A DNA stretch of 62,771 bases, counting the filler, from an uncultured Myxococcia bacterium (lineage in GTDB: Bacteria; CAZTWC01): NCBI GenBank assembly GCA_964617105.1. It is 6 parts of 6 records of this genome, joined end to end, with 100 filler letters (N's around TTAATTAATTAA, not from the genome) between each part and the next. Parts side by side here need not be neighbours in the genome. Positions count along the whole stretch, not along the records: positions 42,130 to 52,409 come from CAZTWC010000117.1; 5 more parts are not named here. One strand, given 5' to 3'. Position numbers and translations under genes: made by a program. Positions 1-62,771 of this stretch are shown here, one piece after another (the stretch's first letter is position 1; each line of letters begins with the position of its first letter). The notes beneath the pieces were generated by a model. The model searched no databases. It saw only the letters and a list, made by a program, of their open reading frames with translations, and had not been told where the DNA came from.

Positions 1-1
1 C

Positions 2-742
2 GATTTAAAGGACAATTCGCTGGACAGCTCCTGGGCTCTACAATTACATTCTGGAGGAGACGGCAAATGGAAACGACTCTTTCCAGCCGGCCAGCCGCCT
101 CAATTTAAAAGATCTCATGGCGCTGTATATGACCAGGAAAACCAGGTGGCCCTCTTTTTAGGTCAGGAAAAAGATGACAACGAGTGTAAGGTTTTCTTTC
201 TCGACACCAGTGAAGACACCTTAAAGTGGCAAGAGATTTTTCCTGGCGGCCAGAGGCCGAAAGATATCCAGATAGGTACTATTGCCTACGATAGCCATGG
301 CAAAAAAATGTATCTTTATGGCGGAAAAAAAACATCCGGTTCAGAGTTGTATGCAGACTTATGGTCCCTGACCATAACAAAAGATAATAATGACCAATGG
401 GACGGCGACTGGAAAAAAGTGGTAATAGATTCGCCTATAACTCCTAAAAAACGCCAGGGACATTCACTGGTTTATGACTCTAAAAACCAAACTTTGGTCT
501 TATTTGGCGGTATCAACCAGAAAGAAGAGACCCTGAACGACCTCTGGGCTCTCTCTTTAACCAATGAGCCAAAAACCTGGTTAAAAATCACCAGCATGGG
601 AGAGGGGCCTGGTGGAAGGTACGGTCATCGGGCTATTTACGATCCTATCCATAGGCGGATGGTGCTGTTTGGAGGAAACCATGAAGACACTTTGCTATGG
701 TTTTTGCAGTTACCTGAAGATTTGACCTCTTATCAGCAATAA
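2..742 (+). CDS. Kelch-repeat beta-propeller protein, 5'-truncated by window start
   Basis: Frame is open from base 2. Repeated Kelch-type units: GHSLVYD..LVLFGG..LNDLW, GHRAIYDP..MVLFGG, IAYD..MYLYGG..ADLW. Confidence 0.8.
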   Translation, partial: DLKDNSLDSSWALQLHSGGDGKWKRLFPAGQPPQFKRSHGAVYDQENQVALFLGQEKDDNECKVFFLDTSEDTLKWQEIFPGGQRPKDIQIGTIAYDSHGKKMYLYGGKKTSGSELYADLWSLTITKDNNDQWDGDWKKVVIDSPITPKKRQGHSLVYDSKNQTLVLFGGINQKEETLNDLWALSLTNEPKTWLKITSMGEGPGGRYGHRAIYDPIHRRMVLFGGNHEDTLLWFLQLPEDLTSYQQ

Positions 743-745
743 TAA

Positions 746-1438
746 ATGCACCAGATGAAACATTATCCTCTGTTTTTAAACTTGCAGGGCAAAAGAGTAG
801 TAGTGGTGGGCGGTGGCCAGGTAGCCAAACGAAAAGTTGACACCCTGCTAAAAGCCGGAGCCAAAATTTGCCTTATCAGCCCTGAAGTATGCCCGCAATT
901 GAAGAAGATAATCGAAAGCAATTCCGATTCAATAACAATTTCCCGGCGGAAATACCGGCCAGAAGACCTGAATTCCGGTTGGCTGCTCTTTGTTGCAACT
1001 GATAATCGAGAGTTGAACCATCAAATTTATAAAGCAGCCAAAAAACAGGGTATATGGGTTAACATTGCCGATGAACCGTCAGAATGTGATTTTATTGTCC
1101 CCTCTACTATACATCGGGGTGATTTAACCCTGGCAATCTCGGCTGGAGGAGAATCTCCATCCCTATGTAAACAACTGCGGCTTGAGTTTGAAAATATTTT
1201 ACCCAGGGATATGGGTCTCTTAGTAGAATCACTAGGGGAAATCAAGCGATGGCTGCAAGATCAAGGAATTGAACCAGACAAAAAGAGACGTTTCCTTAAA
1301 TACTTGTGCCAGCCGCATAATCGCGTCACCTTGCTGGCGGGCATAAAAGAGAGTGGAACTGACTGGCGGGAGTGGATAAAAAAGGAATACCGCCAATTAT
1401 GGGGAGAGGATTTGCAAACCAAATGTCAAATACAATAA
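746..1438 (+). CDS. sirC: Precorrin-2 dehydrogenase / sirohydrochlorin ferrochelatase (CysG N-terminal/Met8-like)
   Basis: YPLFLNLQGKRVVVVGGGQVAKRK Rossmann motif, VNIADEPSECDFIVP, AISAGGESP. First gene of the hem operon. Confidence 0.9.
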   Translation: MHQMKHYPLFLNLQGKRVVVVGGGQVAKRKVDTLLKAGAKICLISPEVCPQLKKIIESNSDSITISRRKYRPEDLNSGWLLFVATDNRELNHQIYKAAKKQGIWVNIADEPSECDFIVPSTIHRGDLTLAISAGGESPSLCKQLRLEFENILPRDMGLLVESLGEIKRWLQDQGIEPDKKRRFLKYLCQPHNRVTLLAGIKESGTDWREWIKKEYRQLWGEDLQTKCQIQ

Positions 1439-2256
1439 TTATAACCCTGATTTTACTCCTCTATTTTTTATCTTTTGGTAGTTATCTGATTCAATTGCTA
1501 AGCAAAGCAGGAAAGACCTCCCCGATTATTTTATTAATGTCTGGTCTTTTACTTCATTTGATCTTATTGCTACAAAAAGGTTACACTGCCAGCGGGGCAA
1601 TCACCATCGATCTCTCCAGTTCTCTTGGGTTCCTATCCTTTGCCCTGGCTGCTGTTTATGTAATTAGTTCTTTATTTCTTGGACTGATTAAGGCCCGGCT
1701 GGCAATCATGGGAGCCTTTGTTGTGCCAGTGGTTTTTATTTTGTTTCTGCTCTCCTCTATATTAACTTCCTCCGGGGATAGAATACCCGATTCTTTGCTG
1801 AGTTTTTGGTTGCCAATTCATGCCTTCAGCGCCTTTTTCTCTGAAGCGGCTTTTTTCTATTCTTTTATTATTTCACTCACCTACCTGGTGCAAGAACATT
1901 TCTTGAAACGTAGTGTTTCCAGGCGAATCATAGATATGCTTCCTGCCCAACAACTCTTGGATGAGTTAAATTTAAAAATGATCTCTCTGGGTTTTATGTT
2001 GATAACCTTTGCCATAGCTACCGGCATGCTCTGGTCCAAGAGTACTTGGGGCTCCTATCTGATATGGGATGCCAGGGTAATCTGGACCATTATCAGCTGG
2101 ATTTTATACGCTGCCATTCTTCATCTGCGGTTTGTTGCCGGTTTCAGAGGCAAAAAAATGGCGCTCATTACCGTGCTGGCCTTTGCCAGCCTTATGGGCT
2201 CTTTTATTATTATCAACTTGGCCAGAATAGGCAAACACATAGACCAATTTGTTTGA
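1423..2256 (+). CDS. ccsA: Cytochrome c assembly family membrane protein (CcsA/HemX-like)
   Basis: About 8 hydrophobic segments, WLPIH, WWD-like motif GMLWSKSTWGSYLIWDAR, terminal His. Start set at ATG 1423 after GGAGAGGA. Confidence 0.85.
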   Translation: MSNTIIITLILLLYFLSFGSYLIQLLSKAGKTSPIILLMSGLLLHLILLLQKGYTASGAITIDLSSSLGFLSFALAAVYVISSLFLGLIKARLAIMGAFVVPVVFILFLLSSILTSSGDRIPDSLLSFWLPIHAFSAFFSEAAFFYSFIISLTYLVQEHFLKRSVSRRIIDMLPAQQLLDELNLKMISLGFMLITFAIATGMLWSKSTWGSYLIWDARVIWTIISWILYAAILHLRFVAGFRGKKMALITVLAFASLMGSFIIINLARIGKHIDQFV

Positions 2257-2264
2257 TAACACCC

Positions 2265-3551
2265 ATGGATAATACACAAGCCATAAAAGAATACAATCTA
2301 CAGGTAGTAGGGATAAGTTTCAAAACCGCACCAGTGGAATTACGGGAAAAGTTAGCGGTTGCCCCTGACCATATTCCAGGTATTCTGAGTCAATTGCACC
2401 ATATTAGCGGGGTGCAGGAAATATTACTGCTCTCTACCTGTAACCGGGTGGAAATATACGGTGTACCGGAAGAAGATAAAGGATGGGAAGAAGATATTTT
2501 TAAATTTTTACTGGATAAAAGCGGTCTATTGCCTTCCCAATTAAGACCGCATATTTATATAAAAAATGGCTGGCAAACTCTTCAACACCTATTTCGAGTG
2601 GCTGCCAGCCTCGATTCTATGGTGGTTGGCGAACCACAGATCCTGGGCCAGTTAAAAGAAGCCTACAAATTAGCCAATAAGAGTAATTCTTGCGGTAAAA
2701 ATCTCACCTGGATCCTTCCCAGAGCTTTTAAGGTTGCTAAAAGGATACGGCATGAAACCGGTATCGGTTCCGGCCTGGTATCGGTCAGCCATATAGCCAT
2801 CGAATTATCAAAGCGAATATTCAGCGATCTTCAGTCACGGCAAGTTATTTTAGTTGGTGCCGGAAAAATGGGAGTATTGGCGGCCAGGGCGCTACTAGAG
2901 CATATTTCCGAACCCATGATTATCATTAACCGCTCCCTGGAAAAAGCTCAGGAGTTAGCAACTGATACCAATGGGATAGCGGCAGGCATGGATCAGTTGG
3001 ATAACCGGCTCTTAGACGCTGATATCGCAATTATTTCAACCGGGGCGGCCGATTATGTCCTGACCGAAAAAGAGGTGTTCACCCTTTTACGCCGGAGACG
3101 CTACCGTCCCTTGTTTCTCATCGATCTCAGCGTGCCGCGAAATATCGATCCTGCGGTGAACAAACTTGACAATGTTTATCTATACGATATAGATGCCCTG
3201 GAGTCTATTGCCCGGGAAAACATTAACAGCCGGCAATCAGAGGTGGTGAAAGCGTAACAGATAGTAAAAGATGAAGTGAAAAAAGTACAGATCAGCCTGC
3301 GGGGTTTGGCACTGGCACCCACCATTTCTGAGTTGCGTAATATGATGCAAGGTATATGCCAAAATGAACTGGAAAAAACTATCAGAAATATTGACCAATT
3401 AGATGTTGAAGAACGAAACAAAATGGATATGATGATAAATTCCATTGTTAACAAAATACTGCATTATCCCATAACTAACCTGAAACAAGCGGACAGTAAT
3501 GACTCCCAAAAACGGCTGTTGGAAAGTATCCATTATTTGTTTAATTTATGA
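2265..3551 (+). pseudogene. hemA: Glutamyl-tRNA reductase interrupted by one in-frame TAA (3255-3257)
   Basis: LSTCNRVE, SLDSMVVGEPQILGQ, GAGKMG, DLSVPRNIDP. After the TAA the same frame continues QIVKDEV..LAPTISELR..NKILHYP (dimerization domain) to TGA at 3551. Either a true nonsense allele or a base-call error. Confidence 0.85.
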
Positions 3552-3603
3552 CGAATTTTGACTTTTTACCAGAATCAAATAACAATATCCCTTAAGAAAG
3601 ACT

Positions 3604-4557
3604 ATGAAGAGTATTAAAATCGGTTCCAGAGGCAGCAAACTGGCCCTATGGCAATCTAACCAGGTGGCATCCCAACTAAGGTCTGAATTTCCTGACCTAA
3701 CTGTGGAAATAAAGATAATCCACACCAGAGGGGACAAGATCTTGGATACGCCCCTGGCCAACATCGGCGGAAAAGGACTGTTTGTCAAAGAGATCGAAGA
3801 TCAACTATTACAGGGGGAAATAGATATAGCGGTGCACAGCCTGAAAGATGTGCCAATGAAATTACCAGAGTCCTTGTTCCTGAGCGCTTTCCTCCAAAGA
3901 GAAGATCCCAGAGATGTAATGATTCTCAACAAAAATCAGGGATTTGACCAAACCGCTGATAACTGGTTAAAGGTATTGCCTCAAGGAACCAGGGTGGGGA
4001 CCAGTTCTCTTCGAAGGCAGTGCCAATTGTTAAAAATTCGTAAAGACCTGGAGATCCTGCCTTTGCGTGGAAACGTGGATACCAGAATCAACAAGGTTAA
4101 AGCCGGAGAAGTGGATGCGGCAATCTTAGCAGCGGCAGGATTGAAAAGACTGGGGCGACAGGAGGATATCGATTATTTTTTACCTCCAGAACAATTTATC
4201 CCGGCCATTGGGCAGGGGATTATCGCCGTTGAAACCAGGTTGGGAGAACAACCTCTAACCCAGGTGGTAGGAATTTTGGATCACTTTGAAACCCGGCTGG
4301 CGGCGCGGGCGGAAAGAAAAGTGTTGGCTGAACTGGAGGGGGGATGTCAGGTACCTATGGCAGCCCACGCTAAAATAGAGGAAGTTAATACTATGCGGAT
4401 CACCGGCATGGTGGGACGGCGCAACGGAACGGAAATGGTAATCTCCGAGGCTGAGGGACCTGCTGATCAACCAGAGAAAGTGGCCGGACAACTGCTGGAT
4501 GATCTATTCACCCAGGGAGCCCGGAAAATCTTAAGACTAGAGATGGAAAATGAATAA
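3604..4557 (+). CDS. hemC: Hydroxymethylbilane synthase (porphobilinogen deaminase)
   Basis: IGSRGSKLALWQ, GGKGLFVKE, AVHSLKD, GTSSLRR, LRGNVDTR, LEGGCQVP. Confidence 0.97.
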   Translation: MKSIKIGSRGSKLALWQSNQVASQLRSEFPDLTVEIKIIHTRGDKILDTPLANIGGKGLFVKEIEDQLLQGEIDIAVHSLKDVPMKLPESLFLSAFLQREDPRDVMILNKNQGFDQTADNWLKVLPQGTRVGTSSLRRQCQLLKIRKDLEILPLRGNVDTRINKVKAGEVDAAILAAAGLKRLGRQEDIDYFLPPEQFIPAIGQGIIAVETRLGEQPLTQVVGILDHFETRLAARAERKVLAELEGGCQVPMAAHAKIEEVNTMRITGMVGRRNGTEMVISEAEGPADQPEKVAGQLLDDLFTQGARKILRLEMENE

Positions 4558-6106
4558 CAACGAAAAAAAAACCGGAAAAGTTTACCTGGTTGGGGCTGGT
4601 CCTGGAAATCTTGATTTGATCACTCTAAAGGGAATCAAATGCCTAAAACGGGCCGATACTGTAGTATACGATTATCTGGCAGCTCCTAAACTGATGGATT
4701 ATTGCCAAGATTCAGCGGAACTGATCTATGCTGGAAAAAAAGGTGGCGATCACAGCATGAGTCAAGATCAAATCAGTAATTTACTGGCAGAAAAATGTAA
4801 GCAAGGCCAACAAGTGGTTAGGCTCAAAGGGGGAGACCCTTTTATTTTCGGCCGGGGAGGGGAGGAAGCAGCCCTATTGGCACAACAGGGATTGGAGTTT
4901 GAAATCGTACCGGGAGTAACATCTGCTGTGGCTGCACCGGCTTATGCCGGTATTCCTGTGACTCACCGGGATTATTCATCTACCCTGACCCTGATCACCG
5001 GCCATGAAAATCCCCAAAAGAATGAATCTGCTCTTGACTGGCCGATACTGGCTGCTCTGGATGGTACTCTGGTATTCCTGATGGGTTTGCGAAGACTACC
5101 CATTATTGTGGATAAGTTAATCGAATTCGGCAAACCTGATTATACAAAAGTAGCGGTAATCCAATGGGGAGCTACCTGCCGGCAACGGACCGTCACTGGT
5201 ACCCTGACCAATATCGCCGCCAGGGTAGAGGAGAACAAAATTTCCCCGCCGGCGATAATTGTGATCGGACAGGTCGTGGAAATGAGGGACAAACTGAGTT
5301 GGTTTGAAAAACTGCCCCTGTTTGGCAAAAAAATATTAGTCACCCGATCCCGTTCCCAGGCCAGCACGCTGAGCGCCAGATTAACTGAATTGGGCGCCCA
5401 GGTGGAGGAGATCCCCACCATTGATTTGGAAGAGATTTTCAGCCCGCAAATAGAAACCGCTTTTAAAGAAATTGGGCAGTACCAGTGGCTGATATTCACC
5501 AGCCCCAACGGAGTGGAATTTTTCTTCAACAAGAGTTGGCAAAAGGGGATGGACGCTCGCATATTATCAAACTGCAAAATTGCCACCATTGGCCCTGGAA
5601 CCAGCCAGGCTTTGGAAAAATATTGTCTAAAAGTAGACCTTGAAGCCTCTGAACACTGCGCTGAAGGGGTGCTGGAGGTGATGCAAAAAGAGTCATTAAC
5701 TGGCCAAAGAGTGTTGATTCCCAGGGCGGAAAAGGCCAGAGAGATTTTACCTATAGGGCTGGAACAATTGGGAGCAAAGGTGGAAGTTTTACCCATTTAC
5801 CGGACCCGGTTCCCGGAAAAAAATCGGCAGAAATTGGCGGATCTGATCAAAAATGATAACCTGGATTTAATAACTTTTACCTCTTCCTCGATTGTAAAAA
5901 ACTTTCTCAAGTTGCTGTCACCATTAGGACCTCACGACCTGGATAGAAAAAGAACAAAATTGGCTGCTATCGGACCAATTACCGCCGCCAAAGCGGATGA
6001 AATCGGGTTAGCCATAGATATAATGCCGGACAAATATACTATTGAAGGGTTAGTTGAGGCGATTCAGGACTATTATAGTAAACAATTGGTAAGAGATTCT
6101 AGATGA
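4550..6106 (+). CDS. cobA: Fused uroporphyrinogen-III C-methyltransferase / uroporphyrinogen-III synthase (CobA/HemD)
   Basis: N-half: VYLVGAGPG, RLKGGDPFIFGRGGEE, VPGVTSA. C-half (HemD): PLFGKKILVTR, IFTSPNGV, ITFTSSS, AIGPITA. Confidence 0.95.
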   Translation: MNNNEKKTGKVYLVGAGPGNLDLITLKGIKCLKRADTVVYDYLAAPKLMDYCQDSAELIYAGKKGGDHSMSQDQISNLLAEKCKQGQQVVRLKGGDPFIFGRGGEEAALLAQQGLEFEIVPGVTSAVAAPAYAGIPVTHRDYSSTLTLITGHENPQKNESALDWPILAALDGTLVFLMGLRRLPIIVDKLIEFGKPDYTKVAVIQWGATCRQRTVTGTLTNIAARVEENKISPPAIIVIGQVVEMRDKLSWFEKLPLFGKKILVTRSRSQASTLSARLTELGAQVEEIPTIDLEEIFSPQIETAFKEIGQYQWLIFTSPNGVEFFFNKSWQKGMDARILSNCKIATIGPGTSQALEKYCLKVDLEASEHCAEGVLEVMQKESLTGQRVLIPRAEKAREILPIGLEQLGAKVEVLPIYRTRFPEKNRQKLADLIKNDNLDLITFTSSSIVKNFLKLLSPLGPHDLDRKRTKLAAIGPITAAKADEIGLAIDIMPDKYTIEGLVEAIQDYYSKQLVRDSR

Positions 6107-6804
6107 TAAAATGCCCAAACTGCCAAAAAACCTGGCCCGATGATAAACAGATTTGCGATGCTTGTGACTATATCATCGACAAATCTTTCCTGGGTGAAAA
6201 TTTTACTGATGAGGAACGTAAAGATAAACAAAAGATTTTGCCCAAAGTAGATTCCAAAGAAAACAATGGCAAGCCGAAACTATTCGTGCATAGGGGGGGG
6301 AAGGTCGGAAAGTATCTCAAGAAGGATAAGGTAGGCCTCGAACCAGAGGAAAATTTTTTCCGTTCTTTGGAAGATTTTTTCTCCAACCTGGAAAAAGAGG
6401 AGAAAATTATCCTGATCTCCATGACGGTTGGAGTAATCTTGGCCTTTTTGCCATGGCTTAATGTGCCGGTTGAAGGTAATGTAGAGGGTATCAGGGTTGG
6501 TGGATGGATAGTGGTTCTCTTGTTGCTTGGAATAGGGACGCTTTTTTGGTATAGTTATGAAAAAGTCACCCCTTTCTTAGCCAGACGTTTAATTCTGACC
6601 CAAATTGGGTTAGCCGTTTTATGCCTGATATGGACCTTGATTATATTGGGGCAAATATTTCGGGGAACTATTTTAGAGTTCCCATTGGCTGGCGGCCTGG
6701 GGAGACTGAACTTGACGCCTGGCTATGGTATTTTTCTTACCATTTTAGTTGAGATTATTTTGCTGAGCGGATTATTGATGCAATTAAAAAAAACAAGGAA
6801 ATAA
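6103..6804 (+). CDS. Membrane protein with N-terminal zinc ribbon
   Basis: CPNC-x10-CDAC followed by 4 hydrophobic helices. ATGA overlap with cobA/hemD. Confidence 0.7.
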   Translation: MIKCPNCQKTWPDDKQICDACDYIIDKSFLGENFTDEERKDKQKILPKVDSKENNGKPKLFVHRGGKVGKYLKKDKVGLEPEENFFRSLEDFFSNLEKEEKIILISMTVGVILAFLPWLNVPVEGNVEGIRVGGWIVVLLLLGIGTLFWYSYEKVTPFLARRLILTQIGLAVLCLIWTLIILGQIFRGTILEFPLAGGLGRLNLTPGYGIFLTILVEIILLSGLLMQLKKTRK

Positions 6805-6808
6805 AAAT

Positions 6809-7978
6809 ATGCATACAGCCGATAAAAAAAATATCCTGGTCTTTGAACCCCAAAAAAAAACATTAAATGCCCTGGCCATATTGTTAGAGCAGGAGGGGCA
6901 CCAGGTCTTAAAGGCTACCGGCAAAGATTCTTTGTTACGTTTGCTGGCAGAGTCAGAGTTTGATTCGGTGATTATCAAACGCTCTGATGATATGGACCTG
7001 GAGGAAATAGTTCTCAAAATAAGTAAAGAGAAACCTCTTTGCCGGATTACCGCTTTTGACCAATACCTGAACTTATTTGATAACGCTCTATTTACCGTAA
7101 AAGTAAAAAGCGACCTGGATACCCAACCGGTAGATATAAAAACCCTGACCGGTCCCTGGCAAATTATTGCCGAACGCTATCAGATAATTGATCTTTTGGG
7201 CAAAGGCGGGATGGGAAATGTTTTTTTAGCCCGGGATATGAAACTACAAGAGGATGTAGCGGTAAAAATATTAAAGCGGGATCTATTCAATATCGAACAG
7301 AAAACCCTGGATCTGTTCAAACAGGAGATCAAAACCGCCCGGCAAATAAGTCATAAAAATATTATCCGGACATACGAGTTTGACGAATTTGGCGACGACC
7401 ATTTTGTAACTATGGAATATTTTGCCGGCAGCACTTTAAAGGAGTTTTTGGAGAAAAGACGCCGATTGCGCCTGGAACTGGGAATAACCATTATCCGCCA
7501 ACTATGTGCTGCCCTGGTCAGCGCTCACAATGAAAATATTGTCCATAGTGATGTTAAACCAGAAAATATCCTGATCAACAAACGCTTTATGATCAAGATA
7601 CTGGATTTCGGTATAGCCCGGCTACAAAACAAGAATTTCAATCCAAAAGAGATGGCCAGTAACCGGGTGATTGGCACCCCCCATTACATGTCGCCTGAAC
7701 AGTGTAACTCCATGCCCTATGACCTTCGTTCCGATATATATTCCCTGGGAATATTAATGTATGAACTCTTTAGCGGGCAACTGCCTTTCTACGGCCAGGA
7801 TACCATCTCGATATTATTAAAACATCTCAATGAAAAGCCCAAACCTCCCAGAGAGTTGAACATGGAAATTCCTCTTTTCTTGAATGACATGATCTTAAAA
7901 TGCTTGGAAAAGGATCCGGCTGCTCGTTACCAATCGGTATCGGAAATTATGTGGAGACTGCTGAAATATGCAAAATAG
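6809..7978 (+). CDS. Cytoplasmic Hanks-type Ser/Thr kinase with degenerate N-terminal receiver-like domain
   Basis: LGKGGMGNVF, VAVK, HSDVKPEN, DFG, GTPHYMSPEQ, SDIYSLG. N-terminus NILVFEPQ..LEQEGHQV..FDSVIIK resembles a receiver domain. Confidence 0.9.
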   Translation: MHTADKKNILVFEPQKKTLNALAILLEQEGHQVLKATGKDSLLRLLAESEFDSVIIKRSDDMDLEEIVLKISKEKPLCRITAFDQYLNLFDNALFTVKVKSDLDTQPVDIKTLTGPWQIIAERYQIIDLLGKGGMGNVFLARDMKLQEDVAVKILKRDLFNIEQKTLDLFKQEIKTARQISHKNIIRTYEFDEFGDDHFVTMEYFAGSTLKEFLEKRRRLRLELGITIIRQLCAALVSAHNENIVHSDVKPENILINKRFMIKILDFGIARLQNKNFNPKEMASNRVIGTPHYMSPEQCNSMPYDLRSDIYSLGILMYELFSGQLPFYGQDTISILLKHLNEKPKPPRELNMEIPLFLNDMILKCLEKDPAARYQSVSEIMWRLLKYAK

Positions 7979-8159
7979 TAACGATGCTTTTATTGCTAAT
8001 CTTTGTATTGTCTGCGCTTATCGCGCTTACTGTAAAAAACGTTTTACCCTATCTACCAGCCTATATTACAAATGTCCCGAGTTTGAAAGAGACCTGCTTT
8101 TAGACCGCAAACCAAAACCGAACTCCAAAAAAGAAAAGGAGAATAATAGTAGTGAATAA
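7968..8159 (+). CDS. Small Cys-rich hypothetical protein (probable metal binding)
   Basis: CIVCAYRAYCKKRF..CPEFERDL. Overlaps the kinase stop and the recD2 start, as expected for an operon member. Confidence 0.6.
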   Translation: MQNSNDAFIANLCIVCAYRAYCKKRFTLSTSLYYKCPEFERDLLLDRKPKPNSKKEKENNSSE

Positions 8160-10332
8160 TCTGGCCACTATTGAAGGTATGGTAGAGCGTATTGTCTATC
8201 GTAACCCCGATAACGATTTCACTGTGGCCAGGCTGTCGGTGGAGGGAAAACGGGGGTTGACCACTATTGTGGGGCTTTTGGCCGGGGTGAGAGAGGGAGA
8301 AAACCTGCGGGTCCAGGGCCGGTGGGTAATTGATAGGCGTTATGGCCAACAACTCAAAATCGAATCATATCTCACCATCTCTCCATCCACAGTCAAGGGT
8401 ATCGAGCGTTTTTTGGCCTCCGGGCTGATAAAGGGAATCAGTACCACCCTGGCCGGTCGCATAGTATCAAAATTCGGCATTAACACCCTGGAAATTTTAG
8501 ATGAAAACCCGGATAAATTGCAACTAGTGGAGGGTATTGGTAAAAAGAAACTAAAGGGGATCAAAACAAGTTGGCACCAACAAAAAAAAATGCGGGAAAT
8601 CCTTATCTATTTGCAATCTCATGGTATCAGTTCCACTTATGCGGTTAAAATTTACCGCCGCTATCAAAAAAATACCATCAGGGTAATTCGGGAAGATCCA
8701 TACCGTTTGGCCCTGGAAATTAAGGGTATCGGCTTTAAAAAGGCGGACCAGATTGCCCTGCAGACAGGAATAACTCTTGATTCGCCTCAACGCGCCAGAG
8801 CCTCTCTGCTATTTATACTGTCAAAGGCATCTAAAGAGGGTCACGTTTTTGTTCTTCAGGAGAATTTAATCGACATTTGTGAATTACAGATGGAGATCCC
8901 CTCCCAGAGACTACAAGATGCACTGGAGGATTTAATTAAATTGAAAATGGTAGTCAGGGAGGATGAGCGAATTTACCTGCATGGTCTCTATGCTGCTGAG
9001 GAAGAGATAGTCAACAACCTGCAAAGACTAACTAAATCCAAAACCAGAAATATCAAATTCAGCCCAGAAACAGAAATACAATTTAACCGGTTTGAAGCAG
9101 AAAAGGAGATCAAATTATCTCCTTCGCAAAAAGAGGCAATATTAAAGGCCTTATATTGCAAAATTCTGGTTATTACCGGCGGACCAGGCACTGGCAAAAC
9201 CACAATTATCAGGGCTATCGTGGACCTGCTGGGAAATAAACAGGTCAAGATGCTGCTGGCTTCTCCCACAGGCAGGGCTGCCAAACGGCTGGCAGAGGTG
9301 ACCTTTCGTAAAGCCACGACCATCCACCGTCTTCTGGAATACAGCCCCCATGATAACCTATTTCTTCGTAACCGGGACAACCAGCTTTCCACCGACATAG
9401 TGATTGTGGATGAAGCCTCTATGCTGGATGTTTTTCTGTTCAACAGTTTGTTGGAGGCTCTGCCATCTCATTGCCACCTGGTGCTGATCGGCGATGTGGA
9501 TCAGTTGCCCTCTGTGGGACCGGGGAATATTTTAAACGATGTGATAAACAGCCATCGATTTAACCTGGTACGACTACAGGATATTTTCCGCCAATCAGAG
9601 ATGAGCAGCATAATTGTCAATGCCCACCGCATCAACCAAGGTAAAATGCCCCAATTTCCAAAACCAACCCATCAAGATGAACTGCTGGATTCCTACTTTA
9701 TTGTCAGACCGGAACCTGAAGCCGCCCTGGCAGTAATAAAAGAGTTGGTGGCCAATCGTATTCCTAAAAAATTCAACCTGGACCCTATCAGCCAAATCCA
9801 GGTGATAGCGCCAATGCACAACGGTATCACTGGCATAGATAACCTTAACCAGGAATTGCAGAATATCCTCAACCCCGGCAAAATGGCTATTAAGTACGGG
9901 AATAAAGAGTTCCGCCCAGGCGATAAAGTGATGCAGATAAAAAACAATTACGACAAGAATGTCTTTAACGGCGATATAGGCATTATAGTAGCCCTTGACC
10001 GGGAAAAAGAGAAGATAACCATCCGTTTTGATAACCGGGATATCAGTTATGAGCCCCAGGAGTTGGAAGAGGTGGAAATCGCTTATGCCATCACGGTGCA
10101 TAAGTCTCAGGGCAGCGAATATCAAGCCATTATCATGCCGGTTTTAACCCAGCACTATATCATGTTACAGCGCAATTTACTCTATACCGCCTTTACCCGG
10201 GGTAAAAAACTGGTAGTCCTGGTGGGTACTTATGAAGCCCTGGGCATGGCAGTGCGAAACAACAAAATAAAGACCCGCATGACCGCTCTTAAAAATAAAT
10301 TGCAAGTCCGCCTCAAACCCAGTGGTCCGTGA
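8152..10332 (+). CDS. recD2: ATP-dependent RecD2-like DNA helicase
   Basis: N-terminal OB and HhH region (GIKGIS, VEGIGKKK), GGPGTGKTT, DEASM, GDVDQLPSVGPG, AYAITVHKSQGSEY, LLYTAFTRGK. Confidence 0.95.
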   Translation: MNNLATIEGMVERIVYRNPDNDFTVARLSVEGKRGLTTIVGLLAGVREGENLRVQGRWVIDRRYGQQLKIESYLTISPSTVKGIERFLASGLIKGISTTLAGRIVSKFGINTLEILDENPDKLQLVEGIGKKKLKGIKTSWHQQKKMREILIYLQSHGISSTYAVKIYRRYQKNTIRVIREDPYRLALEIKGIGFKKADQIALQTGITLDSPQRARASLLFILSKASKEGHVFVLQENLIDICELQMEIPSQRLQDALEDLIKLKMVVREDERIYLHGLYAAEEEIVNNLQRLTKSKTRNIKFSPETEIQFNRFEAEKEIKLSPSQKEAILKALYCKILVITGGPGTGKTTIIRAIVDLLGNKQVKMLLASPTGRAAKRLAEVTFRKATTIHRLLEYSPHDNLFLRNRDNQLSTDIVIVDEASMLDVFLFNSLLEALPSHCHLVLIGDVDQLPSVGPGNILNDVINSHRFNLVRLQDIFRQSEMSSIIVNAHRINQGKMPQFPKPTHQDELLDSYFIVRPEPEAALAVIKELVANRIPKKFNLDPISQIQVIAPMHNGITGIDNLNQELQNILNPGKMAIKYGNKEFRPGDKVMQIKNNYDKNVFNGDIGIIVALDREKEKITIRFDNRDISYEPQELEEVEIAYAITVHKSQGSEYQAIIMPVLTQHYIMLQRNLLYTAFTRGKKLVVLVGTYEALGMAVRNNKIKTRMTALKNKLQVRLKPSGP

Positions 10333-10395
10333 TATAAAAATCGGCCAGGTCATTTTTAGAGATTTAATTCCTGCATATCGTTTCGCTGACTCCTA

Positions 10396-10479
10396 TTAAA
10401 AGGTTGAAAAGTAACTAAATTTATCCAATTTTTTGGTCCAAAATCTACGCTTCGTTGATAAATCTTGCTTCCTGCTCAT
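10396..10479 (-). pseudogene. 27-aa ORF, possible remnant of an IS66 TnpA-like accessory gene
   Basis: AGGAGG RBS, then MSRKQDLSTKRRFWTKKLDKFSYFSTF*. The K/R-R-x-FW start recalls IS66 TnpA; no transposase or IS ends seen. Confidence 0.3.
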
Positions 10480-10536
10480 GATTATTAATCCTCCTAAAAT
10501 TAAGGGGTGAAATTTTGTTCGTCCGTCTATTTTATC

Positions 10537-10565
10537 TTGACAGCCGTATATTTTAAAGGTACACT
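10537..10565 (+). promoter_or_regulatory. Sigma70-type promoter pointing off the contig end
   Basis: TTGACA-17 bp-TACACT. Confidence 0.6.
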
Positions 10566-10574
10566 TTAATCATC

Positions 10575-10674
10575 NNNNNNNNNNNNNNNNNNNNNNNNNN
10601 NNNNNNNNNNNNNNNNNNTTAATTAATTAANNNNNNNNNNNNNNNNNNNNNNNNNNNNNNNNNNNNNNNNNNNN
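10575..10674. other. Artificial contig linker
   Basis: N44-TTAATTAATTAA-N44, with stops in all six frames. Confidence 0.99.
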
Positions 10675-10682
10675 TGTCATTC

Positions 10683-10907
10683 TTAAGAAACCAGGGGGTC
10701 GAAATTTTTTAGGCGGTTATCATCCATAATAACTTCCACTTTTTTTTCCATATTCTCCAGGGTTAATCCAGCTTTTTGAGCCAATTGCATCCCCTTTTCA
10801 AATCGGGCCAGAGAGTCTTCCAGGCAAAGATCTCCATCCTCCATTTCGGTTATAATATCGCTTAACTCTTTAAGTACCTGCTCTATTGTAACTGCTGGTT
10901 CATCCAT
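10683..10907 (-). CDS. xseB: Exodeoxyribonuclease VII small subunit
   Basis: IEQVLKELSDIITEMEDGDLCLEDSLARFEKGMQL..MEKKVEVI. Confidence 0.9.
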   Translation of the reverse strand: MDEPAVTIEQVLKELSDIITEMEDGDLCLEDSLARFEKGMQLAQKAGLTLENMEKKVEVIMDDNRLKNFDPLVS

Positions 10908-10930
10908 ATATTAGTATCTCCAATACCGGA

Positions 10931-13402
10931 TTATTCGGTTTTGATTTTATCATCTTTGTAGTCTCTGAAAAAAACCGCCGCCTTAATCTCTTCATTAACA
11001 ATTTTTCTTTTATCATTAAAAACAATAACTACACCTGGATAGCAGACATCGGCTTTAATTTTTGCAGTCAACCCTCGGCTGTAAGTACCTACTATGGCAT
11101 CTTTTTGCTGTTCAAACTCTGCTTTTTGTTTTAAAAGAATAGATAATTGCTTCAATTTTATAATCATGGTTTTACGCTTGCCGGCTTCTACGGTAGCCAA
11201 TTTTTCCAAAGGTCGCTTGAGGAAATCCTCTCCCAAAATTTTCTGTAAATTTATAACCTCCTGGTTAACCAATTTTAACTGATGAGTTACCTCCTTCAGT
11301 TGCTTGTCGGCATGGGCATCCAGTTTTATTCCCACTGTTGTTAGGGTTCCTGTATTAGAACCCAAGACCTTACAATCTATTCCATTGGCTGCGAAAACCT
11401 CTCCACCCACAATGGTTCCATGTTTGGAATTAGCGATAACTCTACCTTCACAGGTTACTCTACTGTTGTATATTGAGTCCCCAACCTGGATATTCCCCTT
11501 GGCATTAACCTTAGAATTGTTGATAAATTCACTGGCCATGTTTCCCTGGCAACTTATTTCGCTTTTTCCCTTTCCGGTGACTCCGCCTCTGATAGTTACA
11601 TTGCAATCAGAGATAACGACAGCATTGTCCACTAATTTATTAATGGATATATCCCCTTTTGCTTTTACTGTGAAATTGGGCCTTATAGAGCCACCAATGG
11701 TAATGCCTCCATTGGCGTCAAGATTCCCTACTTTGAAATCGATATCACCAGCAATATTTATAACGTCAAATACATTTAACTGGTTTCCAGCGAGAGAAAC
11801 AATACCATCAATTGAAGCCACATACAGGTTTTCCCCGGATGTATCGATATTTTGTCCGATGGTCAGTCCTGGATCCGGATTCCATCCCGCCTTTAATTGG
11901 TTACTCTTTATATCAAAGCCATCGACCGGCTTGATCTCCGGAACTTTTTCCGCTACCACGTCTTCATGGCGGACATTATGGACAAAAGAACGCTCCCTGA
12001 AGTCGATTTTTCCATCATCTCCAACTTTGCCAGCGCTCGTTTCCATCTCAATCCGAGGAATATTTTTACTTTTTTCTCCAGGGATCGGTGGTATTCCTTT
12101 GGCCACTATTTTGCTGATCACCAACTCGGTTTTTTCTTTTTTTTGCTTGATGATATCCTTTATCGCTTGATGATCAATACCATTGGATATATCCATACTT
12201 CTCAGGTTAACGATAATATCGCTTTCACTCTGAGGACCAGTATTTTCCGCAGGAGAAAGCAAGTGTATAACTGCTTCCATCCGATCGTCCGTTACATCTA
12301 ACAGTCTAATTATATCAACAGTGGAATGGCTAAGTTGGGCAATGCCATAAATTTTTGAGATAAAAGTATCATCGATTTTTTCTACAAATTTTCCTGGATA
12401 GATATTATTGACTTTTTGTTTCTGTGGTTTTAACTCTTTTCCAGTAAGATCCCAACCGGAAGAGGAATTTACCATCCCAGATTTATCAGCAATAATATCG
12501 TTGACAGAAACTAGATTACGACTGATCTTTTCAACTTCCTCATAAGAGGCTTTATTCAGGTTTTTAACCACGTTTATAACATCGGAAACACTGGTATCGA
12601 TTTTCCATGAGTATCCCTGGCTGTCGCCAGAAACAGGGGCTTGACCAGCGGCTATGTTAAATATTTTAACTTTCTTTTCTGCCATCATAAAGCGCAAGGC
12701 CGAAATTATTGCTTGTCGATTTACACCTTTTTTTATCTCGTGATAGGCGAGCAATCGATCCATATCTTCTGGAGATGGTATCTGTTTTGGGCTTTGAACC
12801 GGAAAGGTAACCAGATCTGCTCTCATTTTGTCGCTGCTAATAAGAATAGGAGAGAATATTTTCAGGGAATTGTCTGTCAGACAGGCAATTCCAGTAATAT
12901 TCGCGTAAAATTTATTTCCCCTTTTATCAACAGTAAAATCAAAATCAAAACTAACCTTTTTTCCCGACCGGGCAGGTAATATTTTTCCGAAAATATCGCA
13001 GCCATCTTTACCTGGTGTTGGTTCCAGTTCTTCGACAATCTCCTGATTGGTTTTAACCAGGTTTTCACCGTAGGAAGTCAATTGTTCTAAATTTTGGTTT
13101 TTTAAATATTCTTCAGGATCGTTAAGAGATGAATTGAAGTTGCATTTAATCTGGCCATTTTCGCCATGAATTGGCAGGGTGCCTTGAGATACCACTAAGT
13201 TTTTGATCTCTTTTTGATCATTTTGGTATTCATCTACCGCTTTTTTTATGGCTTCGGTGGCGATTCCATAGGTAATTTTACGCTGAGTCAGTTGACTTAA
13301 AATAAAACTAAACGAGATAATATCTGCGTCTTTATTGGTTATGGCCAGGTAATTGATACTGGCAACCATATTATCGGAACTGATGGAAATATCAAATGAC
13401 AT
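10931..13402 (-). CDS. FapA/DUF342 family protein with three tandem N-terminal modules
   Basis: Three ~180-aa modules starting ISISSDNMVASI, ILISSDKMRADL and LDVTDDRMEAVI, each with I..GI....I and G..P..G. Then IDFRE, a beta-solenoid (GDIDFKVGNLD..VKAKGDI), IVGG and YPGV. Confidence 0.85.
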   Translation of the reverse strand: MSFDISISSDNMVASINYLAITNKDADIISFSFILSQLTQRKITYGIATEAIKKAVDEYQNDQKEIKNLVVSQGTLPIHGENGQIKCNFNSSLNDPEEYLKNQNLEQLTSYGENLVKTNQEIVEELEPTPGKDGCDIFGKILPARSGKKVSFDFDFTVDKRGNKFYANITGIACLTDNSLKIFSPILISSDKMRADLVTFPVQSPKQIPSPEDMDRLLAYHEIKKGVNRQAIISALRFMMAEKKVKIFNIAAGQAPVSGDSQGYSWKIDTSVSDVINVVKNLNKASYEEVEKISRNLVSVNDIIADKSGMVNSSSGWDLTGKELKPQKQKVNNIYPGKFVEKIDDTFISKIYGIAQLSHSTVDIIRLLDVTDDRMEAVIHLLSPAENTGPQSESDIIVNLRSMDISNGIDHQAIKDIIKQKKEKTELVISKIVAKGIPPIPGEKSKNIPRIEMETSAGKVGDDGKIDFRERSFVHNVRHEDVVAEKVPEIKPVDGFDIKSNQLKAGWNPDPGLTIGQNIDTSGENLYVASIDGIVSLAGNQLNVFDVINIAGDIDFKVGNLDANGGITIGGSIRPNFTVKAKGDISINKLVDNAVVISDCNVTIRGGVTGKGKSEISCQGNMASEFINNSKVNAKGNIQVGDSIYNSRVTCEGRVIANSKHGTIVGGEVFAANGIDCKVLGSNTGTLTTVGIKLDAHADKQLKEVTHQLKLVNQEVINLQKILGEDFLKRPLEKLATVEAGKRKTMIIKLKQLSILLKQKAEFEQQKDAIVGTYSRGLTAKIKADVCYPGVVIVFNDKRKIVNEEIKAAVFFRDYKDDKIKTE

Positions 13403-13874
13403 CAGATAAATTTATCCCAGTTAATAATAGAATTTTATAATTATAACATAGAAGAAGATATACGCAATAGAATTTCGACATGAGCATTTCGACATGTGGC
13501 AAATTTCGTTCACGAGGTCAACCCGGGTCCCCCCCCGGGCACTTCCTTCGGGATAATGAGGGCAAATTAGGGGGTAAAATTAGGGGTTAATGGGAAGGGG
13601 GTGAGAGATGGGACAAACGGGACGACAGGTGAACTGGGCACCTACGGCCTTCCAGAATTCGCGGATCATGCCAATATTTTAGGTCAAATTGCCATTCAGT
13701 AATTTTTACACCAACCGACAGCGAAATTTCATTTGCATAATCCTCGCTTTAATGACAAAATATTTTCGATATGTGGTTTGAATTTCCTATCCCTATCCTG
13801 GGACAAATCTATGATAGAGATACGATCGAAAAAACCAAACCAGAACCAGAATGGCTTGGAATAGGAGGAAAATA

Positions 13875-14120
13875 GTGAAAATTTTATTTAAAGCAGTCAT
13901 CCTTATTATGCTGGTGGTCATGCCGGTAATAAATGGATGCAGTACAACCGGTATGTGCACAATATTTTGTAAACAACCAACTTCTCAAGGTTATGTAAAT
14001 CATAAGTATGGTCCATATCATGACATGACGAATGAAGCGTGTATAGATGAGAGAAAAAAGGTTCAGGAAGAGGTCAAAAGTTGGAAATCGGTCTGCAGAC
14101 ATGAATGGGAACCGTACTGA
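13875..14120 (+). CDS. Small Cys-rich lipoprotein
   Basis: AGGAGG RBS before GTG 13875, hydrophobic signal, lipobox INGC, four further Cys. Confidence 0.65.
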   Translation: MKILFKAVILIMLVVMPVINGCSTTGMCTIFCKQPTSQGYVNHKYGPYHDMTNEACIDERKKVQEEVKSWKSVCRHEWEPY

Positions 14121-14129
14121 GTTTTTCTG

Positions 14130-14339
14130 TTGTCTAAAATAACGCACCGAATTGAATATGGTACCTATTTTTCCATCCTGGAACTGATCAGCCGCGGAAA
14201 AACCAGTCGCATTGAAATTGAATCCATTATTGAGAGGAATATTGGTGGTTACCTGGCCAGACTCTCATGGAATATTTATCCAACCAAACTTCCAAATGTT
14301 TGCAATAAGCTTGGGTTTGAATTGGGGGGTGCATCCTGA
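14130..14339 (+). pseudogene. Internal fragment of an archaeal-type ATPase (ATPase_2/DUF234-associated, winged-helix part)
   Basis: EYGTYFSILELISRGKTSRIEIESIIERNIGGYLARL matches that family's middle region. No Walker motifs and no RBS. Confidence 0.55.
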
Positions 14340-14345
14340 TTTTCT

Positions 14346-15875
14346 TTATAAGTTCAAGAGAACCTGAATAGACTCTTTGGCCAAAGCCAGATATTTATCG
14401 GGAAAAATACCCATCTGGATGACCAAAATTACGGCGATTAAAATACCGCAGTAAAGAGGTGGGGATTTGAGAGGATTTAGATTTTCAGTGGATTCTTCTT
14501 TCATAAACATGGCCACAATGACCCGTAAATAGTAAATAACACTAAATAAACTATTGATAACCGCGATTATCACCAGTAGATACATCCAGGGATTTATATG
14601 ACCGGCATCTATTGCTTGCGAGAAAAGGAAAAACTTGGCGAAAAATCCGTTAAACGGAGGTATACCAGCCATTGCAAACATAAATACGGCCATAGCCACC
14701 GAAATAAGTGGATATTTGAAGCCAACACCGTTAAGATTATCCCGATCTACCTGACCCTCTTGACGTTCAAAAAAGATAATAATGCCAAAAGCGCCCAGAC
14801 TCATTATTGTGTAGGCCATCAGGTAAAATCCAACTGCATCGGCAGTTTTGTTGCCCATTAAAAAGATAGTTATGACTCCAATCAACAGGTAACCTGCATG
14901 GGCGATACTGGAGAAGGCCAGCATCCTTTTTAAATTGGTTTGAATTATGGCCATCAGGTTGCCTATGGTCATGGTTAATACTGAGAGAACACAGAGAATA
15001 AAGAAAAAACTGGTTGAACCGTTTTGACTAATTCCATTAAAAAAAGTTTGACCAAAAATCCTTATCAGGGCGGCAAAAGCAGCGGCTTTTACTCCAACCG
15101 CCATAAAAGCGGTAATTGGGGTAGGTGCTCCCTGGTAAACATCAGGTGTCCACATATGAAAGGGGACCGAAGCAATTTTAAAGCAAAATCCTGACAAGAG
15201 TAAGATCATGCCGGCAAATCTAAGAGGATTAGAGGTTAAAAAGTGGAAACTATCTCCAGAAAATTGGGCAATTTCTGCTGAAATATGCTGAGATATCTCT
15301 ACCAGGTTAGTGGTTCCCATACCTCCGTAGATAAGGGCAATACCATATAACATAATGGCAGAGGAAAAGGCTCCCAAAAGATAATATTTGAGGGCGGCTT
15401 CGGCTCCGGCTCTATTTCTACGGGCAAATCCCACCAGTACATAAATTGATATGGACATGATCTCCAGGCTGATAAAAAAGAGAATCAGATCCTGGCTCAT
15501 TACCATCAGTTGCATACCCAAAGTAGCAAAAAGTAAAAGGGCAAAAAATTCACCATGACCCATTTTGTGGATATGGGCATATTCTATGGAGATTAAAGTG
15601 GTAATCGCCGCTCCCACGATAAATATGGCCCAAAAGAATAGAGAATACTTATCCGCAATAGCCATCCCTCCAAATATACTGGCCTTTACCGGTTCACTCC
15701 ATAAGTAGTAAACAGTAAAGAATGCTATAGTCAGCCCTATCAGTCCAAAATAGGCAAGGTAGTCCTTGCGGTCTGAATTGGAGAATGCCTGGGCCAGTAG
15801 GATAACCAGTGCTGTGCAAAATAGAATGATCACAGGTGAAAGGTTAACAAATATGTCTGAAGTTATTTGTGGCAT
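14346..15875 (-). CDS. nuoN: NADH-quinone oxidoreductase subunit N
   Basis: EAALKYYLLG, FKIASVPFHMWTPDVYQGAP, KRMLAFSSIAHAGY, AGIPPFNGF. Confidence 0.95.
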   Translation of the reverse strand: MPQITSDIFVNLSPVIILFCTALVILLAQAFSNSDRKDYLAYFGLIGLTIAFFTVYYLWSEPVKASIFGGMAIADKYSLFFWAIFIVGAAITTLISIEYAHIHKMGHGEFFALLLFATLGMQLMVMSQDLILFFISLEIMSISIYVLVGFARRNRAGAEAALKYYLLGAFSSAIMLYGIALIYGGMGTTNLVEISQHISAEIAQFSGDSFHFLTSNPLRFAGMILLLSGFCFKIASVPFHMWTPDVYQGAPTPITAFMAVGVKAAAFAALIRIFGQTFFNGISQNGSTSFFFILCVLSVLTMTIGNLMAIIQTNLKRMLAFSSIAHAGYLLIGVITIFLMGNKTADAVGFYLMAYTIMSLGAFGIIIFFERQEGQVDRDNLNGVGFKYPLISVAMAVFMFAMAGIPPFNGFFAKFFLFSQAIDAGHINPWMYLLVIIAVINSLFSVIYYLRVIVAMFMKEESTENLNPLKSPPLYCGILIAVILVIQMGIFPDKYLALAKESIQVLLNL

Positions 15876-15901
15876 TTTTGCAACTCCGGGTTATAGATAG
15901 C

Positions 15902-17560
15902 CTATCTTTTTATTTGAAATGTAGTATTTTTTAGTCTTTTTATATGAGGTCTAAGCAATTCATTGCCTTTATACACCTTGAGAGGAAACACTTTTTTATG
16001 GAGGTTAGTATCCTGCATAATAATCCTCTTTTGGGCGAATTTTTGATTAAAACTGCTTATAAAATGATCAACCGACTTATCCATGCGACTTAGAAAAAAG
16101 TTTGGAAAAAGTCCAATTGTAAATACCATAACTACCAGCGGTATAAAAATTACCAACTCTCTAAAGTTGACATCCTTAATCGTTTTGTTGACTTCATGAG
16201 TGATGGGGCCAAACATAACCCTTCTATACATCCAGAGCATGTATACTGCCGCGAAAATTACACCTGAAGCGGCAATAATAGCATATATTCTAGAGTGTGC
16301 TTGTTCCATACCAAAGGAGTGGGAGGTAAAAGTGCCTAATAACACCAAAAACTCTCCGATGAAGCCATTGGTTCCCGGCAATCCAATGGAAGACAAGGTG
16401 AAAATCATAAATAATGCAGCAAAGATGGGGATTTGCTTGGCTAACCCACCAAAATCTTTTATCATTCTGGTGTGACGTCTCTCATAGATAACACCTACAA
16501 TCAAAAAGAGAGCACCTGTAGAGATACCATGGTTTATCATTTGCAAAATACTACCCTGGATACCTTGAGTGTTTAGGGCCATCATACCCAACATGCAAAA
16601 GCCCAGATGGGACACACTGGAATAGGCAATTAGTTTTTTCATATCTGGCTGAACCATAGCAACCAGAGCTCCATATATTATACCAATCAGCGCTATCACT
16701 CCAATTAGAGGGGCAAAGGCCAAAGTTGCCGAAGGAAAGAGAGGCATGGCAAATCTTAAAAAGCCGTAGGTCCCCATTTTCAACAAAACTGCAGCCAAGA
16801 TAACGCTACCGCCGGTTGGTGCTTCAACATGGGCAAGTGGCAACCAGGTGTGGAACGGAAACATTGGCACTTTAATGGCAAAGGCCAGGCCAAAAGCCAA
16901 AAACAACCATAACTGAATGCTATGGGGCAAATTCATCTGGTAGAGTTTTAACAGATTGAAGGTGTGTTGTCCGGTAGTTGGGTCAGTATAGCTGAAATAG
17001 ATATAAAGAATAGCCACCAGCATCAATAGACTACCCACCATCGTGTATATAAAGAAAACAATGGCGGCATGGATCTTTTTAGTACCGCCCCATACTCCGA
17101 TGATAAAATACATGGGGATTAGCATAAATTCCCAGAATATGTAAAACAGGAAAAGATCCAGCGAAACCAGGGCGCCGATCATGCCGGCTTCTAGTAATAA
17201 CATACAGATGATATACTCTTTCATGCGGTCTGAAATCGAAGAGAAAGCATTAAGAATCACCAAAGGGGTCAGAAAAGTGGTAAGTAGAACAATGAAAAGC
17301 GAAATTCCATCTATACCTACGTGATAACTAATATTTAGGCTGGTTATCCAGATGGTGTTCTGCACGAACTGAAAACCGCCTTCAGTAGAATCAAAACTGG
17401 TGAGTAATTTTAGTGAGAACAAAAAAATCACCAGAGAGATTACCAAACCAGCATATTTAATGAAATTTTTCTCCGCAGCCGGAAAGACGGTGAGAAGCAA
17501 AGCGCCTAGTACGGGGAGAAAGATTATAAAGGAAATAATATTTGAATCTAGCCAACTCAT
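15902..17560 (-). CDS. nuoM: NADH-quinone oxidoreductase subunit M
   Basis: FWEFMLIPMY, IKVPMFPFHTWLPLAHVEAP, KKLIAYSSVSH, GLPGTNGFIGE. Confidence 0.95.
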   Translation of the reverse strand: MSWLDSNIISFIIFLPVLGALLLTVFPAAEKNFIKYAGLVISLVIFLFSLKLLTSFDSTEGGFQFVQNTIWITSLNISYHVGIDGISLFIVLLTTFLTPLVILNAFSSISDRMKEYIICMLLLEAGMIGALVSLDLFLFYIFWEFMLIPMYFIIGVWGGTKKIHAAIVFFIYTMVGSLLMLVAILYIYFSYTDPTTGQHTFNLLKLYQMNLPHSIQLWLFLAFGLAFAIKVPMFPFHTWLPLAHVEAPTGGSVILAAVLLKMGTYGFLRFAMPLFPSATLAFAPLIGVIALIGIIYGALVAMVQPDMKKLIAYSSVSHLGFCMLGMMALNTQGIQGSILQMINHGISTGALFLIVGVIYERRHTRMIKDFGGLAKQIPIFAALFMIFTLSSIGLPGTNGFIGEFLVLLGTFTSHSFGMEQAHSRIYAIIAASGVIFAAVYMLWMYRRVMFGPITHEVNKTIKDVNFRELVIFIPLVVMVFTIGLFPNFFLSRMDKSVDHFISSFNQKFAQKRIIMQDTNLHKKVFPLKVYKGNELLRPHIKRLKNTTFQIKR

Positions 17561-17576
17561 AATTCTCTTTCTATTT

Positions 17577-19496
17577 CTATATCAAGTAAAAGCAGATAAC
17601 GATTATTCCTAACAATATTCCAAAAGCGTAGGTTTGAACATTTCCGCTTTGGACATATTTTAACAAATGGCCGCTTTTTTCCACCATTTTGGCGGAGCCA
17701 AGTACCATCATGCCATTTATTACAAAGTCGTCAATTTTGGTCCATAACAGATGTGAGCCGTTTTTAATCGATTGCACAAATGCGTAGTCGTATAGTTCAT
17801 CGATAAACCACTTGTTGGAAACTGCATCGTGAAGATTCGGAAATTTTTGGGCAATCTCTTTAGGTTTGGTGGATTTTCGATTGAAGTATAGAACGTGGGC
17901 TAAACCCCAACCGGCAAATCCCACAGCAACAGAGGCTATCATTAGTATCCACTCCATTGCATGACCGTATTTAGGGGTATATTCAGCCGCAGGACTTATG
18001 GAAGATTGGAGGAAATGGTGAAAATGGTTGCTGCCCCCCAATACCGCGGGTATGCCAACCAGCCCTCCTACCAGGGCCAAAACGGCCAGGATCACTAGAG
18101 GAATAGTCATTACCGCCGGTGACTCGTGTAGGTGGTGTTTCACCTCTTCAGGAGCGGCACTTTCACCGCTAAAAGTTAGATAAACCATACGCCACATATA
18201 AAAAGCGGTCATGCCGGCGGTGATAAATCCTATCCCCCACAGGAAAAAACTGCCATTAGGTGATGCGGCAGCATTCCAAAGTATTTCATCCTTGCTGAAG
18301 AAACCGGCAGTCAGGGGAAATCCCATGATTGCCAGGGTTGATATGATAAAAGTAATACCGGTTAAAGGCATTTTTTTCAGTAATCCACCCATTTGCTTGA
18401 TGTTTTGGATCCCGCCCATAGCATGAATTACACTGCCAGCACCCAAAAAGAGGCAGGCTTTGAAAAAAGCGTGAGTCATCAAATGAAAAATACCGGCGGA
18501 AAAAGCTCCCACTCCAACCGCCAAAAACATGTATCCTAATTGGCTAACGGTTGAGTAGGCCAGCACCTTTTTTATATCGTTTTGAGCAATACCAATGGTA
18601 GCGGCAAAAAATGCGGTTACTGCACCTACAGTGGCCACCACCCCCATGGCAGTAGGTGAAAGCAGGTAGAGAAAATTTAGTTTGACGATCATATAGACAC
18701 CGGCGGTCACCATGGTAGCAGCGTGAATTAAGGCGCTAACCGGGGTAGGACCAGCCATGGCATCGGGCAGCCACACATAGAGGGGAATTTGAGCAGATTT
18801 TCCGGTGGCGCCCAAAAACAACAACAGGCAAATTGCGGTGGGAGCCCAGTCGGGCAACAGGTTCAAATTGGCTTTTACGCCAACAAAGTCCACTGCTCCT
18901 GTAAATAGAAAAATCAGAAGAATCCCCAGGATAAAGCCGAAGTCACCAATTCGGTTGACAATAAAAGCTTTTTGACCGGCTTTGGATTTTTCCATATCTT
19001 CGAACCAAAAACCAATCAAGAGATAGGAGCATAGACCTACCCCTTCCCATCCAATAAACATCATCACCAGGTTATCGCCCATTACCAGTAATATCATGGC
19101 AAAGACAAACAGGTTCAAATAACTGAAATACCTGGCGTATGACTTATCTTCCGCCATATAGCCTATTGAGTAGAGGTGGATGACTGAACTTACGCCTGTA
19201 ACCACTAGCAGCATAACAGCACTTAATGAATCAACCAGAAAACCGGCTGTTACGTTAAGTTTTCCCGATGAGATCCAGTTATAAAGTACGCTGCTTACGG
19301 GTTGGTGAGTAGTGTATACGAAATAAAAGGTCAAACAGGATACTAAAAAGGATAGAAAAACTGCCCCAACTGCAATGGTGTGGACTATTCGCTTAGGCAT
19401 ATAATGTCCTAGCAGACCATTAAAAATCGCCCCCAGCAGGGGAAAAAGCGGTATCAGGTAGAGGTAGTTTTCAAATATGATGGTGTTTGGCTCCAT
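17577..19496 (-). CDS. nuoL: NADH-quinone oxidoreductase subunit L
   Basis: GWEGVGLCSYLLIGFW, GKSAQIPLYVWLPDAMAGPTPVSALIHAATMV, THAFFKA. Confidence 0.96.
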   Translation of the reverse strand: MEPNTIIFENYLYLIPLFPLLGAIFNGLLGHYMPKRIVHTIAVGAVFLSFLVSCLTFYFVYTTHQPVSSVLYNWISSGKLNVTAGFLVDSLSAVMLLVVTGVSSVIHLYSIGYMAEDKSYARYFSYLNLFVFAMILLVMGDNLVMMFIGWEGVGLCSYLLIGFWFEDMEKSKAGQKAFIVNRIGDFGFILGILLIFLFTGAVDFVGVKANLNLLPDWAPTAICLLLFLGATGKSAQIPLYVWLPDAMAGPTPVSALIHAATMVTAGVYMIVKLNFLYLLSPTAMGVVATVGAVTAFFAATIGIAQNDIKKVLAYSTVSQLGYMFLAVGVGAFSAGIFHLMTHAFFKACLFLGAGSVIHAMGGIQNIKQMGGLLKKMPLTGITFIISTLAIMGFPLTAGFFSKDEILWNAAASPNGSFFLWGIGFITAGMTAFYMWRMVYLTFSGESAAPEEVKHHLHESPAVMTIPLVILAVLALVGGLVGIPAVLGGSNHFHHFLQSSISPAAEYTPKYGHAMEWILMIASVAVGFAGWGLAHVLYFNRKSTKPKEIAQKFPNLHDAVSNKWFIDELYDYAFVQSIKNGSHLLWTKIDDFVINGMMVLGSAKMVEKSGHLLKYVQSGNVQTYAFGILLGIIVICFYLI

Positions 19497-19514
19497 TGCT
19501 TTACTCTGTCCTCG

Positions 19515-19817
19515 TTAGTATTTTAAGTTATTCACTTCGTCCAGATTAATGGTGCGGTGATTTCTATATATGGCTATTACAATGGCCAACCCCACGGCAG
19601 CTTCTGCTGCAACTACGGCAATTATTAAAAATACCATCACATGGCCATCGAGTTTATTAAAGAAACGGCTGAAAGAGAGGAAAGTCATGTTGGCGGCGTT
19701 AAACATCAATTCCAAAGACATAAATACGGTAATCGCGTTGCGCCTGGTTAGAAAGCCAGCCATGCCGATTAAAAAGAGAATTGCACCTAAAATTAAAAAA
19801 TGGGGAAGATTGATCAT
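19515..19817 (-). CDS. nuoK: NADH-quinone oxidoreductase subunit K
   Basis: RRNAITVFMSLELMFNA, AAEAAVGLAI. Confidence 0.96.
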   Translation of the reverse strand: MINLPHFLILGAILFLIGMAGFLTRRNAITVFMSLELMFNAANMTFLSFSRFFNKLDGHVMVFLIIAVVAAEAAVGLAIVIAIYRNHRTINLDEVNNLKY

Positions 19818-19857
19818 TTTATTAAGTCTCTCGAATAAAAAAATTATTTAATATAAA

Positions 19858-20352
19858 TTACAACCGTTTTTTAGCCAGAACCACTGCCCCTACCATAGCC
19901 ACTAAGAGCAGTATCGACACCACTTCAAAGGGGAAAACGTAGTTGGTAAACAAAAGTTGACCAACCGCTTCAACGCTGCCGTATTTTTCCGATACCGGCA
20001 TAAATTTAAAAGCGGAAACGGTTTTGAATATTTTGAAGAGCATGGCTCCAAATAAGATTACGCCCATTACACTAAGAAATTTGACCATACTATACTGGCG
20101 GTAAGTCAACTCTTTTTTATTGAGATTCAAGAACATAATCACAAAAATAAATAGCACCATTACCGCACCGGCATATACCAATACCTGGATAATAGCCAGA
20201 AAGTGAGCCTCCAGTAATACATATATACCGGCAACACAGATAAACGTACCTATCAAAGCCAAAGCACCGTTTATGGGATTACGGGCGGCTACCACGGTGA
20301 TTGCGCCTGCGATAGATAAGAAACTAAGCAGGTAAAACAAGAAAGACTCCAT
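19858..20352 (-). CDS. nuoJ: NADH-quinone oxidoreductase subunit J
   Basis: AHFLAIIQVLVYAGAVMVLFIFVIM, PFEVVSILLLVAMVGAV. Confidence 0.95.
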   Translation of the reverse strand: MESFLFYLLSFLSIAGAITVVAARNPINGALALIGTFICVAGIYVLLEAHFLAIIQVLVYAGAVMVLFIFVIMFLNLNKKELTYRQYSMVKFLSVMGVILFGAMLFKIFKTVSAFKFMPVSEKYGSVEAVGQLLFTNYVFPFEVVSILLLVAMVGAVVLAKKRL

Positions 20353-20406
20353 GGTTTTATCCTATCTAACAAGTTAAAAAAACGAGCAATTTAATTTAGT
20401 TGCAGA

Positions 20407-20435
20407 AAACTATCTTATTTTTATTTTCTTGTCAA
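20407..20435 (-). promoter_or_regulatory. Sigma70-type promoter for nuoJKLMN, overlapped by an inverted repeat
   Basis: Minus strand TTGACA-17 bp-TAGTTT. The -35 lies in the imperfect palindrome TTATTTTCTTGTCAAGGAAAATAA. Confidence 0.5.
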
Positions 20436-20527
20436 GGAAAATAAGAGTGCCACTATATTGGACCGGATTATTAGCAGTTCCTGTCCGAGAATTCTATGTG
20501 CCTCAAGAATTTGATGACGTTTTTTTC

Positions 20528-20556
20528 TTGAAAATTATTAAAACAAAAACTAAAAT
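20528..20556 (+). promoter_or_regulatory. Sigma70-type promoter for the SDR gene (likely leaderless mRNA)
   Basis: TTGAAA-17 bp-TAAAAT, 7 nt before ATG 20564, no Shine-Dalgarno. Confidence 0.45.
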
Positions 20557-20563
20557 ATAAAAC

Positions 20564-21166
20564 ATGAATGAACTAAAAAAAAAAAGTTATTTTATAACCG
20601 GGGTTCCTGGTTTTATTTCTAAACACCTGGTGACCAAATTAATGGAGCAAAACTGCTTGCTCACTCTTTTAATCGAAGGTCATAATTTTGGCTCTACTCA
20701 GAGTTTTATCGGACAGTTGGCCAACATTTTTCCTGATGCTGAAACCAGGATTACCACAATTGTAGGTGATATATCCCGGCCAAACTTGGATATACCTGGT
20801 GAATTATACCAGGACTTAACCCACAACATTACCGATGTATTTCATTTGGCGGCTATTACTGACCGGCAGGTGAAAGAAGAAATAGCCTACAAAGTGAATG
20901 TCACGGGTACAAAAAATATTTTAAACCTGTGTAACACCATTAAAAACCTCAACCGATTTAACCATGTTAGTACTTGTTATGTTAGCGGAAAAAGGAAGGG
21001 CCTGGTTTTTGAGGATGAGTTGGATTGCGGACAAAAATTCAATAATTTTTATGAGAGAAGCAAATTTTTAGCCGAACTAGAGATTGATAAATATAAAGAC
21101 CAAATACCCATTTCAATTTTCCGGCCATCCATGGTGGTTGGTGATTCTAAAACAGGAAAAACCGAT
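20564..21166 (+). CDS. Extended SDR / thioester-reductase-like NAD(P)-binding protein, 3'-truncated by contig end
   Basis: YFITGVPGFI, GDIS, VFHLAA, VNVTGT, HVSTCYV, YERSK (YxxxK), RPSMVVGDS. Confidence 0.85.
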
Positions 21167-21266
21167 NNNNNNNNNNNNNNNNNNNNNNNNNNNNNNNNNN
21201 NNNNNNNNNNTTAATTAATTAANNNNNNNNNNNNNNNNNNNNNNNNNNNNNNNNNNNNNNNNNNNN
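21167..21266. other. Artificial contig linker
   Basis: N44-TTAATTAATTAA-N44. Confidence 0.99.
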
Positions 21267-21283
21267 ATATCGCTATTTTATCA

Positions 21284-23125
21284 TTAGTACAACTCCTGGA
21301 TCAACTCCTGAAATTGATAAGCAATATTCTTCCGTTTAACTTTCATGGTGGGAGTTACCTCACCATCCTCTTCTAGCAACTTTTTAGGCAGAATGGAAAA
21401 TCTCTTAACCTGTTCAACTCTGGCTAAATCCTGGTTTACCTGATCTACTTCCGTCTCAATAAGTTTATAGATTTCTGACTGCCTGGTAAGAGAAGAGTAG
21501 GTGGTAAACTGAACTTTGTTCTGCTGAGCAAATTTCACCACATTATCTTCGTCAATAATGATCAGAGCCACCAAATATTTACGCTTATCGCCAATAATAA
21601 TGGCATCGTTGATATAGGGGCTGAACTTCAGTTGATTTTCAATATTCTGGGGGGCGATATTCTTCCCGCCAGCAGTAACGATAAGATCTTTTTTCCGATC
21701 GGTTATCTTCAGGCATCCGAATTGGTCAAACTCTCCCACATCACCGGAATATAGCCAACCTTCCTGCAAGGTGCTGCCGGTGGCTTCTGAATTACGGAAA
21801 TATCCCTGAAAAACATTGCCTCCCTTAACCAGAATTTCTCCATCCCGGGCTATTTTTACTTCCACACCGGGCAGTGGCGGGCCCACAGTACCTACCTTGA
21901 ATTCTCCATTACGATGCAAAGTAGTTGGACCACTCCCTTCGGTCTGACCGTAAACCTCCCGCATCGGTATACCAATGGATTGAAAAAACATTAAAATTTT
22001 GGGGCTAATCGGTGCTGCGCCAGAAATGGCTATATGGATTCTCTCCAACCCCAGCCGTTTTTTTAATCGTTTAAAAACCAGCCAATGGGCCAGGTTAAAG
22101 GCCACTTTATTTAAGAATGAAACCCTTCCTTCATTCATCTTTTGGTTGAAAAAACGTTTACCCGCTTTTAGCGCCAGGTTAAAAGCCAATTGTTTAAATC
22201 TGGTGGCATCTTTCATGCGGATAAAAATTGCGGAATAGTATTTTTCCCAAATCCGGGGCACGGCAAAAAAGATAGTGGGAGAAATCTCGACAACGTTTTG
22301 AGACACCGTGTCTGGACTTTCTGCAAAATTGACCCGATAACCAAAATGGAGAGCCATAAACACCGAAAACATCCTTTCGGCAATGTGGCACAGGGGCAAA
22401 AAAGAGATGATATTGTCTTTTGGTTTGATGCCTCTAATGGCCTGGCTCAAAGACCAGGTGGTCCAGCGCAAGTTGTAGTGGCTGAGCATCGCCCCTTTGG
22501 GCGGACCGGTAGTGCCAGAGGTGTATATCAGCACCGCTGTATCCTTTGCTTTTATCTCAAAAGCCCTTTGCTCAAAGGCGCGGAGATTTTCCTGATGGTA
22601 TTTTTCCCCCATCTGCTGCCATTGGTCAAAACTCATTACCATAGGATCTTTGAAGTGGCGCAACCCCTCCATATCCCAGACAATGATTTTCTCCAGGAGG
22701 GGTAATTTCTCTCTCACCTCAAGGGCTTTGTCCAACTGCTCCTCATTTTCCACAAAATAGAAACGGGACTGGGAGTGTTCAAGAATATAGGCGCACTCTG
22801 CAGCACTATTGGTGGAGTAGATGCCAGCGGTAATCCCTCCGGCGCACATCACCCCCAGATCGATATAAAGCCACTGGGGAGTATTTTCGCCGATAATGCA
22901 GATACGCTCACCCTTTTTCATCCCCATAGCCAAAAAACCACAGGAGACCTGCCGAACATTGTCCAAATATTCCTGGTAGGAGATATCGTGCCAAATACCA
23001 AACTCTTTTTTACGCAGAGCCACCCGGTCTGGTTCGTGGTCCACCCGCCGTAAAAAGAGTTTTACCACCGTATCTTCGGCTATATTTTTCGGTAATATGG
23101 CTTTTTCGGCACTATCCAGTAGCAT
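21284..23125 (-). CDS. fadD: Long-chain fatty acid--CoA ligase (AMP-dependent synthetase)
   Basis: IYTSGTTGPPKG, FLPLCHIAER, YGQTE, SGDVG, ITDRKKDLI, TPTMKVKR. Confidence 0.9.
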   Translation of the reverse strand: MLLDSAEKAILPKNIAEDTVVKLFLRRVDHEPDRVALRKKEFGIWHDISYQEYLDNVRQVSCGFLAMGMKKGERICIIGENTPQWLYIDLGVMCAGGITAGIYSTNSAAECAYILEHSQSRFYFVENEEQLDKALEVREKLPLLEKIIVWDMEGLRHFKDPMVMSFDQWQQMGEKYHQENLRAFEQRAFEIKAKDTAVLIYTSGTTGPPKGAMLSHYNLRWTTWSLSQAIRGIKPKDNIISFLPLCHIAERMFSVFMALHFGYRVNFAESPDTVSQNVVEISPTIFFAVPRIWEKYYSAIFIRMKDATRFKQLAFNLALKAGKRFFNQKMNEGRVSFLNKVAFNLAHWLVFKRLKKRLGLERIHIAISGAAPISPKILMFFQSIGIPMREVYGQTEGSGPTTLHRNGEFKVGTVGPPLPGVEVKIARDGEILVKGGNVFQGYFRNSEATGSTLQEGWLYSGDVGEFDQFGCLKITDRKKDLIVTAGGKNIAPQNIENQLKFSPYINDAIIIGDKRKYLVALIIIDEDNVVKFAQQNKVQFTTYSSLTRQSEIYKLIETEVDQVNQDLARVEQVKRFSILPKKLLEEDGEVTPTMKVKRKNIAYQFQELIQELY

Positions 23126-23166
23126 TAGAGTCCCTCGAATTAATAACTACAAAAGCTCTATATACA

Positions 23167-26100
23167 TTAATAATAAATAACCGGCTTCGGCCGATCCGCG
23201 GGAACCGGCTTTTTCCACTCGCAGTTATCATGCTCAAAGCATGGCTGTAAACTCAATTTTTTACCCCGATGTCTCATAAAGTAGGCGACTAAATTAAACA
23301 TAAAATTTCCAATATCAAAAGTCTCCACCACCTTACAAACCTTGTTTTTCCCCTGGTTCTCTTTCTGGCATTTATCTAAACCTTTTTTAAGGACACAAAC
23401 TGTCTTATCACCGGGATTTTCTTGTTGGCATTTACTCAATGCCTTATCGTACATTACGCCGGGAAAGGGAAATCCGTGCTTGCCTTGGGGATCGCTATAC
23501 GGAAAGAGCGCGGCAGAATAACCCCCTAAGGAGTCCTTCTCTTTAAAACCAACTTGCAAGGGGGGATCGAGCCTGGGAATATCTGTTCCCCAGATATCTT
23601 TTCCTCCACTAAAGTTGTCCACATCCATGTGAACACCGTCACCAGTTGGATTGGTATAACGTTTATAACTGTGTACAGCCTCGGCCATGTAGGTATCGAG
23701 CAATACCTGGTTGGGAGTCTTATTGTACCGGGGATCAACGTTAATATAATCCACCAGCCCCGAAGAACGGCCCACGGTGACGCCGCTGGAAGCAGGCACA
23801 TTCATATCGCCTACAGTGGTAACCAACAGGGTATGAGTACCTGTGCTCTGTTTGGTCTCGGGATAATACAGTGGTTTTTTCTGCAAATGCGCCGCATAAA
23901 CCGCTGGATCAGAAGAATCGAGCACAAACTGGGCAACAGAGAGGAAGCGGCGTATCTCCGGATTGGCCCGCCGCAGTCCCAACCCCTCGGCCAGGGCCTT
24001 AAGAGAGGCGTTTTTTTTCCAGATTTCACCGTGAAAAGTAAATTGATATTTGAATTTGTTTACAGTTACAAATGGGGTCACACCCTCTCTCAACCCGCAC
24101 TTGGTGTCACCGTTTTTCAATTGAGGGCCTTTATAAAAACTGATCACCAGAGGATCTTTCAGATCGGCTTCTATGCCCGCTCTTACCTGGCCTTTTTCAT
24201 TGACATAACCGCAGCCTCTCTCGCCATTGGCGATATTTTCAATAACCATAGTATCCCAACTAGAGATGCCCTCCAGCTCATCCACCGGAAATGTTTTGTC
24301 CTTGTTCAGGTCTGGCACAATGGTCTCGATTAACATTTTATCGGTTTTGGAATCAATGGTGCCCACAAACAGAGGGCCCATCATGCGTAATTCCACCGCT
24401 TGAGGCACCCCGCCCTGGATAGAGCGGATAGCGATATCGTTAAAACCGCCGCCGCCGGAAACGGGTACTACCGTGGTGATCTCCGGCTCCAAAGATCCCA
24501 CCATAATCGACATGATACCGCCCAAAGAACTACCGGTCATACTAATATACAATTCATTATGAGCCGGATCCGGATCATCCTTCAAATATCCAACATCTAT
24601 CTTTCCATCTCCATCAAAGTCACCGGCTAATTCATCAACGCCATCATCATTTACATCGATCCCTTTCATTATAGTTTTACCGTCAAAAGTTTTAAAAATT
24701 CTTACCAACTGCATGTAATCCAGAGCGGATTGCCTTACTACATCCCTGGTGTGAAACAAGTAGGCGGTCCAAAAATCAGCGCCAGAATCCAACTGTTTAT
24801 CATTATTAAAATCATGAGCCCGATTTTTTAAAACCGCTTCGGCAAAACTTTCCAAGTCAAAATTTTTCGCAATGCTGGTAATCAGTATCTTATCGGCCGG
24901 CTTTAAACTCACACCGTGGGATACGCAATCAATACTTATGGTGGCCATCCCCAATTTAGCAAAATGGCCGCCCATGGACATAATCTCAAACCTGGAACCT
25001 TTATACCCGTGACCGAGGATTACCAAAGGCGCTGGTTTGCCATCTTTACGGACCGATACCTCTTTGCGGGGTACAGTTAAGTGAAAATAGATGGTCTCCT
25101 CCCGGATGGGAGCCGGTTTGGTTGACAGATCGTTGGGCCAGGACTGTTCGTTCCAGCCTAACTCCTTGCCATCTTGGTCCTTACGCATAAACAGTTGTGG
25201 CGCTTTAAAAATGCCGATTACATGATAGTCGATATAGCGATGCGATTCTATAAAGGCCTTTGATTCTTCGTTGTCTCTTGCACCTTCAATTATCTTCAAA
25301 CCCTCAAACCAATCCTCAGTGGGAAGAATATAGGGATTTTTTATATCTTTAAACTGAGACTCTTTTCCTTCTTTTGTTACTTTTGCTCTCAACACTTCCA
25401 ACCCACTAATCTTGGGTGGGAATTCTTCTCCCAGATGTTTTTGAATACCGTGCCCATAGAGTCCATCGCGTACCACTTTCCAGATCGATTTGGTGGACTG
25501 AGTGGTAAAAGTAAAAGCAAAGGCTATATCCTGCAAACTCAAACCCTTTGGCAATACTTCTGGTAAAGGCCGCAGGGCGGCGGTTTGAGAGGTATGGTTA
25601 ATAAAGTCAAAAGGAGAACCTACCGGCTTACCGTTTTTATCCTTCAACCTGCGGGTCACCACCAGGGCATAAGTCGTTCTCTCCTCTAGAGGAACCATGG
25701 GCCGTATCACCAGGGTATTGGTCTCTTTTTCATAAAAGGTCATCAGGGCATCTGAACGCGCCGCTAAATCTTCCCGTTTAGGATTGCGGCCCGGAAGATA
25801 ATTTGGCGTGTCTAACACTCCATCGGCATCAGTGTCCTCTGGAGGATCCAGTTCGCCGTTATCGTTTAAATCTTCGCCTTCATCCAGTTTGCCGTTGCCG
25901 TTTAAATCTTCACCCGGGTCCAATTTGCCGTTTTTATTGGTATCCTCGTCTGCCTCTTCATAGAGAAGCGACAGGGTCCAACCCCGGGGATCGTTTTTCC
26001 AATAACGGTCTATTTTTTCCAGCACCACTGGGTAGTTGCCGTTACCAAAATCCAGATAGTGAGCCTTACCAAACTCTTCGGAATCACGATCTACATTGAT

Positions 26101-26508
26101 CAAATAGACCACATCGTCTTCCTGGTTCATAGTGGTATCTTTATGCGCTTTGAGAATAGAGCTTACGTTCAGAGGACCAGAAAAGGGGATGGTAATAGGC
26201 TGAAAAACTCCCCAGCCATCCATCTCATCAATCAACTTCCGCACCCGCATTTCCAGTTTGGTCGACGCCAGCATAGAGGCGTTTATCCGTAGTCCAGTGG
26301 GTGAGGTGGCATCATAACGGGTGGCAATATCATTAGGCAGCGGTATCTCGGGCAGAGGACGGCTATAAAAATCAAATTTTACGGTTGTGTCTGCCGGCGG
26401 CGCCGGAGCCAAGCCTTGCATTTGCTCTGATAAATGGCATACAGAAAAAAGCAACAACATCGCCAAAGATGCTGCCATCACTTTTATTAAAAATATTAAA
26501 CGTTTCAC
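23167..26508 (-). CDS. Large exported alpha/beta-hydrolase (lipase-like, probable lipoprotein) with DxNxNG Ca-binding repeats
   Basis: Signal peptide ending FSVC, N-terminal P.PND motif, oxyanion-type ILGHGY, nucleophile elbow TGSSLGG, DSSDP, late KHGF, tandem EDxNxNGxLD repeats. Confidence 0.7.
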   Translation of the reverse strand: MKRLIFLIKVMAASLAMLLLFSVCHLSEQMQGLAPAPPADTTVKFDFYSRPLPEIPLPNDIATRYDATSPTGLRINASMLASTKLEMRVRKLIDEMDGWGVFQPITIPFSGPLNVSSILKAHKDTTMNQEDDVVYLINVDRDSEEFGKAHYLDFGNGNYPVVLEKIDRYWKNDPRGWTLSLLYEEADEDTNKNGKLDPGEDLNGNGKLDEGEDLNDNGELDPPEDTDADGVLDTPNYLPGRNPKREDLAARSDALMTFYEKETNTLVIRPMVPLEERTTYALVVTRRLKDKNGKPVGSPFDFINHTSQTAALRPLPEVLPKGLSLQDIAFAFTFTTQSTKSIWKVVRDGLYGHGIQKHLGEEFPPKISGLEVLRAKVTKEGKESQFKDIKNPYILPTEDWFEGLKIIEGARDNEESKAFIESHRYIDYHVIGIFKAPQLFMRKDQDGKELGWNEQSWPNDLSTKPAPIREETIYFHLTVPRKEVSVRKDGKPAPLVILGHGYKGSRFEIMSMGGHFAKLGMATISIDCVSHGVSLKPADKILITSIAKNFDLESFAEAVLKNRAHDFNNDKQLDSGADFWTAYLFHTRDVVRQSALDYMQLVRIFKTFDGKTIMKGIDVNDDGVDELAGDFDGDGKIDVGYLKDDPDPAHNELYISMTGSSLGGIMSIMVGSLEPEITTVVPVSGGGGFNDIAIRSIQGGVPQAVELRMMGPLFVGTIDSKTDKMLIETIVPDLNKDKTFPVDELEGISSWDTMVIENIANGERGCGYVNEKGQVRAGIEADLKDPLVISFYKGPQLKNGDTKCGLREGVTPFVTVNKFKYQFTFHGEIWKKNASLKALAEGLGLRRANPEIRRFLSVAQFVLDSSDPAVYAAHLQKKPLYYPETKQSTGTHTLLVTTVGDMNVPASSGVTVGRSSGLVDYINVDPRYNKTPNQVLLDTYMAEAVHSYKRYTNPTGDGVHMDVDNFSGGKDIWGTDIPRLDPPLQVGFKEKDSLGGYSAALFPYSDPQGKHGFPFPGVMYDKALSKCQQENPGDKTVCVLKKGLDKCQKENQGKNKVCKVVETFDIGNFMFNLVAYFMRHRGKKLSLQPCFEHDNCEWKKPVPADRPKPVIYY

Positions 26509-26526
26509 CTTTTAATCTCCCCTGAA

Positions 26527-28101
26527 TTATAGTTGGAAACTCAAAATTACCCGGGCGCCGTAAAGTCTTTCAGCCATAGTTTTGCCGGCATGATCCACCA
26601 ATGCACCGGCCGGTCCAGGGACAAACAGCCCACCTTCCAACCCGGCATTGAACTGAGAACCGTATATTATACCCCGAAAACGCAAACCCAGGTCAAACTC
26701 GGTGCCATAATAGGTGCCAGGCTTACCGTTAAGCGGGTTACGAGGAGTTCCTCCCTCTATTTTGGTGTTAAAGGGATCGGTATAATCCACTACCTGGCTG
26801 GCAGCCATTGCGCCACCGTAAATTTCTAAACCATCCACAGGCCGCCACCACAGACGCGGGAATAGGGCCACCGTGTTGGAAGCACTGCCCCTGGTAGGAA
26901 TTCTGTCCAGGCCATCCTGGGGATATCCTATCAGATCGGGATCAGAGGCGTTTACCGGTATCCTGGCCGTCTGAGCAGCCATTACATAACGGAAAAATAG
27001 AAATCCCATGCTGAAATTGGGATCGGTTTTAAAAGCGGTTTGATATTCATCATCATAATTATTGTCGCCCGAAGCGAACAAAAAATCGAACACCAGGCCC
27101 ACTTTGCCGGTATCCAACGAGGCTCTGGCAGCCAAAGCCACCTGCCTAATCTTATGGGTGGGGAAATCCACCGTAGCGCCCAGGGTGGTTTTACCAGCAA
27201 TATATGCCCCTTCTGCCTTTAAAGAGAGCAAGTAATCATCGGCAATAGATGTTTCCAGGTTCAGATAAAGGTCCACCACATTGGCGTCAATGGTAGAACC
27301 GGTGGCATTTTTTTGCCACCGCCTTACCATATAGAGCCCAATTTGAGGAGAAGAACCCTTATTAAATATAAAAGCACCCCCCGCCTGCTTGGCCTCATCA
27401 CCATCCAGCAGATTATCATCCTCACGTACCCGGTCGGCAAACAGGCTGGCTACCATATCCCACTTTGTATGGGGACCGGTGGCTAAAAATCCACGCAGCA
27501 CCAGATCGCCATTACGAGGATCGGTAAAAATAGCACTGCCCGGATTCCAGACATCTTCACCATTGTTGGAAATCAACCCCAGTCCCCAGTGGCTACTCAT
27601 AAATCCGCCGCCTGCAGTAACATTGGCCCCGTAAGATAGGCGGATAAAAGCCTTGCGAAGAATCTGATCATGATAACCTTCCCCGTTTGGCATACCTACT
27701 CCATTGACATCGGCTTTTTCCCCGGCAATAACCCCGGCCAGGAATTCATGTTCATATTCAGCCACAATAATCAAAGGAATATGGGAATAGATGGCTTCAT
27801 ATTCCACTCCCAGTATAAACTGAGTATTGTAAATAGTTTTGTCGTCATATTTGTGGTTATACTTGTCCAAAAAAATGGTCGACTGCATATCTTCACTGCG
27901 CAAAGTGGCAGACAAAGGTATTTGCAGATGGCCATCGCCAATATGAAACTTTAACTGCGGTTGATAATAGGGTATATCACCCTGAATGAGCATCTCTTCG
28001 GCGGAAAAATCATTGGCCAGAAGAGAATTGGCTGACAATAAACACAATAAGAGCACTAAAAACTGCCCGATAAAATTTGACCTTATCAATTTTATCAACA
28101 T
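26527..28101 (-). CDS. Outer-membrane beta-barrel protein (alginate-export-like)
   Basis: Signal peptide, amphipathic strands, SHWGLG, FASGD, YGTEFDLG, FVPG, C-terminal strand ending LSFQL. Confidence 0.7.
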   Translation of the reverse strand: MLIKLIRSNFIGQFLVLLLCLLSANSLLANDFSAEEMLIQGDIPYYQPQLKFHIGDGHLQIPLSATLRSEDMQSTIFLDKYNHKYDDKTIYNTQFILGVEYEAIYSHIPLIIVAEYEHEFLAGVIAGEKADVNGVGMPNGEGYHDQILRKAFIRLSYGANVTAGGGFMSSHWGLGLISNNGEDVWNPGSAIFTDPRNGDLVLRGFLATGPHTKWDMVASLFADRVREDDNLLDGDEAKQAGGAFIFNKGSSPQIGLYMVRRWQKNATGSTIDANVVDLYLNLETSIADDYLLSLKAEGAYIAGKTTLGATVDFPTHKIRQVALAARASLDTGKVGLVFDFLFASGDNNYDDEYQTAFKTDPNFSMGFLFFRYVMAAQTARIPVNASDPDLIGYPQDGLDRIPTRGSASNTVALFPRLWWRPVDGLEIYGGAMAASQVVDYTDPFNTKIEGGTPRNPLNGKPGTYYGTEFDLGLRFRGIIYGSQFNAGLEGGLFVPGPAGALVDHAGKTMAERLYGARVILSFQL

Positions 28102-28274
28102 AATTTTTTCCTTAAAACATATTAATAAATAATAACAATTTAGAGTATTTTTAGGTTTATGTCAATTGTTGAGTTTTACCTAAATATTGCAAAAAATATC
28201 TTGCAATAACTGTAGAATTTTGTCATTATTCGATAGTTTAAAAATTTGTTCCTTAATAAAATTTAGAGAAGAAA

Positions 28275-29366
28275 ATGAATATATTAAAATTACTCCCCTG
28301 GACAGGTACAAGATTTATCCTTTCATCATTATTTATATTTTTAGGTGTCCTACTTTTGCCTGCCTGGTTAAACTGGTCACACGCTGACCAAAAATCTTTA
28401 ACGGTGACAGAAAGTGAATTTACTTCGCTGAAGACCAACCTGCTTAGTGGGGAGTCCTTTAAACTAAGAATAAGATGCGCCATGATGCTAGGTCGCACCG
28501 GGGACAAAAGAGCATATCAACCACTTTTAGGGGCTCTAAATGATGAACATTACACGGTCCGGGGAGCCGCTGCTATTGCCCTGGGAAATCTTCATAATTA
28601 CGCTGCCATAATGCCTTTAATGGACCAACTGCACGATGTGGAACCTTATGTGATTAAAGAGGTAGAAAAAGCCCTGGAAAACATTGCAAAAAATCGGGCT
28701 GCCCTGCCATATTTAAAGGAAGCCTTGAATAACCCGGATGCTCAAATTCGTTTAAAAGCCGCCTTGCTGCTGGAAAATATTGAGGACAATGTGGGTCTGG
28801 AAACCATAGTAGAAGCATTGAGCGACAGCGATGATAAGGTCAGAGCAGTAGCCTCAGAAGTAATTCGTGGTTTAAATCCCATTCAGGCGGGTGAATTGCT
28901 GCTAAAGGCCCTCAATAACCCCAAGCACGATGTCAAGGTAGAGGCCATAAAAAGGCTGGGTAAACTCAAGGAGGAGAAGGCGATTAAACCGTTGGTGGCA
29001 ATCCTGGAAAATAGCGTGGAGAGCAAAGAGGTATTCGAAGAATCACAAAAAACCCTTAATCTACTGAAGGGTTATCTCCGTTTTGATAACCTGTTAAATG
29101 CCTACCGCAATGAAAAAGATAAACACCAAAAGGCTCAAGCAATATTATTAATGGGTATTGAAGGTTCAAAAAAATCCTATCACGCCCTGGTAGCGGCCCT
29201 GAATGACAGGGATATCTATTTGCGAGGACGCGCTGCCATGGCCCTGCGTCAATTAAACGATTCACAAGCCATACCGATTTTGGACAGGATGCTAGGCGAT
29301 CCTGCTAATCGCAGAATCTATCCAATTATCCAAAGCACCCTTAAAATTTTAAAACTTGGCCATTAG
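28275..29366 (+). CDS. HEAT/PBS-lyase repeat protein with N-terminal signal/anchor
   Basis: Repeated L.D....VR.AAA.ALG units after a hydrophobic N-terminus. Confidence 0.85.
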   Translation: MNILKLLPWTGTRFILSSLFIFLGVLLLPAWLNWSHADQKSLTVTESEFTSLKTNLLSGESFKLRIRCAMMLGRTGDKRAYQPLLGALNDEHYTVRGAAAIALGNLHNYAAIMPLMDQLHDVEPYVIKEVEKALENIAKNRAALPYLKEALNNPDAQIRLKAALLLENIEDNVGLETIVEALSDSDDKVRAVASEVIRGLNPIQAGELLLKALNNPKHDVKVEAIKRLGKLKEEKAIKPLVAILENSVESKEVFEESQKTLNLLKGYLRFDNLLNAYRNEKDKHQKAQAILLMGIEGSKKSYHALVAALNDRDIYLRGRAAMALRQLNDSQAIPILDRMLGDPANRRIYPIIQSTLKILKLGH

Positions 29367-29398
29367 TCCGGCACAAAATAACTACTACCAATCCTTCT

Positions 29399-29953
29399 AT
29401 GGAGAAGCCTCAATTTCCTGGTTCTATCGTTGTCAAAGGTTTTATAGTTTATACTATATTTACCTTCCTAGCCCTTATTTGGAGCGGACTACGCGGAGAT
29501 TTCAATCTACTCTATTTAACTGATCTGAGAAGCCTTAATATTTGGCGGGATTCCCTGATGGGCGCCGGGAGCGGATTGGCGGTGGTGCTGATTAGCAGAG
29601 TAATGCACCTCTATGTTCAGACTTTTCGCACTTTGAATCGAGAGTTTAAAAAAATTCTGGGGCCCCTGTCCACCGACGATTGCCTGCTGCTATCTTTTTT
29701 CAGCGCTATTGGGGAAGAGCTATTCTTCAGAGGTGCCATGCAGCCCGCTATAGGTCTGGTCTTGACCAGTTTAATCTTCGGGCTGATGCATATTGGCGGA
29801 AAACGCTATATCCCCTGGACCATTTCAGCCATGGTGCTGGGATTTGTTTTAGGCGCCATGGCCGATTACTCCGGTAACCTTCTGGCTCCCTTTATCGCCC
29901 ACTTTACCATCAACTATTTCAACTTGCTTTTCCTGCAGAAGATAAAAGAATAG
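29399..29953 (+). CDS. CPBP family intramembrane metalloprotease (CAAX protease/Abi-like)
   Basis: EELFFRG, FGLMH, AHFTIN motifs; multi-pass membrane protein. Confidence 0.9.
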   Translation: MEKPQFPGSIVVKGFIVYTIFTFLALIWSGLRGDFNLLYLTDLRSLNIWRDSLMGAGSGLAVVLISRVMHLYVQTFRTLNREFKKILGPLSTDDCLLLSFFSAIGEELFFRGAMQPAIGLVLTSLIFGLMHIGGKRYIPWTISAMVLGFVLGAMADYSGNLLAPFIAHFTINYFNLLFLQKIKE

Positions 29954-29979
29954 AATTAATTTTTGAGCGGGCCCTAAGA

Positions 29980-30837
29980 CTATTTGCAATCCGGTGGCGG
30001 TATCAAAGCCATATTATCTATTAGCCTGGTTTGGCCGATTATTACCGCAATAAAGGCACGACAGGGATTTTTTATCACTTCTACCGACTCCAAATTCTGG
30101 CCAAAAATTTCCAGGTAATCCAGTTCCAGTTGTTCAAATTGGGCCAAGTGCCGCCGCCCCAGTTGAAGAAGTGCTGCCACCTGTAGATTGCCTTTTGCCA
30201 GGGCCTGGTTAATTTGAGTCAGAGTAGCATACAACTCCCTGGCCAATTTGCGTTGAGCTGGTTTGAGGTAGGCGTTGCGCGAACTCATAGCCAACCTGTC
30301 CTGCTCCCGCACGATGGGAGCTCCGACAATCTCTATCTCCAGATGCAGATCTTCCGCCATCTTCTTTATGGTTAAAAGTTGCTGAAAATCCTTCTCTCCA
30401 AATACTGCCAGGTGTGGTTTTACAAGGTTGAATAACTTTAGCACCACTGTGCATACGCCTCGAAAATGGATAGGCCTGGTTTTTCCGCACAACTCTCTGG
30501 TGATTTTCTCCACCCCGACAAAAGTCTGAAAATCGGCACCATACATCTGCTCGGCAGAAGGACAAAAAATAATATCTACCCCTTTTAGTAGGCATTTTCC
30601 CCTATCCCCTTCAAAATCAGCGGGATATTTGTCTAAATCCTCTTTCGGTCCAAATTGAGTAGGATTGACAAATATGGAAACCACCACCTTATCCGCTTTT
30701 TCCCGAGCCAGGTCCATGAGGCTCAAATGCCCCTGGTGCAGGTAGCCCATGGTAGGAACAAAAGCAATTTTTTCCCCCTGCCGCCGAATTTGCTCGGCTT
30801 CCCTCTGCATCTGCTTTACATCGCTGATTATTTTCAT
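29980..30837 (-). CDS. panC: Pantoate--beta-alanine ligase
   Basis: FVPTMGYLHQGH, SIFVNPTQF, FGEKDFQQ, AMSSRN, RLIDN. Confidence 0.97.
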   Translation of the reverse strand: MKIISDVKQMQREAEQIRRQGEKIAFVPTMGYLHQGHLSLMDLAREKADKVVVSIFVNPTQFGPKEDLDKYPADFEGDRGKCLLKGVDIIFCPSAEQMYGADFQTFVGVEKITRELCGKTRPIHFRGVCTVVLKLFNLVKPHLAVFGEKDFQQLLTIKKMAEDLHLEIEIVGAPIVREQDRLAMSSRNAYLKPAQRKLARELYATLTQINQALAKGNLQVAALLQLGRRHLAQFEQLELDYLEIFGQNLESVEVIKNPCRAFIAVIIGQTRLIDNMALIPPPDCK

Positions 30838-30853
30838 AAACAGACTCTACTCC

Positions 30854-31608
30854 TCAAAAACTATGCTCCGGGCCGGGAAATTCGCCCCCCTTGACCTCTT
30901 TTTGAAAGGATTTGACACAGTCGGTTATTATCTGGGCTCCGTTTAAATATTTCTTTAAAAATTTGGGCTGAAAATCGGGATCAAACCCTAGCAAATCGTA
31001 GATAACCAACACCTGGCCATCACAATTTGGACCGGCTCCGATCCCAATGGTAGGGATTGCCAAAGAGTCGGTAATCCCAGCGGCTAAATCGGCGGGAATC
31101 CCCTCCAATACCAAAGAGTAAATCCCCGCCTCTTCCAAGGCTTTAGCCTCGGCTAATATTTTCTCTGCTCCTCTTCGCTCCTTACCTTGCACCCGGTAAC
31201 CCCCCATGGAATAAACCGACTGGGGCTTTAATCCAACATGGCCCATAACCGGAATACTAGCCCTGGTCAAAGCAGCCACTGTTTCGATTATCTCCCCGCC
31301 CCCTTCCAGTTTTACCGATTCTGCGCCCCCCTCTTTTATGGCTCGTCCACAATTGCAAATAGCCTGCTCTATTGAATGGTGGTAGGTCATAAAAGGCATA
31401 TCAGCCACCAGGTGTGCCCTTTCAAGACCGCGGGAAACACACTGGCAGTGGTAGATAGTCTGCTCCAAAGTAACCGGTATGGTATTATCGTGTCCCTGGA
31501 TCACCATTCCCAAAGAGTCACCCACCAGCAGCACCTCTATTCCAGTCCGGTCCAAAATCCGGCCAAAGGTGGCATCATAAGCAGTTAACATGGCAATCTT
31601 CTCCCCAC
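30854..31608 (-). CDS. panB: 3-methyl-2-oxobutanoate hydroxymethyltransferase, 5'-truncated by contig end
   Basis: [43 protein letters not shown]. Confidence 0.97.
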
Positions 31609-31708
31609 NNNNNNNNNNNNNNNNNNNNNNNNNNNNNNNNNNNNNNNNNNNNTTAATTAATTAANNNNNNNNNNNNNNNNNNNNNNNNNNNNNNNNNNNN
31701 NNNNNNNN
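31609..31708. other. Artificial contig linker
   Basis: N44-TTAATTAATTAA-N44. Confidence 0.99.
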
Positions 31709-34165
31709 TTCACCGAAAAATTCAAAGGAGTCTTTTACCAGTAAATCTCTGATATCGGCCACTGACTTTGAGGCGTTTTGGCGAAAGATTTTTTTCATGT
31801 TCCGTTTGCCGTACTCCTCCATCTCATGGTTGGTGTTCTCGATTAATCCATCGGTGTAGAATAGAGCAGCATCATCTTTTTCCATGGTAATCGATTTTTC
31901 CACAAATTCCGATTCCAAACTATAGCCCAACCTGGAACCGCGGGACGCCAGGGTCATGACCTTGTCTTTACCCTTAGAGTAGTAAAGAGGCACGTTATGG
32001 CCGGCATTGGAATAGACCAACTCCCTGGTTTCCGTGTCGTAACGGGCGACAAAAAAGGTCATCACATAGCGCTGCACACCGGTTTCATACACTATTTTGT
32101 TCAGGTGCTTTAAAATCATGGCGGGTGAAAGTTTTATGTCGGAATACTCTTTTTTGAAATCCTCTATCAGGCTACAGGCGGAACGTACTCCCGAGGTGAC
32201 CAGAGCGGCAGGAGTTCCGTGGCCGGTAACATCGCCGATTAAAATATATTGATAACGGCCCTCTTCGTTAAGGTAACCGTACCAGTCACCACCAGTTTCT
32301 GAGGCTGAGGTAAAGAAACCGGCAGCCTCCAGTTTATCAAATTTGGGATCATCTTCGGGAAACAGGGCTTTCTGCACTGCCTGGGCAGTTTTCAACTCCT
32401 GGTCCATCCGGGCTTTTTCCGCGGTTTCAGCCAAAAGTTCTATGTTTTTAATCTGGATAGCCACATTGGTGGCCAGGCTTTCGCCGATGTAACGGTCGTC
32501 AGTATCAAAACACATCCCCTTGGCATCCAGCCGGTCCTGCAGAATCAGCACTCCATAGGCCTCCTCCTGATAGTTGAGCGGAATAGCCATCATGCTCTTG
32601 CTGCCCCGCCAGGTGTCTTTATTGCTTTTAACAAAGTCTTTCTCCTGGTTGACATCATCAATTACCATCACTGCACGCGACAGAAAACTCTCCCCCACCA
32701 CCCCCTCGCCAACCTCAAAACTTATAGTTAATTTTTCATCCTCTGCCCAACCGTAATGTACGGTATTCTCCAGCCTCTCATCTGATTGGTTAAAGATAAA
32801 AATAGATCCTTTTCGCACCTTGAGTAAGGGGCATATATCGTTAATCGCTTGTTCTAAAAGAGGCTTTAACTCCTGCATTTTAGATATTTTGGTGCCAATC
32901 TCATGCACCTCGCCCAACTGGCTACTCAACTTGGCTGATTTTCGGTGAGCCATGGCAAAACGGGTGGAGAGCACGGCAGACTGGGAAAAGATCATAAATA
33001 CCAATCCAAACTGAATTACGTAAAAAGTGTGGATCACCTCGTTGACATGGAGGATGTCGTTGATAACCGCTATAAAGAAAATAACTGAACCGATTAGTAT
33101 CAACCCGGCGCCCAGGCGACCGTGTAATTTGGCTATAATAACTTTGACAATGGCATAAATAAAAAATATCAGAACAAGCAAATTGTAGACCAAAATCAAT
33201 TTAGTGAATAACAGCGGACTGGTTAAAATGGTAAACAGAATAGCGATTAGGCCGGTCCAGGTAGTTATCATATAAGTTCGGCGGGGGATCTCAGCGGGAA
33301 ACAGATGATGATAAAAAGCCATTAAAGCTGCCCAGCCTATAGCTACAGTGAGATATTCCACGGTCATGCGCCAGGCGAAAATATCGGCGTGGGGAAAACT
33401 CATCTCCAAATAGCTGGCGGTTACGTAAAATCTAACGAAAATATCCAGACAAATAATGGCAAAAAACAAACTGGCCTTGTCCTCCCGCCGGCCAAAAAAG
33501 AGCAGGAGGTGGTAGAGCCCCATCATCAGCAGGATACCCATCACAATTACGTTCTTGGTCTGGCTGGCCCAGTTTCGACCCTGCAACATCAATATGGGCG
33601 CTATTTGTATAGGTCCCTTTGCCATCCCGCCTACGCGGTGGGCAAAATTGGCCACCTTTACCGCCAGCACCATCTCTCTCTTTCCGGAAGAGATGGACAG
33701 GGCATTGGTAATCGGCATAAACTGAGCCCGGTAGTTCTCTTTAGTATTTCCCGGCTCGCCATTGGATGCAAACTGCTCGCCATCCACATAAATTTGAAAA
33801 GAGGTAAATATGATAGGTAAGTGAAGCCCATAGATCAATTTCTGCGATTGACTGGGCAAAATTACCTTAAGACGGTACCAACCGTAACCAGAACCTGACT
33901 TAGTTTTTTTATTCCAGGAGCCCGGCACCTTAAGGTTATCCCATTGGCTATGGTCAAAGTCCGGTTGTATAAACTCTGGCCGGTCTTCCTGCCATTTGAA
34001 TTTCCAGTCTCCCAGAAGTTTGGCCGGACCGTTTTTTTTAAAATCCCACTCAGACAGATCCAGCACCCCGCCCTCAGCCGGAGGAGTTTTCACTTTTTTC
34101 CCACCACTACAAGCAAAAGTGGTCAAGATCAACAACACAACAAAAGGAATAAACAATTTTTTCAT
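31709..34165 (-). CDS. Sensor phosphatase: extracellular sugar-binding-like domain + 7TM-DISM + GAF + SpoIIE/PP2C, 3'-truncated
   Basis: Lipobox FAC, LLGDWKFKW..VPGSW..GYGWYRL, 7 TM helices, GAF (GEGVVG, AIPL..GVL), GGDWY, GDVTGHG, NAGH, YTDGL. Confidence 0.88.
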
Positions 34166-34360
34166 TTTTTTCCTCTATCTCTGATAATAATTATTGGTTC
34201 TAACTTGCTGGATTACAACACTTTAAACGTTCAATTTCAGTGGTGTATATTATTTAAGATATATTATTTAATTAGTATTTAGATGTAACATATAACCTAA
34301 TAATTTGCAAAAAAATCTATAACTATATCAATTATTATTCCTTTTTTGCGGTTATACGGT

Positions 34361-36580
34361 TTAATCCATATAGAACTGGCAATCATCGCCTTGCCAGCGC
34401 TGTTGAGCCTCAACCTGTAGCACTTCCAGCAGAGAAGTGCCGTAGCCTCCCCCAGATATTTCGGCAAAATGCCGGGCAGCATTTTCAAGCAATTTTTCAT
34501 CACCAGGAAAACGGGCTACTTTAAACTCCTGCGAACCACTCTGGATAACTCCCAAAAACTGGCCAATGCCCCTTTTTTCCATATCGTGTCTGGCAATGGC
34601 AAACCCATCGGCGCATTGTTCCAGAAACCGTAACCGCTCCAAACTCTCCGATTCTATCTCCTGCCCAGTTAATAACAAACAATATGAACGCTCCCCTCCC
34701 CTGCCCACTCTACCTCTCATTTGGTGCAACTGAGCCAGGCCAAACCGCTCCGCATGTTCAATGGCCATGACTGTTGCCCTGGGCACATCCACCCCTACCT
34801 CTACTACGGTGGTTGACACCAAAATTTGGGTTTTCCCCTGGCAAAAGGCGGCCATGCGTACCTCTTTCTCATCCCCAGTCATTCGACCGTGAAGTAGATC
34901 CACGGTAAAATTCTTGAACAAACGCTGGCAGAATACCTGATATACCCTCTGCACATCTTTTAAATCCCCCTGGTCCGACTGCTCTATTAAAGGGCATATA
35001 AAAAAAACCTGGTGCCCCTGTTTAGCCTGCTGAAAAATCAACTCAAATGCCTCTTGCCGAAAACTGTGCTCATAGACCCTGGTTATTACCGGCTTCCTAC
35101 CCGGTGGAAGTTCATCCACCACCGACAAATCCAAATCAGCCATCAAGCCCATGGCCAGGGTTCTGGGAATGGGAGTCGCTGACATAACCAGCAGGTGAGG
35201 TATATCTTGGCCACCAAATCTGCCTTTATCCACCAGGTTGCTCCTCTGACTGACACCAAAACGGTGCTGTTCATCGATCACCACCAGGGACAATTTATGA
35301 TACTGCACTTTTTCCTGAAACAAAGCGTGAGTGCCTATGACCATAGAACAACTTCCATCTTTCAATTCTCTGGCTATTATTCGCTTTTTCTCCAGTGGTG
35401 TCTGTCCGGTTAAAAGACGAATGTCATCTGATTCCAATCCCAGGTAACCAGAAAATTCCAGACAATTTGCATACCACTGGTTGGCTAAAATTAAGGTGGG
35501 AGCCATCACTGCCACCTGCAACCCCCTGGTCCTGGCGGCAAAAGATGCCAACAGAGCCAACACGGTCTTGCCACAACCGGTATCACCCTGCAGCAACCGG
35601 TACATAGGTCGATTCTGTTCAAGATCAGCACCTATCTCAGCTACAACTCTCTTTTGGGCAGCGGTCAGGGTAAATGGAAGAAGAGTGGACATCTGCTCCA
35701 TCTTCTGACCACAAAATGGGATATGAGCAGCCCTCCTCTCCATTCTCCTTTGCCGGTTGAACCATCGACCTGCCAGCCAGGCGCATAACTCTTCAAAGGC
35801 CAAACGTTCCCTGGCCAATTTTATTTCTCTTTCGGGGTCCGGTTTGTTACTATTTTCTCTGTTGATCTGGTGAATATTAAAAAGCGCCTCTGCCAACGGA
35901 GGGAACATCAAATTCTCCCGTATTGGTTTCGGCATCCAATCTACTATCTCTTTTTCCACCATAGAGAGCGCCTCTTTAACCAAACGCTGTATTCTCTGGT
36001 CACTTATGCCCTTCAAACCCTTATAACCGGGTTCCCATTGTAAATCTGCCTCTTCCTGGCCAGCATCATCATCTCTAACTTGCCGAACCTTGGGATGGAT
36101 CATCATAAATCCGCCCCCCGCTTTTCCCTGGTAGAGTTGCAATTTTCCCCTGATCTCTTTCAGAGCGCCTGGCCGGTAACCTTTGGCCTGGCCCCGGTTA
36201 AAATTGAACCACCTGCCCCGCAACAGGCACTCTCCTTTTGGCTGGGCGCCAAAACGTACCTCCAGGACCCGGCGTCCCTTAAAAAATAATATATGGGTAG
36301 AAATTATCACCCCTTTGGTGACCACATTTTTACGCAACTCTCTCTCTGGCTCCTCTTCAGGCTGAGAAGAATAATCCAGAGGACCCTGGGAGAGAGAATC
36401 GATAGGAATAGAGATATAAGTGGTATAGGTACCAGGAAAATAATCGATCAGGTTGCCCAGGTTAAAAATCTCCTGCTGGGCAAATTTTTGGGCCAACACC
36501 GGTCCCACCCCTTTGATCTTTTGGAGTGGCTGGGACAACGCCTCCTGAAAGGAACGGTATTTTTTCAACCAATCACTCAT
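34361..36580 (-). CDS. recG: ATP-dependent DNA helicase RecG
   Basis: RLAFEEL, RLLQGDTGCGKT, VIDEQHRFGV, MSATPIPRT, EVGVDVP, QLHQMRGRVGRG. Confidence 0.95.
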   Translation of the reverse strand: MSDWLKKYRSFQEALSQPLQKIKGVGPVLAQKFAQQEIFNLGNLIDYFPGTYTTYISIPIDSLSQGPLDYSSQPEEEPERELRKNVVTKGVIISTHILFFKGRRVLEVRFGAQPKGECLLRGRWFNFNRGQAKGYRPGALKEIRGKLQLYQGKAGGGFMMIHPKVRQVRDDDAGQEEADLQWEPGYKGLKGISDQRIQRLVKEALSMVEKEIVDWMPKPIRENLMFPPLAEALFNIHQINRENSNKPDPEREIKLARERLAFEELCAWLAGRWFNRQRRMERRAAHIPFCGQKMEQMSTLLPFTLTAAQKRVVAEIGADLEQNRPMYRLLQGDTGCGKTVLALLASFAARTRGLQVAVMAPTLILANQWYANCLEFSGYLGLESDDIRLLTGQTPLEKKRIIARELKDGSCSMVIGTHALFQEKVQYHKLSLVVIDEQHRFGVSQRSNLVDKGRFGGQDIPHLLVMSATPIPRTLAMGLMADLDLSVVDELPPGRKPVITRVYEHSFRQEAFELIFQQAKQGHQVFFICPLIEQSDQGDLKDVQRVYQVFCQRLFKNFTVDLLHGRMTGDEKEVRMAAFCQGKTQILVSTTVVEVGVDVPRATVMAIEHAERFGLAQLHQMRGRVGRGGERSYCLLLTGQEIESESLERLRFLEQCADGFAIARHDMEKRGIGQFLGVIQSGSQEFKVARFPGDEKLLENAARHFAEISGGGYGTSLLEVLQVEAQQRWQGDDCQFYMD

Positions 36581-36776
36581 AATTATTTTTTCAACCCGGC
36601 ATTTACCCTGTGAAATCCGGCTTCCAGCCGGAGCAAAACTGTTTCAATTGGTTAAAGTCGCAGGAATTAATAATTTCTAAACATCAGAGATAAAATGTCG
36701 ATGTTATAGGTGAAGCATTTAAGGGGAATTCTGAGAACACCTGCTACTACGACACCTGAACACGAGGACATACGCA

Positions 36777-36917
36777 ATGAGAAACGAGTACAAACCCCTG
36801 TTTGACATCATCTCCATCCTGGACAATGAAAGAAAACTAAAAACCCTGCTGGACAATAAAAACAACAAACGGGAAAAAGAGAGAGAGAAGAAAAAACTGG
36901 AACTCACTCTAAATTAG
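36777..36917 (+). CDS. 46-aa charged small protein (below ORF-track cut-off)
   Basis: GAGG RBS, then MRNEYKPLFDIISILDNERKLKTLLDNKNNKREKEREKKKLELTLN*. Confidence 0.4.
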   Translation: MRNEYKPLFDIISILDNERKLKTLLDNKNNKREKEREKKKLELTLN

Positions 36918-37130
36918 TTCCCATCCTAATCTGCCTGAATATATTCGTTCTCCGCCGACGCCATCTCTCCATTTCAATATACTTTACCATAATTTTATCG
37001 CGCTTCTCGATATTTTTTTTGTTTGACCTTTTTTCTAATTTTAAAGATAATAACAGGTTATTATATTAATTTCATACTTAAAGTCAGCAGGATAGTGGCT
37101 GATTTTAGGTGATACCAAAGGTGAAAGTCC

Positions 37131-38109
37131 ATGCTTAAGATCGTAAAATCAAGTGAGTTTGAGAGATTGACCGCAGAAAAGGATGATCTGTCCCATAAAC
37201 ACGGCCTTTTACAGACAGAAAATGAACAACTCAAACAGGAAGTTCAAAGACTGCAGGATGAAAGCAACAATCTGGCTATGGATATGAGCGAAATTATGAT
37301 GGCCATCTCCTCTCTTAAGGAAGGTGACTTCTCCATTCAGATAAGGGAAGACTTGTCTAGCGAACTGGCTTGCCTGCTGGCGCAGCATGCAATCTCTTTC
37401 CGAAACCTCCAAAGAGATAGCCGATAACACGGTATCCCTTTCAGAAACCTCCGAACAAGCCCTTCAATCCACCAAAAATGGAATGTCAGTAGTGACTCAC
37501 ATGCTTCAGGAGATGGAAAAAATTGAAGGACAAAATAAAAATATCGCCGACAAAATTCTGATGGTGAACGAAACCAGCCAGCAAATAGAGGAGATTCTTA
37601 CTTTAATCAGCAATATCGCTGACAAGACCGATATTCTGGCCCTTAATGCCTCTCTGGAAGGAACCAGGGCCGGCGAAGCGGGTGAAGGATTTTCTCTGGT
37701 AGCTATGGAGATGAGGCGACTGGCTGAAAACGTTAGCAAATCCGCAGTGAATATCAAAGAGTTGATCAAAGATATTAAAAAGGCGGTAAACTCCTCGGTA
37801 ATGGCCACAGAGGAAGGGATCCGTCTCTCCCAAAGTGGTGTAATTTTGGCTCGGGATACCTTCACGGCTTTTGAAAATGTAAACCAGATGGTAGAAGGCA
37901 CCAGCCGCGACATCGATAATATTGCCAATGTCACCCTTCAGCAAAAAAGCAATACCGAACAGGTGATTAAGAGCATTGCCGAAATTTCCGGTATTGTCGG
38001 ACAAATGGCCAGCGGTAACAAGCAGGTGGCCCAAAGCATTCTTGAGTTAAACCAGATGACCTCCAATTTTAAAGTATTGGTGGATGAATTTCATTTGCAA
38101 GAGCATTAA
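37131..38109 (+). pseudogene. Cytoplasmic methyl-accepting chemotaxis protein split by a frameshift or deletion near 37385
   Basis: ORF1 is a coiled coil plus half a HAMP (LKEGDFSIQI..SELACL). ORF2, in another frame, has the MCP hairpin IADKTDILALNASLEGTRAGEAGEGFSLVAMEMRRLAE. No TM segment. Confidence 0.75.
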
Positions 38110-39128
38110 TGATCAAAATCCTATTAGCAGATAGTTCTCAAATTGATCGGGCCATAATCTCCTTCGCCCTATCCAAGCATAAACAGATCAGCATAGTCGG
38201 TCAGACCGGCGCTGGAGAGAAAGTGCTGGAGATGGCCGCTCAACTTAAACCAAGTGCCGTGGTTATAAGCACCAACCTGAAGAAAACTGATTTAATCTTC
38301 ATTATCCGCCACCTAATAGATAGGCAACCAGTGCCGATTATTCTTCTCAATGACGAGCAAATAAACCAGGACCAAGATCTACCCATCAAAGCCATGATGG
38401 CCGGCGCCACCGCACTGGTGAACAAACCAGCCAAAGACATGTTAGGCGACTGGATCCAACCTTTAATAAACAATATCGATTCCCTGACCGGTTTAGAAAC
38501 GCCCCGAAAAAAATCCAGACCAAGAATCTCCCGAACCAGACAGGTGTTGTCTAAAAAACCGAGACCTGGCAAGTTTAAAGCAGTGGGAATAGCATCTTCC
38601 ACCGGTGGGCCTATGGCTTTGGAACATATCCTTAAAAACCTGAAACCCCAATTCTCGGCATCGATTTTAATTGTACAACATATCACTCCGGGATTTTCCC
38701 TCGAATTGGTAAACTGGTACAATAAAATATCTCCTCTTGAAGTTCGATTGGCCCAAAAAGGCGATAGGCTGCAGCCGGCCTGCGTCTATTTGGCTCCTGA
38801 TAACCAACACATGGAAGTAACAAACCATCATATTACCCTGCACTCAAAACCACAAGTATGTGGTTTTAGGCCATCTGGAACAGTGTTGCTATCATCCCTG
38901 GCCCAAAATTTTCCGAATCAATCTTTGGGTATTATTTTAACCGGTATGGGGAAAGATGGGGTGGAGGGAATGACCCAAATAAAGGAAACCGGCGGATACA
39001 CCATTGCCCAGGACAAAGACAGTTCAGTAGTCTTCGGCATGCCGGCCAGAGCCATTGAAGCCGGGGCCATTGATGTTGTCGCCAGCCTGGAAGAAATCCC
39101 TCAAATGATCAACCAAATGGTCGCTTAG
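38109..39128 (+). CDS. cheB: Chemotaxis methylesterase CheB with degenerate receiver domain
   Basis: Triad motifs GIASSTGGP, VQHI, GMGKDG, plus VFGMP. Receiver has ADSS and VVIST where the acidic pair and phospho-Asp belong. Confidence 0.92.
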   Translation: MIKILLADSSQIDRAIISFALSKHKQISIVGQTGAGEKVLEMAAQLKPSAVVISTNLKKTDLIFIIRHLIDRQPVPIILLNDEQINQDQDLPIKAMMAGATALVNKPAKDMLGDWIQPLINNIDSLTGLETPRKKSRPRISRTRQVLSKKPRPGKFKAVGIASSTGGPMALEHILKNLKPQFSASILIVQHITPGFSLELVNWYNKISPLEVRLAQKGDRLQPACVYLAPDNQHMEVTNHHITLHSKPQVCGFRPSGTVLLSSLAQNFPNQSLGIILTGMGKDGVEGMTQIKETGGYTIAQDKDSSVVFGMPARAIEAGAIDVVASLEEIPQMINQMVA

Positions 39129-39144
39129 GGCGCCTACCGGGGAC

Positions 39145-39645
39145 TCAAACTCTCTCACCTTCAATCTCCTGCACCAAAGCATCAAAGAGAGTTATAATAT
39201 CATTATTGGCTTTGCGCATGCGTGAAGAGAGCATCCTGCTAATCTGGCGGGTAATGGGCAGGCCAATTTCCGGGTAACGATCGCCAAAGGTCAAAAAATC
39301 GGCCCGGTTGATGGTGAGAAATTTGCAGTCAGTTTCAGTAACCACCGAGGCTGAACGCTGCTCTTCGTCCACCAGAGATAACTCTCCGAAAAAACTAAAC
39401 GATTGATCTGACAGAGTGGCAACAGTAAAACGATCGCCCTGCTGGGTCATCTTCTCGATATGGACAGAACCCTGGTGAAGAATATACAGGGAGTCGCCCT
39501 GCTCTCCCTCGCGGATCACTTCGGTATTTTTTTTGCAGGAATGGAATTTGATAATCTCCATTATCTTGTTCAGATACTCATCATTATCTGCAAAATCCTT
39601 GAACAGGCTGATATTTTTTAAATGAGAGATAATATTTTCAGACAT
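39145..39645 (-). CDS. Stand-alone cyclic-nucleotide-binding domain protein
   Basis: VIREGEQGDSLYILHQGSV, FFGELSL, RSASV; no HTH. Start moved to ATG 39645 (GAGGA RBS) because the longer ORF reads into a repeat element. Confidence 0.88.
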   Translation of the reverse strand: MSENIISHLKNISLFKDFADNDEYLNKIMEIIKFHSCKKNTEVIREGEQGDSLYILHQGSVHIEKMTQQGDRFTVATLSDQSFSFFGELSLVDEEQRSASVVTETDCKFLTINRADFLTFGDRYPEIGLPITRQISRMLSSRMRKANNDIITLFDALVQEIEGERV

Positions 39646-39684
39646 ATCTTCCTCTAAATTATTTACGCACTCTTCGCGCTTTGA

Positions 39685-39846
39685 TAGTGTCCACCTGGAA
39701 ATCAATTTCGTTACGAAAATTTGGAGGCGCTTCACCAGCAAGGCGCAGAACCTGAAATCGCCGGAGGCGTATCTTTTACTACATCGAGGACGATTTCAGG
39801 TTCTGCAACGCCGCTGGTGGAGATGCATCCGAATTTGCAGTGCCGG
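39685..39846. repeat. Palindromic REP/MITE-like element, one end lost
   Basis: Perfect 16-bp stem GCAGAACCTGAAATCG (39745-39760) / CGATTTCAGGTTCTGC (39791-39806), outer stems TTCACCAGC/GCTGGTGGA and AAATTTGGA/TCCGAATTT, apical GGAGGCGTA..TACATCGAGGA, left end TAGTGTCCACCTGGAAAT. Confidence 0.75.
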
Positions 39847-41038
39847 CAATTACAATCGCTTTTGATCCCTTCTTAATCAGGTAGCCCCTCGCCGGGTTTA
39901 TGATGGGCAAGTTTGGCTCCATTTTTTTTACATTCTTAAGATTTTCCACCAAAGTGGAGATATCGGGCGTCATTTGGGCTGCGCGAATCGCCTTTTTCTT
40001 TTTACTAAAAAAATTACCGGTATTTTCCAAAAGCCCCACCAAAAGAGCATTACTCTGGTCATAAAGATGGTTGGACAATTCAGCAAAAGAGCGGTTTAAA
40101 AATTCAGAGCTTATATCCATCACTTCCAGCCGCTTTTGAGACCGGACATCTAATAGCGCATTTACTACGTGAGAGATGCCGGTGCCGGCCGAGGCATTGG
40201 CCAGCAAAGTACGCCGGTAGGCACGGCTTTTGATAACCTCATCGCAAGAGGCTATTTTTAAATATTTTTCATACTTTGCTTCCAATATTTCTGCACACTT
40301 ATAGATATTTTTGTTCAGGTTGTCAATAGTCATAACCGCCATCACCGTTCTGGCATCCACTTCTTGAGGCGACATTTGCAGATCGCTCTGGTCGGCCAAC
40401 ACCACCACCTTGGAGGCTTTATCAATATTTGCCCGCATTAAAGTAGATTCATCAGTAAAATCCCCCCGAATATAATGAAGTGAAGTAAACAGGGGCATTC
40501 CCCGCAATTCATTAATCACTCCAGGGGAAGCGCTGGTAATTAGCACGATTTTGTCCTGTAATTGGCTATTTACACTAATAATCTCTTCCAGGGTGGTCTT
40601 CATGTCATGCTTCCATCCGCAAATAACAAAATGACCACTCAAATCACTAAGGTCGCTCATACCCTTGCTCTCCTTAATGGTTTTCTCCACCAGCACACTG
40701 GCAACTTTTCCGCTGATCATACTAGCCATGATTATGCCTCCAATCATCAATATCACCCCAATAATCCTGCCCGGGGCAGTTTCCGGCACTCTATCGCCGT
40801 ACCCCTCGGTGGTAACAGTGACAAACACCCACCAAACAATATCGCCAATATCACTCAGTCCCTGGTTGATGCCGCTCTCAAAAAAATATATTGCCAAAAC
40901 CGAGATAACCATCATCAGTATAAAGGTCAAAAACACCTTGTTGTCTGTCTTGGCCCAAAACCCTTTTTTAATCGGGGTTAAGCCGGCCGGAATTATCTCA
41001 ATTTTATCTTCTGTTACCGGAGGTATTTGGTTATCCAT
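39779..41038 (-). CDS. Two-TM ion channel (K+ channel family) with RCK/TrkA-N domain
   Basis: Pore helix and filter WWVFVTVTTEGYGDRVP..GR, then RCK HFVICGW, GDFTDESTLMRANI..A. Confidence 0.88.
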   Translation of the reverse strand: MDNQIPPVTEDKIEIIPAGLTPIKKGFWAKTDNKVFLTFILMMVISVLAIYFFESGINQGLSDIGDIVWWVFVTVTTEGYGDRVPETAPGRIIGVILMIGGIIMASMISGKVASVLVEKTIKESKGMSDLSDLSGHFVICGWKHDMKTTLEEIISVNSQLQDKIVLITSASPGVINELRGMPLFTSLHYIRGDFTDESTLMRANIDKASKVVVLADQSDLQMSPQEVDARTVMAVMTIDNLNKNIYKCAEILEAKYEKYLKIASCDEVIKSRAYRRTLLANASAGTGISHVVNALLDVRSQKRLEVMDISSEFLNRSFAELSNHLYDQSNALLVGLLENTGNFFSKKKKAIRAAQMTPDISTLVENLKNVKKMEPNLPIINPARGYLIKKGSKAIVIAGTANSDASPPAALQNLKSSSM

Positions 41039-41912
41039 CTTTTATCCTTTTCTTCAACTCTCTGATATATTCGGGTGTTGTACCGCAGCAACCGCCCACC
41101 ATTTTAACCCCAGCCTCTATTTGAGCCATCGCCTGGACCGCAAACTCTTCGCTGGTAACCGGATAAATGTATTGGCTGTTACTCCTTTTGGGCCTCCCCG
41201 CACAAGGTTTTAACGCCAGGGGTATTTTACAGTTCAATTGCCTGATACTATTAGTCAGGCCGGTCATCTCCAGCGGCGTCAGAGCACAGTTACTGCCAAT
41301 AATGTCTACTTTTTCCTTTTCCAATGTGGAGATACACTCCCCCAACTCTTGTCCCATCATGGTGTGAAAACAATCGCCATCTTTTTTAAAGGTCAAAGAT
41401 ACCATCAGTGGGCGTTGACTAACCTGACGGACAGCCTTGATGGCGCAAACGGCTTCCTCCAGGTCGCAAAAGGTTTCAATACAAAACAAATCCACCCCTC
41501 CCCGCTCCAAAATTCTGGCCTGCTGATAAAAAACCTCTTGCAACTCCTGTTTTGAACAGGTGCCCATGGGCTCTAAAAATTTTCCGGTAGGCCCGATGTT
41601 TCCCGCTACCAATCTTCCAGAGGGACAGGCTTCCCGGGCCAACTCAACCGCCATCAGGTTAATCTCAATAACTCTCTCTTCCAGTCCCCATTTCTTCATC
41701 CTGAACCAATTGGCTTCAAAAGTATTGGTATTGATAATTTCGGCGCCGGCATGCAAATACTCCAGGTGGACATTTTGCACTATTTGAGGATACTCCAGGT
41801 TCCACCAGGCGGTAGATTCCCGCAACTGGTTGAGCCCATATTCTATCAGCATACTGCCCATTGCCCCATCCAGCAGCACAGTATCTTTTTTTAACAACTG
41901 TTCCAAATCCAT
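41031..41912 (-). CDS. Stand-alone homocysteine S-methyltransferase domain (MetH N-terminal/BHMT-like)
   Basis: LLDGAMGS, AGAEIINTNTF, GNIGPTG, IET, GSNC, GGCCGTTPEYI (Zn-binding Cys). Confidence 0.9.
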   Translation of the reverse strand: MDLEQLLKKDTVLLDGAMGSMLIEYGLNQLRESTAWWNLEYPQIVQNVHLEYLHAGAEIINTNTFEANWFRMKKWGLEERVIEINLMAVELAREACPSGRLVAGNIGPTGKFLEPMGTCSKQELQEVFYQQARILERGGVDLFCIETFCDLEEAVCAIKAVRQVSQRPLMVSLTFKKDGDCFHTMMGQELGECISTLEKEKVDIIGSNCALTPLEMTGLTNSIRQLNCKIPLALKPCAGRPKRSNSQYIYPVTSEEFAVQAMAQIEAGVKMVGGCCGTTPEYIRELKKRIKDG

Positions 41913-42029
41913 AAATCTACCCTTTCTAAACTGTGAGTTTATTTAATTTGTAATCACTTTGCAAGGGTTATTCAAAACCGTTCTCTAAAATGTGTACAAA
42001 TCTGTACACGGCTTAGTTCCTGCTTCATC

Positions 42030-42129
42030 NNNNNNNNNNNNNNNNNNNNNNNNNNNNNNNNNNNNNNNNNNNNTTAATTAATTAANNNNNNNNNNNNNNN
42101 NNNNNNNNNNNNNNNNNNNNNNNNNNNNN
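42030..42129. other. Artificial contig linker
   Basis: N44-TTAATTAATTAA-N44. Confidence 0.99.
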
Positions 42130-42329
42130 GGCTCATTGTAACCCACAAAAACTTATCCACAAGCATAAATGCAGAAATCGCCTATAGCAATATCGATTAT
42201 TGCCATATTTTATCACCACAATGGGGGTTCACAGTTGACTTACCAACCGGCGGGAAATTTAAGGAATGATATCGGGGATTATCCTACAAATACGTGCTGA
42301 ATTAGTTTTTGGGAGTTACAAATCAATTA

Positions 42330-43451
42330 TTACTCCAATTTCTGCCATTTTCCGTTCACTGGCCGGTAAATATCATACCAGCCGGATTCATCTTGGGAGC
42401 CCTTAACTCCGGTCATTCCTTCATATTGCATGGATTTTGCTTTTTTTAACACATTGGCACGGTTAACCTCTTGTTTTTCTGCTCTGATGGCTTCAATTGC
42501 TCCTAATAGAAAATTTCCTGTATCAGTGCCGAAATCCTCCCACAGGTCATTGCCGCTCGTGCCCAAACCCATGGCATGAATAGGTGGTAAATCAGGCAAG
42601 GCATTGTTTAATCTTTTCAATAACTCCCCCGTAACGAGAGCGTCTCCGCCAAACCAGGAAATATCTTTCATGATATCATTTTTCAAACTCCTGGTAACCA
42701 GGTTGAAGAAGTCATTTTGAAAACCTAAGTATACAATTGTATCCAACTTTTCCTGTTCTCTTAGGCTAACAAGCGAATTTATAGGGAGGTCTGTATTGTT
42801 TACTGGAAAGGATGCCAATAACTTTGGTGGCGTCTGTTCAAGCTTAACATGGTTAGCGGCAAAGGTATTGGCGTACAGATGTGAAACGAGATCCATACTA
42901 TAAACATTGGTTTCAAAAACAACTGCGAAGTGTTTAACCTTTTGCTTGTTCATGGCAGTAAACAGGGCATCGCTTTGCAGCCGGTTGGAAGGAGCCATCA
43001 ACACCAGGTTTTTAATCCCCTCCAGCATTGTCGATGATGCGGTAACTGCAACTACCAATAGATCTTGCATTTCAGGATTGGCAGTAATGGCGAAAGCCGC
43101 GTCTGAAGTCTGACAAACAACGGCAATGACGTCAGGATCCTGCCAGGCTGTCTTAAATTTATCAACAAGGATATTTTGATTTGATTCCATGTCTTCCACA
43201 AGCAACTTTAGACTGGAGGTGTTTGTCGATAAAACCTTAGAAACCCCCTCCTTGATCTTGTTCCCTTTCTCGCTGTTACTGCCAGATAGGGGTAATAACA
43301 GAATAATTTTGGGAATGGAGCCTTGCGTAATATCACCTGACTGGCTGCCATCGGAATTATCAGCTGTAGGCGAGGAATCTGAACCGCAAGTATAAAGTGC
43401 TGCTGAACCTAGTATCAAAAGGGCTATTAGAACAATCTTATTTATCTTCAT
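42330..43451 (-). CDS. Type-1 periplasmic-binding-fold lipoprotein (LivJ-like)
   Basis: Start MKINKIV (43451), lipobox LYTC, ILLLPLSGSNSEKGNKIKEG, TASS, MAPSNRLQ, YEGMTG. Confidence 0.75.
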   Translation of the reverse strand: MKINKIVLIALLILGSAALYTCGSDSSPTADNSDGSQSGDITQGSIPKIILLLPLSGSNSEKGNKIKEGVSKVLSTNTSSLKLLVEDMESNQNILVDKFKTAWQDPDVIAVVCQTSDAAFAITANPEMQDLLVVAVTASSTMLEGIKNLVLMAPSNRLQSDALFTAMNKQKVKHFAVVFETNVYSMDLVSHLYANTFAANHVKLEQTPPKLLASFPVNNTDLPINSLVSLREQEKLDTIVYLGFQNDFFNLVTRSLKNDIMKDISWFGGDALVTGELLKRLNNALPDLPPIHAMGLGTSGNDLWEDFGTDTGNFLLGAIEAIRAEKQEVNRANVLKKAKSMQYEGMTGVKGSQDESGWYDIYRPVNGKWQKLE

Positions 43452-44667
43452 TTTTTTTCCACACTCCCTTTTCTGCTTTGTACGAATCGAATACCCCCTC
43501 TTTATGAGCCAGATCAAACCCCTTTTTTCCAGTGAGACCGGTAAAGGTAACCTCCCTGCCTGCTTTTAACAGATTGCTGCGGGAGATCTCTTGATTAGCC
43601 GACTCCAGTTTTAAAATAGTTTTCTTTAGAAAAATACCCGCATCATATCCCAGGGCTGCCCAAACGTCAGGTTCCACAGCATACTTTTTTTTGTAAAGGA
43701 CAACAAAATTTTGATAATCATTCCCTTCTGGATTGAGAATTCCAAAGGTAACCACTGTCAAATTGCCATTTAATTCATTTGCCTTTTGGAGCATTTGCCC
43801 ATCATGGAGGGCATCGGAAGCGAACCACTGGTAATCATAGCCTTTTAACAGGGGTAAAGAAGTCATGAAATCTTTGGGAAAACCAAGGAACAAAAGGGTC
43901 TGGATATTGCTTAGTTGTACCAGGCTATGATGGGGAACATGGCCGTTATATACAGGGAAACAACCGGCGAGTGCCGGGAAATGGAGGGGCTGGTTCATAT
44001 TGTCAGTAGTCCCCCGCCGTAATTCTCCCGCCATGGCATGGGAGTGAACCAGTGAAAACAGATCCTGGCTATAGATATTGTCCGCGAATAGGATGGCAAA
44101 ACGGTTAATTTTTCTTTTTTCCAGGAGTTGATATATCACTTTTGCCTGTAAAAAGTTGGATGGCGCAATCAGTAAAAGATTTTCTATTCCTAATAGCTGA
44201 GAGGAACTGGCTGTTGCAGAGACTACCAAAATGTCCCTTTTCCCCGGTTCCTCTACGATAAGTTTTGTCTGAGGAGAACTGGTAGTGAGAATTGAAATTA
44301 CTTCAGGATAACTGCGGGCAGAATCAAATCTGGCTTTGAGCGACTTATCGTCCAAACCCTGGATATCAATAGGTGCCAAGGATACTTTCCCCTTTGTTAG
44401 CATCTCCTGCAAAGCCAGTTGAAATCCATTCTTGACTTTATTGGGATGTTCCGAACCTTGTCCTGTCAAGGTTAGAAAAAGAACAATTTTTTTCTCGTTA
44501 CCTGCCTGGGCGAAAGAATCATCAAATAAAAATAAGAAGGAGAAGGAGAAAAATAGAAAAAAGACGCCATACTGAGGGATAAACCGAACAGGATCCAATA
44601 TTTTTAAATTTTGGTTATTGAAAGTCGATTTTAGTATTTTCTTTTGTGCAAAAATGGGCTTACGCAT
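43438..44667 (-). CDS. Type-1 periplasmic-binding-fold exported protein (paralog of neighbour)
   Basis: Signal ending SFA-QA, VLFLTLTGQGS, SATASS, IAPSNFLQ, AALGYDA, FTGLTG. Confidence 0.75.
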   Translation of the reverse strand: MRKPIFAQKKILKSTFNNQNLKILDPVRFIPQYGVFFLFFSFSFLFLFDDSFAQAGNEKKIVLFLTLTGQGSEHPNKVKNGFQLALQEMLTKGKVSLAPIDIQGLDDKSLKARFDSARSYPEVISILTTSSPQTKLIVEEPGKRDILVVSATASSSQLLGIENLLLIAPSNFLQAKVIYQLLEKRKINRFAILFADNIYSQDLFSLVHSHAMAGELRRGTTDNMNQPLHFPALAGCFPVYNGHVPHHSLVQLSNIQTLLFLGFPKDFMTSLPLLKGYDYQWFASDALHDGQMLQKANELNGNLTVVTFGILNPEGNDYQNFVVLYKKKYAVEPDVWAALGYDAGIFLKKTILKLESANQEISRSNLLKAGREVTFTGLTGKKGFDLAHKEGVFDSYKAEKGVWKKNEDK

Positions 44668-46463
44668 TATTTTTTTCCATGTGAGTCATTACTTGTAATC
44701 ATATTCAGCGCCTGTTCTGCGGCCTGACGTATATTTTCATCAGGGTCCTGTAAAAAGACCTGCAGTTTAGGAATCACAATTGGATCACCCAGGTTGCCAA
44801 GGGCCAATAGACAGGTCTCCTTTCGAGAATTGTCATTGCTCATATGCAGCAGATCCAAAATCTTCCCCAGCACATACTTTTGCCTCTCATCTTCTCCGCT
44901 ATTTTTCAGGAGTTTACCAATCCGGCCCAGGGACAGAAGAGCAGTATCACTTAGGTCGCCATAATCTACACTTGATTTTGGCTGCCGGGATTCCTTGTTC
45001 GAGATGAGATTCAGCATGGTGTCAATGATTTTATGCCCTGGTTTGGCAAGGTCGCCGGCTGCCACAATGGCCTGCAGCCTGGTTTTGTTCAAAAAATCTT
45101 TTTTGGAGATGATATCTGAAAGGGCCGACTGGGCCTGATCATGACCTGCGAGTTCCAGGGCATGGACAATGACGTTAACAGCCTGGTCCAAATCTTGATT
45201 GGCCCTGATAATCCGGGGTATCTTAAGGTAGGCGTCATCTGGAAAAGCGAGAAGATAATCGCGCAGTTCATGAACCAGGGCAGTCAACTCGGATGGGGAG
45301 AGATCACCGGCAACTGCCTTTTTCAGGTTGCTGCAAAGTTCAACCAAATCTACACCGGCAAATTTAACTTTTAAACTCTCCATCTTTTGCTGCTCCCAAA
45401 AAGATGGTGGTATTGCAGCGCTGTTCCCTGTGGAGTTTTCACCTGATGCTGCCTGGATGACCTCCGCCAAATCATTAAATTTTTTCCAAATTTGAAGTTT
45501 TTCGTCAGGTTTAAATGGGACCAACTTTAAATAGATCTCGCTTTTGGTCCGGTTAAGCATGATGGAATCATATTCCAAAATAACAGTTTCTTCCCCATTG
45601 ACTCCCTTGAGCCAGGAATGTCCAGCACCAGCCGGCTGGATTTCGAAATTTGACTTTAGAACCCTTATTCTAAATTTATTTCCTTCTTTTGGATAAGTTC
45701 CAGCTATGTTGGTAAAATCCAACTTAAGGTAATTTTTTTTCTTCTTGAATACCCTTTGGCATTTGGCATCCTTTTTTTGGTAGAGGGCCTGGTAATTGCC
45801 AGTGGAGTTCCTCTCGACAGTCGTCCATTCTAGAGGGTTGTCATGGTCTTGGCTACCAGGTTCCTTCTGAAGATTGGCTGAAAAAACCGCTGCCAGAGAA
45901 TAAATGGTCTCCCCCAGGGATTTTTGATCTTTGGGAGCCATGGTTGCAGGAAACGTGATATGAAAAGGCCGGCCATCCGGAGTAAAAGTTACCAGAAAAA
46001 AATTGCTATAGATTTTTTCCAATTGCCGTTTTCTTTCACCGGAAATAGTCACTGTACAGGATGAAAACTGGAAACCGACAAAAAACGCCCCCTTCTTTTG
46101 GCCAAAGACACGAAAATTAAGCGTTCCTTTGATCAGCATCTCTACATTTTGGCTCTTTTGAATAGTTCCTTTACCTGGTTCATTTTCCAGCTGACTGAAT
46201 AGTTCCAGATTGTATTTACTCTTATAATGGTACATTTGGCGGCTCTCTTGCAGCCAATTGAACATACAACTATTCCCGGCTATTTCTTTTTTCGGGTCAG
46301 CAGGCTGTGGACGAGTTTCAATCCCTCCCTGTTTCAGCGATATTGGCGAATTTTTATTGTGACAGGAAACAAACCATGACCAACAAATCCCAAAAAACAG
46401 AAAAACAACCAGAGCACCCAGGGCCAGTGGTTTCATTCTCTTTTTATTTTTTTCTTTAATCAT
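44667..46463 (-). CDS. Membrane-anchored protein resembling the vitellogenin/MTP/apoB N-terminal lipid-transport module (beta-barrel + helical/HEAT-like domain)
   Basis: N-terminal TM helix; YHY, FLVTFTPDGRP, WTTVERNSTGNYQALY, GEETV..LKL; helical part HALELAGHDQAQ, KPG, ALLSLG, LLALGNLG..IRQAAEQAL. Confidence 0.65.
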   Translation of the reverse strand: MIKEKNKKRMKPLALGALVVFLFFGICWSWFVSCHNKNSPISLKQGGIETRPQPADPKKEIAGNSCMFNWLQESRQMYHYKSKYNLELFSQLENEPGKGTIQKSQNVEMLIKGTLNFRVFGQKKGAFFVGFQFSSCTVTISGERKRQLEKIYSNFFLVTFTPDGRPFHITFPATMAPKDQKSLGETIYSLAAVFSANLQKEPGSQDHDNPLEWTTVERNSTGNYQALYQKKDAKCQRVFKKKKNYLKLDFTNIAGTYPKEGNKFRIRVLKSNFEIQPAGAGHSWLKGVNGEETVILEYDSIMLNRTKSEIYLKLVPFKPDEKLQIWKKFNDLAEVIQAASGENSTGNSAAIPPSFWEQQKMESLKVKFAGVDLVELCSNLKKAVAGDLSPSELTALVHELRDYLLAFPDDAYLKIPRIIRANQDLDQAVNVIVHALELAGHDQAQSALSDIISKKDFLNKTRLQAIVAAGDLAKPGHKIIDTMLNLISNKESRQPKSSVDYGDLSDTALLSLGRIGKLLKNSGEDERQKYVLGKILDLLHMSNDNSRKETCLLALGNLGDPIVIPKLQVFLQDPDENIRQAAEQALNMITSNDSHGKK

Positions 46464-46488
46464 GTGCGAATTAATTTTTGAGCAAGCC

Positions 46489-47994
46489 CTAAGGCAATAA
46501 AAAAGTCTTACTGGCCGTTTTATCGAACAATACCATTTTTTGCTTGAACGCGGTCCAGTTTACCCACCACCAGGTTAATTGATTGATTTTAAAACAAGGA
46601 ATCGGCACCTCCCTGCACATCCTGAAAAAACACTTCCTTTTCCAGCAAATACCAGGTGTGTACCATTTTATAAAAGGTCCCAGTCTACCTTTGGGCCCGA
46701 TTAAATCGTTGGTTATGGTAAATTGCAAATTTCCGCTGATTTCCTTATTATCCGCCGTGGGTTTCATGTAGCACATGCCTTCAAAAAAGAGTCTGTCTCC
46801 AATGAGGTCCAGGGTCCCTTTTACACCGGATGAAGCCGCCTTGATGGTAACACCGGCAGAGGCAAAAGTGCCAATTTTAAAATAGGGCCACACTTTAGCG
46901 TCCAGGTCTGTTCCGGCTATAATTTTCCATTCAATACCAATTTCACCGCTGGCACCGGCAGTAACTTCCACGGGTATAGGGCCCATGAAAATAGTTTTTG
47001 TTATCTTCTTTTCTTTGAGCCATTTGACTTTGTCCGACCAGGTGTAACCAAAACCAAAGCGCTTTTTACTCCAGAGTAGAGCCCCGAGAAAGTAGGTCAT
47101 GTATTTATAATGGGAGTTGGCGCTGCGGAAATAGAGGGTCTTTATATCGGCCGAAGCCCGGTAGAAGTCGAACTCGCGCTCAAAAAGAGTGACATTTACA
47201 CCTACATTGCCCTTTAAATCCGCCCCTTCTTTATGAAATCGCGCCAAACCGTCCATTGAAAAAAACGCACCAAAATATTGGTTGGCGAAATCTTTATCAT
47301 ATGCCTTGGAAAACTCCAGGGGTTTTTCGTCATCTGACCCACTCTCCAAAGGAGTCCTCCTGGGAGATGGAAGTTTTATTTTAATCTCTTTTAGCAGGAT
47401 TTTATCCCCGGGAAATTGAGTCTGCCATACTTTTAACGGATAGGTCTTTGTCTCCTCAACATCGCGGATTAATTCCCCTGCCAATTTTCCAGGGATATGG
47501 AGGGAGACAGGAATACTGGTAACAATTTCTGCTGGTATTTTTAGCACTGGGAGCCTATCCCGGTAATTATTTAAGGAACTGTCCCATACTTCAAGAGGGT
47601 GACACTCGCCCGTATCCGGGGTTTGGAGGCAAAACTGGAGAAGGATGTCCTGGTAATCTTTGGATATAGAATATACTTGAAGTATCATTTCAAGCCGCGA
47701 GTCGGGCATTAGAGGGATAATTCTTTCAGGTCCAGGTTGATAACTCAACAAATTTATGGGCAACAAATTTTCCTGAATCGAGCCCAGGCTAATAGCCAGT
47801 TTTTCACTCCCTTGTAAGCCGGGGGTTTCGCTATCACTTGCCAACGATTTGTTTCTATCCGCCTGTTCGCTGTCAAGTGGTCCGCTTTTATTGTTTCCCA
47901 CACCGCAACCTAACAGAAGAGCAAATACTGAAACAAGAATTACACCTCTCAACTTCATTATTATCAGGTGTTTGTATAACTTTTGAAACATCAT
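46489..47994 (-). CDS. Lipoprotein with C-terminal amphipathic beta-sheet domain (candidate lipid-binding sheets of a split large lipid-transfer protein)
   Basis: AGGAG RBS before ATG 47994, lipobox LLGC. C-half has alternating hydrophobic strands: VNVTLFEREFDF, YMTYFLG, TIFMGPIPVEVTAGASG, GVKGTLDLI. Confidence 0.55.
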   Translation of the reverse strand: MMFQKLYKHLIIMKLRGVILVSVFALLLGCGVGNNKSGPLDSEQADRNKSLASDSETPGLQGSEKLAISLGSIQENLLPINLLSYQPGPERIIPLMPDSRLEMILQVYSISKDYQDILLQFCLQTPDTGECHPLEVWDSSLNNYRDRLPVLKIPAEIVTSIPVSLHIPGKLAGELIRDVEETKTYPLKVWQTQFPGDKILLKEIKIKLPSPRRTPLESGSDDEKPLEFSKAYDKDFANQYFGAFFSMDGLARFHKEGADLKGNVGVNVTLFEREFDFYRASADIKTLYFRSANSHYKYMTYFLGALLWSKKRFGFGYTWSDKVKWLKEKKITKTIFMGPIPVEVTAGASGEIGIEWKIIAGTDLDAKVWPYFKIGTFASAGVTIKAASSGVKGTLDLIGDRLFFEGMCYMKPTADNKEISGNLQFTITNDLIGPKGRLGPFIKWYTPGICWKRKCFFRMCREVPIPCFKINQLTWWWVNWTAFKQKMVLFDKTASKTFLLP

Positions 47995-48135
47995 TAATAA
48001 GATCTCCTGTTCACTCATAATGAAACTTACATAACTTAATCTTCTATAAAAAACCGTTGGTCTAAAGATAGATCTATTGTAGTTTAATTCGCACTTTTAG
48101 CAAACAAAATAAGCATTTGAGATAAAATTTCATAA

Positions 48136-48732
48136 ATGATATCCTTAAAAAGGGTGTTGAAAAGTGATCTGGTCAATAAAAAAGGAAATAAAGTCTATGT
48201 CAAATTATCCCCTTCAACGGCTTCAATTTATCCATATTTATTTTATTTTATTTTTAGTGACTTCGGGAATCCGAAAAAATGTAAAAATAGTAAAAAATCC
48301 TGGGACCCAGAGACCTGGAGCTGTGTTAACACCTGTAATGAAACCCGTTGTAAAGACTATGAAACCTGCAATACCTTTTCAGGAAAATGCGAACCGCGGG
48401 TAAGTAACTCTGAACAGTTGATAAAACTGTTAGGTCAAGTCAAAGAGATTGGTCTAAAGATGCTGCAGAAGGATCCTGAGGCAGTAACAGATAGTGAAAT
48501 TAGAACCTTTCTTTCATATTTTTCTAAAAACAGTCCCTACTATAACCGGCTAGATCTTATTCGTGAGCAACTTGCTAATCGTTCTTCTTATGAATTAATG
48601 AAATTTTTATCTCAAATCAAATCAATCTCAATTAATTCTGGCAATGCTGTGATAACCATGGCGGGAAATGCCAAATGGTTTTTGATGAAGGAAGCTGATG
48701 GACTTTGGAAAATCACTTTTTTTCAGGATTAG
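48136..48732 (+). CDS. Hypothetical protein with EGF-like Cys cluster and helical/NTF2-like C-terminus; may be the 3' remnant of a larger gene
   Basis: C-x13-CVNTCNETRCKDYETCNTFSGKC, C-terminal FLMKEADGLWKI. No signal peptide or clear RBS. Confidence 0.45.
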   Translation: MISLKRVLKSDLVNKKGNKVYVKLSPSTASIYPYLFYFIFSDFGNPKKCKNSKKSWDPETWSCVNTCNETRCKDYETCNTFSGKCEPRVSNSEQLIKLLGQVKEIGLKMLQKDPEAVTDSEIRTFLSYFSKNSPYYNRLDLIREQLANRSSYELMKFLSQIKSISINSGNAVITMAGNAKWFLMKEADGLWKITFFQD

Positions 48733-48832
48733 CAAACAAATCTCTCTTGTTTTTCCTATACCCATTTGCTAAAATGCCTCTCAACTTCCCTATACCATAT
48801 ACCCTAAAACGAAACCAGTCTGGAGATTTCAT

Positions 48833-50725
48833 ATGAAATGTTTATCCTTTTTTTGGTTGTTCGCATTTTTGTTTTTATTGGCTGAACTCACCGCGTGTAC
48901 TCAAGATTCGTCTCCCGCAAATAGTAGTAATCAAAGTCAGACTACACCGGATGGAGGCGACGGTGCTGACGCGATTGTTGACCAGGACAACGACGGAGTG
49001 CCTGCGGTGAACGACTGTGATGACACCTCTGCGGCCCTGGGGGCCATTGCAAAGGATGCTGATTGTGATGGAATACTAAGCGCGGATGATTGTGATGACA
49101 CCTCTGCGGCCCTGGGGGCCGTTTCAAAGGATGCCGATTGTGATGGAATACTAAGCGCGGATGATTGTGATGACCTCGTTGCCAGTAAGAATCAACTTGA
49201 TGAAGACGCAGATGGGATTTCTAGTTGCAAGGGAGATTGCAATGACTTGAGTGCTCGATTCAACCCTGATGCTACAGACGGCCTTTTGGCAGATTACAAT
49301 TGTGATGGCGCTATTGGTTTTCAAAACCTTTCCTATGCTGATTATCAGGTTATTGGTGAAAATAGCTACGACAATGCCGGCACTTCTGTGTCCAGTGCGG
49401 GAGATGTGGACGGTGACGGACTTGACGATATTCTTGTAGGTGCCAAAGGTAACGATGACGGTGGTAATAACGCCGGCAAAGTATACTTAATTCTTGGCTC
49501 AAGCCTGGGTAGTAATCCTGCCATCGATCTTTCCACTGCCGACTACTGTTTCTTAGGCGAAGGCAGTTTTAATTGGGCTGGGGTTTCAACCTCTAGTGCA
49601 GGTGATGTGGATAACGATGGGTTGGACGACTTTTTGATTGGGGCTTATAGCAACGACGAAGGCGGAACATCTGCCGGCAAAGCGTATCTTTTTCTGGGGG
49701 CGAATCTCGGAGGTTCTGCAAGCATTCCTCTGGCTAAGGCCGATTACAGTTTTGTAGGTGAAAACGACTATGCCAAAGCGGGAATATCTGTTTCAAGTGC
49801 GGGCGATGTGGATGCAGATGGTCTTGACGATATTTTGGTAGGTGCAAATGGAAGCAATGATGGTGGGTTTGATTGTGGTGCAGCATACGTGATTCTTGGA
49901 TCAAGTTTGGGGGCCTCGGCGTCCATCAACCTCTCCTCGGCGGATTATAAATTTGTGGGCGAAAATCTTGGCGATTGGGCAGGAGTTTCGGTGGCCAGCG
50001 CAGGGGATGTTGATGGTGACAACCTCTCAGATATTTTAGTTGGCGCGCGGCATAATGATGACGCAGGTAAAAAGGCGGGTAAGGCTTATCTCATTCTGGG
50101 TTCAAGTCTGGCTAAACAGGCTGTTATTAATTTGTCTGAGGCTAACTACAGTTTTGTTGGTGAGGCAGAAGGGGATGCTGCCGGCGGAACGGTTTCAAGT
50201 GCAGGGGATGTAGATGGAGATGGACTTGACGATATCCTAATCGGTGCTGAAAACAGCGATAACTCAGGCTATAATGCGGGCACTGTTTATCTCATTTTGG
50301 GATCCAGCCTCGGTTCTACATCAACTATCGGACTCGATAGAGCTGACTATATTTTTAGTGGTGAAAATAGCTACGACGGAGCTGGTATTTCTGTGGCAAG
50401 TGCCGGAGACGTGGACGCAGATGGTCGTGGAGATTTTATTGTGGGGGCTAAATACAATGTTGATGGTGGTACCAGTGCCGGAAAGGCTTATCTTATCTTG
50501 GCCACAAGTCTGGGACAAGAAACAAAGATCTCCCTTTCTAAGGCAAACTATAGTTTCCTTGGGGAGAGCGGGAACGATTTTGCCGGGGCGAGTGTGGCAA
50601 GTGCCGGAGATGTCAACGGCGATGGTCGAGAGGATATTATTGTTGGCGCTTATGGTAACGACAAGAACAAGACTGCGCTGGATACAGGATGCGGCTATTT
50701 GATTCTTAGTGGGCTCTCAATTTAG
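48833..50725 (+). CDS. Lipoprotein with Asp/Cys-rich stalk and seven FG-GAP (integrin-alpha-like) repeats
   Basis: Lipobox LTAC, DCDD/DADCDG repeats, DGISSCKGDCND..NP motif, seven ~67-aa repeats AG.SV.SAGDVDGDG.DD..VGA. Confidence 0.88.
   Translation: MKCLSFFWLFAFLFLLAELTACTQDSSPANSSNQSQTTPDGGDGADAIVDQDNDGVPAVNDCDDTSAALGAIAKDADCDGILSADDCDDTSAALGAVSKDADCDGILSADDCDDLVASKNQLDEDADGISSCKGDCNDLSARFNPDATDGLLADYNCDGAIGFQNLSYADYQVIGENSYDNAGTSVSSAGDVDGDGLDDILVGAKGNDDGGNNAGKVYLILGSSLGSNPAIDLSTADYCFLGEGSFNWAGVSTSSAGDVDNDGLDDFLIGAYSNDEGGTSAGKAYLFLGANLGGSASIPLAKADYSFVGENDYAKAGISVSSAGDVDADGLDDILVGANGSNDGGFDCGAAYVILGSSLGASASINLSSADYKFVGENLGDWAGVSVASAGDVDGDNLSDILVGARHNDDAGKKAGKAYLILGSSLAKQAVINLSEANYSFVGEAEGDAAGGTVSSAGDVDGDGLDDILIGAENSDNSGYNAGTVYLILGSSLGSTSTIGLDRADYIFSGENSYDGAGISVASAGDVDADGRGDFIVGAKYNVDGGTSAGKAYLILATSLGQETKISLSKANYSFLGESGNDFAGASVASAGDVNGDGREDIIVGAYGNDKNKTALDTGCGYLILSGLSI
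49016..49174 (+). repeat. In-frame 75-bp tandem duplication (2 copies plus a partial)
   Basis: Copies at 49016 and 49091 differ at 3 positions and encode CDDTSAALGA(I/V)(A/S)KDADCDGILSADD. Confidence 0.95.
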
Positions 50726-50879
50726 CCAATTCATAACGAATTTCTGCAGAATTTCGAAAATCTGCCCTTAAATTTGCATACAATTCCGATCTACAAAAAT
50801 CAGAGACGGCATATAACTGTACTTGATATTTTATTGACCATCTGGCATGTAAATATAAACTTAATCTTCAGGAAGAAAT

Positions 50880-51318
50880 ATGACAACTCTACTAAAAACA
50901 AACGTGGTATTATTGGTGATGTTTTTCTTTCTAATGGGGTTTGTCGGTTGCGGCTCCTCATCAGATACTGACAAAAAAGATTCTACCTCAAATGGTGATT
51001 TTACCACGGGTGGAAATACCGAAAATAAAGATGGTGAACAAAAAGATGGAACTGAGACCGATGAAACCGGCAAAGATGGCGCTACCGATGGTTCTGGCAC
51101 CACTGGCAAAGGTGACAATAACAATAACTCTTCAACTGAAACAGTATGGCAAGAACCTGGCAGCAGCGATGGCATGACCTGGGACGAAGCCGTAAAATAT
51201 TGTGAAGACCTTGACACCCAAAAATTTACCGACTGGCGGCTGCCTACAATTGGTGAGTTGAGAACCTTTGTAAAGGGTTGTGATGATACCAAAGAGGGCG
51301 GAGGTTGTGGAGTAACAG
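50880..51318 (+). pseudogene. DUF1566 (Lcl-like) lipoprotein, C-terminally truncated
   Basis: Lipobox FVGC, G/D/T-rich linker, WQ..MTWDEAVKYCEDL..DWRLPTIGEL. Similarity stops after GCGVT and the frame runs on to 51476 in unrelated sequence. Confidence 0.75.
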
Positions 51319-51604
51319 GGCCCTCGAGATTATGGTCGCCCAAGTTGACGGATATAGTTTTGACCGTAACAACTTTTTTGTTTATTTTAATCCCAAAGAC
51401 AACGGCAGGGCGATTTTCTTACCCTGGGGAGTGGATAAAACGTTATCTTCAGAGGAAAAGTTTAGCCATTACTTAACTGCTCATCTGCCACGCCGTTTTT
51501 CTCGTATTCCAAGTCTCGCAAAACGTATGGAAGAAGAATTCAAACGGTTGTTTGATGAGGTATGGAATGATTCTGACCATACGATAATGCTATTCAATTC
51601 CTAA
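51317..51604 (+). pseudogene. C-terminal fragment of a CotH-family kinase
   Basis: ALEIMVAQVDGY..NNFFVYFNP..IFLPWGVDKT fits the CotH D-x-Y..NN..Y..PWD.D core. No N-terminal lobe. Confidence 0.7.
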
Positions 51605-51737
51605 AAGAGCAATTGAGCACTATTTAAACAGCATAAAGAAAAAGTATCAGTGCATATTGTCCCATCCCCCCCATGACATCCCATGTCCATTAATGCAGAA
51701 AAACCCACTGACCAACAGGTGACCAGCGGGGGGATAG

Positions 51738-52025
51738 TTAAATCAACGCTACCGCCACCGCCTCAGGATGCTCAGAGGCCACTTTTAAAAGGGCCATTGC
51801 CGGTCCGGCGGGTTTACGTCGTCCCTGCTCCCAGTTTTGCAGAGTAGATTTGCTTACCCCAATCATTAACGCAAACTCGGACTGGGATTTGTTTAACCGG
51901 CTTCTTATTGCTTTAATGTCTATTGGGCTGAACTCAAAAACCCGGCTGGCCTTTAGTTTGTCCTTTTTTATAGCCCCTGCCTGTTTGATACTCTGGGTAA
52001 GTTGTTCAAAATCTTTTGAGTTCAT
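51738..52025 (-). CDS. higA: HigA/NadS-type XRE-HTH antitoxin
   Basis: FEQLTQSIKQA, DIKAIRSRLNKSQSEFA..TLQNWEQGRRKP.GPA.ALL. Confidence 0.88.
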   Translation of the reverse strand: MNSKDFEQLTQSIKQAGAIKKDKLKASRVFEFSPIDIKAIRSRLNKSQSEFALMIGVSKSTLQNWEQGRRKPAGPAMALLKVASEHPEAVAVALI

Positions 52026-52282
52026 TTGAGATTCTCCTGCACTAATTTTGCCAATACCTTTACCTGTGCCGGTGATAAATCTGTTTGTTTGCTCTTTTTG
52101 TAAGCAAATATTATATAGATTTTTTCAACTGGCGGATCCCAATAGTAGATTACTCTCAATCCACCTTGCTTCCCTTGCCCTGGTAATTTCCACCGGACTT
52201 TCCGAAGGCCATTACTGCCAGGCATGATATCTCCAGCTTCCGGACGCACAATCAAAGCCTGTTGTAATTTGGGTATTTTTGC
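52022..52282 (-). pseudogene. higB: HigB2/RelE-type toxin lacking its N-terminus
   Basis: KLQQALIVRPEAGDIMPGSNGLRKVRW..GKQGGLRVIYY..YKK..DL. In-frame TAG at 52283-52285, and the usual F.ET..F N-terminal segment is absent. Confidence 0.75.
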
Positions 52283-52409
52283 CTATCCCCGCGAAATGTT
52301 AAGTTCTATTGCTTCCACTTTATTCCTTAAGCAGTTGTCTGTCCTCATTTCAGAGAGATCTCAACGCCAACTAACGCTTATTCGCCAATGCCTCCGCGAT
52401 ATTGAAGGC

Positions 52410-52509
52410 NNNNNNNNNNNNNNNNNNNNNNNNNNNNNNNNNNNNNNNNNNNNTTAATTAATTAANNNNNNNNNNNNNNNNNNNNNNNNNNNNNNNNNNN
52501 NNNNNNNNN
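52410..52509. other. Artificial contig linker
   Basis: N44-TTAATTAATTAA-N44. Confidence 0.99.
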
Positions 52510-52563
52510 ATGCGAGATATTTTTGTCGTAATCCCTTCTAATCAGGTCAATGGATTTGGATAC
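52510..52563 (-). CRISPR. Leader-proximal CRISPR repeat plus 15 nt of the first spacer; array cut by contig end
   Basis: Minus strand (GT)ATCCAAATCCATTGACCTGATTAGAAGGGATTACGAC (52525 to ~52563), a repeat-type GGGATT..GAC 3' end, 234 bp downstream of cas2. Only one copy is visible, so boundaries are approximate. Confidence 0.7.
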
Positions 52564-52796
52564 CACTCTTTGCAGGCAATTGAAAATGTTGGGAAATATA
52601 CCCTAAAAACAGGGATCTCGGGGGTATATCCCCCATACCCTGCACCCCATTTTTTGGAATCATGGTTTTCTCCTATAATATCATGCGCTTACAAGATCAG
52701 GGATCTTGAAATGCACTGTTTAATGATTTCAATAACTTAAGTCCGATTTGGATTATTTATATTAGATCCCTGTTTTTTCGGCCTAAGTCGTTGAAA
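52564..52796 (-). promoter_or_regulatory. CRISPR leader with IHF-like boxes and repeated CAGGGATCT motif
   Basis: Non-coding stretch between cas2 and the repeat. One-mismatch WATCAANNNNTTR boxes at 52679, 52727 and (inverted) 52784; CAGGGATCT at 52610, 52698 and (inverted) 52764. Confidence 0.6.
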
Positions 52797-53072
52797 TTAC
52801 ACAATTATGACCTCTTCGTCATCGCGAACACTGCCCAGGCCGGATATTTCTATGTTGCCTTTACAGGTTTTACAGAGAATATAATAGCGGATACTGTCAA
52901 CTTCTCTGTCCAGGTGAAATTCCAGATCCCGCTTTAATTTTAAAAATTGCCTGTCATTGAGATTGCACTCAAACACACTTTTTTGCACTCTCTGACCATA
53001 ATTTGTTAAAATTTTGGCCATTTTTGTCCTTTTGCTTGTTTCTACTATATCATAGGTTATAACATAATACAA
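52797..53072 (-). CDS. cas2: CRISPR-associated endonuclease Cas2
   Basis: YVITYDI, YGQRVQKSVFEC, DSIRYY. Confidence 0.97.
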   Translation of the reverse strand: MYYVITYDIVETSKRTKMAKILTNYGQRVQKSVFECNLNDRQFLKLKRDLEFHLDREVDSIRYYILCKTCKGNIEISGLGSVRDDEEVIIV

Positions 53073-53084
53073 TTTTTCTACTTC

Positions 53085-54137
53085 TCATCCTTTCATCACA
53101 TAGGATTGATATTCCTCTTCATCTTCCAGGCAACGGACCAAAAGCCTTGCCTGTTCCAGGAGGATATCACGATAGGTAAAACGTTTGCCGCGTGGTTCAT
53201 AAAATATCTTTTGGTTTAATTTCGACTCGAATTGCACTAAAAACTTTTTCATCCCCTGGTGAGTGAGGATAATCGGATAATCATCCTTTGCCGGAAACTC
53301 CTCGGCAAAATCAAATGCCGCCGGTTCGTTTTCGTCAGGACAGTAGAAATCAAGGTTTTTGATGATCTTCTTGTTGATCACCGCCAGCACCAGGGCATCG
53401 ACCAATACCGGTCGAAACTCCTCGATAATATCCAGCACCAGCGAGGGTCGGCCGTATTCGGGTTCGTGCAAACAACCAAGATATGGATCGAGTCCGACAA
53501 TATTCACCTGGGTTTGGACGGCATTGGCCAAAAGTGTATAGCCCAGGCTCAAGAGTACATTGACAGGGTCTCTGGGCGGTCGCCGATTTCTACCGTTGAA
53601 ACTAATCTCCTTAACCTTGATCAATTCGGCAAAACAACCAAAATATACCGCTGCCGCTTTGCCTTCGATACCCATAAGACTTTTGGTGGAAACACAGTCG
53701 GGGATTTTTTTGGACAGCACCCGTATTTGATGCAGGGCATTGATCACCTTTTCACTTTTTAGTTGGCGGTTGAGGCTTCGTAGTAGAGTGCGGCAATTAT
53801 TTAGTTTACCGGTAATATATTTGCCGGCTTGTTCCAACTTAAACTGTTTATCCTCCATTTTCTGGAACTGTGCCCGCCGAAGGTCAATATTTTTACCAAA
53901 TTGCGATGTCAGACGACCGCGGTATTTGCCCCGCATCGACATAAAAACGGTGTCTATACCCTCCTGGAGCAAAAAATTGATAGTTGCCGGCGAAAGATTA
54001 ATGTTTCCCATCAACACCATCTGGTTCACCTTGAAAGCATGAACCCAGTGGATAATCTTACCCATTTTTTCGACCAATAACCGCTTGCCGCTCTTTCGCA
54101 ACGAGGCCCCCTGATCGGTAACATAAAATATTGCCAT
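53085..54137 (-). CDS. cas1: CRISPR-associated endonuclease Cas1 (no RT fusion)
   Basis: LMGIEGKAAAVYF, RNRRPPRDPVNVLLSLGY, GLDPYLGCLH, SLVLDIIEEFRP. Confidence 0.97.
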   Translation of the reverse strand: MAIFYVTDQGASLRKSGKRLLVEKMGKIIHWVHAFKVNQMVLMGNINLSPATINFLLQEGIDTVFMSMRGKYRGRLTSQFGKNIDLRRAQFQKMEDKQFKLEQAGKYITGKLNNCRTLLRSLNRQLKSEKVINALHQIRVLSKKIPDCVSTKSLMGIEGKAAAVYFGCFAELIKVKEISFNGRNRRPPRDPVNVLLSLGYTLLANAVQTQVNIVGLDPYLGCLHEPEYGRPSLVLDIIEEFRPVLVDALVLAVINKKIIKNLDFYCPDENEPAAFDFAEEFPAKDDYPIILTHQGMKKFLVQFESKLNQKIFYEPRGKRFTYRDILLEQARLLVRCLEDEEEYQSYVMKG

Positions 54138-54138
54138 T

Positions 54139-55080
54139 TTATAAAGAGATATCCATCATCCCCAATCCAAAAGCAGTCTGTTTGCCGATATGTACCTTTT
54201 GGCAAAAATCGAACAGAGGTAGGTATTCATCCAGGTCACCCTCAAAGGTGATGTCGCCGACAATGCCGCCCATTAGCATATTTTTGTCTTGGCGGCTGGA
54301 GTATCTTTTCCAGTCAAACCATTTCAGGTTGTTTCTGACCACTTTGATGTTTGCCGCCCTGCTCACCAATCCGGCGTAGTCGAGTTGCGGTTCACCGTCA
54401 CCGTGATATTTCATCAGTGATGATACCCTTCTCAGCATAGCCCGCACCAATATATGAAAGGGCAAATCAGCCATGAACTGGTTTTTGTGTTTTAGTCTGA
54501 GTGGAGTTAGAAAATTTAGCTTAATTCTTTTGCCTAACTGGCCGCTTTGTGCCCGTTCAACCGGCATCAATTTCAGCGATACCGGCTCTGGAACTTGAAC
54601 ATTTTGATCAGTTGATGAAAAAACCGGCTTCTCTCCACTCGACACCAGTTCGATTTTAAAGCGGGCACGCCGTCGTCCAATATTTTTGCCAATCCCTGTT
54701 TTGCCCATTTCTATAAAAGCATAGATAAAATATGGCAGATACTGATTCACCTCACCAAACAGCAAAAGGGAAAAACAAAAAGTGGAACCGCCGTCAAAAT
54801 CGGTTTGACTGGTCAAAGGTGGTTCAATCACATAGGGATGAGGTACAGCGGCAATCTTTTTGTTACCGTTTGGGGCATTGTTGCGGTCATCGGTTTCAAA
54901 AGTAATAGAATAGATGCACTTTTCCCGCAAAATACAATCTGAGCAATCCTGCTTTTTCAAAGCGCAAGCCACTCTTTTAAGCGCATTACCAAAAGCCCCC
55001 CGAAAGGTGGAACCTTTATAATACGGCAAAACGGCATTGTCGGTAAAAACACACTTAAAATCGTATTTTTGAAATAGCAT
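54139..55080 (-). CDS. cas6: Cas6 crRNA-processing endoribonuclease (Cys-cluster type)
   Basis: YKGSTFRGAFG, C-x6-CxxC-x5-C, PHPYVIEPP, FLTPLRLK, terminal HIGKQTAFGLG loop. Confidence 0.9.
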   Translation of the reverse strand: MLFQKYDFKCVFTDNAVLPYYKGSTFRGAFGNALKRVACALKKQDCSDCILREKCIYSITFETDDRNNAPNGNKKIAAVPHPYVIEPPLTSQTDFDGGSTFCFSLLLFGEVNQYLPYFIYAFIEMGKTGIGKNIGRRRARFKIELVSSGEKPVFSSTDQNVQVPEPVSLKLMPVERAQSGQLGKRIKLNFLTPLRLKHKNQFMADLPFHILVRAMLRRVSSLMKYHGDGEPQLDYAGLVSRAANIKVVRNNLKWFDWKRYSSRQDKNMLMGGIVGDITFEGDLDEYLPLFDFCQKVHIGKQTAFGLGMMDISL

Positions 55081-56576
55081 TATTTATTTCTCAGTTTCTC
55101 AATATGGGAATCTATTTTCCCCAGTTCCATTTTGATTTTTGAGCCGATATTCGATTTCTTCTTTTTCTTTTTATTTAGTTTCTTTTTTTGTAGGTCTTTT
55201 TCCCATTGGCTAATCTTGTTCTTTAATTGTCTGGCCACAGTCTGTGATAGATCGTCAAGTTGAAACTTATTCTGTTGAGAATAATCATTAAAATCATTAA
55301 TTTTTTTGATTATTTGCATTTGTTCTTGCTCTATAAGGGAGAGATTATGCTCAACTGGCATTGGATTTTGCGTGTCTGTATCTTTTCCAACGGAAGTTTC
55401 CCACTTGATGCCTGACGGTTCAAGCCAATCAGCAATTAATTGATCACGGTCTTCTGTCCATTTCCCCTTTTTTCTTGCACCCAGAGCGAATTTATTCGCT
55501 TTTTCCTTTACTTTTCTGGCGACCTCAACATTGTTCTGTTGTTTTACAAAGTCTTCATTTTCCAACTTTTGTTTTAATTCGCCCCAACCATTGCATATAT
55601 CAATCTTGTCTTTTATCTGAAGTATTGGATCTTCCGAAATCCGCCATATGTTTATGTTATTTAATAAGCCATCATCCTCTTTATCCTGGATAGAAATTGA
55701 AAAACGGCCGTACCCATTGGCGGTTTTAGCTCCGATACCCTCATCTTCAAGGGCGTGTCCGATAGCAATTTTTACCATTTTCGTTAGCTTTTCGCCATTT
55801 TCTGTTTTTTCTACAAGTACCCTGAATGCAAATGAAATACCTGGATTGACAGTCAAAAATTTAATTGGATTTGGATCCTGGGTGTCGGTTGGCGGTTTAG
55901 GTCGATCCCCCGAGTAATAATCACCATAGTGAGGAGTCATGATATCAACGTAAAGTTCTGGTTTGACCGTTGGATAAGCATCGAGAAAAATCGCTTTGCC
56001 ACGGTAAGCACACATCTCTTTTTTGGCATCACACATCTTTTCACCGCCGAATATTTCACTAATAAATGTGGCTGGATCGGTCTCATCCAAATAGAGTCCG
56101 TTTTTGTCATTTTTCAATTTATCAAGAGGATAATTTTTCAGTATTTCCAGAGTATGAGCAAACCTGATAACACCTTTTAGACTGGAGGCTGGGATATAAG
56201 TTATACCCAGGTTATGGTCAAAGGTTATCCCGGTTTCACAGGGATGGGTTTGACCAATTCCAATCACCAACGGACTTTGCAATTTGGCTGTAAGAGTTAG
56301 TATATGGTAGCAACTGGACATATTTTCACAAAACTCTATCTGTTGGTGATGTTTTTTCAGCAGTAAATTGTTTAGTTCCGGGTTACCATTAACAACCTTT
56401 TCGTATTGTTTTTGGTAATAGTTTAGAGCATTTTCACTTTTGCCGGTTTTTTCTTCACAGTATTTAAACATATTTTGTTCACTTACAGGGACAAATTTGT
56501 TGAACCATAGAGAATAATTACCTTTCGAATAGTTTGACAGGCAATTTTGAGTGTCTTTACAGAATGGATAAATCAT
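55080..56576 (-). CDS. cmr6: Type III-B RAMP Cmr6 with ~205-aa C-terminal extension
   Basis: LVIGIG..ETG, YIPASSLKG, FLDAYP, DIMTPHY, PNPIKFLTV, GIGAKTANGYG. Start ATG 56576 after AAGGAGG. Confidence 0.93.
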   Translation of the reverse strand: MIYPFCKDTQNCLSNYSKGNYSLWFNKFVPVSEQNMFKYCEEKTGKSENALNYYQKQYEKVVNGNPELNNLLLKKHHQQIEFCENMSSCYHILTLTAKLQSPLVIGIGQTHPCETGITFDHNLGITYIPASSLKGVIRFAHTLEILKNYPLDKLKNDKNGLYLDETDPATFISEIFGGEKMCDAKKEMCAYRGKAIFLDAYPTVKPELYVDIMTPHYGDYYSGDRPKPPTDTQDPNPIKFLTVNPGISFAFRVLVEKTENGEKLTKMVKIAIGHALEDEGIGAKTANGYGRFSISIQDKEDDGLLNNINIWRISEDPILQIKDKIDICNGWGELKQKLENEDFVKQQNNVEVARKVKEKANKFALGARKKGKWTEDRDQLIADWLEPSGIKWETSVGKDTDTQNPMPVEHNLSLIEQEQMQIIKKINDFNDYSQQNKFQLDDLSQTVARQLKNKISQWEKDLQKKKLNKKKKKKSNIGSKIKMELGKIDSHIEKLRNK

Positions 56577-56586
56577 CAAAGCCTCC

Positions 56587-56964
56587 TTAGAAATTTGCAT
56601 TGGCAAAACGTTTTACCCATTGCAACAGTTTCAGGGTTTCATTTTGGGCATTCAGATATTTTACCTGGTTCATTTTGGAGATTTCCAGCATGAATTCCTT
56701 ACGATTAGTCTGGCTGACAAAGTTGTTGTTTACATCCTTGTTTTTATATGAAAGCCATTGAATCACCATATTCACCAAAGTTGATTGCTTGTTGTTTTCA
56801 TCTGCTTTTGACAACCAGAAAGCCAGGGCCTGGCCAAAGCCGTTTTGTAAAATCATTGAAGGCGCACCAGCGGCGAAGTTTTTAAATTTACCTTTTTTCT
56901 TATCTGGTATTTCCAATACCATGGACAAAGCATACTCAGATCTCTTTTGTTCCACTGTTCTCAT
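56587..56964 (-). CDS. cmr5: Type III-B small subunit Cmr5
   Basis: MRTVEQKRSEYA, APSMILQNGFGQALAF, LQWVKRFA. Confidence 0.93.
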   Translation of the reverse strand: MRTVEQKRSEYALSMVLEIPDKKKGKFKNFAAGAPSMILQNGFGQALAFWLSKADENNKQSTLVNMVIQWLSYKNKDVNNNFVSQTNRKEFMLEISKMNQVKYLNAQNETLKLLQWVKRFANANF

Positions 56965-57836
56965 TTGGCACCTCCATTGATCCAGGAAATTTGACAAATA
57001 CCACGTCCCAGGGTTTCATCGCCCCCTATTTGGATAAAATCTTTGACTGCATCTTCCAGCCAAGTTTTTATTTGGTTGGCCTGAATTATGGTTTCAAAAT
57101 TTTGCCGGCTATAATGAGCGGCTGAATACATGACTGTGTCAGAAGGAAGAAGTTCTTCGTACCTGAGAGCACTATCTTTAGCTGTGCCGGTTTCGGCATC
57201 AATTTTAATTTGGGTTTGAATTTCTGTACAGGATGAAACCACATAGTCAAACATCTTATCAGATATTATTAGCAACCTGTCCAGGTTATTGAATTTATCT
57301 TTAAAGAAATTAAACCGACAATCTCCCTGGGCATTTACTACTGCATCTTCTAATATAACTTCTCCAATAATATTATTTTTGTTATCTCCGATAATTTTGG
57401 CTTGTGTGTCTTCGAGATTCGGGATTTCACCTCCTAATTCGAGACCGGCAAACCTGAGATCATTTTCTAACCGTTGCAAAACTGCCGGACTGGTAACCCA
57501 TACAAAAGGGGCAATATTGGAGCGCACGGGAAAAGCCAATATCTTGGCATCAAAAAAGGCAACCGCACCAGGCAGGTTATCTTTTTTTTTGTCCCAACCG
57601 TCTTGCTCGTCAGACCCAAATATCTGGTTTATTTGCTCCCTGGCATTATTATCGGCGAAATTACGAAAATGGGCTCGAAAAGCCCCTTTTACCGCCGAAG
57701 CCTGAATGTGGGGCCAGTTGGTATGCCGCTCCCTTTGAATGGGCAGATCTACAGCACCGGTGGCAGAACCGCTTCCGGCATGGATTGGAGAAACAGCGTA
57801 CAGTTGACACAGTGAAATGATCTCTTTCTTAAACAT
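56961..57836 (-). CDS. cmr4: Type III-B RAMP Cmr4 (target RNA cleavage subunit)
   Basis: SPIHAGSG..VDLPIQRE (catalytic Asp present), ASAVKG, LRYEELLP, QIGGDETLGRG. Confidence 0.96.
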   Translation of the reverse strand: MFKKEIISLCQLYAVSPIHAGSGSATGAVDLPIQRERHTNWPHIQASAVKGAFRAHFRNFADNNAREQINQIFGSDEQDGWDKKKDNLPGAVAFFDAKILAFPVRSNIAPFVWVTSPAVLQRLENDLRFAGLELGGEIPNLEDTQAKIIGDNKNNIIGEVILEDAVVNAQGDCRFNFFKDKFNNLDRLLIISDKMFDYVVSSCTEIQTQIKIDAETGTAKDSALRYEELLPSDTVMYSAAHYSRQNFETIIQANQIKTWLEDAVKDFIQIGGDETLGRGICQISWINGGAK

Positions 57837-57850
57837 GTTAGTCTCCTTGT

Positions 57851-58873
57851 CTAAATATCGATAAAATTGCTATTGATTTTTTCATTGAACACAGTTCCGG
57901 CTGGAAAAATACCTTGCATTGGCTTGTGAAAACGTTTCTTCAAATCCCAGCCACCAAGATAGAGAGGTTTACCGGTGGCAACCAGGGCCTGATTCGCATC
58001 ATCGTTGGCCGGCAACATCGAGAGTGACATATAGCGTGCATCAAGATCTGTACCGCCGGATAACACTTCCATTCCAATCGAAGAAGTTGGAAATTTAATA
58101 TCTTTTTGATAGTGGCCAAATCGCTGCTCACCACCTAGAGTGAGTACACCATCCTTGTTAAGGGGAATATTTGTGTCTGTGCTCAGGCCAAACAACAGGC
58201 TCACACCACTGTTCAGTCTTGCATGACTAAAAGAATAAAGACGATGTTCACGAACTCCCCGGTTTTTTTTTAGGGCTATACCCGTTCTGCTTTCAAAACC
58301 AAACAGTGCCTCGTTTTCCAGTAAAATGTTTTCATGTTTATCTATTCTATTTGTATCGTTTTCATTCGGAAGATAGAATACAGAGTCGGTTTTATTGTCC
58401 AGAGCGGAAAAATCAATCCATTTGCCGCCCAGGCTTTCCAACTCTCCACCCTGGCTTTTTGTCCAATATGTTTTGCTTCCCTTTACCTTTATTAAAGAAC
58501 TCTGCAAATATTTACATTTGTATATCTGTCTTTTACCAATCTCTTTGGTTTGTTTTTCCATAAACCAACTATATGGTGCCGGAAAAAATATTTTTTCTTT
58601 TGCACTAAAAAGAGGACCTAACACCTCAAAAGGAGGGGGATCGCCAGCTTTTCCAATTGCATCGATAATTTTTTGGTCTATATTTCGATTTTTCTTGTAG
58701 TCAATAAAATCAACACTATTTTGTTTCAGGCAGGCAGTTCTGATTGCCCCTGCAATAGTTGAAACAGGCGGAGGAAAATTGGCCGAAGCGGTATGATTTT
58801 CACCCAGGTTCATCGGCTCGGCACCCCTGATAAAAAGGGTATCGGCGGGATAAAAGTTGTACCATTCAATCAT
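57851..58873 (-). CDS. cmr3: Type III-B Cmr3 (Cas5 family)
   Basis: PADTLFIRG, FPPPVSTIAGAIR, RTGIAL, LGGEQR, GGWD..KP..PAGTVF. Confidence 0.93.
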   Translation of the reverse strand: MIEWYNFYPADTLFIRGAEPMNLGENHTASANFPPPVSTIAGAIRTACLKQNSVDFIDYKKNRNIDQKIIDAIGKAGDPPPFEVLGPLFSAKEKIFFPAPYSWFMEKQTKEIGKRQIYKCKYLQSSLIKVKGSKTYWTKSQGGELESLGGKWIDFSALDNKTDSVFYLPNENDTNRIDKHENILLENEALFGFESRTGIALKKNRGVREHRLYSFSHARLNSGVSLLFGLSTDTNIPLNKDGVLTLGGEQRFGHYQKDIKFPTSSIGMEVLSGGTDLDARYMSLSMLPANDDANQALVATGKPLYLGGWDLKKRFHKPMQGIFPAGTVFNEKINSNFIDI

Positions 58874-61646
58874 TTTGTCCTCCCTGTTTGGCTAAAAAAC
58901 TGGCGATTATCAATCCTTCCGGACAGTATTTGTTTCGGCTGTTTTTATTGCTATCATCAACATCTCTTTCCACTACTATTTTGGCCATCATTTGAGCAAA
59001 TATTTCCTGGTTAGCGTTATCGCCAATTGCCGAACGGTCGAGTTGCTTTAAAATAAATTTCTCCAGCAGATGTCGATAACCATCATGTTCTAAAATAGCC
59101 TCGATGCCAGAACGAAAATTTTCTAGCCGGTAAACCAGTGAAGTAGAAACCTGGGCTTTTTCGCTGTTACCAATATGCTCACCGATAAACTCAAAATCAT
59201 CCCAGGTTCGATCACTCCACTTACGTCTGAAATAGCGTGCCCCCCCTGATCTTTTTCGCAGTTCGATAGCCAGGCAGTTTCGTCCACCTTCCCGTTTGGC
59301 TTTTTCATCCAGCAAATAGTGCGCCCTTAAAATCATCTCTTTCAGGCTCTCCTTGTGGTGACAAATCAAGATAGCACCAGAGATGGAAATATCTTTAGCA
59401 GCTCCCAGATTAATTGATAATTTCCCTCTTTCCACTGTCCAATCTCCACCAACATCTTTATTTACCCTTTGATTATCTTGAATCAACTTGAATGAAGAGT
59501 TGTAATAATCTTTTATCTCCCTAGCTGCCTTGACCACATTGTCAATCGGTAATACAGCGCATACATCATCGCCGCCGGCATAGATCAATTTGCCCTCGAA
59601 TTTATCAATTATTGGAGCCACTCCGTATATGACAAAATCTCCCAGGGATTCGGAAATCGCTGCATGAACAGATGGAGTGAGCAGTCGTTTCTCCTTTTTC
59701 GTGAATATCTTGCCCCAGTTTATGCGGAAATTGTCGGCGAAATCCCTCTCCTTCAGGCGGCGGACAATATCAGGATGCATCACGGATTCCCAGGTAGAGT
59801 CAATTGTCTCGCCATTAACCAGTTTACCCATCTTATCGCCATCCATCATCAAAATAGCATAGTAGCGGTCTCGATTCGCTATTCCTTTGCCACCTTTTTC
59901 CTCAGATGACTCATGAATTTGGTTGGCGATTTCTCGCTTCTCTCTTACATTAGTTATCATTTTTCGCTTGAAGTAGTTATATAATGATACTTCGGTGGTT
60001 GAAGGAAATCCCTCCTTATCTTTGAAGGTGGCAGATAATATTTGATGAGGGGGTCCCAATTTCTCATCATTGCCAGATTTTTCAATCACCCGGTAGGCAA
60101 TTCTCTTAGTCAGGCAGATGGAACACAGTTTTTCATGTGGATTGAAATCGTGTTTATTGTGCCATGTCTCTTTCAAAGATTGCCAAAAAGAATTTATTTT
60201 TTCCTTATATTGGAGGGTGGAAAAATCGTTTTGATATTTCATTGGGTGGACAACTTCAAACTCAGCACACTGGTGACATTTTTCACCATTTTCCGGTAAT
60301 CTGGTAATCTCTCTCCTGGTTTTTATGCAAGCCAGAGAAGATTGGGTTAAAGAGTGGCTAATCGAATATAATAGCCCTGTACCTGATTTATCATAGTGGT
60401 TGTATTGAGGATCGACTAGAATCCGGTTAAAAATATCGAGCATCTCAAAGTTGTTTTGATATTGTGTCGGTGATAGAAGTTTTTCAATCTCTTTAGTGTT
60501 ATCTTTACTCACCAGCGATGCAGCGCTCCACTGTAGGTTCCAGTAGTTACTGTTTTGCCGGGAGAACAACTGATTCAGATTTTGTTTCTCCTCCTGCGGT
60601 AGAGATGGAAGAAATTTCTCGATCATCGCCACAGTATTTTGGGATATCCTTTTCCAGGCGGTCTTAATATTCTCTTCGATTTGCCCGGCTATTTCTTCGA
60701 CTCTGTTTATTGGGGCTAAAAATAAAAACTTGTTGGGCAAAGTGGCAATCTCTCTTTTTTGGTTATCCCAAAATTTGATATCATCGATTTTCCACATTTT
60801 ATTAAGGTATTCGTTAACCAATGGCTGATCGATTAGCGATGGATAGAGTAAGTGATCAGGACCCAAATTTTCCATCACCCATTTTATCCCTTCAAAGGCC
60901 AACCATGACAATAACACTGAGCCAGACCAGTAATCCCTCAATTTTCTGGCAGTGGAAATGAAGGGTTGAACCGGGGTTATGCTGAACACCATCAGCCCGA
61001 TACCAGATTCGTTTTCTGCTAGTTCCATGCAGGAATAAAGCGCTGATGTAAGTCCATTGTGCTGCCATATGCTATGGTCTGGGAACCTGCTGTCCGCTGG
61101 GAGGCGGTGCCACAATGCTCCCAGGTCGGCTACATTATCTTCCGCCAGTTTGAACCGTAGTGCCAAGTGGGTATAGAGGAAACGGGCGATGGCAAAAGTA
61201 GCATTATCACCGGCGAATCGATCAGAGTAGCCGCCATCTCCTGGTTGCATACCAATTTTTTCTTTCAGGTATTTGATAACCTGTGAATTGATTTTTTCGG
61301 CTGTTTCTTTGTGATTTCCACCTTTCAAAGCGATCTGCAAGTCGATTTTCAAACCCACTTCGCCGGTTATTGGGTGGGTAAGTATAGGATTATCGAGAAA
61401 ATTAATTGCTCCGTTTTTACGCTCATCGCTGTTATAAGATGGTACCTGTCCCCGCTCAAAACCAGAGGCAATGGCATCAGCTCTCTTCCAGAATTTCTGG
61501 TTTGGATGATCAAAGCCATAAATCTCAAATATTTTTTTTGCCCTTTCCTCGTGACCGGGGATATGAAAAACCTTGTCAAAAGGATCATGCATGTAGGCAG
61601 TGAATTTTCTGTCCCAATAATCGGGACCGGTGGTAAAAGATTCCAT
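58866..61646 (-). CDS. cas10: Type III-B Cas10/Cmr2
   Basis: N-terminal HD-type MHDPFDK..ADAIAS, PADSRFPDHSIW.H, PVQPFI..ARKLRDYWSGS, CxxC pairs, MMDGDKMG, YAGGDD. Start ATG 61646 after GGAGG. Confidence 0.96.
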   Translation of the reverse strand: MESFTTGPDYWDRKFTAYMHDPFDKVFHIPGHEERAKKIFEIYGFDHPNQKFWKRADAIASGFERGQVPSYNSDERKNGAINFLDNPILTHPITGEVGLKIDLQIALKGGNHKETAEKINSQVIKYLKEKIGMQPGDGGYSDRFAGDNATFAIARFLYTHLALRFKLAEDNVADLGALWHRLPADSRFPDHSIWQHNGLTSALYSCMELAENESGIGLMVFSITPVQPFISTARKLRDYWSGSVLLSWLAFEGIKWVMENLGPDHLLYPSLIDQPLVNEYLNKMWKIDDIKFWDNQKREIATLPNKFLFLAPINRVEEIAGQIEENIKTAWKRISQNTVAMIEKFLPSLPQEEKQNLNQLFSRQNSNYWNLQWSAASLVSKDNTKEIEKLLSPTQYQNNFEMLDIFNRILVDPQYNHYDKSGTGLLYSISHSLTQSSLACIKTRREITRLPENGEKCHQCAEFEVVHPMKYQNDFSTLQYKEKINSFWQSLKETWHNKHDFNPHEKLCSICLTKRIAYRVIEKSGNDEKLGPPHQILSATFKDKEGFPSTTEVSLYNYFKRKMITNVREKREIANQIHESSEEKGGKGIANRDRYYAILMMDGDKMGKLVNGETIDSTWESVMHPDIVRRLKERDFADNFRINWGKIFTKKEKRLLTPSVHAAISESLGDFVIYGVAPIIDKFEGKLIYAGGDDVCAVLPIDNVVKAAREIKDYYNSSFKLIQDNQRVNKDVGGDWTVERGKLSINLGAAKDISISGAILICHHKESLKEMILRAHYLLDEKAKREGGRNCLAIELRKRSGGARYFRRKWSDRTWDDFEFIGEHIGNSEKAQVSTSLVYRLENFRSGIEAILEHDGYRHLLEKFILKQLDRSAIGDNANQEIFAQMMAKIVVERDVDDSNKNSRNKYCPEGLIIASFLAKQGGQND

Positions 61647-61666
61647 AATGGTTTTCCTCCCAATTT

Positions 61667-62647
61667 TTATAAATGCTTGTTCAGTTTTGTGCAAGCATCC
61701 TGATAGGCAGTTTTTTGTGCTGATTGATAATAATCGTAAGGCAAAAACAAGATCTGCCCCTGATATTTTTGTTCACCCAATTTATTAACATGAAGAAAAT
61801 ATGGTTTGGCGTGACGGTCAGGGATATTTACACGCTCTTTTTTGATAATCAGTGGCTTGGCAATCAGAGGGCGTTTTTTAAACTTGTGTCTAGGCTCTAT
61901 ACTTAACCTGGCATCTTTGTATTTCATTCCGATTTCCGACAAAGCATCCACCCATTTGTAATAATGGTTATATTTAAACAATTTGCTCTTGTTGCTGATA
62001 GCGGTAAATGGCTTTAGACCTGTTGAGTTTATTTTTGTCTGAGAACCACTATTGTCATCAATAAAACGGGTAACGCCGTCTTTAAAACCTCCACGTAATC
62101 CGGGTAAATGCAACGAACCAAAGCCATTTCTGGTTTTTGCTCCCAGACCACCAAAACAAACCAGTGCTTTAAAACTGTTTTCCACCTGGTCTATTATCCC
62201 CTGTTCAGAGGTGTTAAAGGTGATGGATATATTGAATTTGCCATCAGGTGGAAAATAATCTCTTTTCCAACCATCTGCAAAATCATAAAGCCCAAAACCC
62301 AGATATTTGACTATGCTGACTTTGAAATGCTTCCCCTTTGGTGTAAACATAGTTCCGTTAGGTATATTGGTACCATTCAATGATTTGAGTTTGTCTGATT
62401 TAATAACAATCGAAATCAGCGACTTTGTATCGGTGGATCCAAATATCTCATTTTCACGTTCGCACATTTCAATTGGATTATTTACTCCATACAACGCCCG
62501 CCACCAAAACCTCAGCAATCCCTTGATCGATGCTCCACGTAGTTCGGCGTTTTTTTGCTGAGCACCGCCCAGAAAGACAGGGGTAACTATTTCCACTTGA
62601 AAAGAGAGCCGCTTTCGATTCAAATATCTGTCAACATAAAAACTCAT
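61667..62647 (-). CDS. cmr1: Type III-B RAMP Cmr1
   Basis: VTPVFLGGA, SIKGLLRFWWRA, IFGS, FGGLGAKTRNGFGS. Confidence 0.94.
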   Translation of the reverse strand: MSFYVDRYLNRKRLSFQVEIVTPVFLGGAQQKNAELRGASIKGLLRFWWRALYGVNNPIEMCERENEIFGSTDTKSLISIVIKSDKLKSLNGTNIPNGTMFTPKGKHFKVSIVKYLGFGLYDFADGWKRDYFPPDGKFNISITFNTSEQGIIDQVENSFKALVCFGGLGAKTRNGFGSLHLPGLRGGFKDGVTRFIDDNSGSQTKINSTGLKPFTAISNKSKLFKYNHYYKWVDALSEIGMKYKDARLSIEPRHKFKKRPLIAKPLIIKKERVNIPDRHAKPYFLHVNKLGEQKYQGQILFLPYDYYQSAQKTAYQDACTKLNKHL

Positions 62648-62771
62648 CAATTGCCTCCTTTTTTATAAATAAAAAATATTATTCATTTATTATCTTTTTC
62701 GATTTGTCAGAAAACAAACACAGCTCCGCCATTTCGATTTTGTGTATTATCCCAACCGATCTAGTTACCAT

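Follow-up and report, generated by a model that had tools for sequence, protein, structure and literature searches.

A bacterial lipoprotein gene and its neighbour that may together rebuild the large lipid-transfer protein architecture

Large lipid-transfer proteins (LLTPs) are treated as animal proteins, and their emergence is tied to multicellularity, in the literature (PMC12214520, PMC13540394, PMC6717300). Human MTP (6I7S / 8EOJ), as described in PMC6717300, is built from a half beta-barrel (residues 21-297), a two-layer helical clamp (298-603) and the C- and A-sheets (604-884), the C-sheet having six strands and the A-sheet strands that are twice as long. According to the same paper, the helical clamp surrounds the sheets and a pit in the barrel receives the A-sheet (PMC6717300). 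MTP is a eukaryotic protein, soluble in the ER lumen, that carries all three domains in one chain and works as a heterodimer with PDI; its lipid transfer is proven. Lipovitellin/vitellogenin (1LSH; 9ENR, 9ENS) and apoB100 (9BD1, 9BD8, 9E9R) are animal proteins, secreted and 1000-4500 residues long, which hold tens to thousands of lipids in a funnel or belt and carry extra domains (vWD, phosvitin, beta belts). No published description of a bacterial LLTP was found in a search of the freely accessible literature.

The locus described here lies in a window of 62,771 nt from an uncultured Myxococcia bacterium (GCA_964617105.1), on the part taken from CAZTWC010000117.1 (42,130-52,409). The source organism is marine. 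The ORF listing places two co-oriented genes, A and B, on the minus strand, and we propose, with a probability of roughly 55%, that their products are two halves of a cell-envelope complex that rebuilds the LLTP architecture from two chains. The domain logic is that of MTP, gene B corresponding to the first two domains and the C-terminal domain of gene A giving its best match to MTP, but the sheets would be on a separate lipoprotein and a membrane helix on the barrel chain, in the bacterial envelope, and identity in the structural alignments is 10-17%. Compared with vitellogenin and apoB100 the pair is small and split, and its lipid transfer is putative where that of MTP is proven. The features of the locus, all on the minus strand, are as follows.

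46489..48018, minus strand: gene A, longest ORF of 509 aa; lipoprotein, disordered linker, Ig-like sandwich and C-terminal all-beta domain
47905..47958, minus strand: gene A signal peptide and lipobox, MKLRGVILVSVFALLLG followed by Cys (translation and DNA sequence)
47728..47904, minus strand: gene A tether after the lipid-anchored Cys, low-confidence and probably disordered (pLDDT <50, model residues 1-66 and 68-77)
47374..47697, minus strand: gene A Ig-like beta-sandwich (model residues 88-195)
46498..47319, minus strand: gene A C-terminal beta domain (model residues 214-487), six shorter strands and then about eight long ones
46464..46488, minus strand: spacer of 25 bp between gene A and gene B (ORF ends and sequence)
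44667..46463, minus strand: gene B, 598 aa; N-terminal membrane anchor, then the LLTP N-terminal module (barrel and helical domain)
46359..46430, minus strand: gene B N-terminal transmembrane helix, residues 12-35, preceded by a Lys/Arg-rich start (AlphaFold2 model)
45519..46241, minus strand: gene B beta-barrel with internal helices, residues 75-315, equivalent of the LLTP betaN barrel
44694..45470, minus strand: gene B two-layer helical (HEAT-like) domain, residues 332-590, equivalent of the LLTP alpha domain
42330..44667, minus strand: two Peripla_BP_6 binding-protein genes (43438..44667 and 42330..43517), co-oriented, downstream of gene B

The original prediction, a split LLTP encoded by two adjacent co-oriented genes 25 bp apart, is supported by the present analysis, and its gene layout is borne out by the ORFs and the spacer sequence. 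It put the start of gene A at 47994, a Met that is the ninth codon of the longest ORF; translation more likely begins at codon 21, the Met at 47958, to give a protein of 489 aa. The N-terminus translated from 47958 (MKLRGVILVSVFALLLGC) has the typical form of a lipoprotein signal peptide, its LLGC being taken as the lipobox by comparison with the consensus L-[AS]-[GA]-C. All of the motifs quoted earlier are present, both in the 598-aa protein (FNWLQESRQMYHY, FLVTFTPDG, TVERNSTGNYQALY, KKKK, ALELAG, KPG, ALLSLG and LALGNLG...IRQAAEQAL) and in the 509-aa protein (VTLFEREFDF, YMTYFLG and TIFMGPIPVEV). Promoter and terminator scanning gave counts at chance level (19 against 15.2, and 9 against 7.1 expected for terminator-like sites across 41800-48900), with no terminator-like site within the spacer. 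At its other end gene B shares one base with the 43438..44667 gene, and the two Peripla_BP_6 genes are probably in one operon with it. As conserved partners of the pair they were rejected, tblastn of both against 18 related loci having given no match. A search of 51400-53200 for a CRISPR array found none.

The N-terminal module of LLTPs, a beta-barrel followed by a two-layer helical solenoid, has a homologue in gene B. Residues 358-592 match positions 288-526 of 590 in the Pfam profile Vitellogenin_N with an E of 5.6e-10 and 38.9 bits, against a curated cut-off of 24, and relatives at E<=1e-3 fall into 298 clusters (50% identity) among 1.84 billion representatives. Because of these 298 relatives and a Vitellogenin_N score above the cut-off, the resemblance is not a matter of chance. 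The clusters make up an unstudied bacterial family whose members are ~25% identical to one another and whose hosts are both low and high in G+C; for these reasons recent transfer of the family from an animal was rejected. A family profile built from 142 relatives found lipovitellin 1lsh_A as its best match (E 6.6e-12, chain residues 91-511) together with MTP 8eoj_B and 6i7s_G (3.5e-8 and 6.1e-8), the MTP helical domain matching at 3.5e-8. A word-based homologue search returned one true relative of gene B and three of gene A, and NCBIfam gave nothing above its cut-offs for either gene.

The AlphaFold2 model of gene B (pLDDT 88.4, pTM 0.83) has the layout read earlier from the sequence, a helix at 12-35, a strand-rich region at 75-315 and, closing the protein, helical hairpins at 332-590; the linker after the transmembrane helix, to about residue 66, is of low confidence, with pLDDT <50 at 36-53. 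In Foldseek the first eleven ranks were all LLTPs (MTP, lipovitellin, bee vitellogenin and apoB100; E 3e-14 to 4.7e-7), with TM scores of 0.33-0.48 and rmsd values of 9-11.6 Å, so the expected resemblance of the N-domain to the vitellogenin/MTP barrel was recovered in both fold and profile searches. A hydrophobic N-terminal stretch is found in all ten aligned relatives in which the N-terminus is present. The lipid-binding sheets that follow on the same chain in eukaryotic LLTPs are absent, gene B ending after its helical domain.

It is extremely improbable that gene B is an ordinary HEAT-repeat protein, with HEAT-like helices accounting for its Vitellogenin_N match and no real relation to LLTPs. 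Its last helices do resemble those of bacterial HEAT-repeat proteins of the PBS-lyase type, matching HEAT_2, HEAT, HEAT_PBS and designed alphaRep proteins, and the Pfam match falls on the helical part only, being limited in relative P0002 to residues 550-638, where it overlaps HEAT_2. A search of the PDB with the single sequence likewise returned designed HEAT proteins only, and such designs match the helical part alone at a similar Z. A profile of the barrel alone produced two matches in all, the better of them lipovitellin at an E of only 0.16, in a weak alignment that coincides with the E..G...Y stretch named in the original prediction. Against this reading, lipovitellin is still the best of those two matches, and the family profile aligns it from residue 91, inside the barrel. 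The fold alignments span both the barrel and the helices, with 454 residues aligned to 1lsh_A and 305 to the apoB100 barrel construct 9bd8_A, and every designed HEAT protein ranks below the eleven LLTPs. HEAT hairpins are not the whole fold, as HEAT_2 spans only residues 535-593 and residues 75-315 form a beta-barrel in the AlphaFold2 model; bacterial HEAT-repeat proteins have neither an N-terminal LLTP barrel nor a conserved beta-domain partner gene. Source annotations of the relatives read 'HEAT repeat domain-containing protein', 'Lipoprotein amino terminal region' and 'hypothetical protein', much as had been forecast for automatic annotation.

Gene A is matched by no Pfam or NCBIfam family. 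Its profile gave no match to PDB sequences at E<=10, and among 17 relatives searched against Pfam at E<=10 there was CARDB (3 members) plus noise, with LLTP families in 0 of 17; repeating the homologue search with the gene A alignment added nothing. In the ESM Atlas the best match to the whole protein, at 0.89, was an unnamed 'Lipoprotein' cluster, and the best match of the C-terminal domain to named clusters, at 0.80, was at chance level. The AlphaFold2 model (mb5453a8407f4; 17 sequences) is of middling confidence, with a mean pLDDT of 71.5 and a pTM of 0.57. When its C-terminal domain was compared with 350,542 chains by Foldseek, MTP took the top two places (E 2.1e-4 and 2.4e-4, probability 1.00) and was the only good match of the three obtained at E<=1e-3. 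MTP was also the best VIA match. The fits are loose (TM 0.30-0.31, rmsd 10.5 Å), and the strand pattern, six shorter strands and then longer ones, parallels that of the MTP C- and A-sheets. On the strength of the predicted structure, along with the co-fold, the gene adjacency and the co-occurrence described below, we regard the domain as linked to the LLTP lipid-binding sheets and as a candidate equivalent of the C- and A-sheets. A porin fold, which would have spoken against the split arrangement, is not what the structure matches return, the scores being modest and without sequence-level support. The invariant residues of the family, P329, G338 and G341, all lie within this domain.

Three co-folding runs of the two chains reached ipSAE values of 0.79, 0.81 and 0.79, whereas the highest value among three controls was 0.01; the ipSAE mark applied is reached by 58 of 80 solved complexes and by 2 of 110 mismatched pairs. 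The runs shared at least 75% of their contacts, with a partner pLDDT of at least 71. In the co-fold gene A is contacted by all seven inner-layer (alternate) helices of gene B and by none of its other seven, and the conserved gene A hairpin 321-339 contacts residues of the gene B barrel. The predicted interface draws on exactly these inner helices and on the residues best conserved in each family; it includes H434, L510 and N557 of gene B and 294-296 and 314-316 of gene A. Its contacts match the MTP plan of a helical clamp round the sheets with the A-sheet in the barrel pit. This score may be network memory of solved LLTP chains, in which case it would show likeness to them and not binding of A to B.

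In the complex as we picture it, the N-terminal helix of gene B would act as a signal anchor, N-in by the positive-inside rule, so that the folded part would face the periplasm, and gene A would be a lipoprotein on a long flexible tether. The C-terminal domain of gene A would be seated between the inner helices of gene B and the pit of its barrel, which together make the clamp; MTP and lipovitellin put their own C- and A-sheets in that position. One anchor per chain would tether the pair to the membrane. By analogy with LLTPs, the assembled pair might enclose a hydrophobic pocket for lipids or other hydrophobic envelope molecules, to be held or passed between membranes; this is a tentative proposal, for which we would give a little less than even odds.

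Adjacency of the two genes elsewhere, which the original prediction had called for, was found in 12 of 19 informative loci: eight of 15 in a sample of one order, and all four metagenome loci from a distant G+C-rich subfamily. Across 301 genomes of one order the A domain occurs in 11, all of them among the 14 that have gene B (Fisher p 9.5e-18, a value that overstates the case because the genomes are related). At phylum level gene B was matched in one of 401 genomes, the query genome itself, with three candidates scored per genome. Natural fusions, which it had also proposed to survey, did not appear: the 150 best of the 298 gene B relatives are 294-725 aa long and so include no fused form, and there was no fused gene in the examined loci, the two ORFs of L064 overlapping in different frames.

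These distributions bear on the reading in which gene B is LLTP-N-like and acts alone or with other partners, the likeness of A to MTP being chance, the adjacency reflecting some other shared role and the co-fold being an artefact. No sequence links gene A to any LLTP, the adjacent A gene is missing from seven of the 15 informative order-sample loci, and a paralogous branch of gene B has quite different neighbours. We nevertheless consider this very unlikely. It would be a remarkable accident if MTP, out of 350,542 chains, came up first for a protein encoded beside an MTP-like gene. Every one of the 11 genomes with the A domain also has gene B, the A-to-B order is kept between subfamilies only ~25% identical, and the co-fold far exceeds its controls at an interface made up of the inner helices and the residues best conserved in each family.

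The A-B pairing is ancient and modular: in other bacteria the beta module either has a gene of its own, upstream, or forms part of giant surface proteins. Several genomes carry it inside ORFs of 2468-3961 aa that are rich in PA14, PD40, Laminin_G_3 and Big_2 domains, a setting that had not been foreseen. This context suggests another reading, in which the A-B complex is real but serves as a protein-protein docking device, the clamp of B gripping the beta module of lipoproteins and of giant surface or secreted proteins so as to anchor, chaperone or assemble them. Close relatives of gene A carry extra C-terminal Ig-like and dockerin-like segments, and the genes beside the pair in its closest relatives encode cohesin/dockerin and CarboxypepD_reg repeat proteins, neighbours that fit surface-protein assembly better than lipid carriage. 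Conservation in the A family peaks at the predicted interface hairpin rather than at an obvious pocket, and MTP too chaperones apoB, through its barrel and helical domains (PMC6717300). On the other side, lipid binding is the only role known for the fold that the two chains would rebuild, the A protein is small, stand-alone and without adhesin domains in the window and the four metagenome loci, and three of four distant paralogue loci of gene B adjoin an ORF in which ACR_tran (RND pump) and OEP domains are combined, a hint of small hydrophobic cargo. We judge the docking function somewhat unlikely, and a protein-anchoring role stays a live rival because the module sits in giant adhesin-like proteins elsewhere.

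LolA/LolB, Mla, Lpt and AsmA/TamB-like proteins are bacterial envelope lipid carriers or bridges, with folds unrelated to those of the pair, and none of them is among the listed fold matches of gene A or gene B. If the two-chain LLTP reading holds, the role proposed for A and B would resemble theirs, the shielding of hydrophobic molecules between the two Gram-negative membranes by membrane-tethered periplasmic proteins, and the pair would be one more candidate among the few bacterial systems that carry such molecules across the periplasm. A bacterial barrel-plus-clamp family with a beta-sheet partner gene would also move the origin of the fold outside animals and offer a natural "split" version for studying how clamp and sheets assemble; the proteins are small, with a predicted partner and named interface residues, which makes the pair testable. 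A more far-reaching reading, which we think unlikely, makes the pair a prokaryotic ancestor or surviving sister of all eukaryotic LLTPs, with vitellogenin, apoB and MTP arising from its acquisition and gene fusion. That would place the origin of LLTPs well before animal multicellularity and give bacteria a class of envelope lipid carriers not recognised so far; within it, the paralogous barrel proteins, whose genes sit beside those of RND efflux pumps, would be a branch that works with the pumps.

Two smaller features of gene B may be recorded. It runs only to position 527 of 625 in the profile, most relatives continuing for a further ~100 residues, and the last HEAT repeats of the aligned relatives are absent from it. 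LLTP barrels have a disulfide, given in PMC6717300 as Cys174-Cys194 in MTP, Cys156-Cys182 in lipovitellin and Cys186-Cys212 in apoB; in gene B, Cys66 and Cys235 are partly conserved among close relatives.

Four co-oriented ORFs lie in succession on the minus strand, gene A followed by gene B and then by two genes for binding proteins.

46489..48018, minus strand: gene A, an ORF whose longest frame is 509 aa
44667..46463, minus strand: gene B, an ORF of 598 aa, after a 25-bp spacer from gene A
43438..44667, minus strand: Peripla_BP_6 binding protein gene (Pfam), downstream of gene B and overlapping its end by one base
42330..43517, minus strand: second Peripla_BP_6 binding protein gene (Pfam), downstream of gene B

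The co-oriented pair with a 25-bp gap described in the original prediction is borne out by the ORF coordinates and the spacer sequence, and all the motifs that it quoted are found in the translated gene A and gene B ORFs. The start of gene A is most likely codon 21 (47958), judged from the sequence; from there the protein reads MKLRGVILVSVFALLLGC, a putative lipoprotein signal peptide with what we take, from the consensus, to be a lipobox. At the N-terminus of gene B is a stretch rich in Lys/Arg, then a long hydrophobic helix. The Peripla_BP_6 genes have a counterpart in none of 18 related loci and, because of this, are treated as presumed local operon neighbours outside the gene A-gene B system.

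Gene B passes the curated cut-off of the Pfam family Vitellogenin_N (E 5.6e-10; 38.9 bits against a cut-off of 24), the match being limited to residues 358-592, equivalent to profile positions 288-526 of 590; HEAT_2 covers residues 535-593. Taken alone, this match could be a HEAT artefact: in the relative P0002 it is restricted to the HEAT region, and a single-sequence PDB search with gene B returned designed HEAT proteins. An exhaustive HMMER search of representative proteins with residues 40-545 gave 298 relatives at E<=1e-3, of which 143 reach E<=1e-10 and 34 reach E<=1e-30; the best 150 of the 298 are 294-725 aa long and nearly all align from the strand-rich region through into the helices. 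Run against PDB sequences, a profile from 142 relatives (alignment A1) matched lamprey lipovitellin (1lsh_A, E 6.6e-12) in a single stretch, profile 132-528 to chain 91-511, that begins within the barrel, and also matched the helical domain of human MTP (3.5e-8 for 8eoj_B, 6.1e-8 for 6i7s_G). A barrel-only profile (A8, 19 sequences) gave two PDB hits, the better being lipovitellin at E 0.16, which alone is not significant. The AlphaFold2 model built on A1 is confident (mean pLDDT 88.4, pTM 0.83). In it a first helix (12-35) is joined by a low-confidence linker to a barrel (75-315), made of long strands together with internal helices, after which come 14 helices (332-590). In a Foldseek search of the PDB with this model, places 1-11 were taken by MTP (3.0e-14), lipovitellin (1.8e-12), bee vitellogenin and apoB100, with designed repeat proteins ranking below all 11 of these matches to large lipid transfer proteins (LLTPs); the fits have low TM-scores of 0.33-0.48 and rmsd of 9-11.6 Å, and over just the helical half of gene B, HEAT designs attain a comparable Z. 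On the Pfam, profile, model and fold results together, gene B is almost certainly homologous to the LLTP barrel-plus-helix module, as had been proposed.

Relatives of gene B carry the database names 'HEAT repeat domain-containing protein' (Spirochaetota MAG, MBP7738511.1), 'Lipoprotein amino terminal region' (IMG) and 'hypothetical protein', the first and last being the automatic labels that had been forecast. The closest genomic relatives are in Desulfobacterales MAGs (~30% identity). An even sample of that order held a relative in 14 of 301 genomes (E<=1e-25) and a phylum-wide sample in 1 of 401, the query genome itself, counts that mean 'not found' and not 'absent' for the remainder, since MAGs are incomplete and few candidates per genome were scored phylum-wide. 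Because the family is divergent (~25% pairwise identity) and is spread over low- and high-G+C contigs, its recent import from animals is disfavoured. The copy in the window ends at profile position 527 of 625, without the final ~100 residues of HEAT repeats that its relatives have.

Gene A matches no family in Pfam or NCBIfam and has few detectable relatives, whose common parts are an Ig-like domain, matched by CARDB in three of them, and the last ~280 residues. Its AlphaFold2 model (alignment A5, 17 sequences) is middling (pLDDT 71.5, pTM 0.57). Up to residue 77 the modelled chain is a disordered tether; an Ig-like sandwich then occupies 88-195, and residues 214-487 form an all-beta domain (the A domain), in which six strands of 8-15 residues precede about eight, mostly of 15-26 residues. 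Close relatives bear additional Ig-like and dockerin-like tails. P0004, P0005 and P0006, three lipoproteins (611-639 aa) that carry a CARDB domain at the N-terminus, have the C-terminal domain in common with gene A (25-27% identity) and resemble a 298-member Atlas cluster named 'Lipoprotein', mostly from Pseudomonadota; the A domain may also exist without gene B.

In the Desulfobacterales sample a gene A profile matched 11 of the 301 genomes, all 11 within the 14 that hold gene B (Fisher p 9.5e-18, overstated since the genomes are kin). Eighteen loci of this sample contain a gene B relative, and 15 are informative, upstream sequence being lacking in L002, L005 and L044. The A-domain gene lies directly beside gene B in eight: upstream and co-oriented in L003, L004, L035, L036, L037 and L043, divergent in L001, and downstream in L034. 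The other seven comprise two intact close relatives (L032, L033), a copy broken by a stop codon (L042) and four distant paralogues (L038-L041). Upstream of the gene B relative in L032 are genes at 2695-3945 and 3893-5974 (both plus strand), which encode a Peptidase_M48 CAAX-type protease and a 694-aa protein with no more than a weak TPR match; an A-domain gene is found in that genome on a separate short contig. A metagenome scan with a distant, G+C-rich gene B subfamily gave five loci, and the A-domain gene is immediately upstream and co-oriented in all four that have upstream sequence (in L061, A at 2-1330 and B at 1334-3208). In all, 12 of the 19 informative loci show the adjacency anticipated in other genomes; leaving out the paralogues and the broken copy, the count is 12 of 14. 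Gene B and the A domain form a conserved genomic partnership.

Foldseek returned just three matches for the gene A C-terminal domain at E<=1e-3, the top two being MTP chains 6i7s_H and 6i7s_G (2.1e-4 and 2.4e-4, probability 1.00, 288-297 columns, low TM-scores). No sequence-level link between gene A and LLTPs was found in the PDB profile search, Pfam on the relatives or named ESM Atlas clusters. Passages of one MTP study describe a six-stranded C-sheet, an A-sheet whose strands are twice as long, a barrel that carries half of the A-sheet, with a pit receiving A-sheet strands and loops, and two helix layers that form a clamp (PMC6717300); the modelled pattern in gene A of six short and then long strands is consistent with this sheet layout. 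Both chains were co-folded, as the original prediction had suggested, from residues 60-598 of gene B and 205-489 of gene A, with a separate alignment for each. The ipSAE values were 0.79, 0.81 and 0.79, with 0.01, 0.00 and 0.00 for three controls; the co-fold mark is attained by 58 of 80 solved complexes against 2 of 110 mismatched pairs. The runs have at least 75% of contacts in common and a partner pLDDT of at least 71. Of the 14 helices in gene B, every second one makes confident contacts with gene A and the seven in between make none, so that in the model the contact surface is the solenoid's inner layer. Strand 293-301 of gene A contacts the C-terminal helices of gene B (residues 467, 507, 510 and 553-557), and its conserved hairpin 321-339, containing the invariant P329 and G338 and with G341 just past it, contacts barrel residues 84 and 181-185. 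The co-fold may pass through network recall of solved LLTP chains, and would then report LLTP likeness rather than binding of A to B. We put the probability that the gene A C-terminal domain supplies the missing LLTP sheets in trans at about two in three, and infer from the models a tight complex with LLTP geometry.

Among known systems, MTP, lipovitellin/vitellogenin and apoB come nearest. Gene B has their barrel followed by a two-layer helical domain, but not the sheets on the same polypeptide; the A-B pair, as modelled, may restore the full architecture in trans. LLTPs are presented in passages of three papers as animal proteins linked to multicellularity (PMC12214520, PMC13540394, PMC6717300). 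Full-text searches covering the main texts of articles open without subscription found nothing relevant on a bacterial LLTP. The bare domain hit is not new, because databases already tag some family members with the Pfam name; what is new is the recognition of a diverse bacterial family, its presumed division over two genes, one of them for a conserved beta-domain partner, and its predicted envelope setting.

By topology rules the folded parts of both proteins would be located in the periplasm or at the cell surface. A flexible tether would link each of them to its membrane anchor, a transmembrane helix for gene B and a lipid for gene A. By analogy with LLTPs, the pair would enclose a hydrophobic pocket and hold or pass on lipids or other hydrophobic envelope molecules. 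In the main rival reading, the clamp of gene B may instead dock a protein module that giant surface proteins carry, and would thereby anchor or assemble them. The A module, Ig-like part included, does occur inside ORFs of 2468-3961 aa in four genomes, with PA14, PD40, Laminin_G_3 or Big_2 domains in the three scanned, and genes with cohesin/dockerin and CarboxypepD_reg repeats adjoin the pair in its nearest relatives. An independent hint of a hydrophobic-cargo role may lie in the distant paralogues, three of four of which adjoin one long ORF, in three Desulfobacterales genomes.

L038, 8050-12474, minus strand: RND-OEP ORF
L039, 588-4991, plus strand: RND-OEP ORF
L041, 8714-12841, minus strand: RND-OEP ORF

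This ORF is stop-free over ~1470 aa. Residues ~1-1020 make up a complete RND pump domain of the AcrB type (ACR_tran), and two OEP repeats (TolC-like outer-membrane factor) come after it, an odd arrangement in which an inner-membrane pump is fused to an outer-membrane channel. Three of the four paralogues (L039-L041) have N-termini that look like cleavable signal peptides, not anchors.

Outside this region the window is ordinary chromosomal DNA of a bacterium, with genes for haem synthesis, Nuo/Mrp subunits and chemotaxis as well as a type III-B CRISPR-Cas locus (53085-62650, minus strand; Cas1, Cas6, RAMP proteins, Cmr3 and Cas10/Cmr2). No CRISPR repeat array was found in 51400-53200; it may lie past the window end. 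The DNA runs that contain the stretch come from two studies and are metagenomes of marine or seawater origin. A possibly lipid-related cluster at 20564-29953 includes genes for a fatty acyl reductase-like protein (NAD_binding_4), an AMP-binding acyl activating enzyme, two proteins of 1113 aa (weakly matching Lipase_bact_N) and 524 aa (no family), an Rce1-like CAAX protease and a stand-alone 363-aa HEAT-repeat protein (28275-29366), which the gene B profile also matches with its HEAT part. A 95-aa ORF at 51738-52025 (minus strand) looks like a helix-turn-helix antitoxin-type regulator, judging by its sequence. Divergent from gene A, at 48833-50725 and 48136-48732 (both plus strand), are genes for a 630-aa lipoprotein-like protein, in which Asp/Cys-rich repeats (DADCDGILSADDCDD) precede seven FG-GAP repeats, and a 198-aa Cys-rich protein; both are further extracellular proteins beside the pair.
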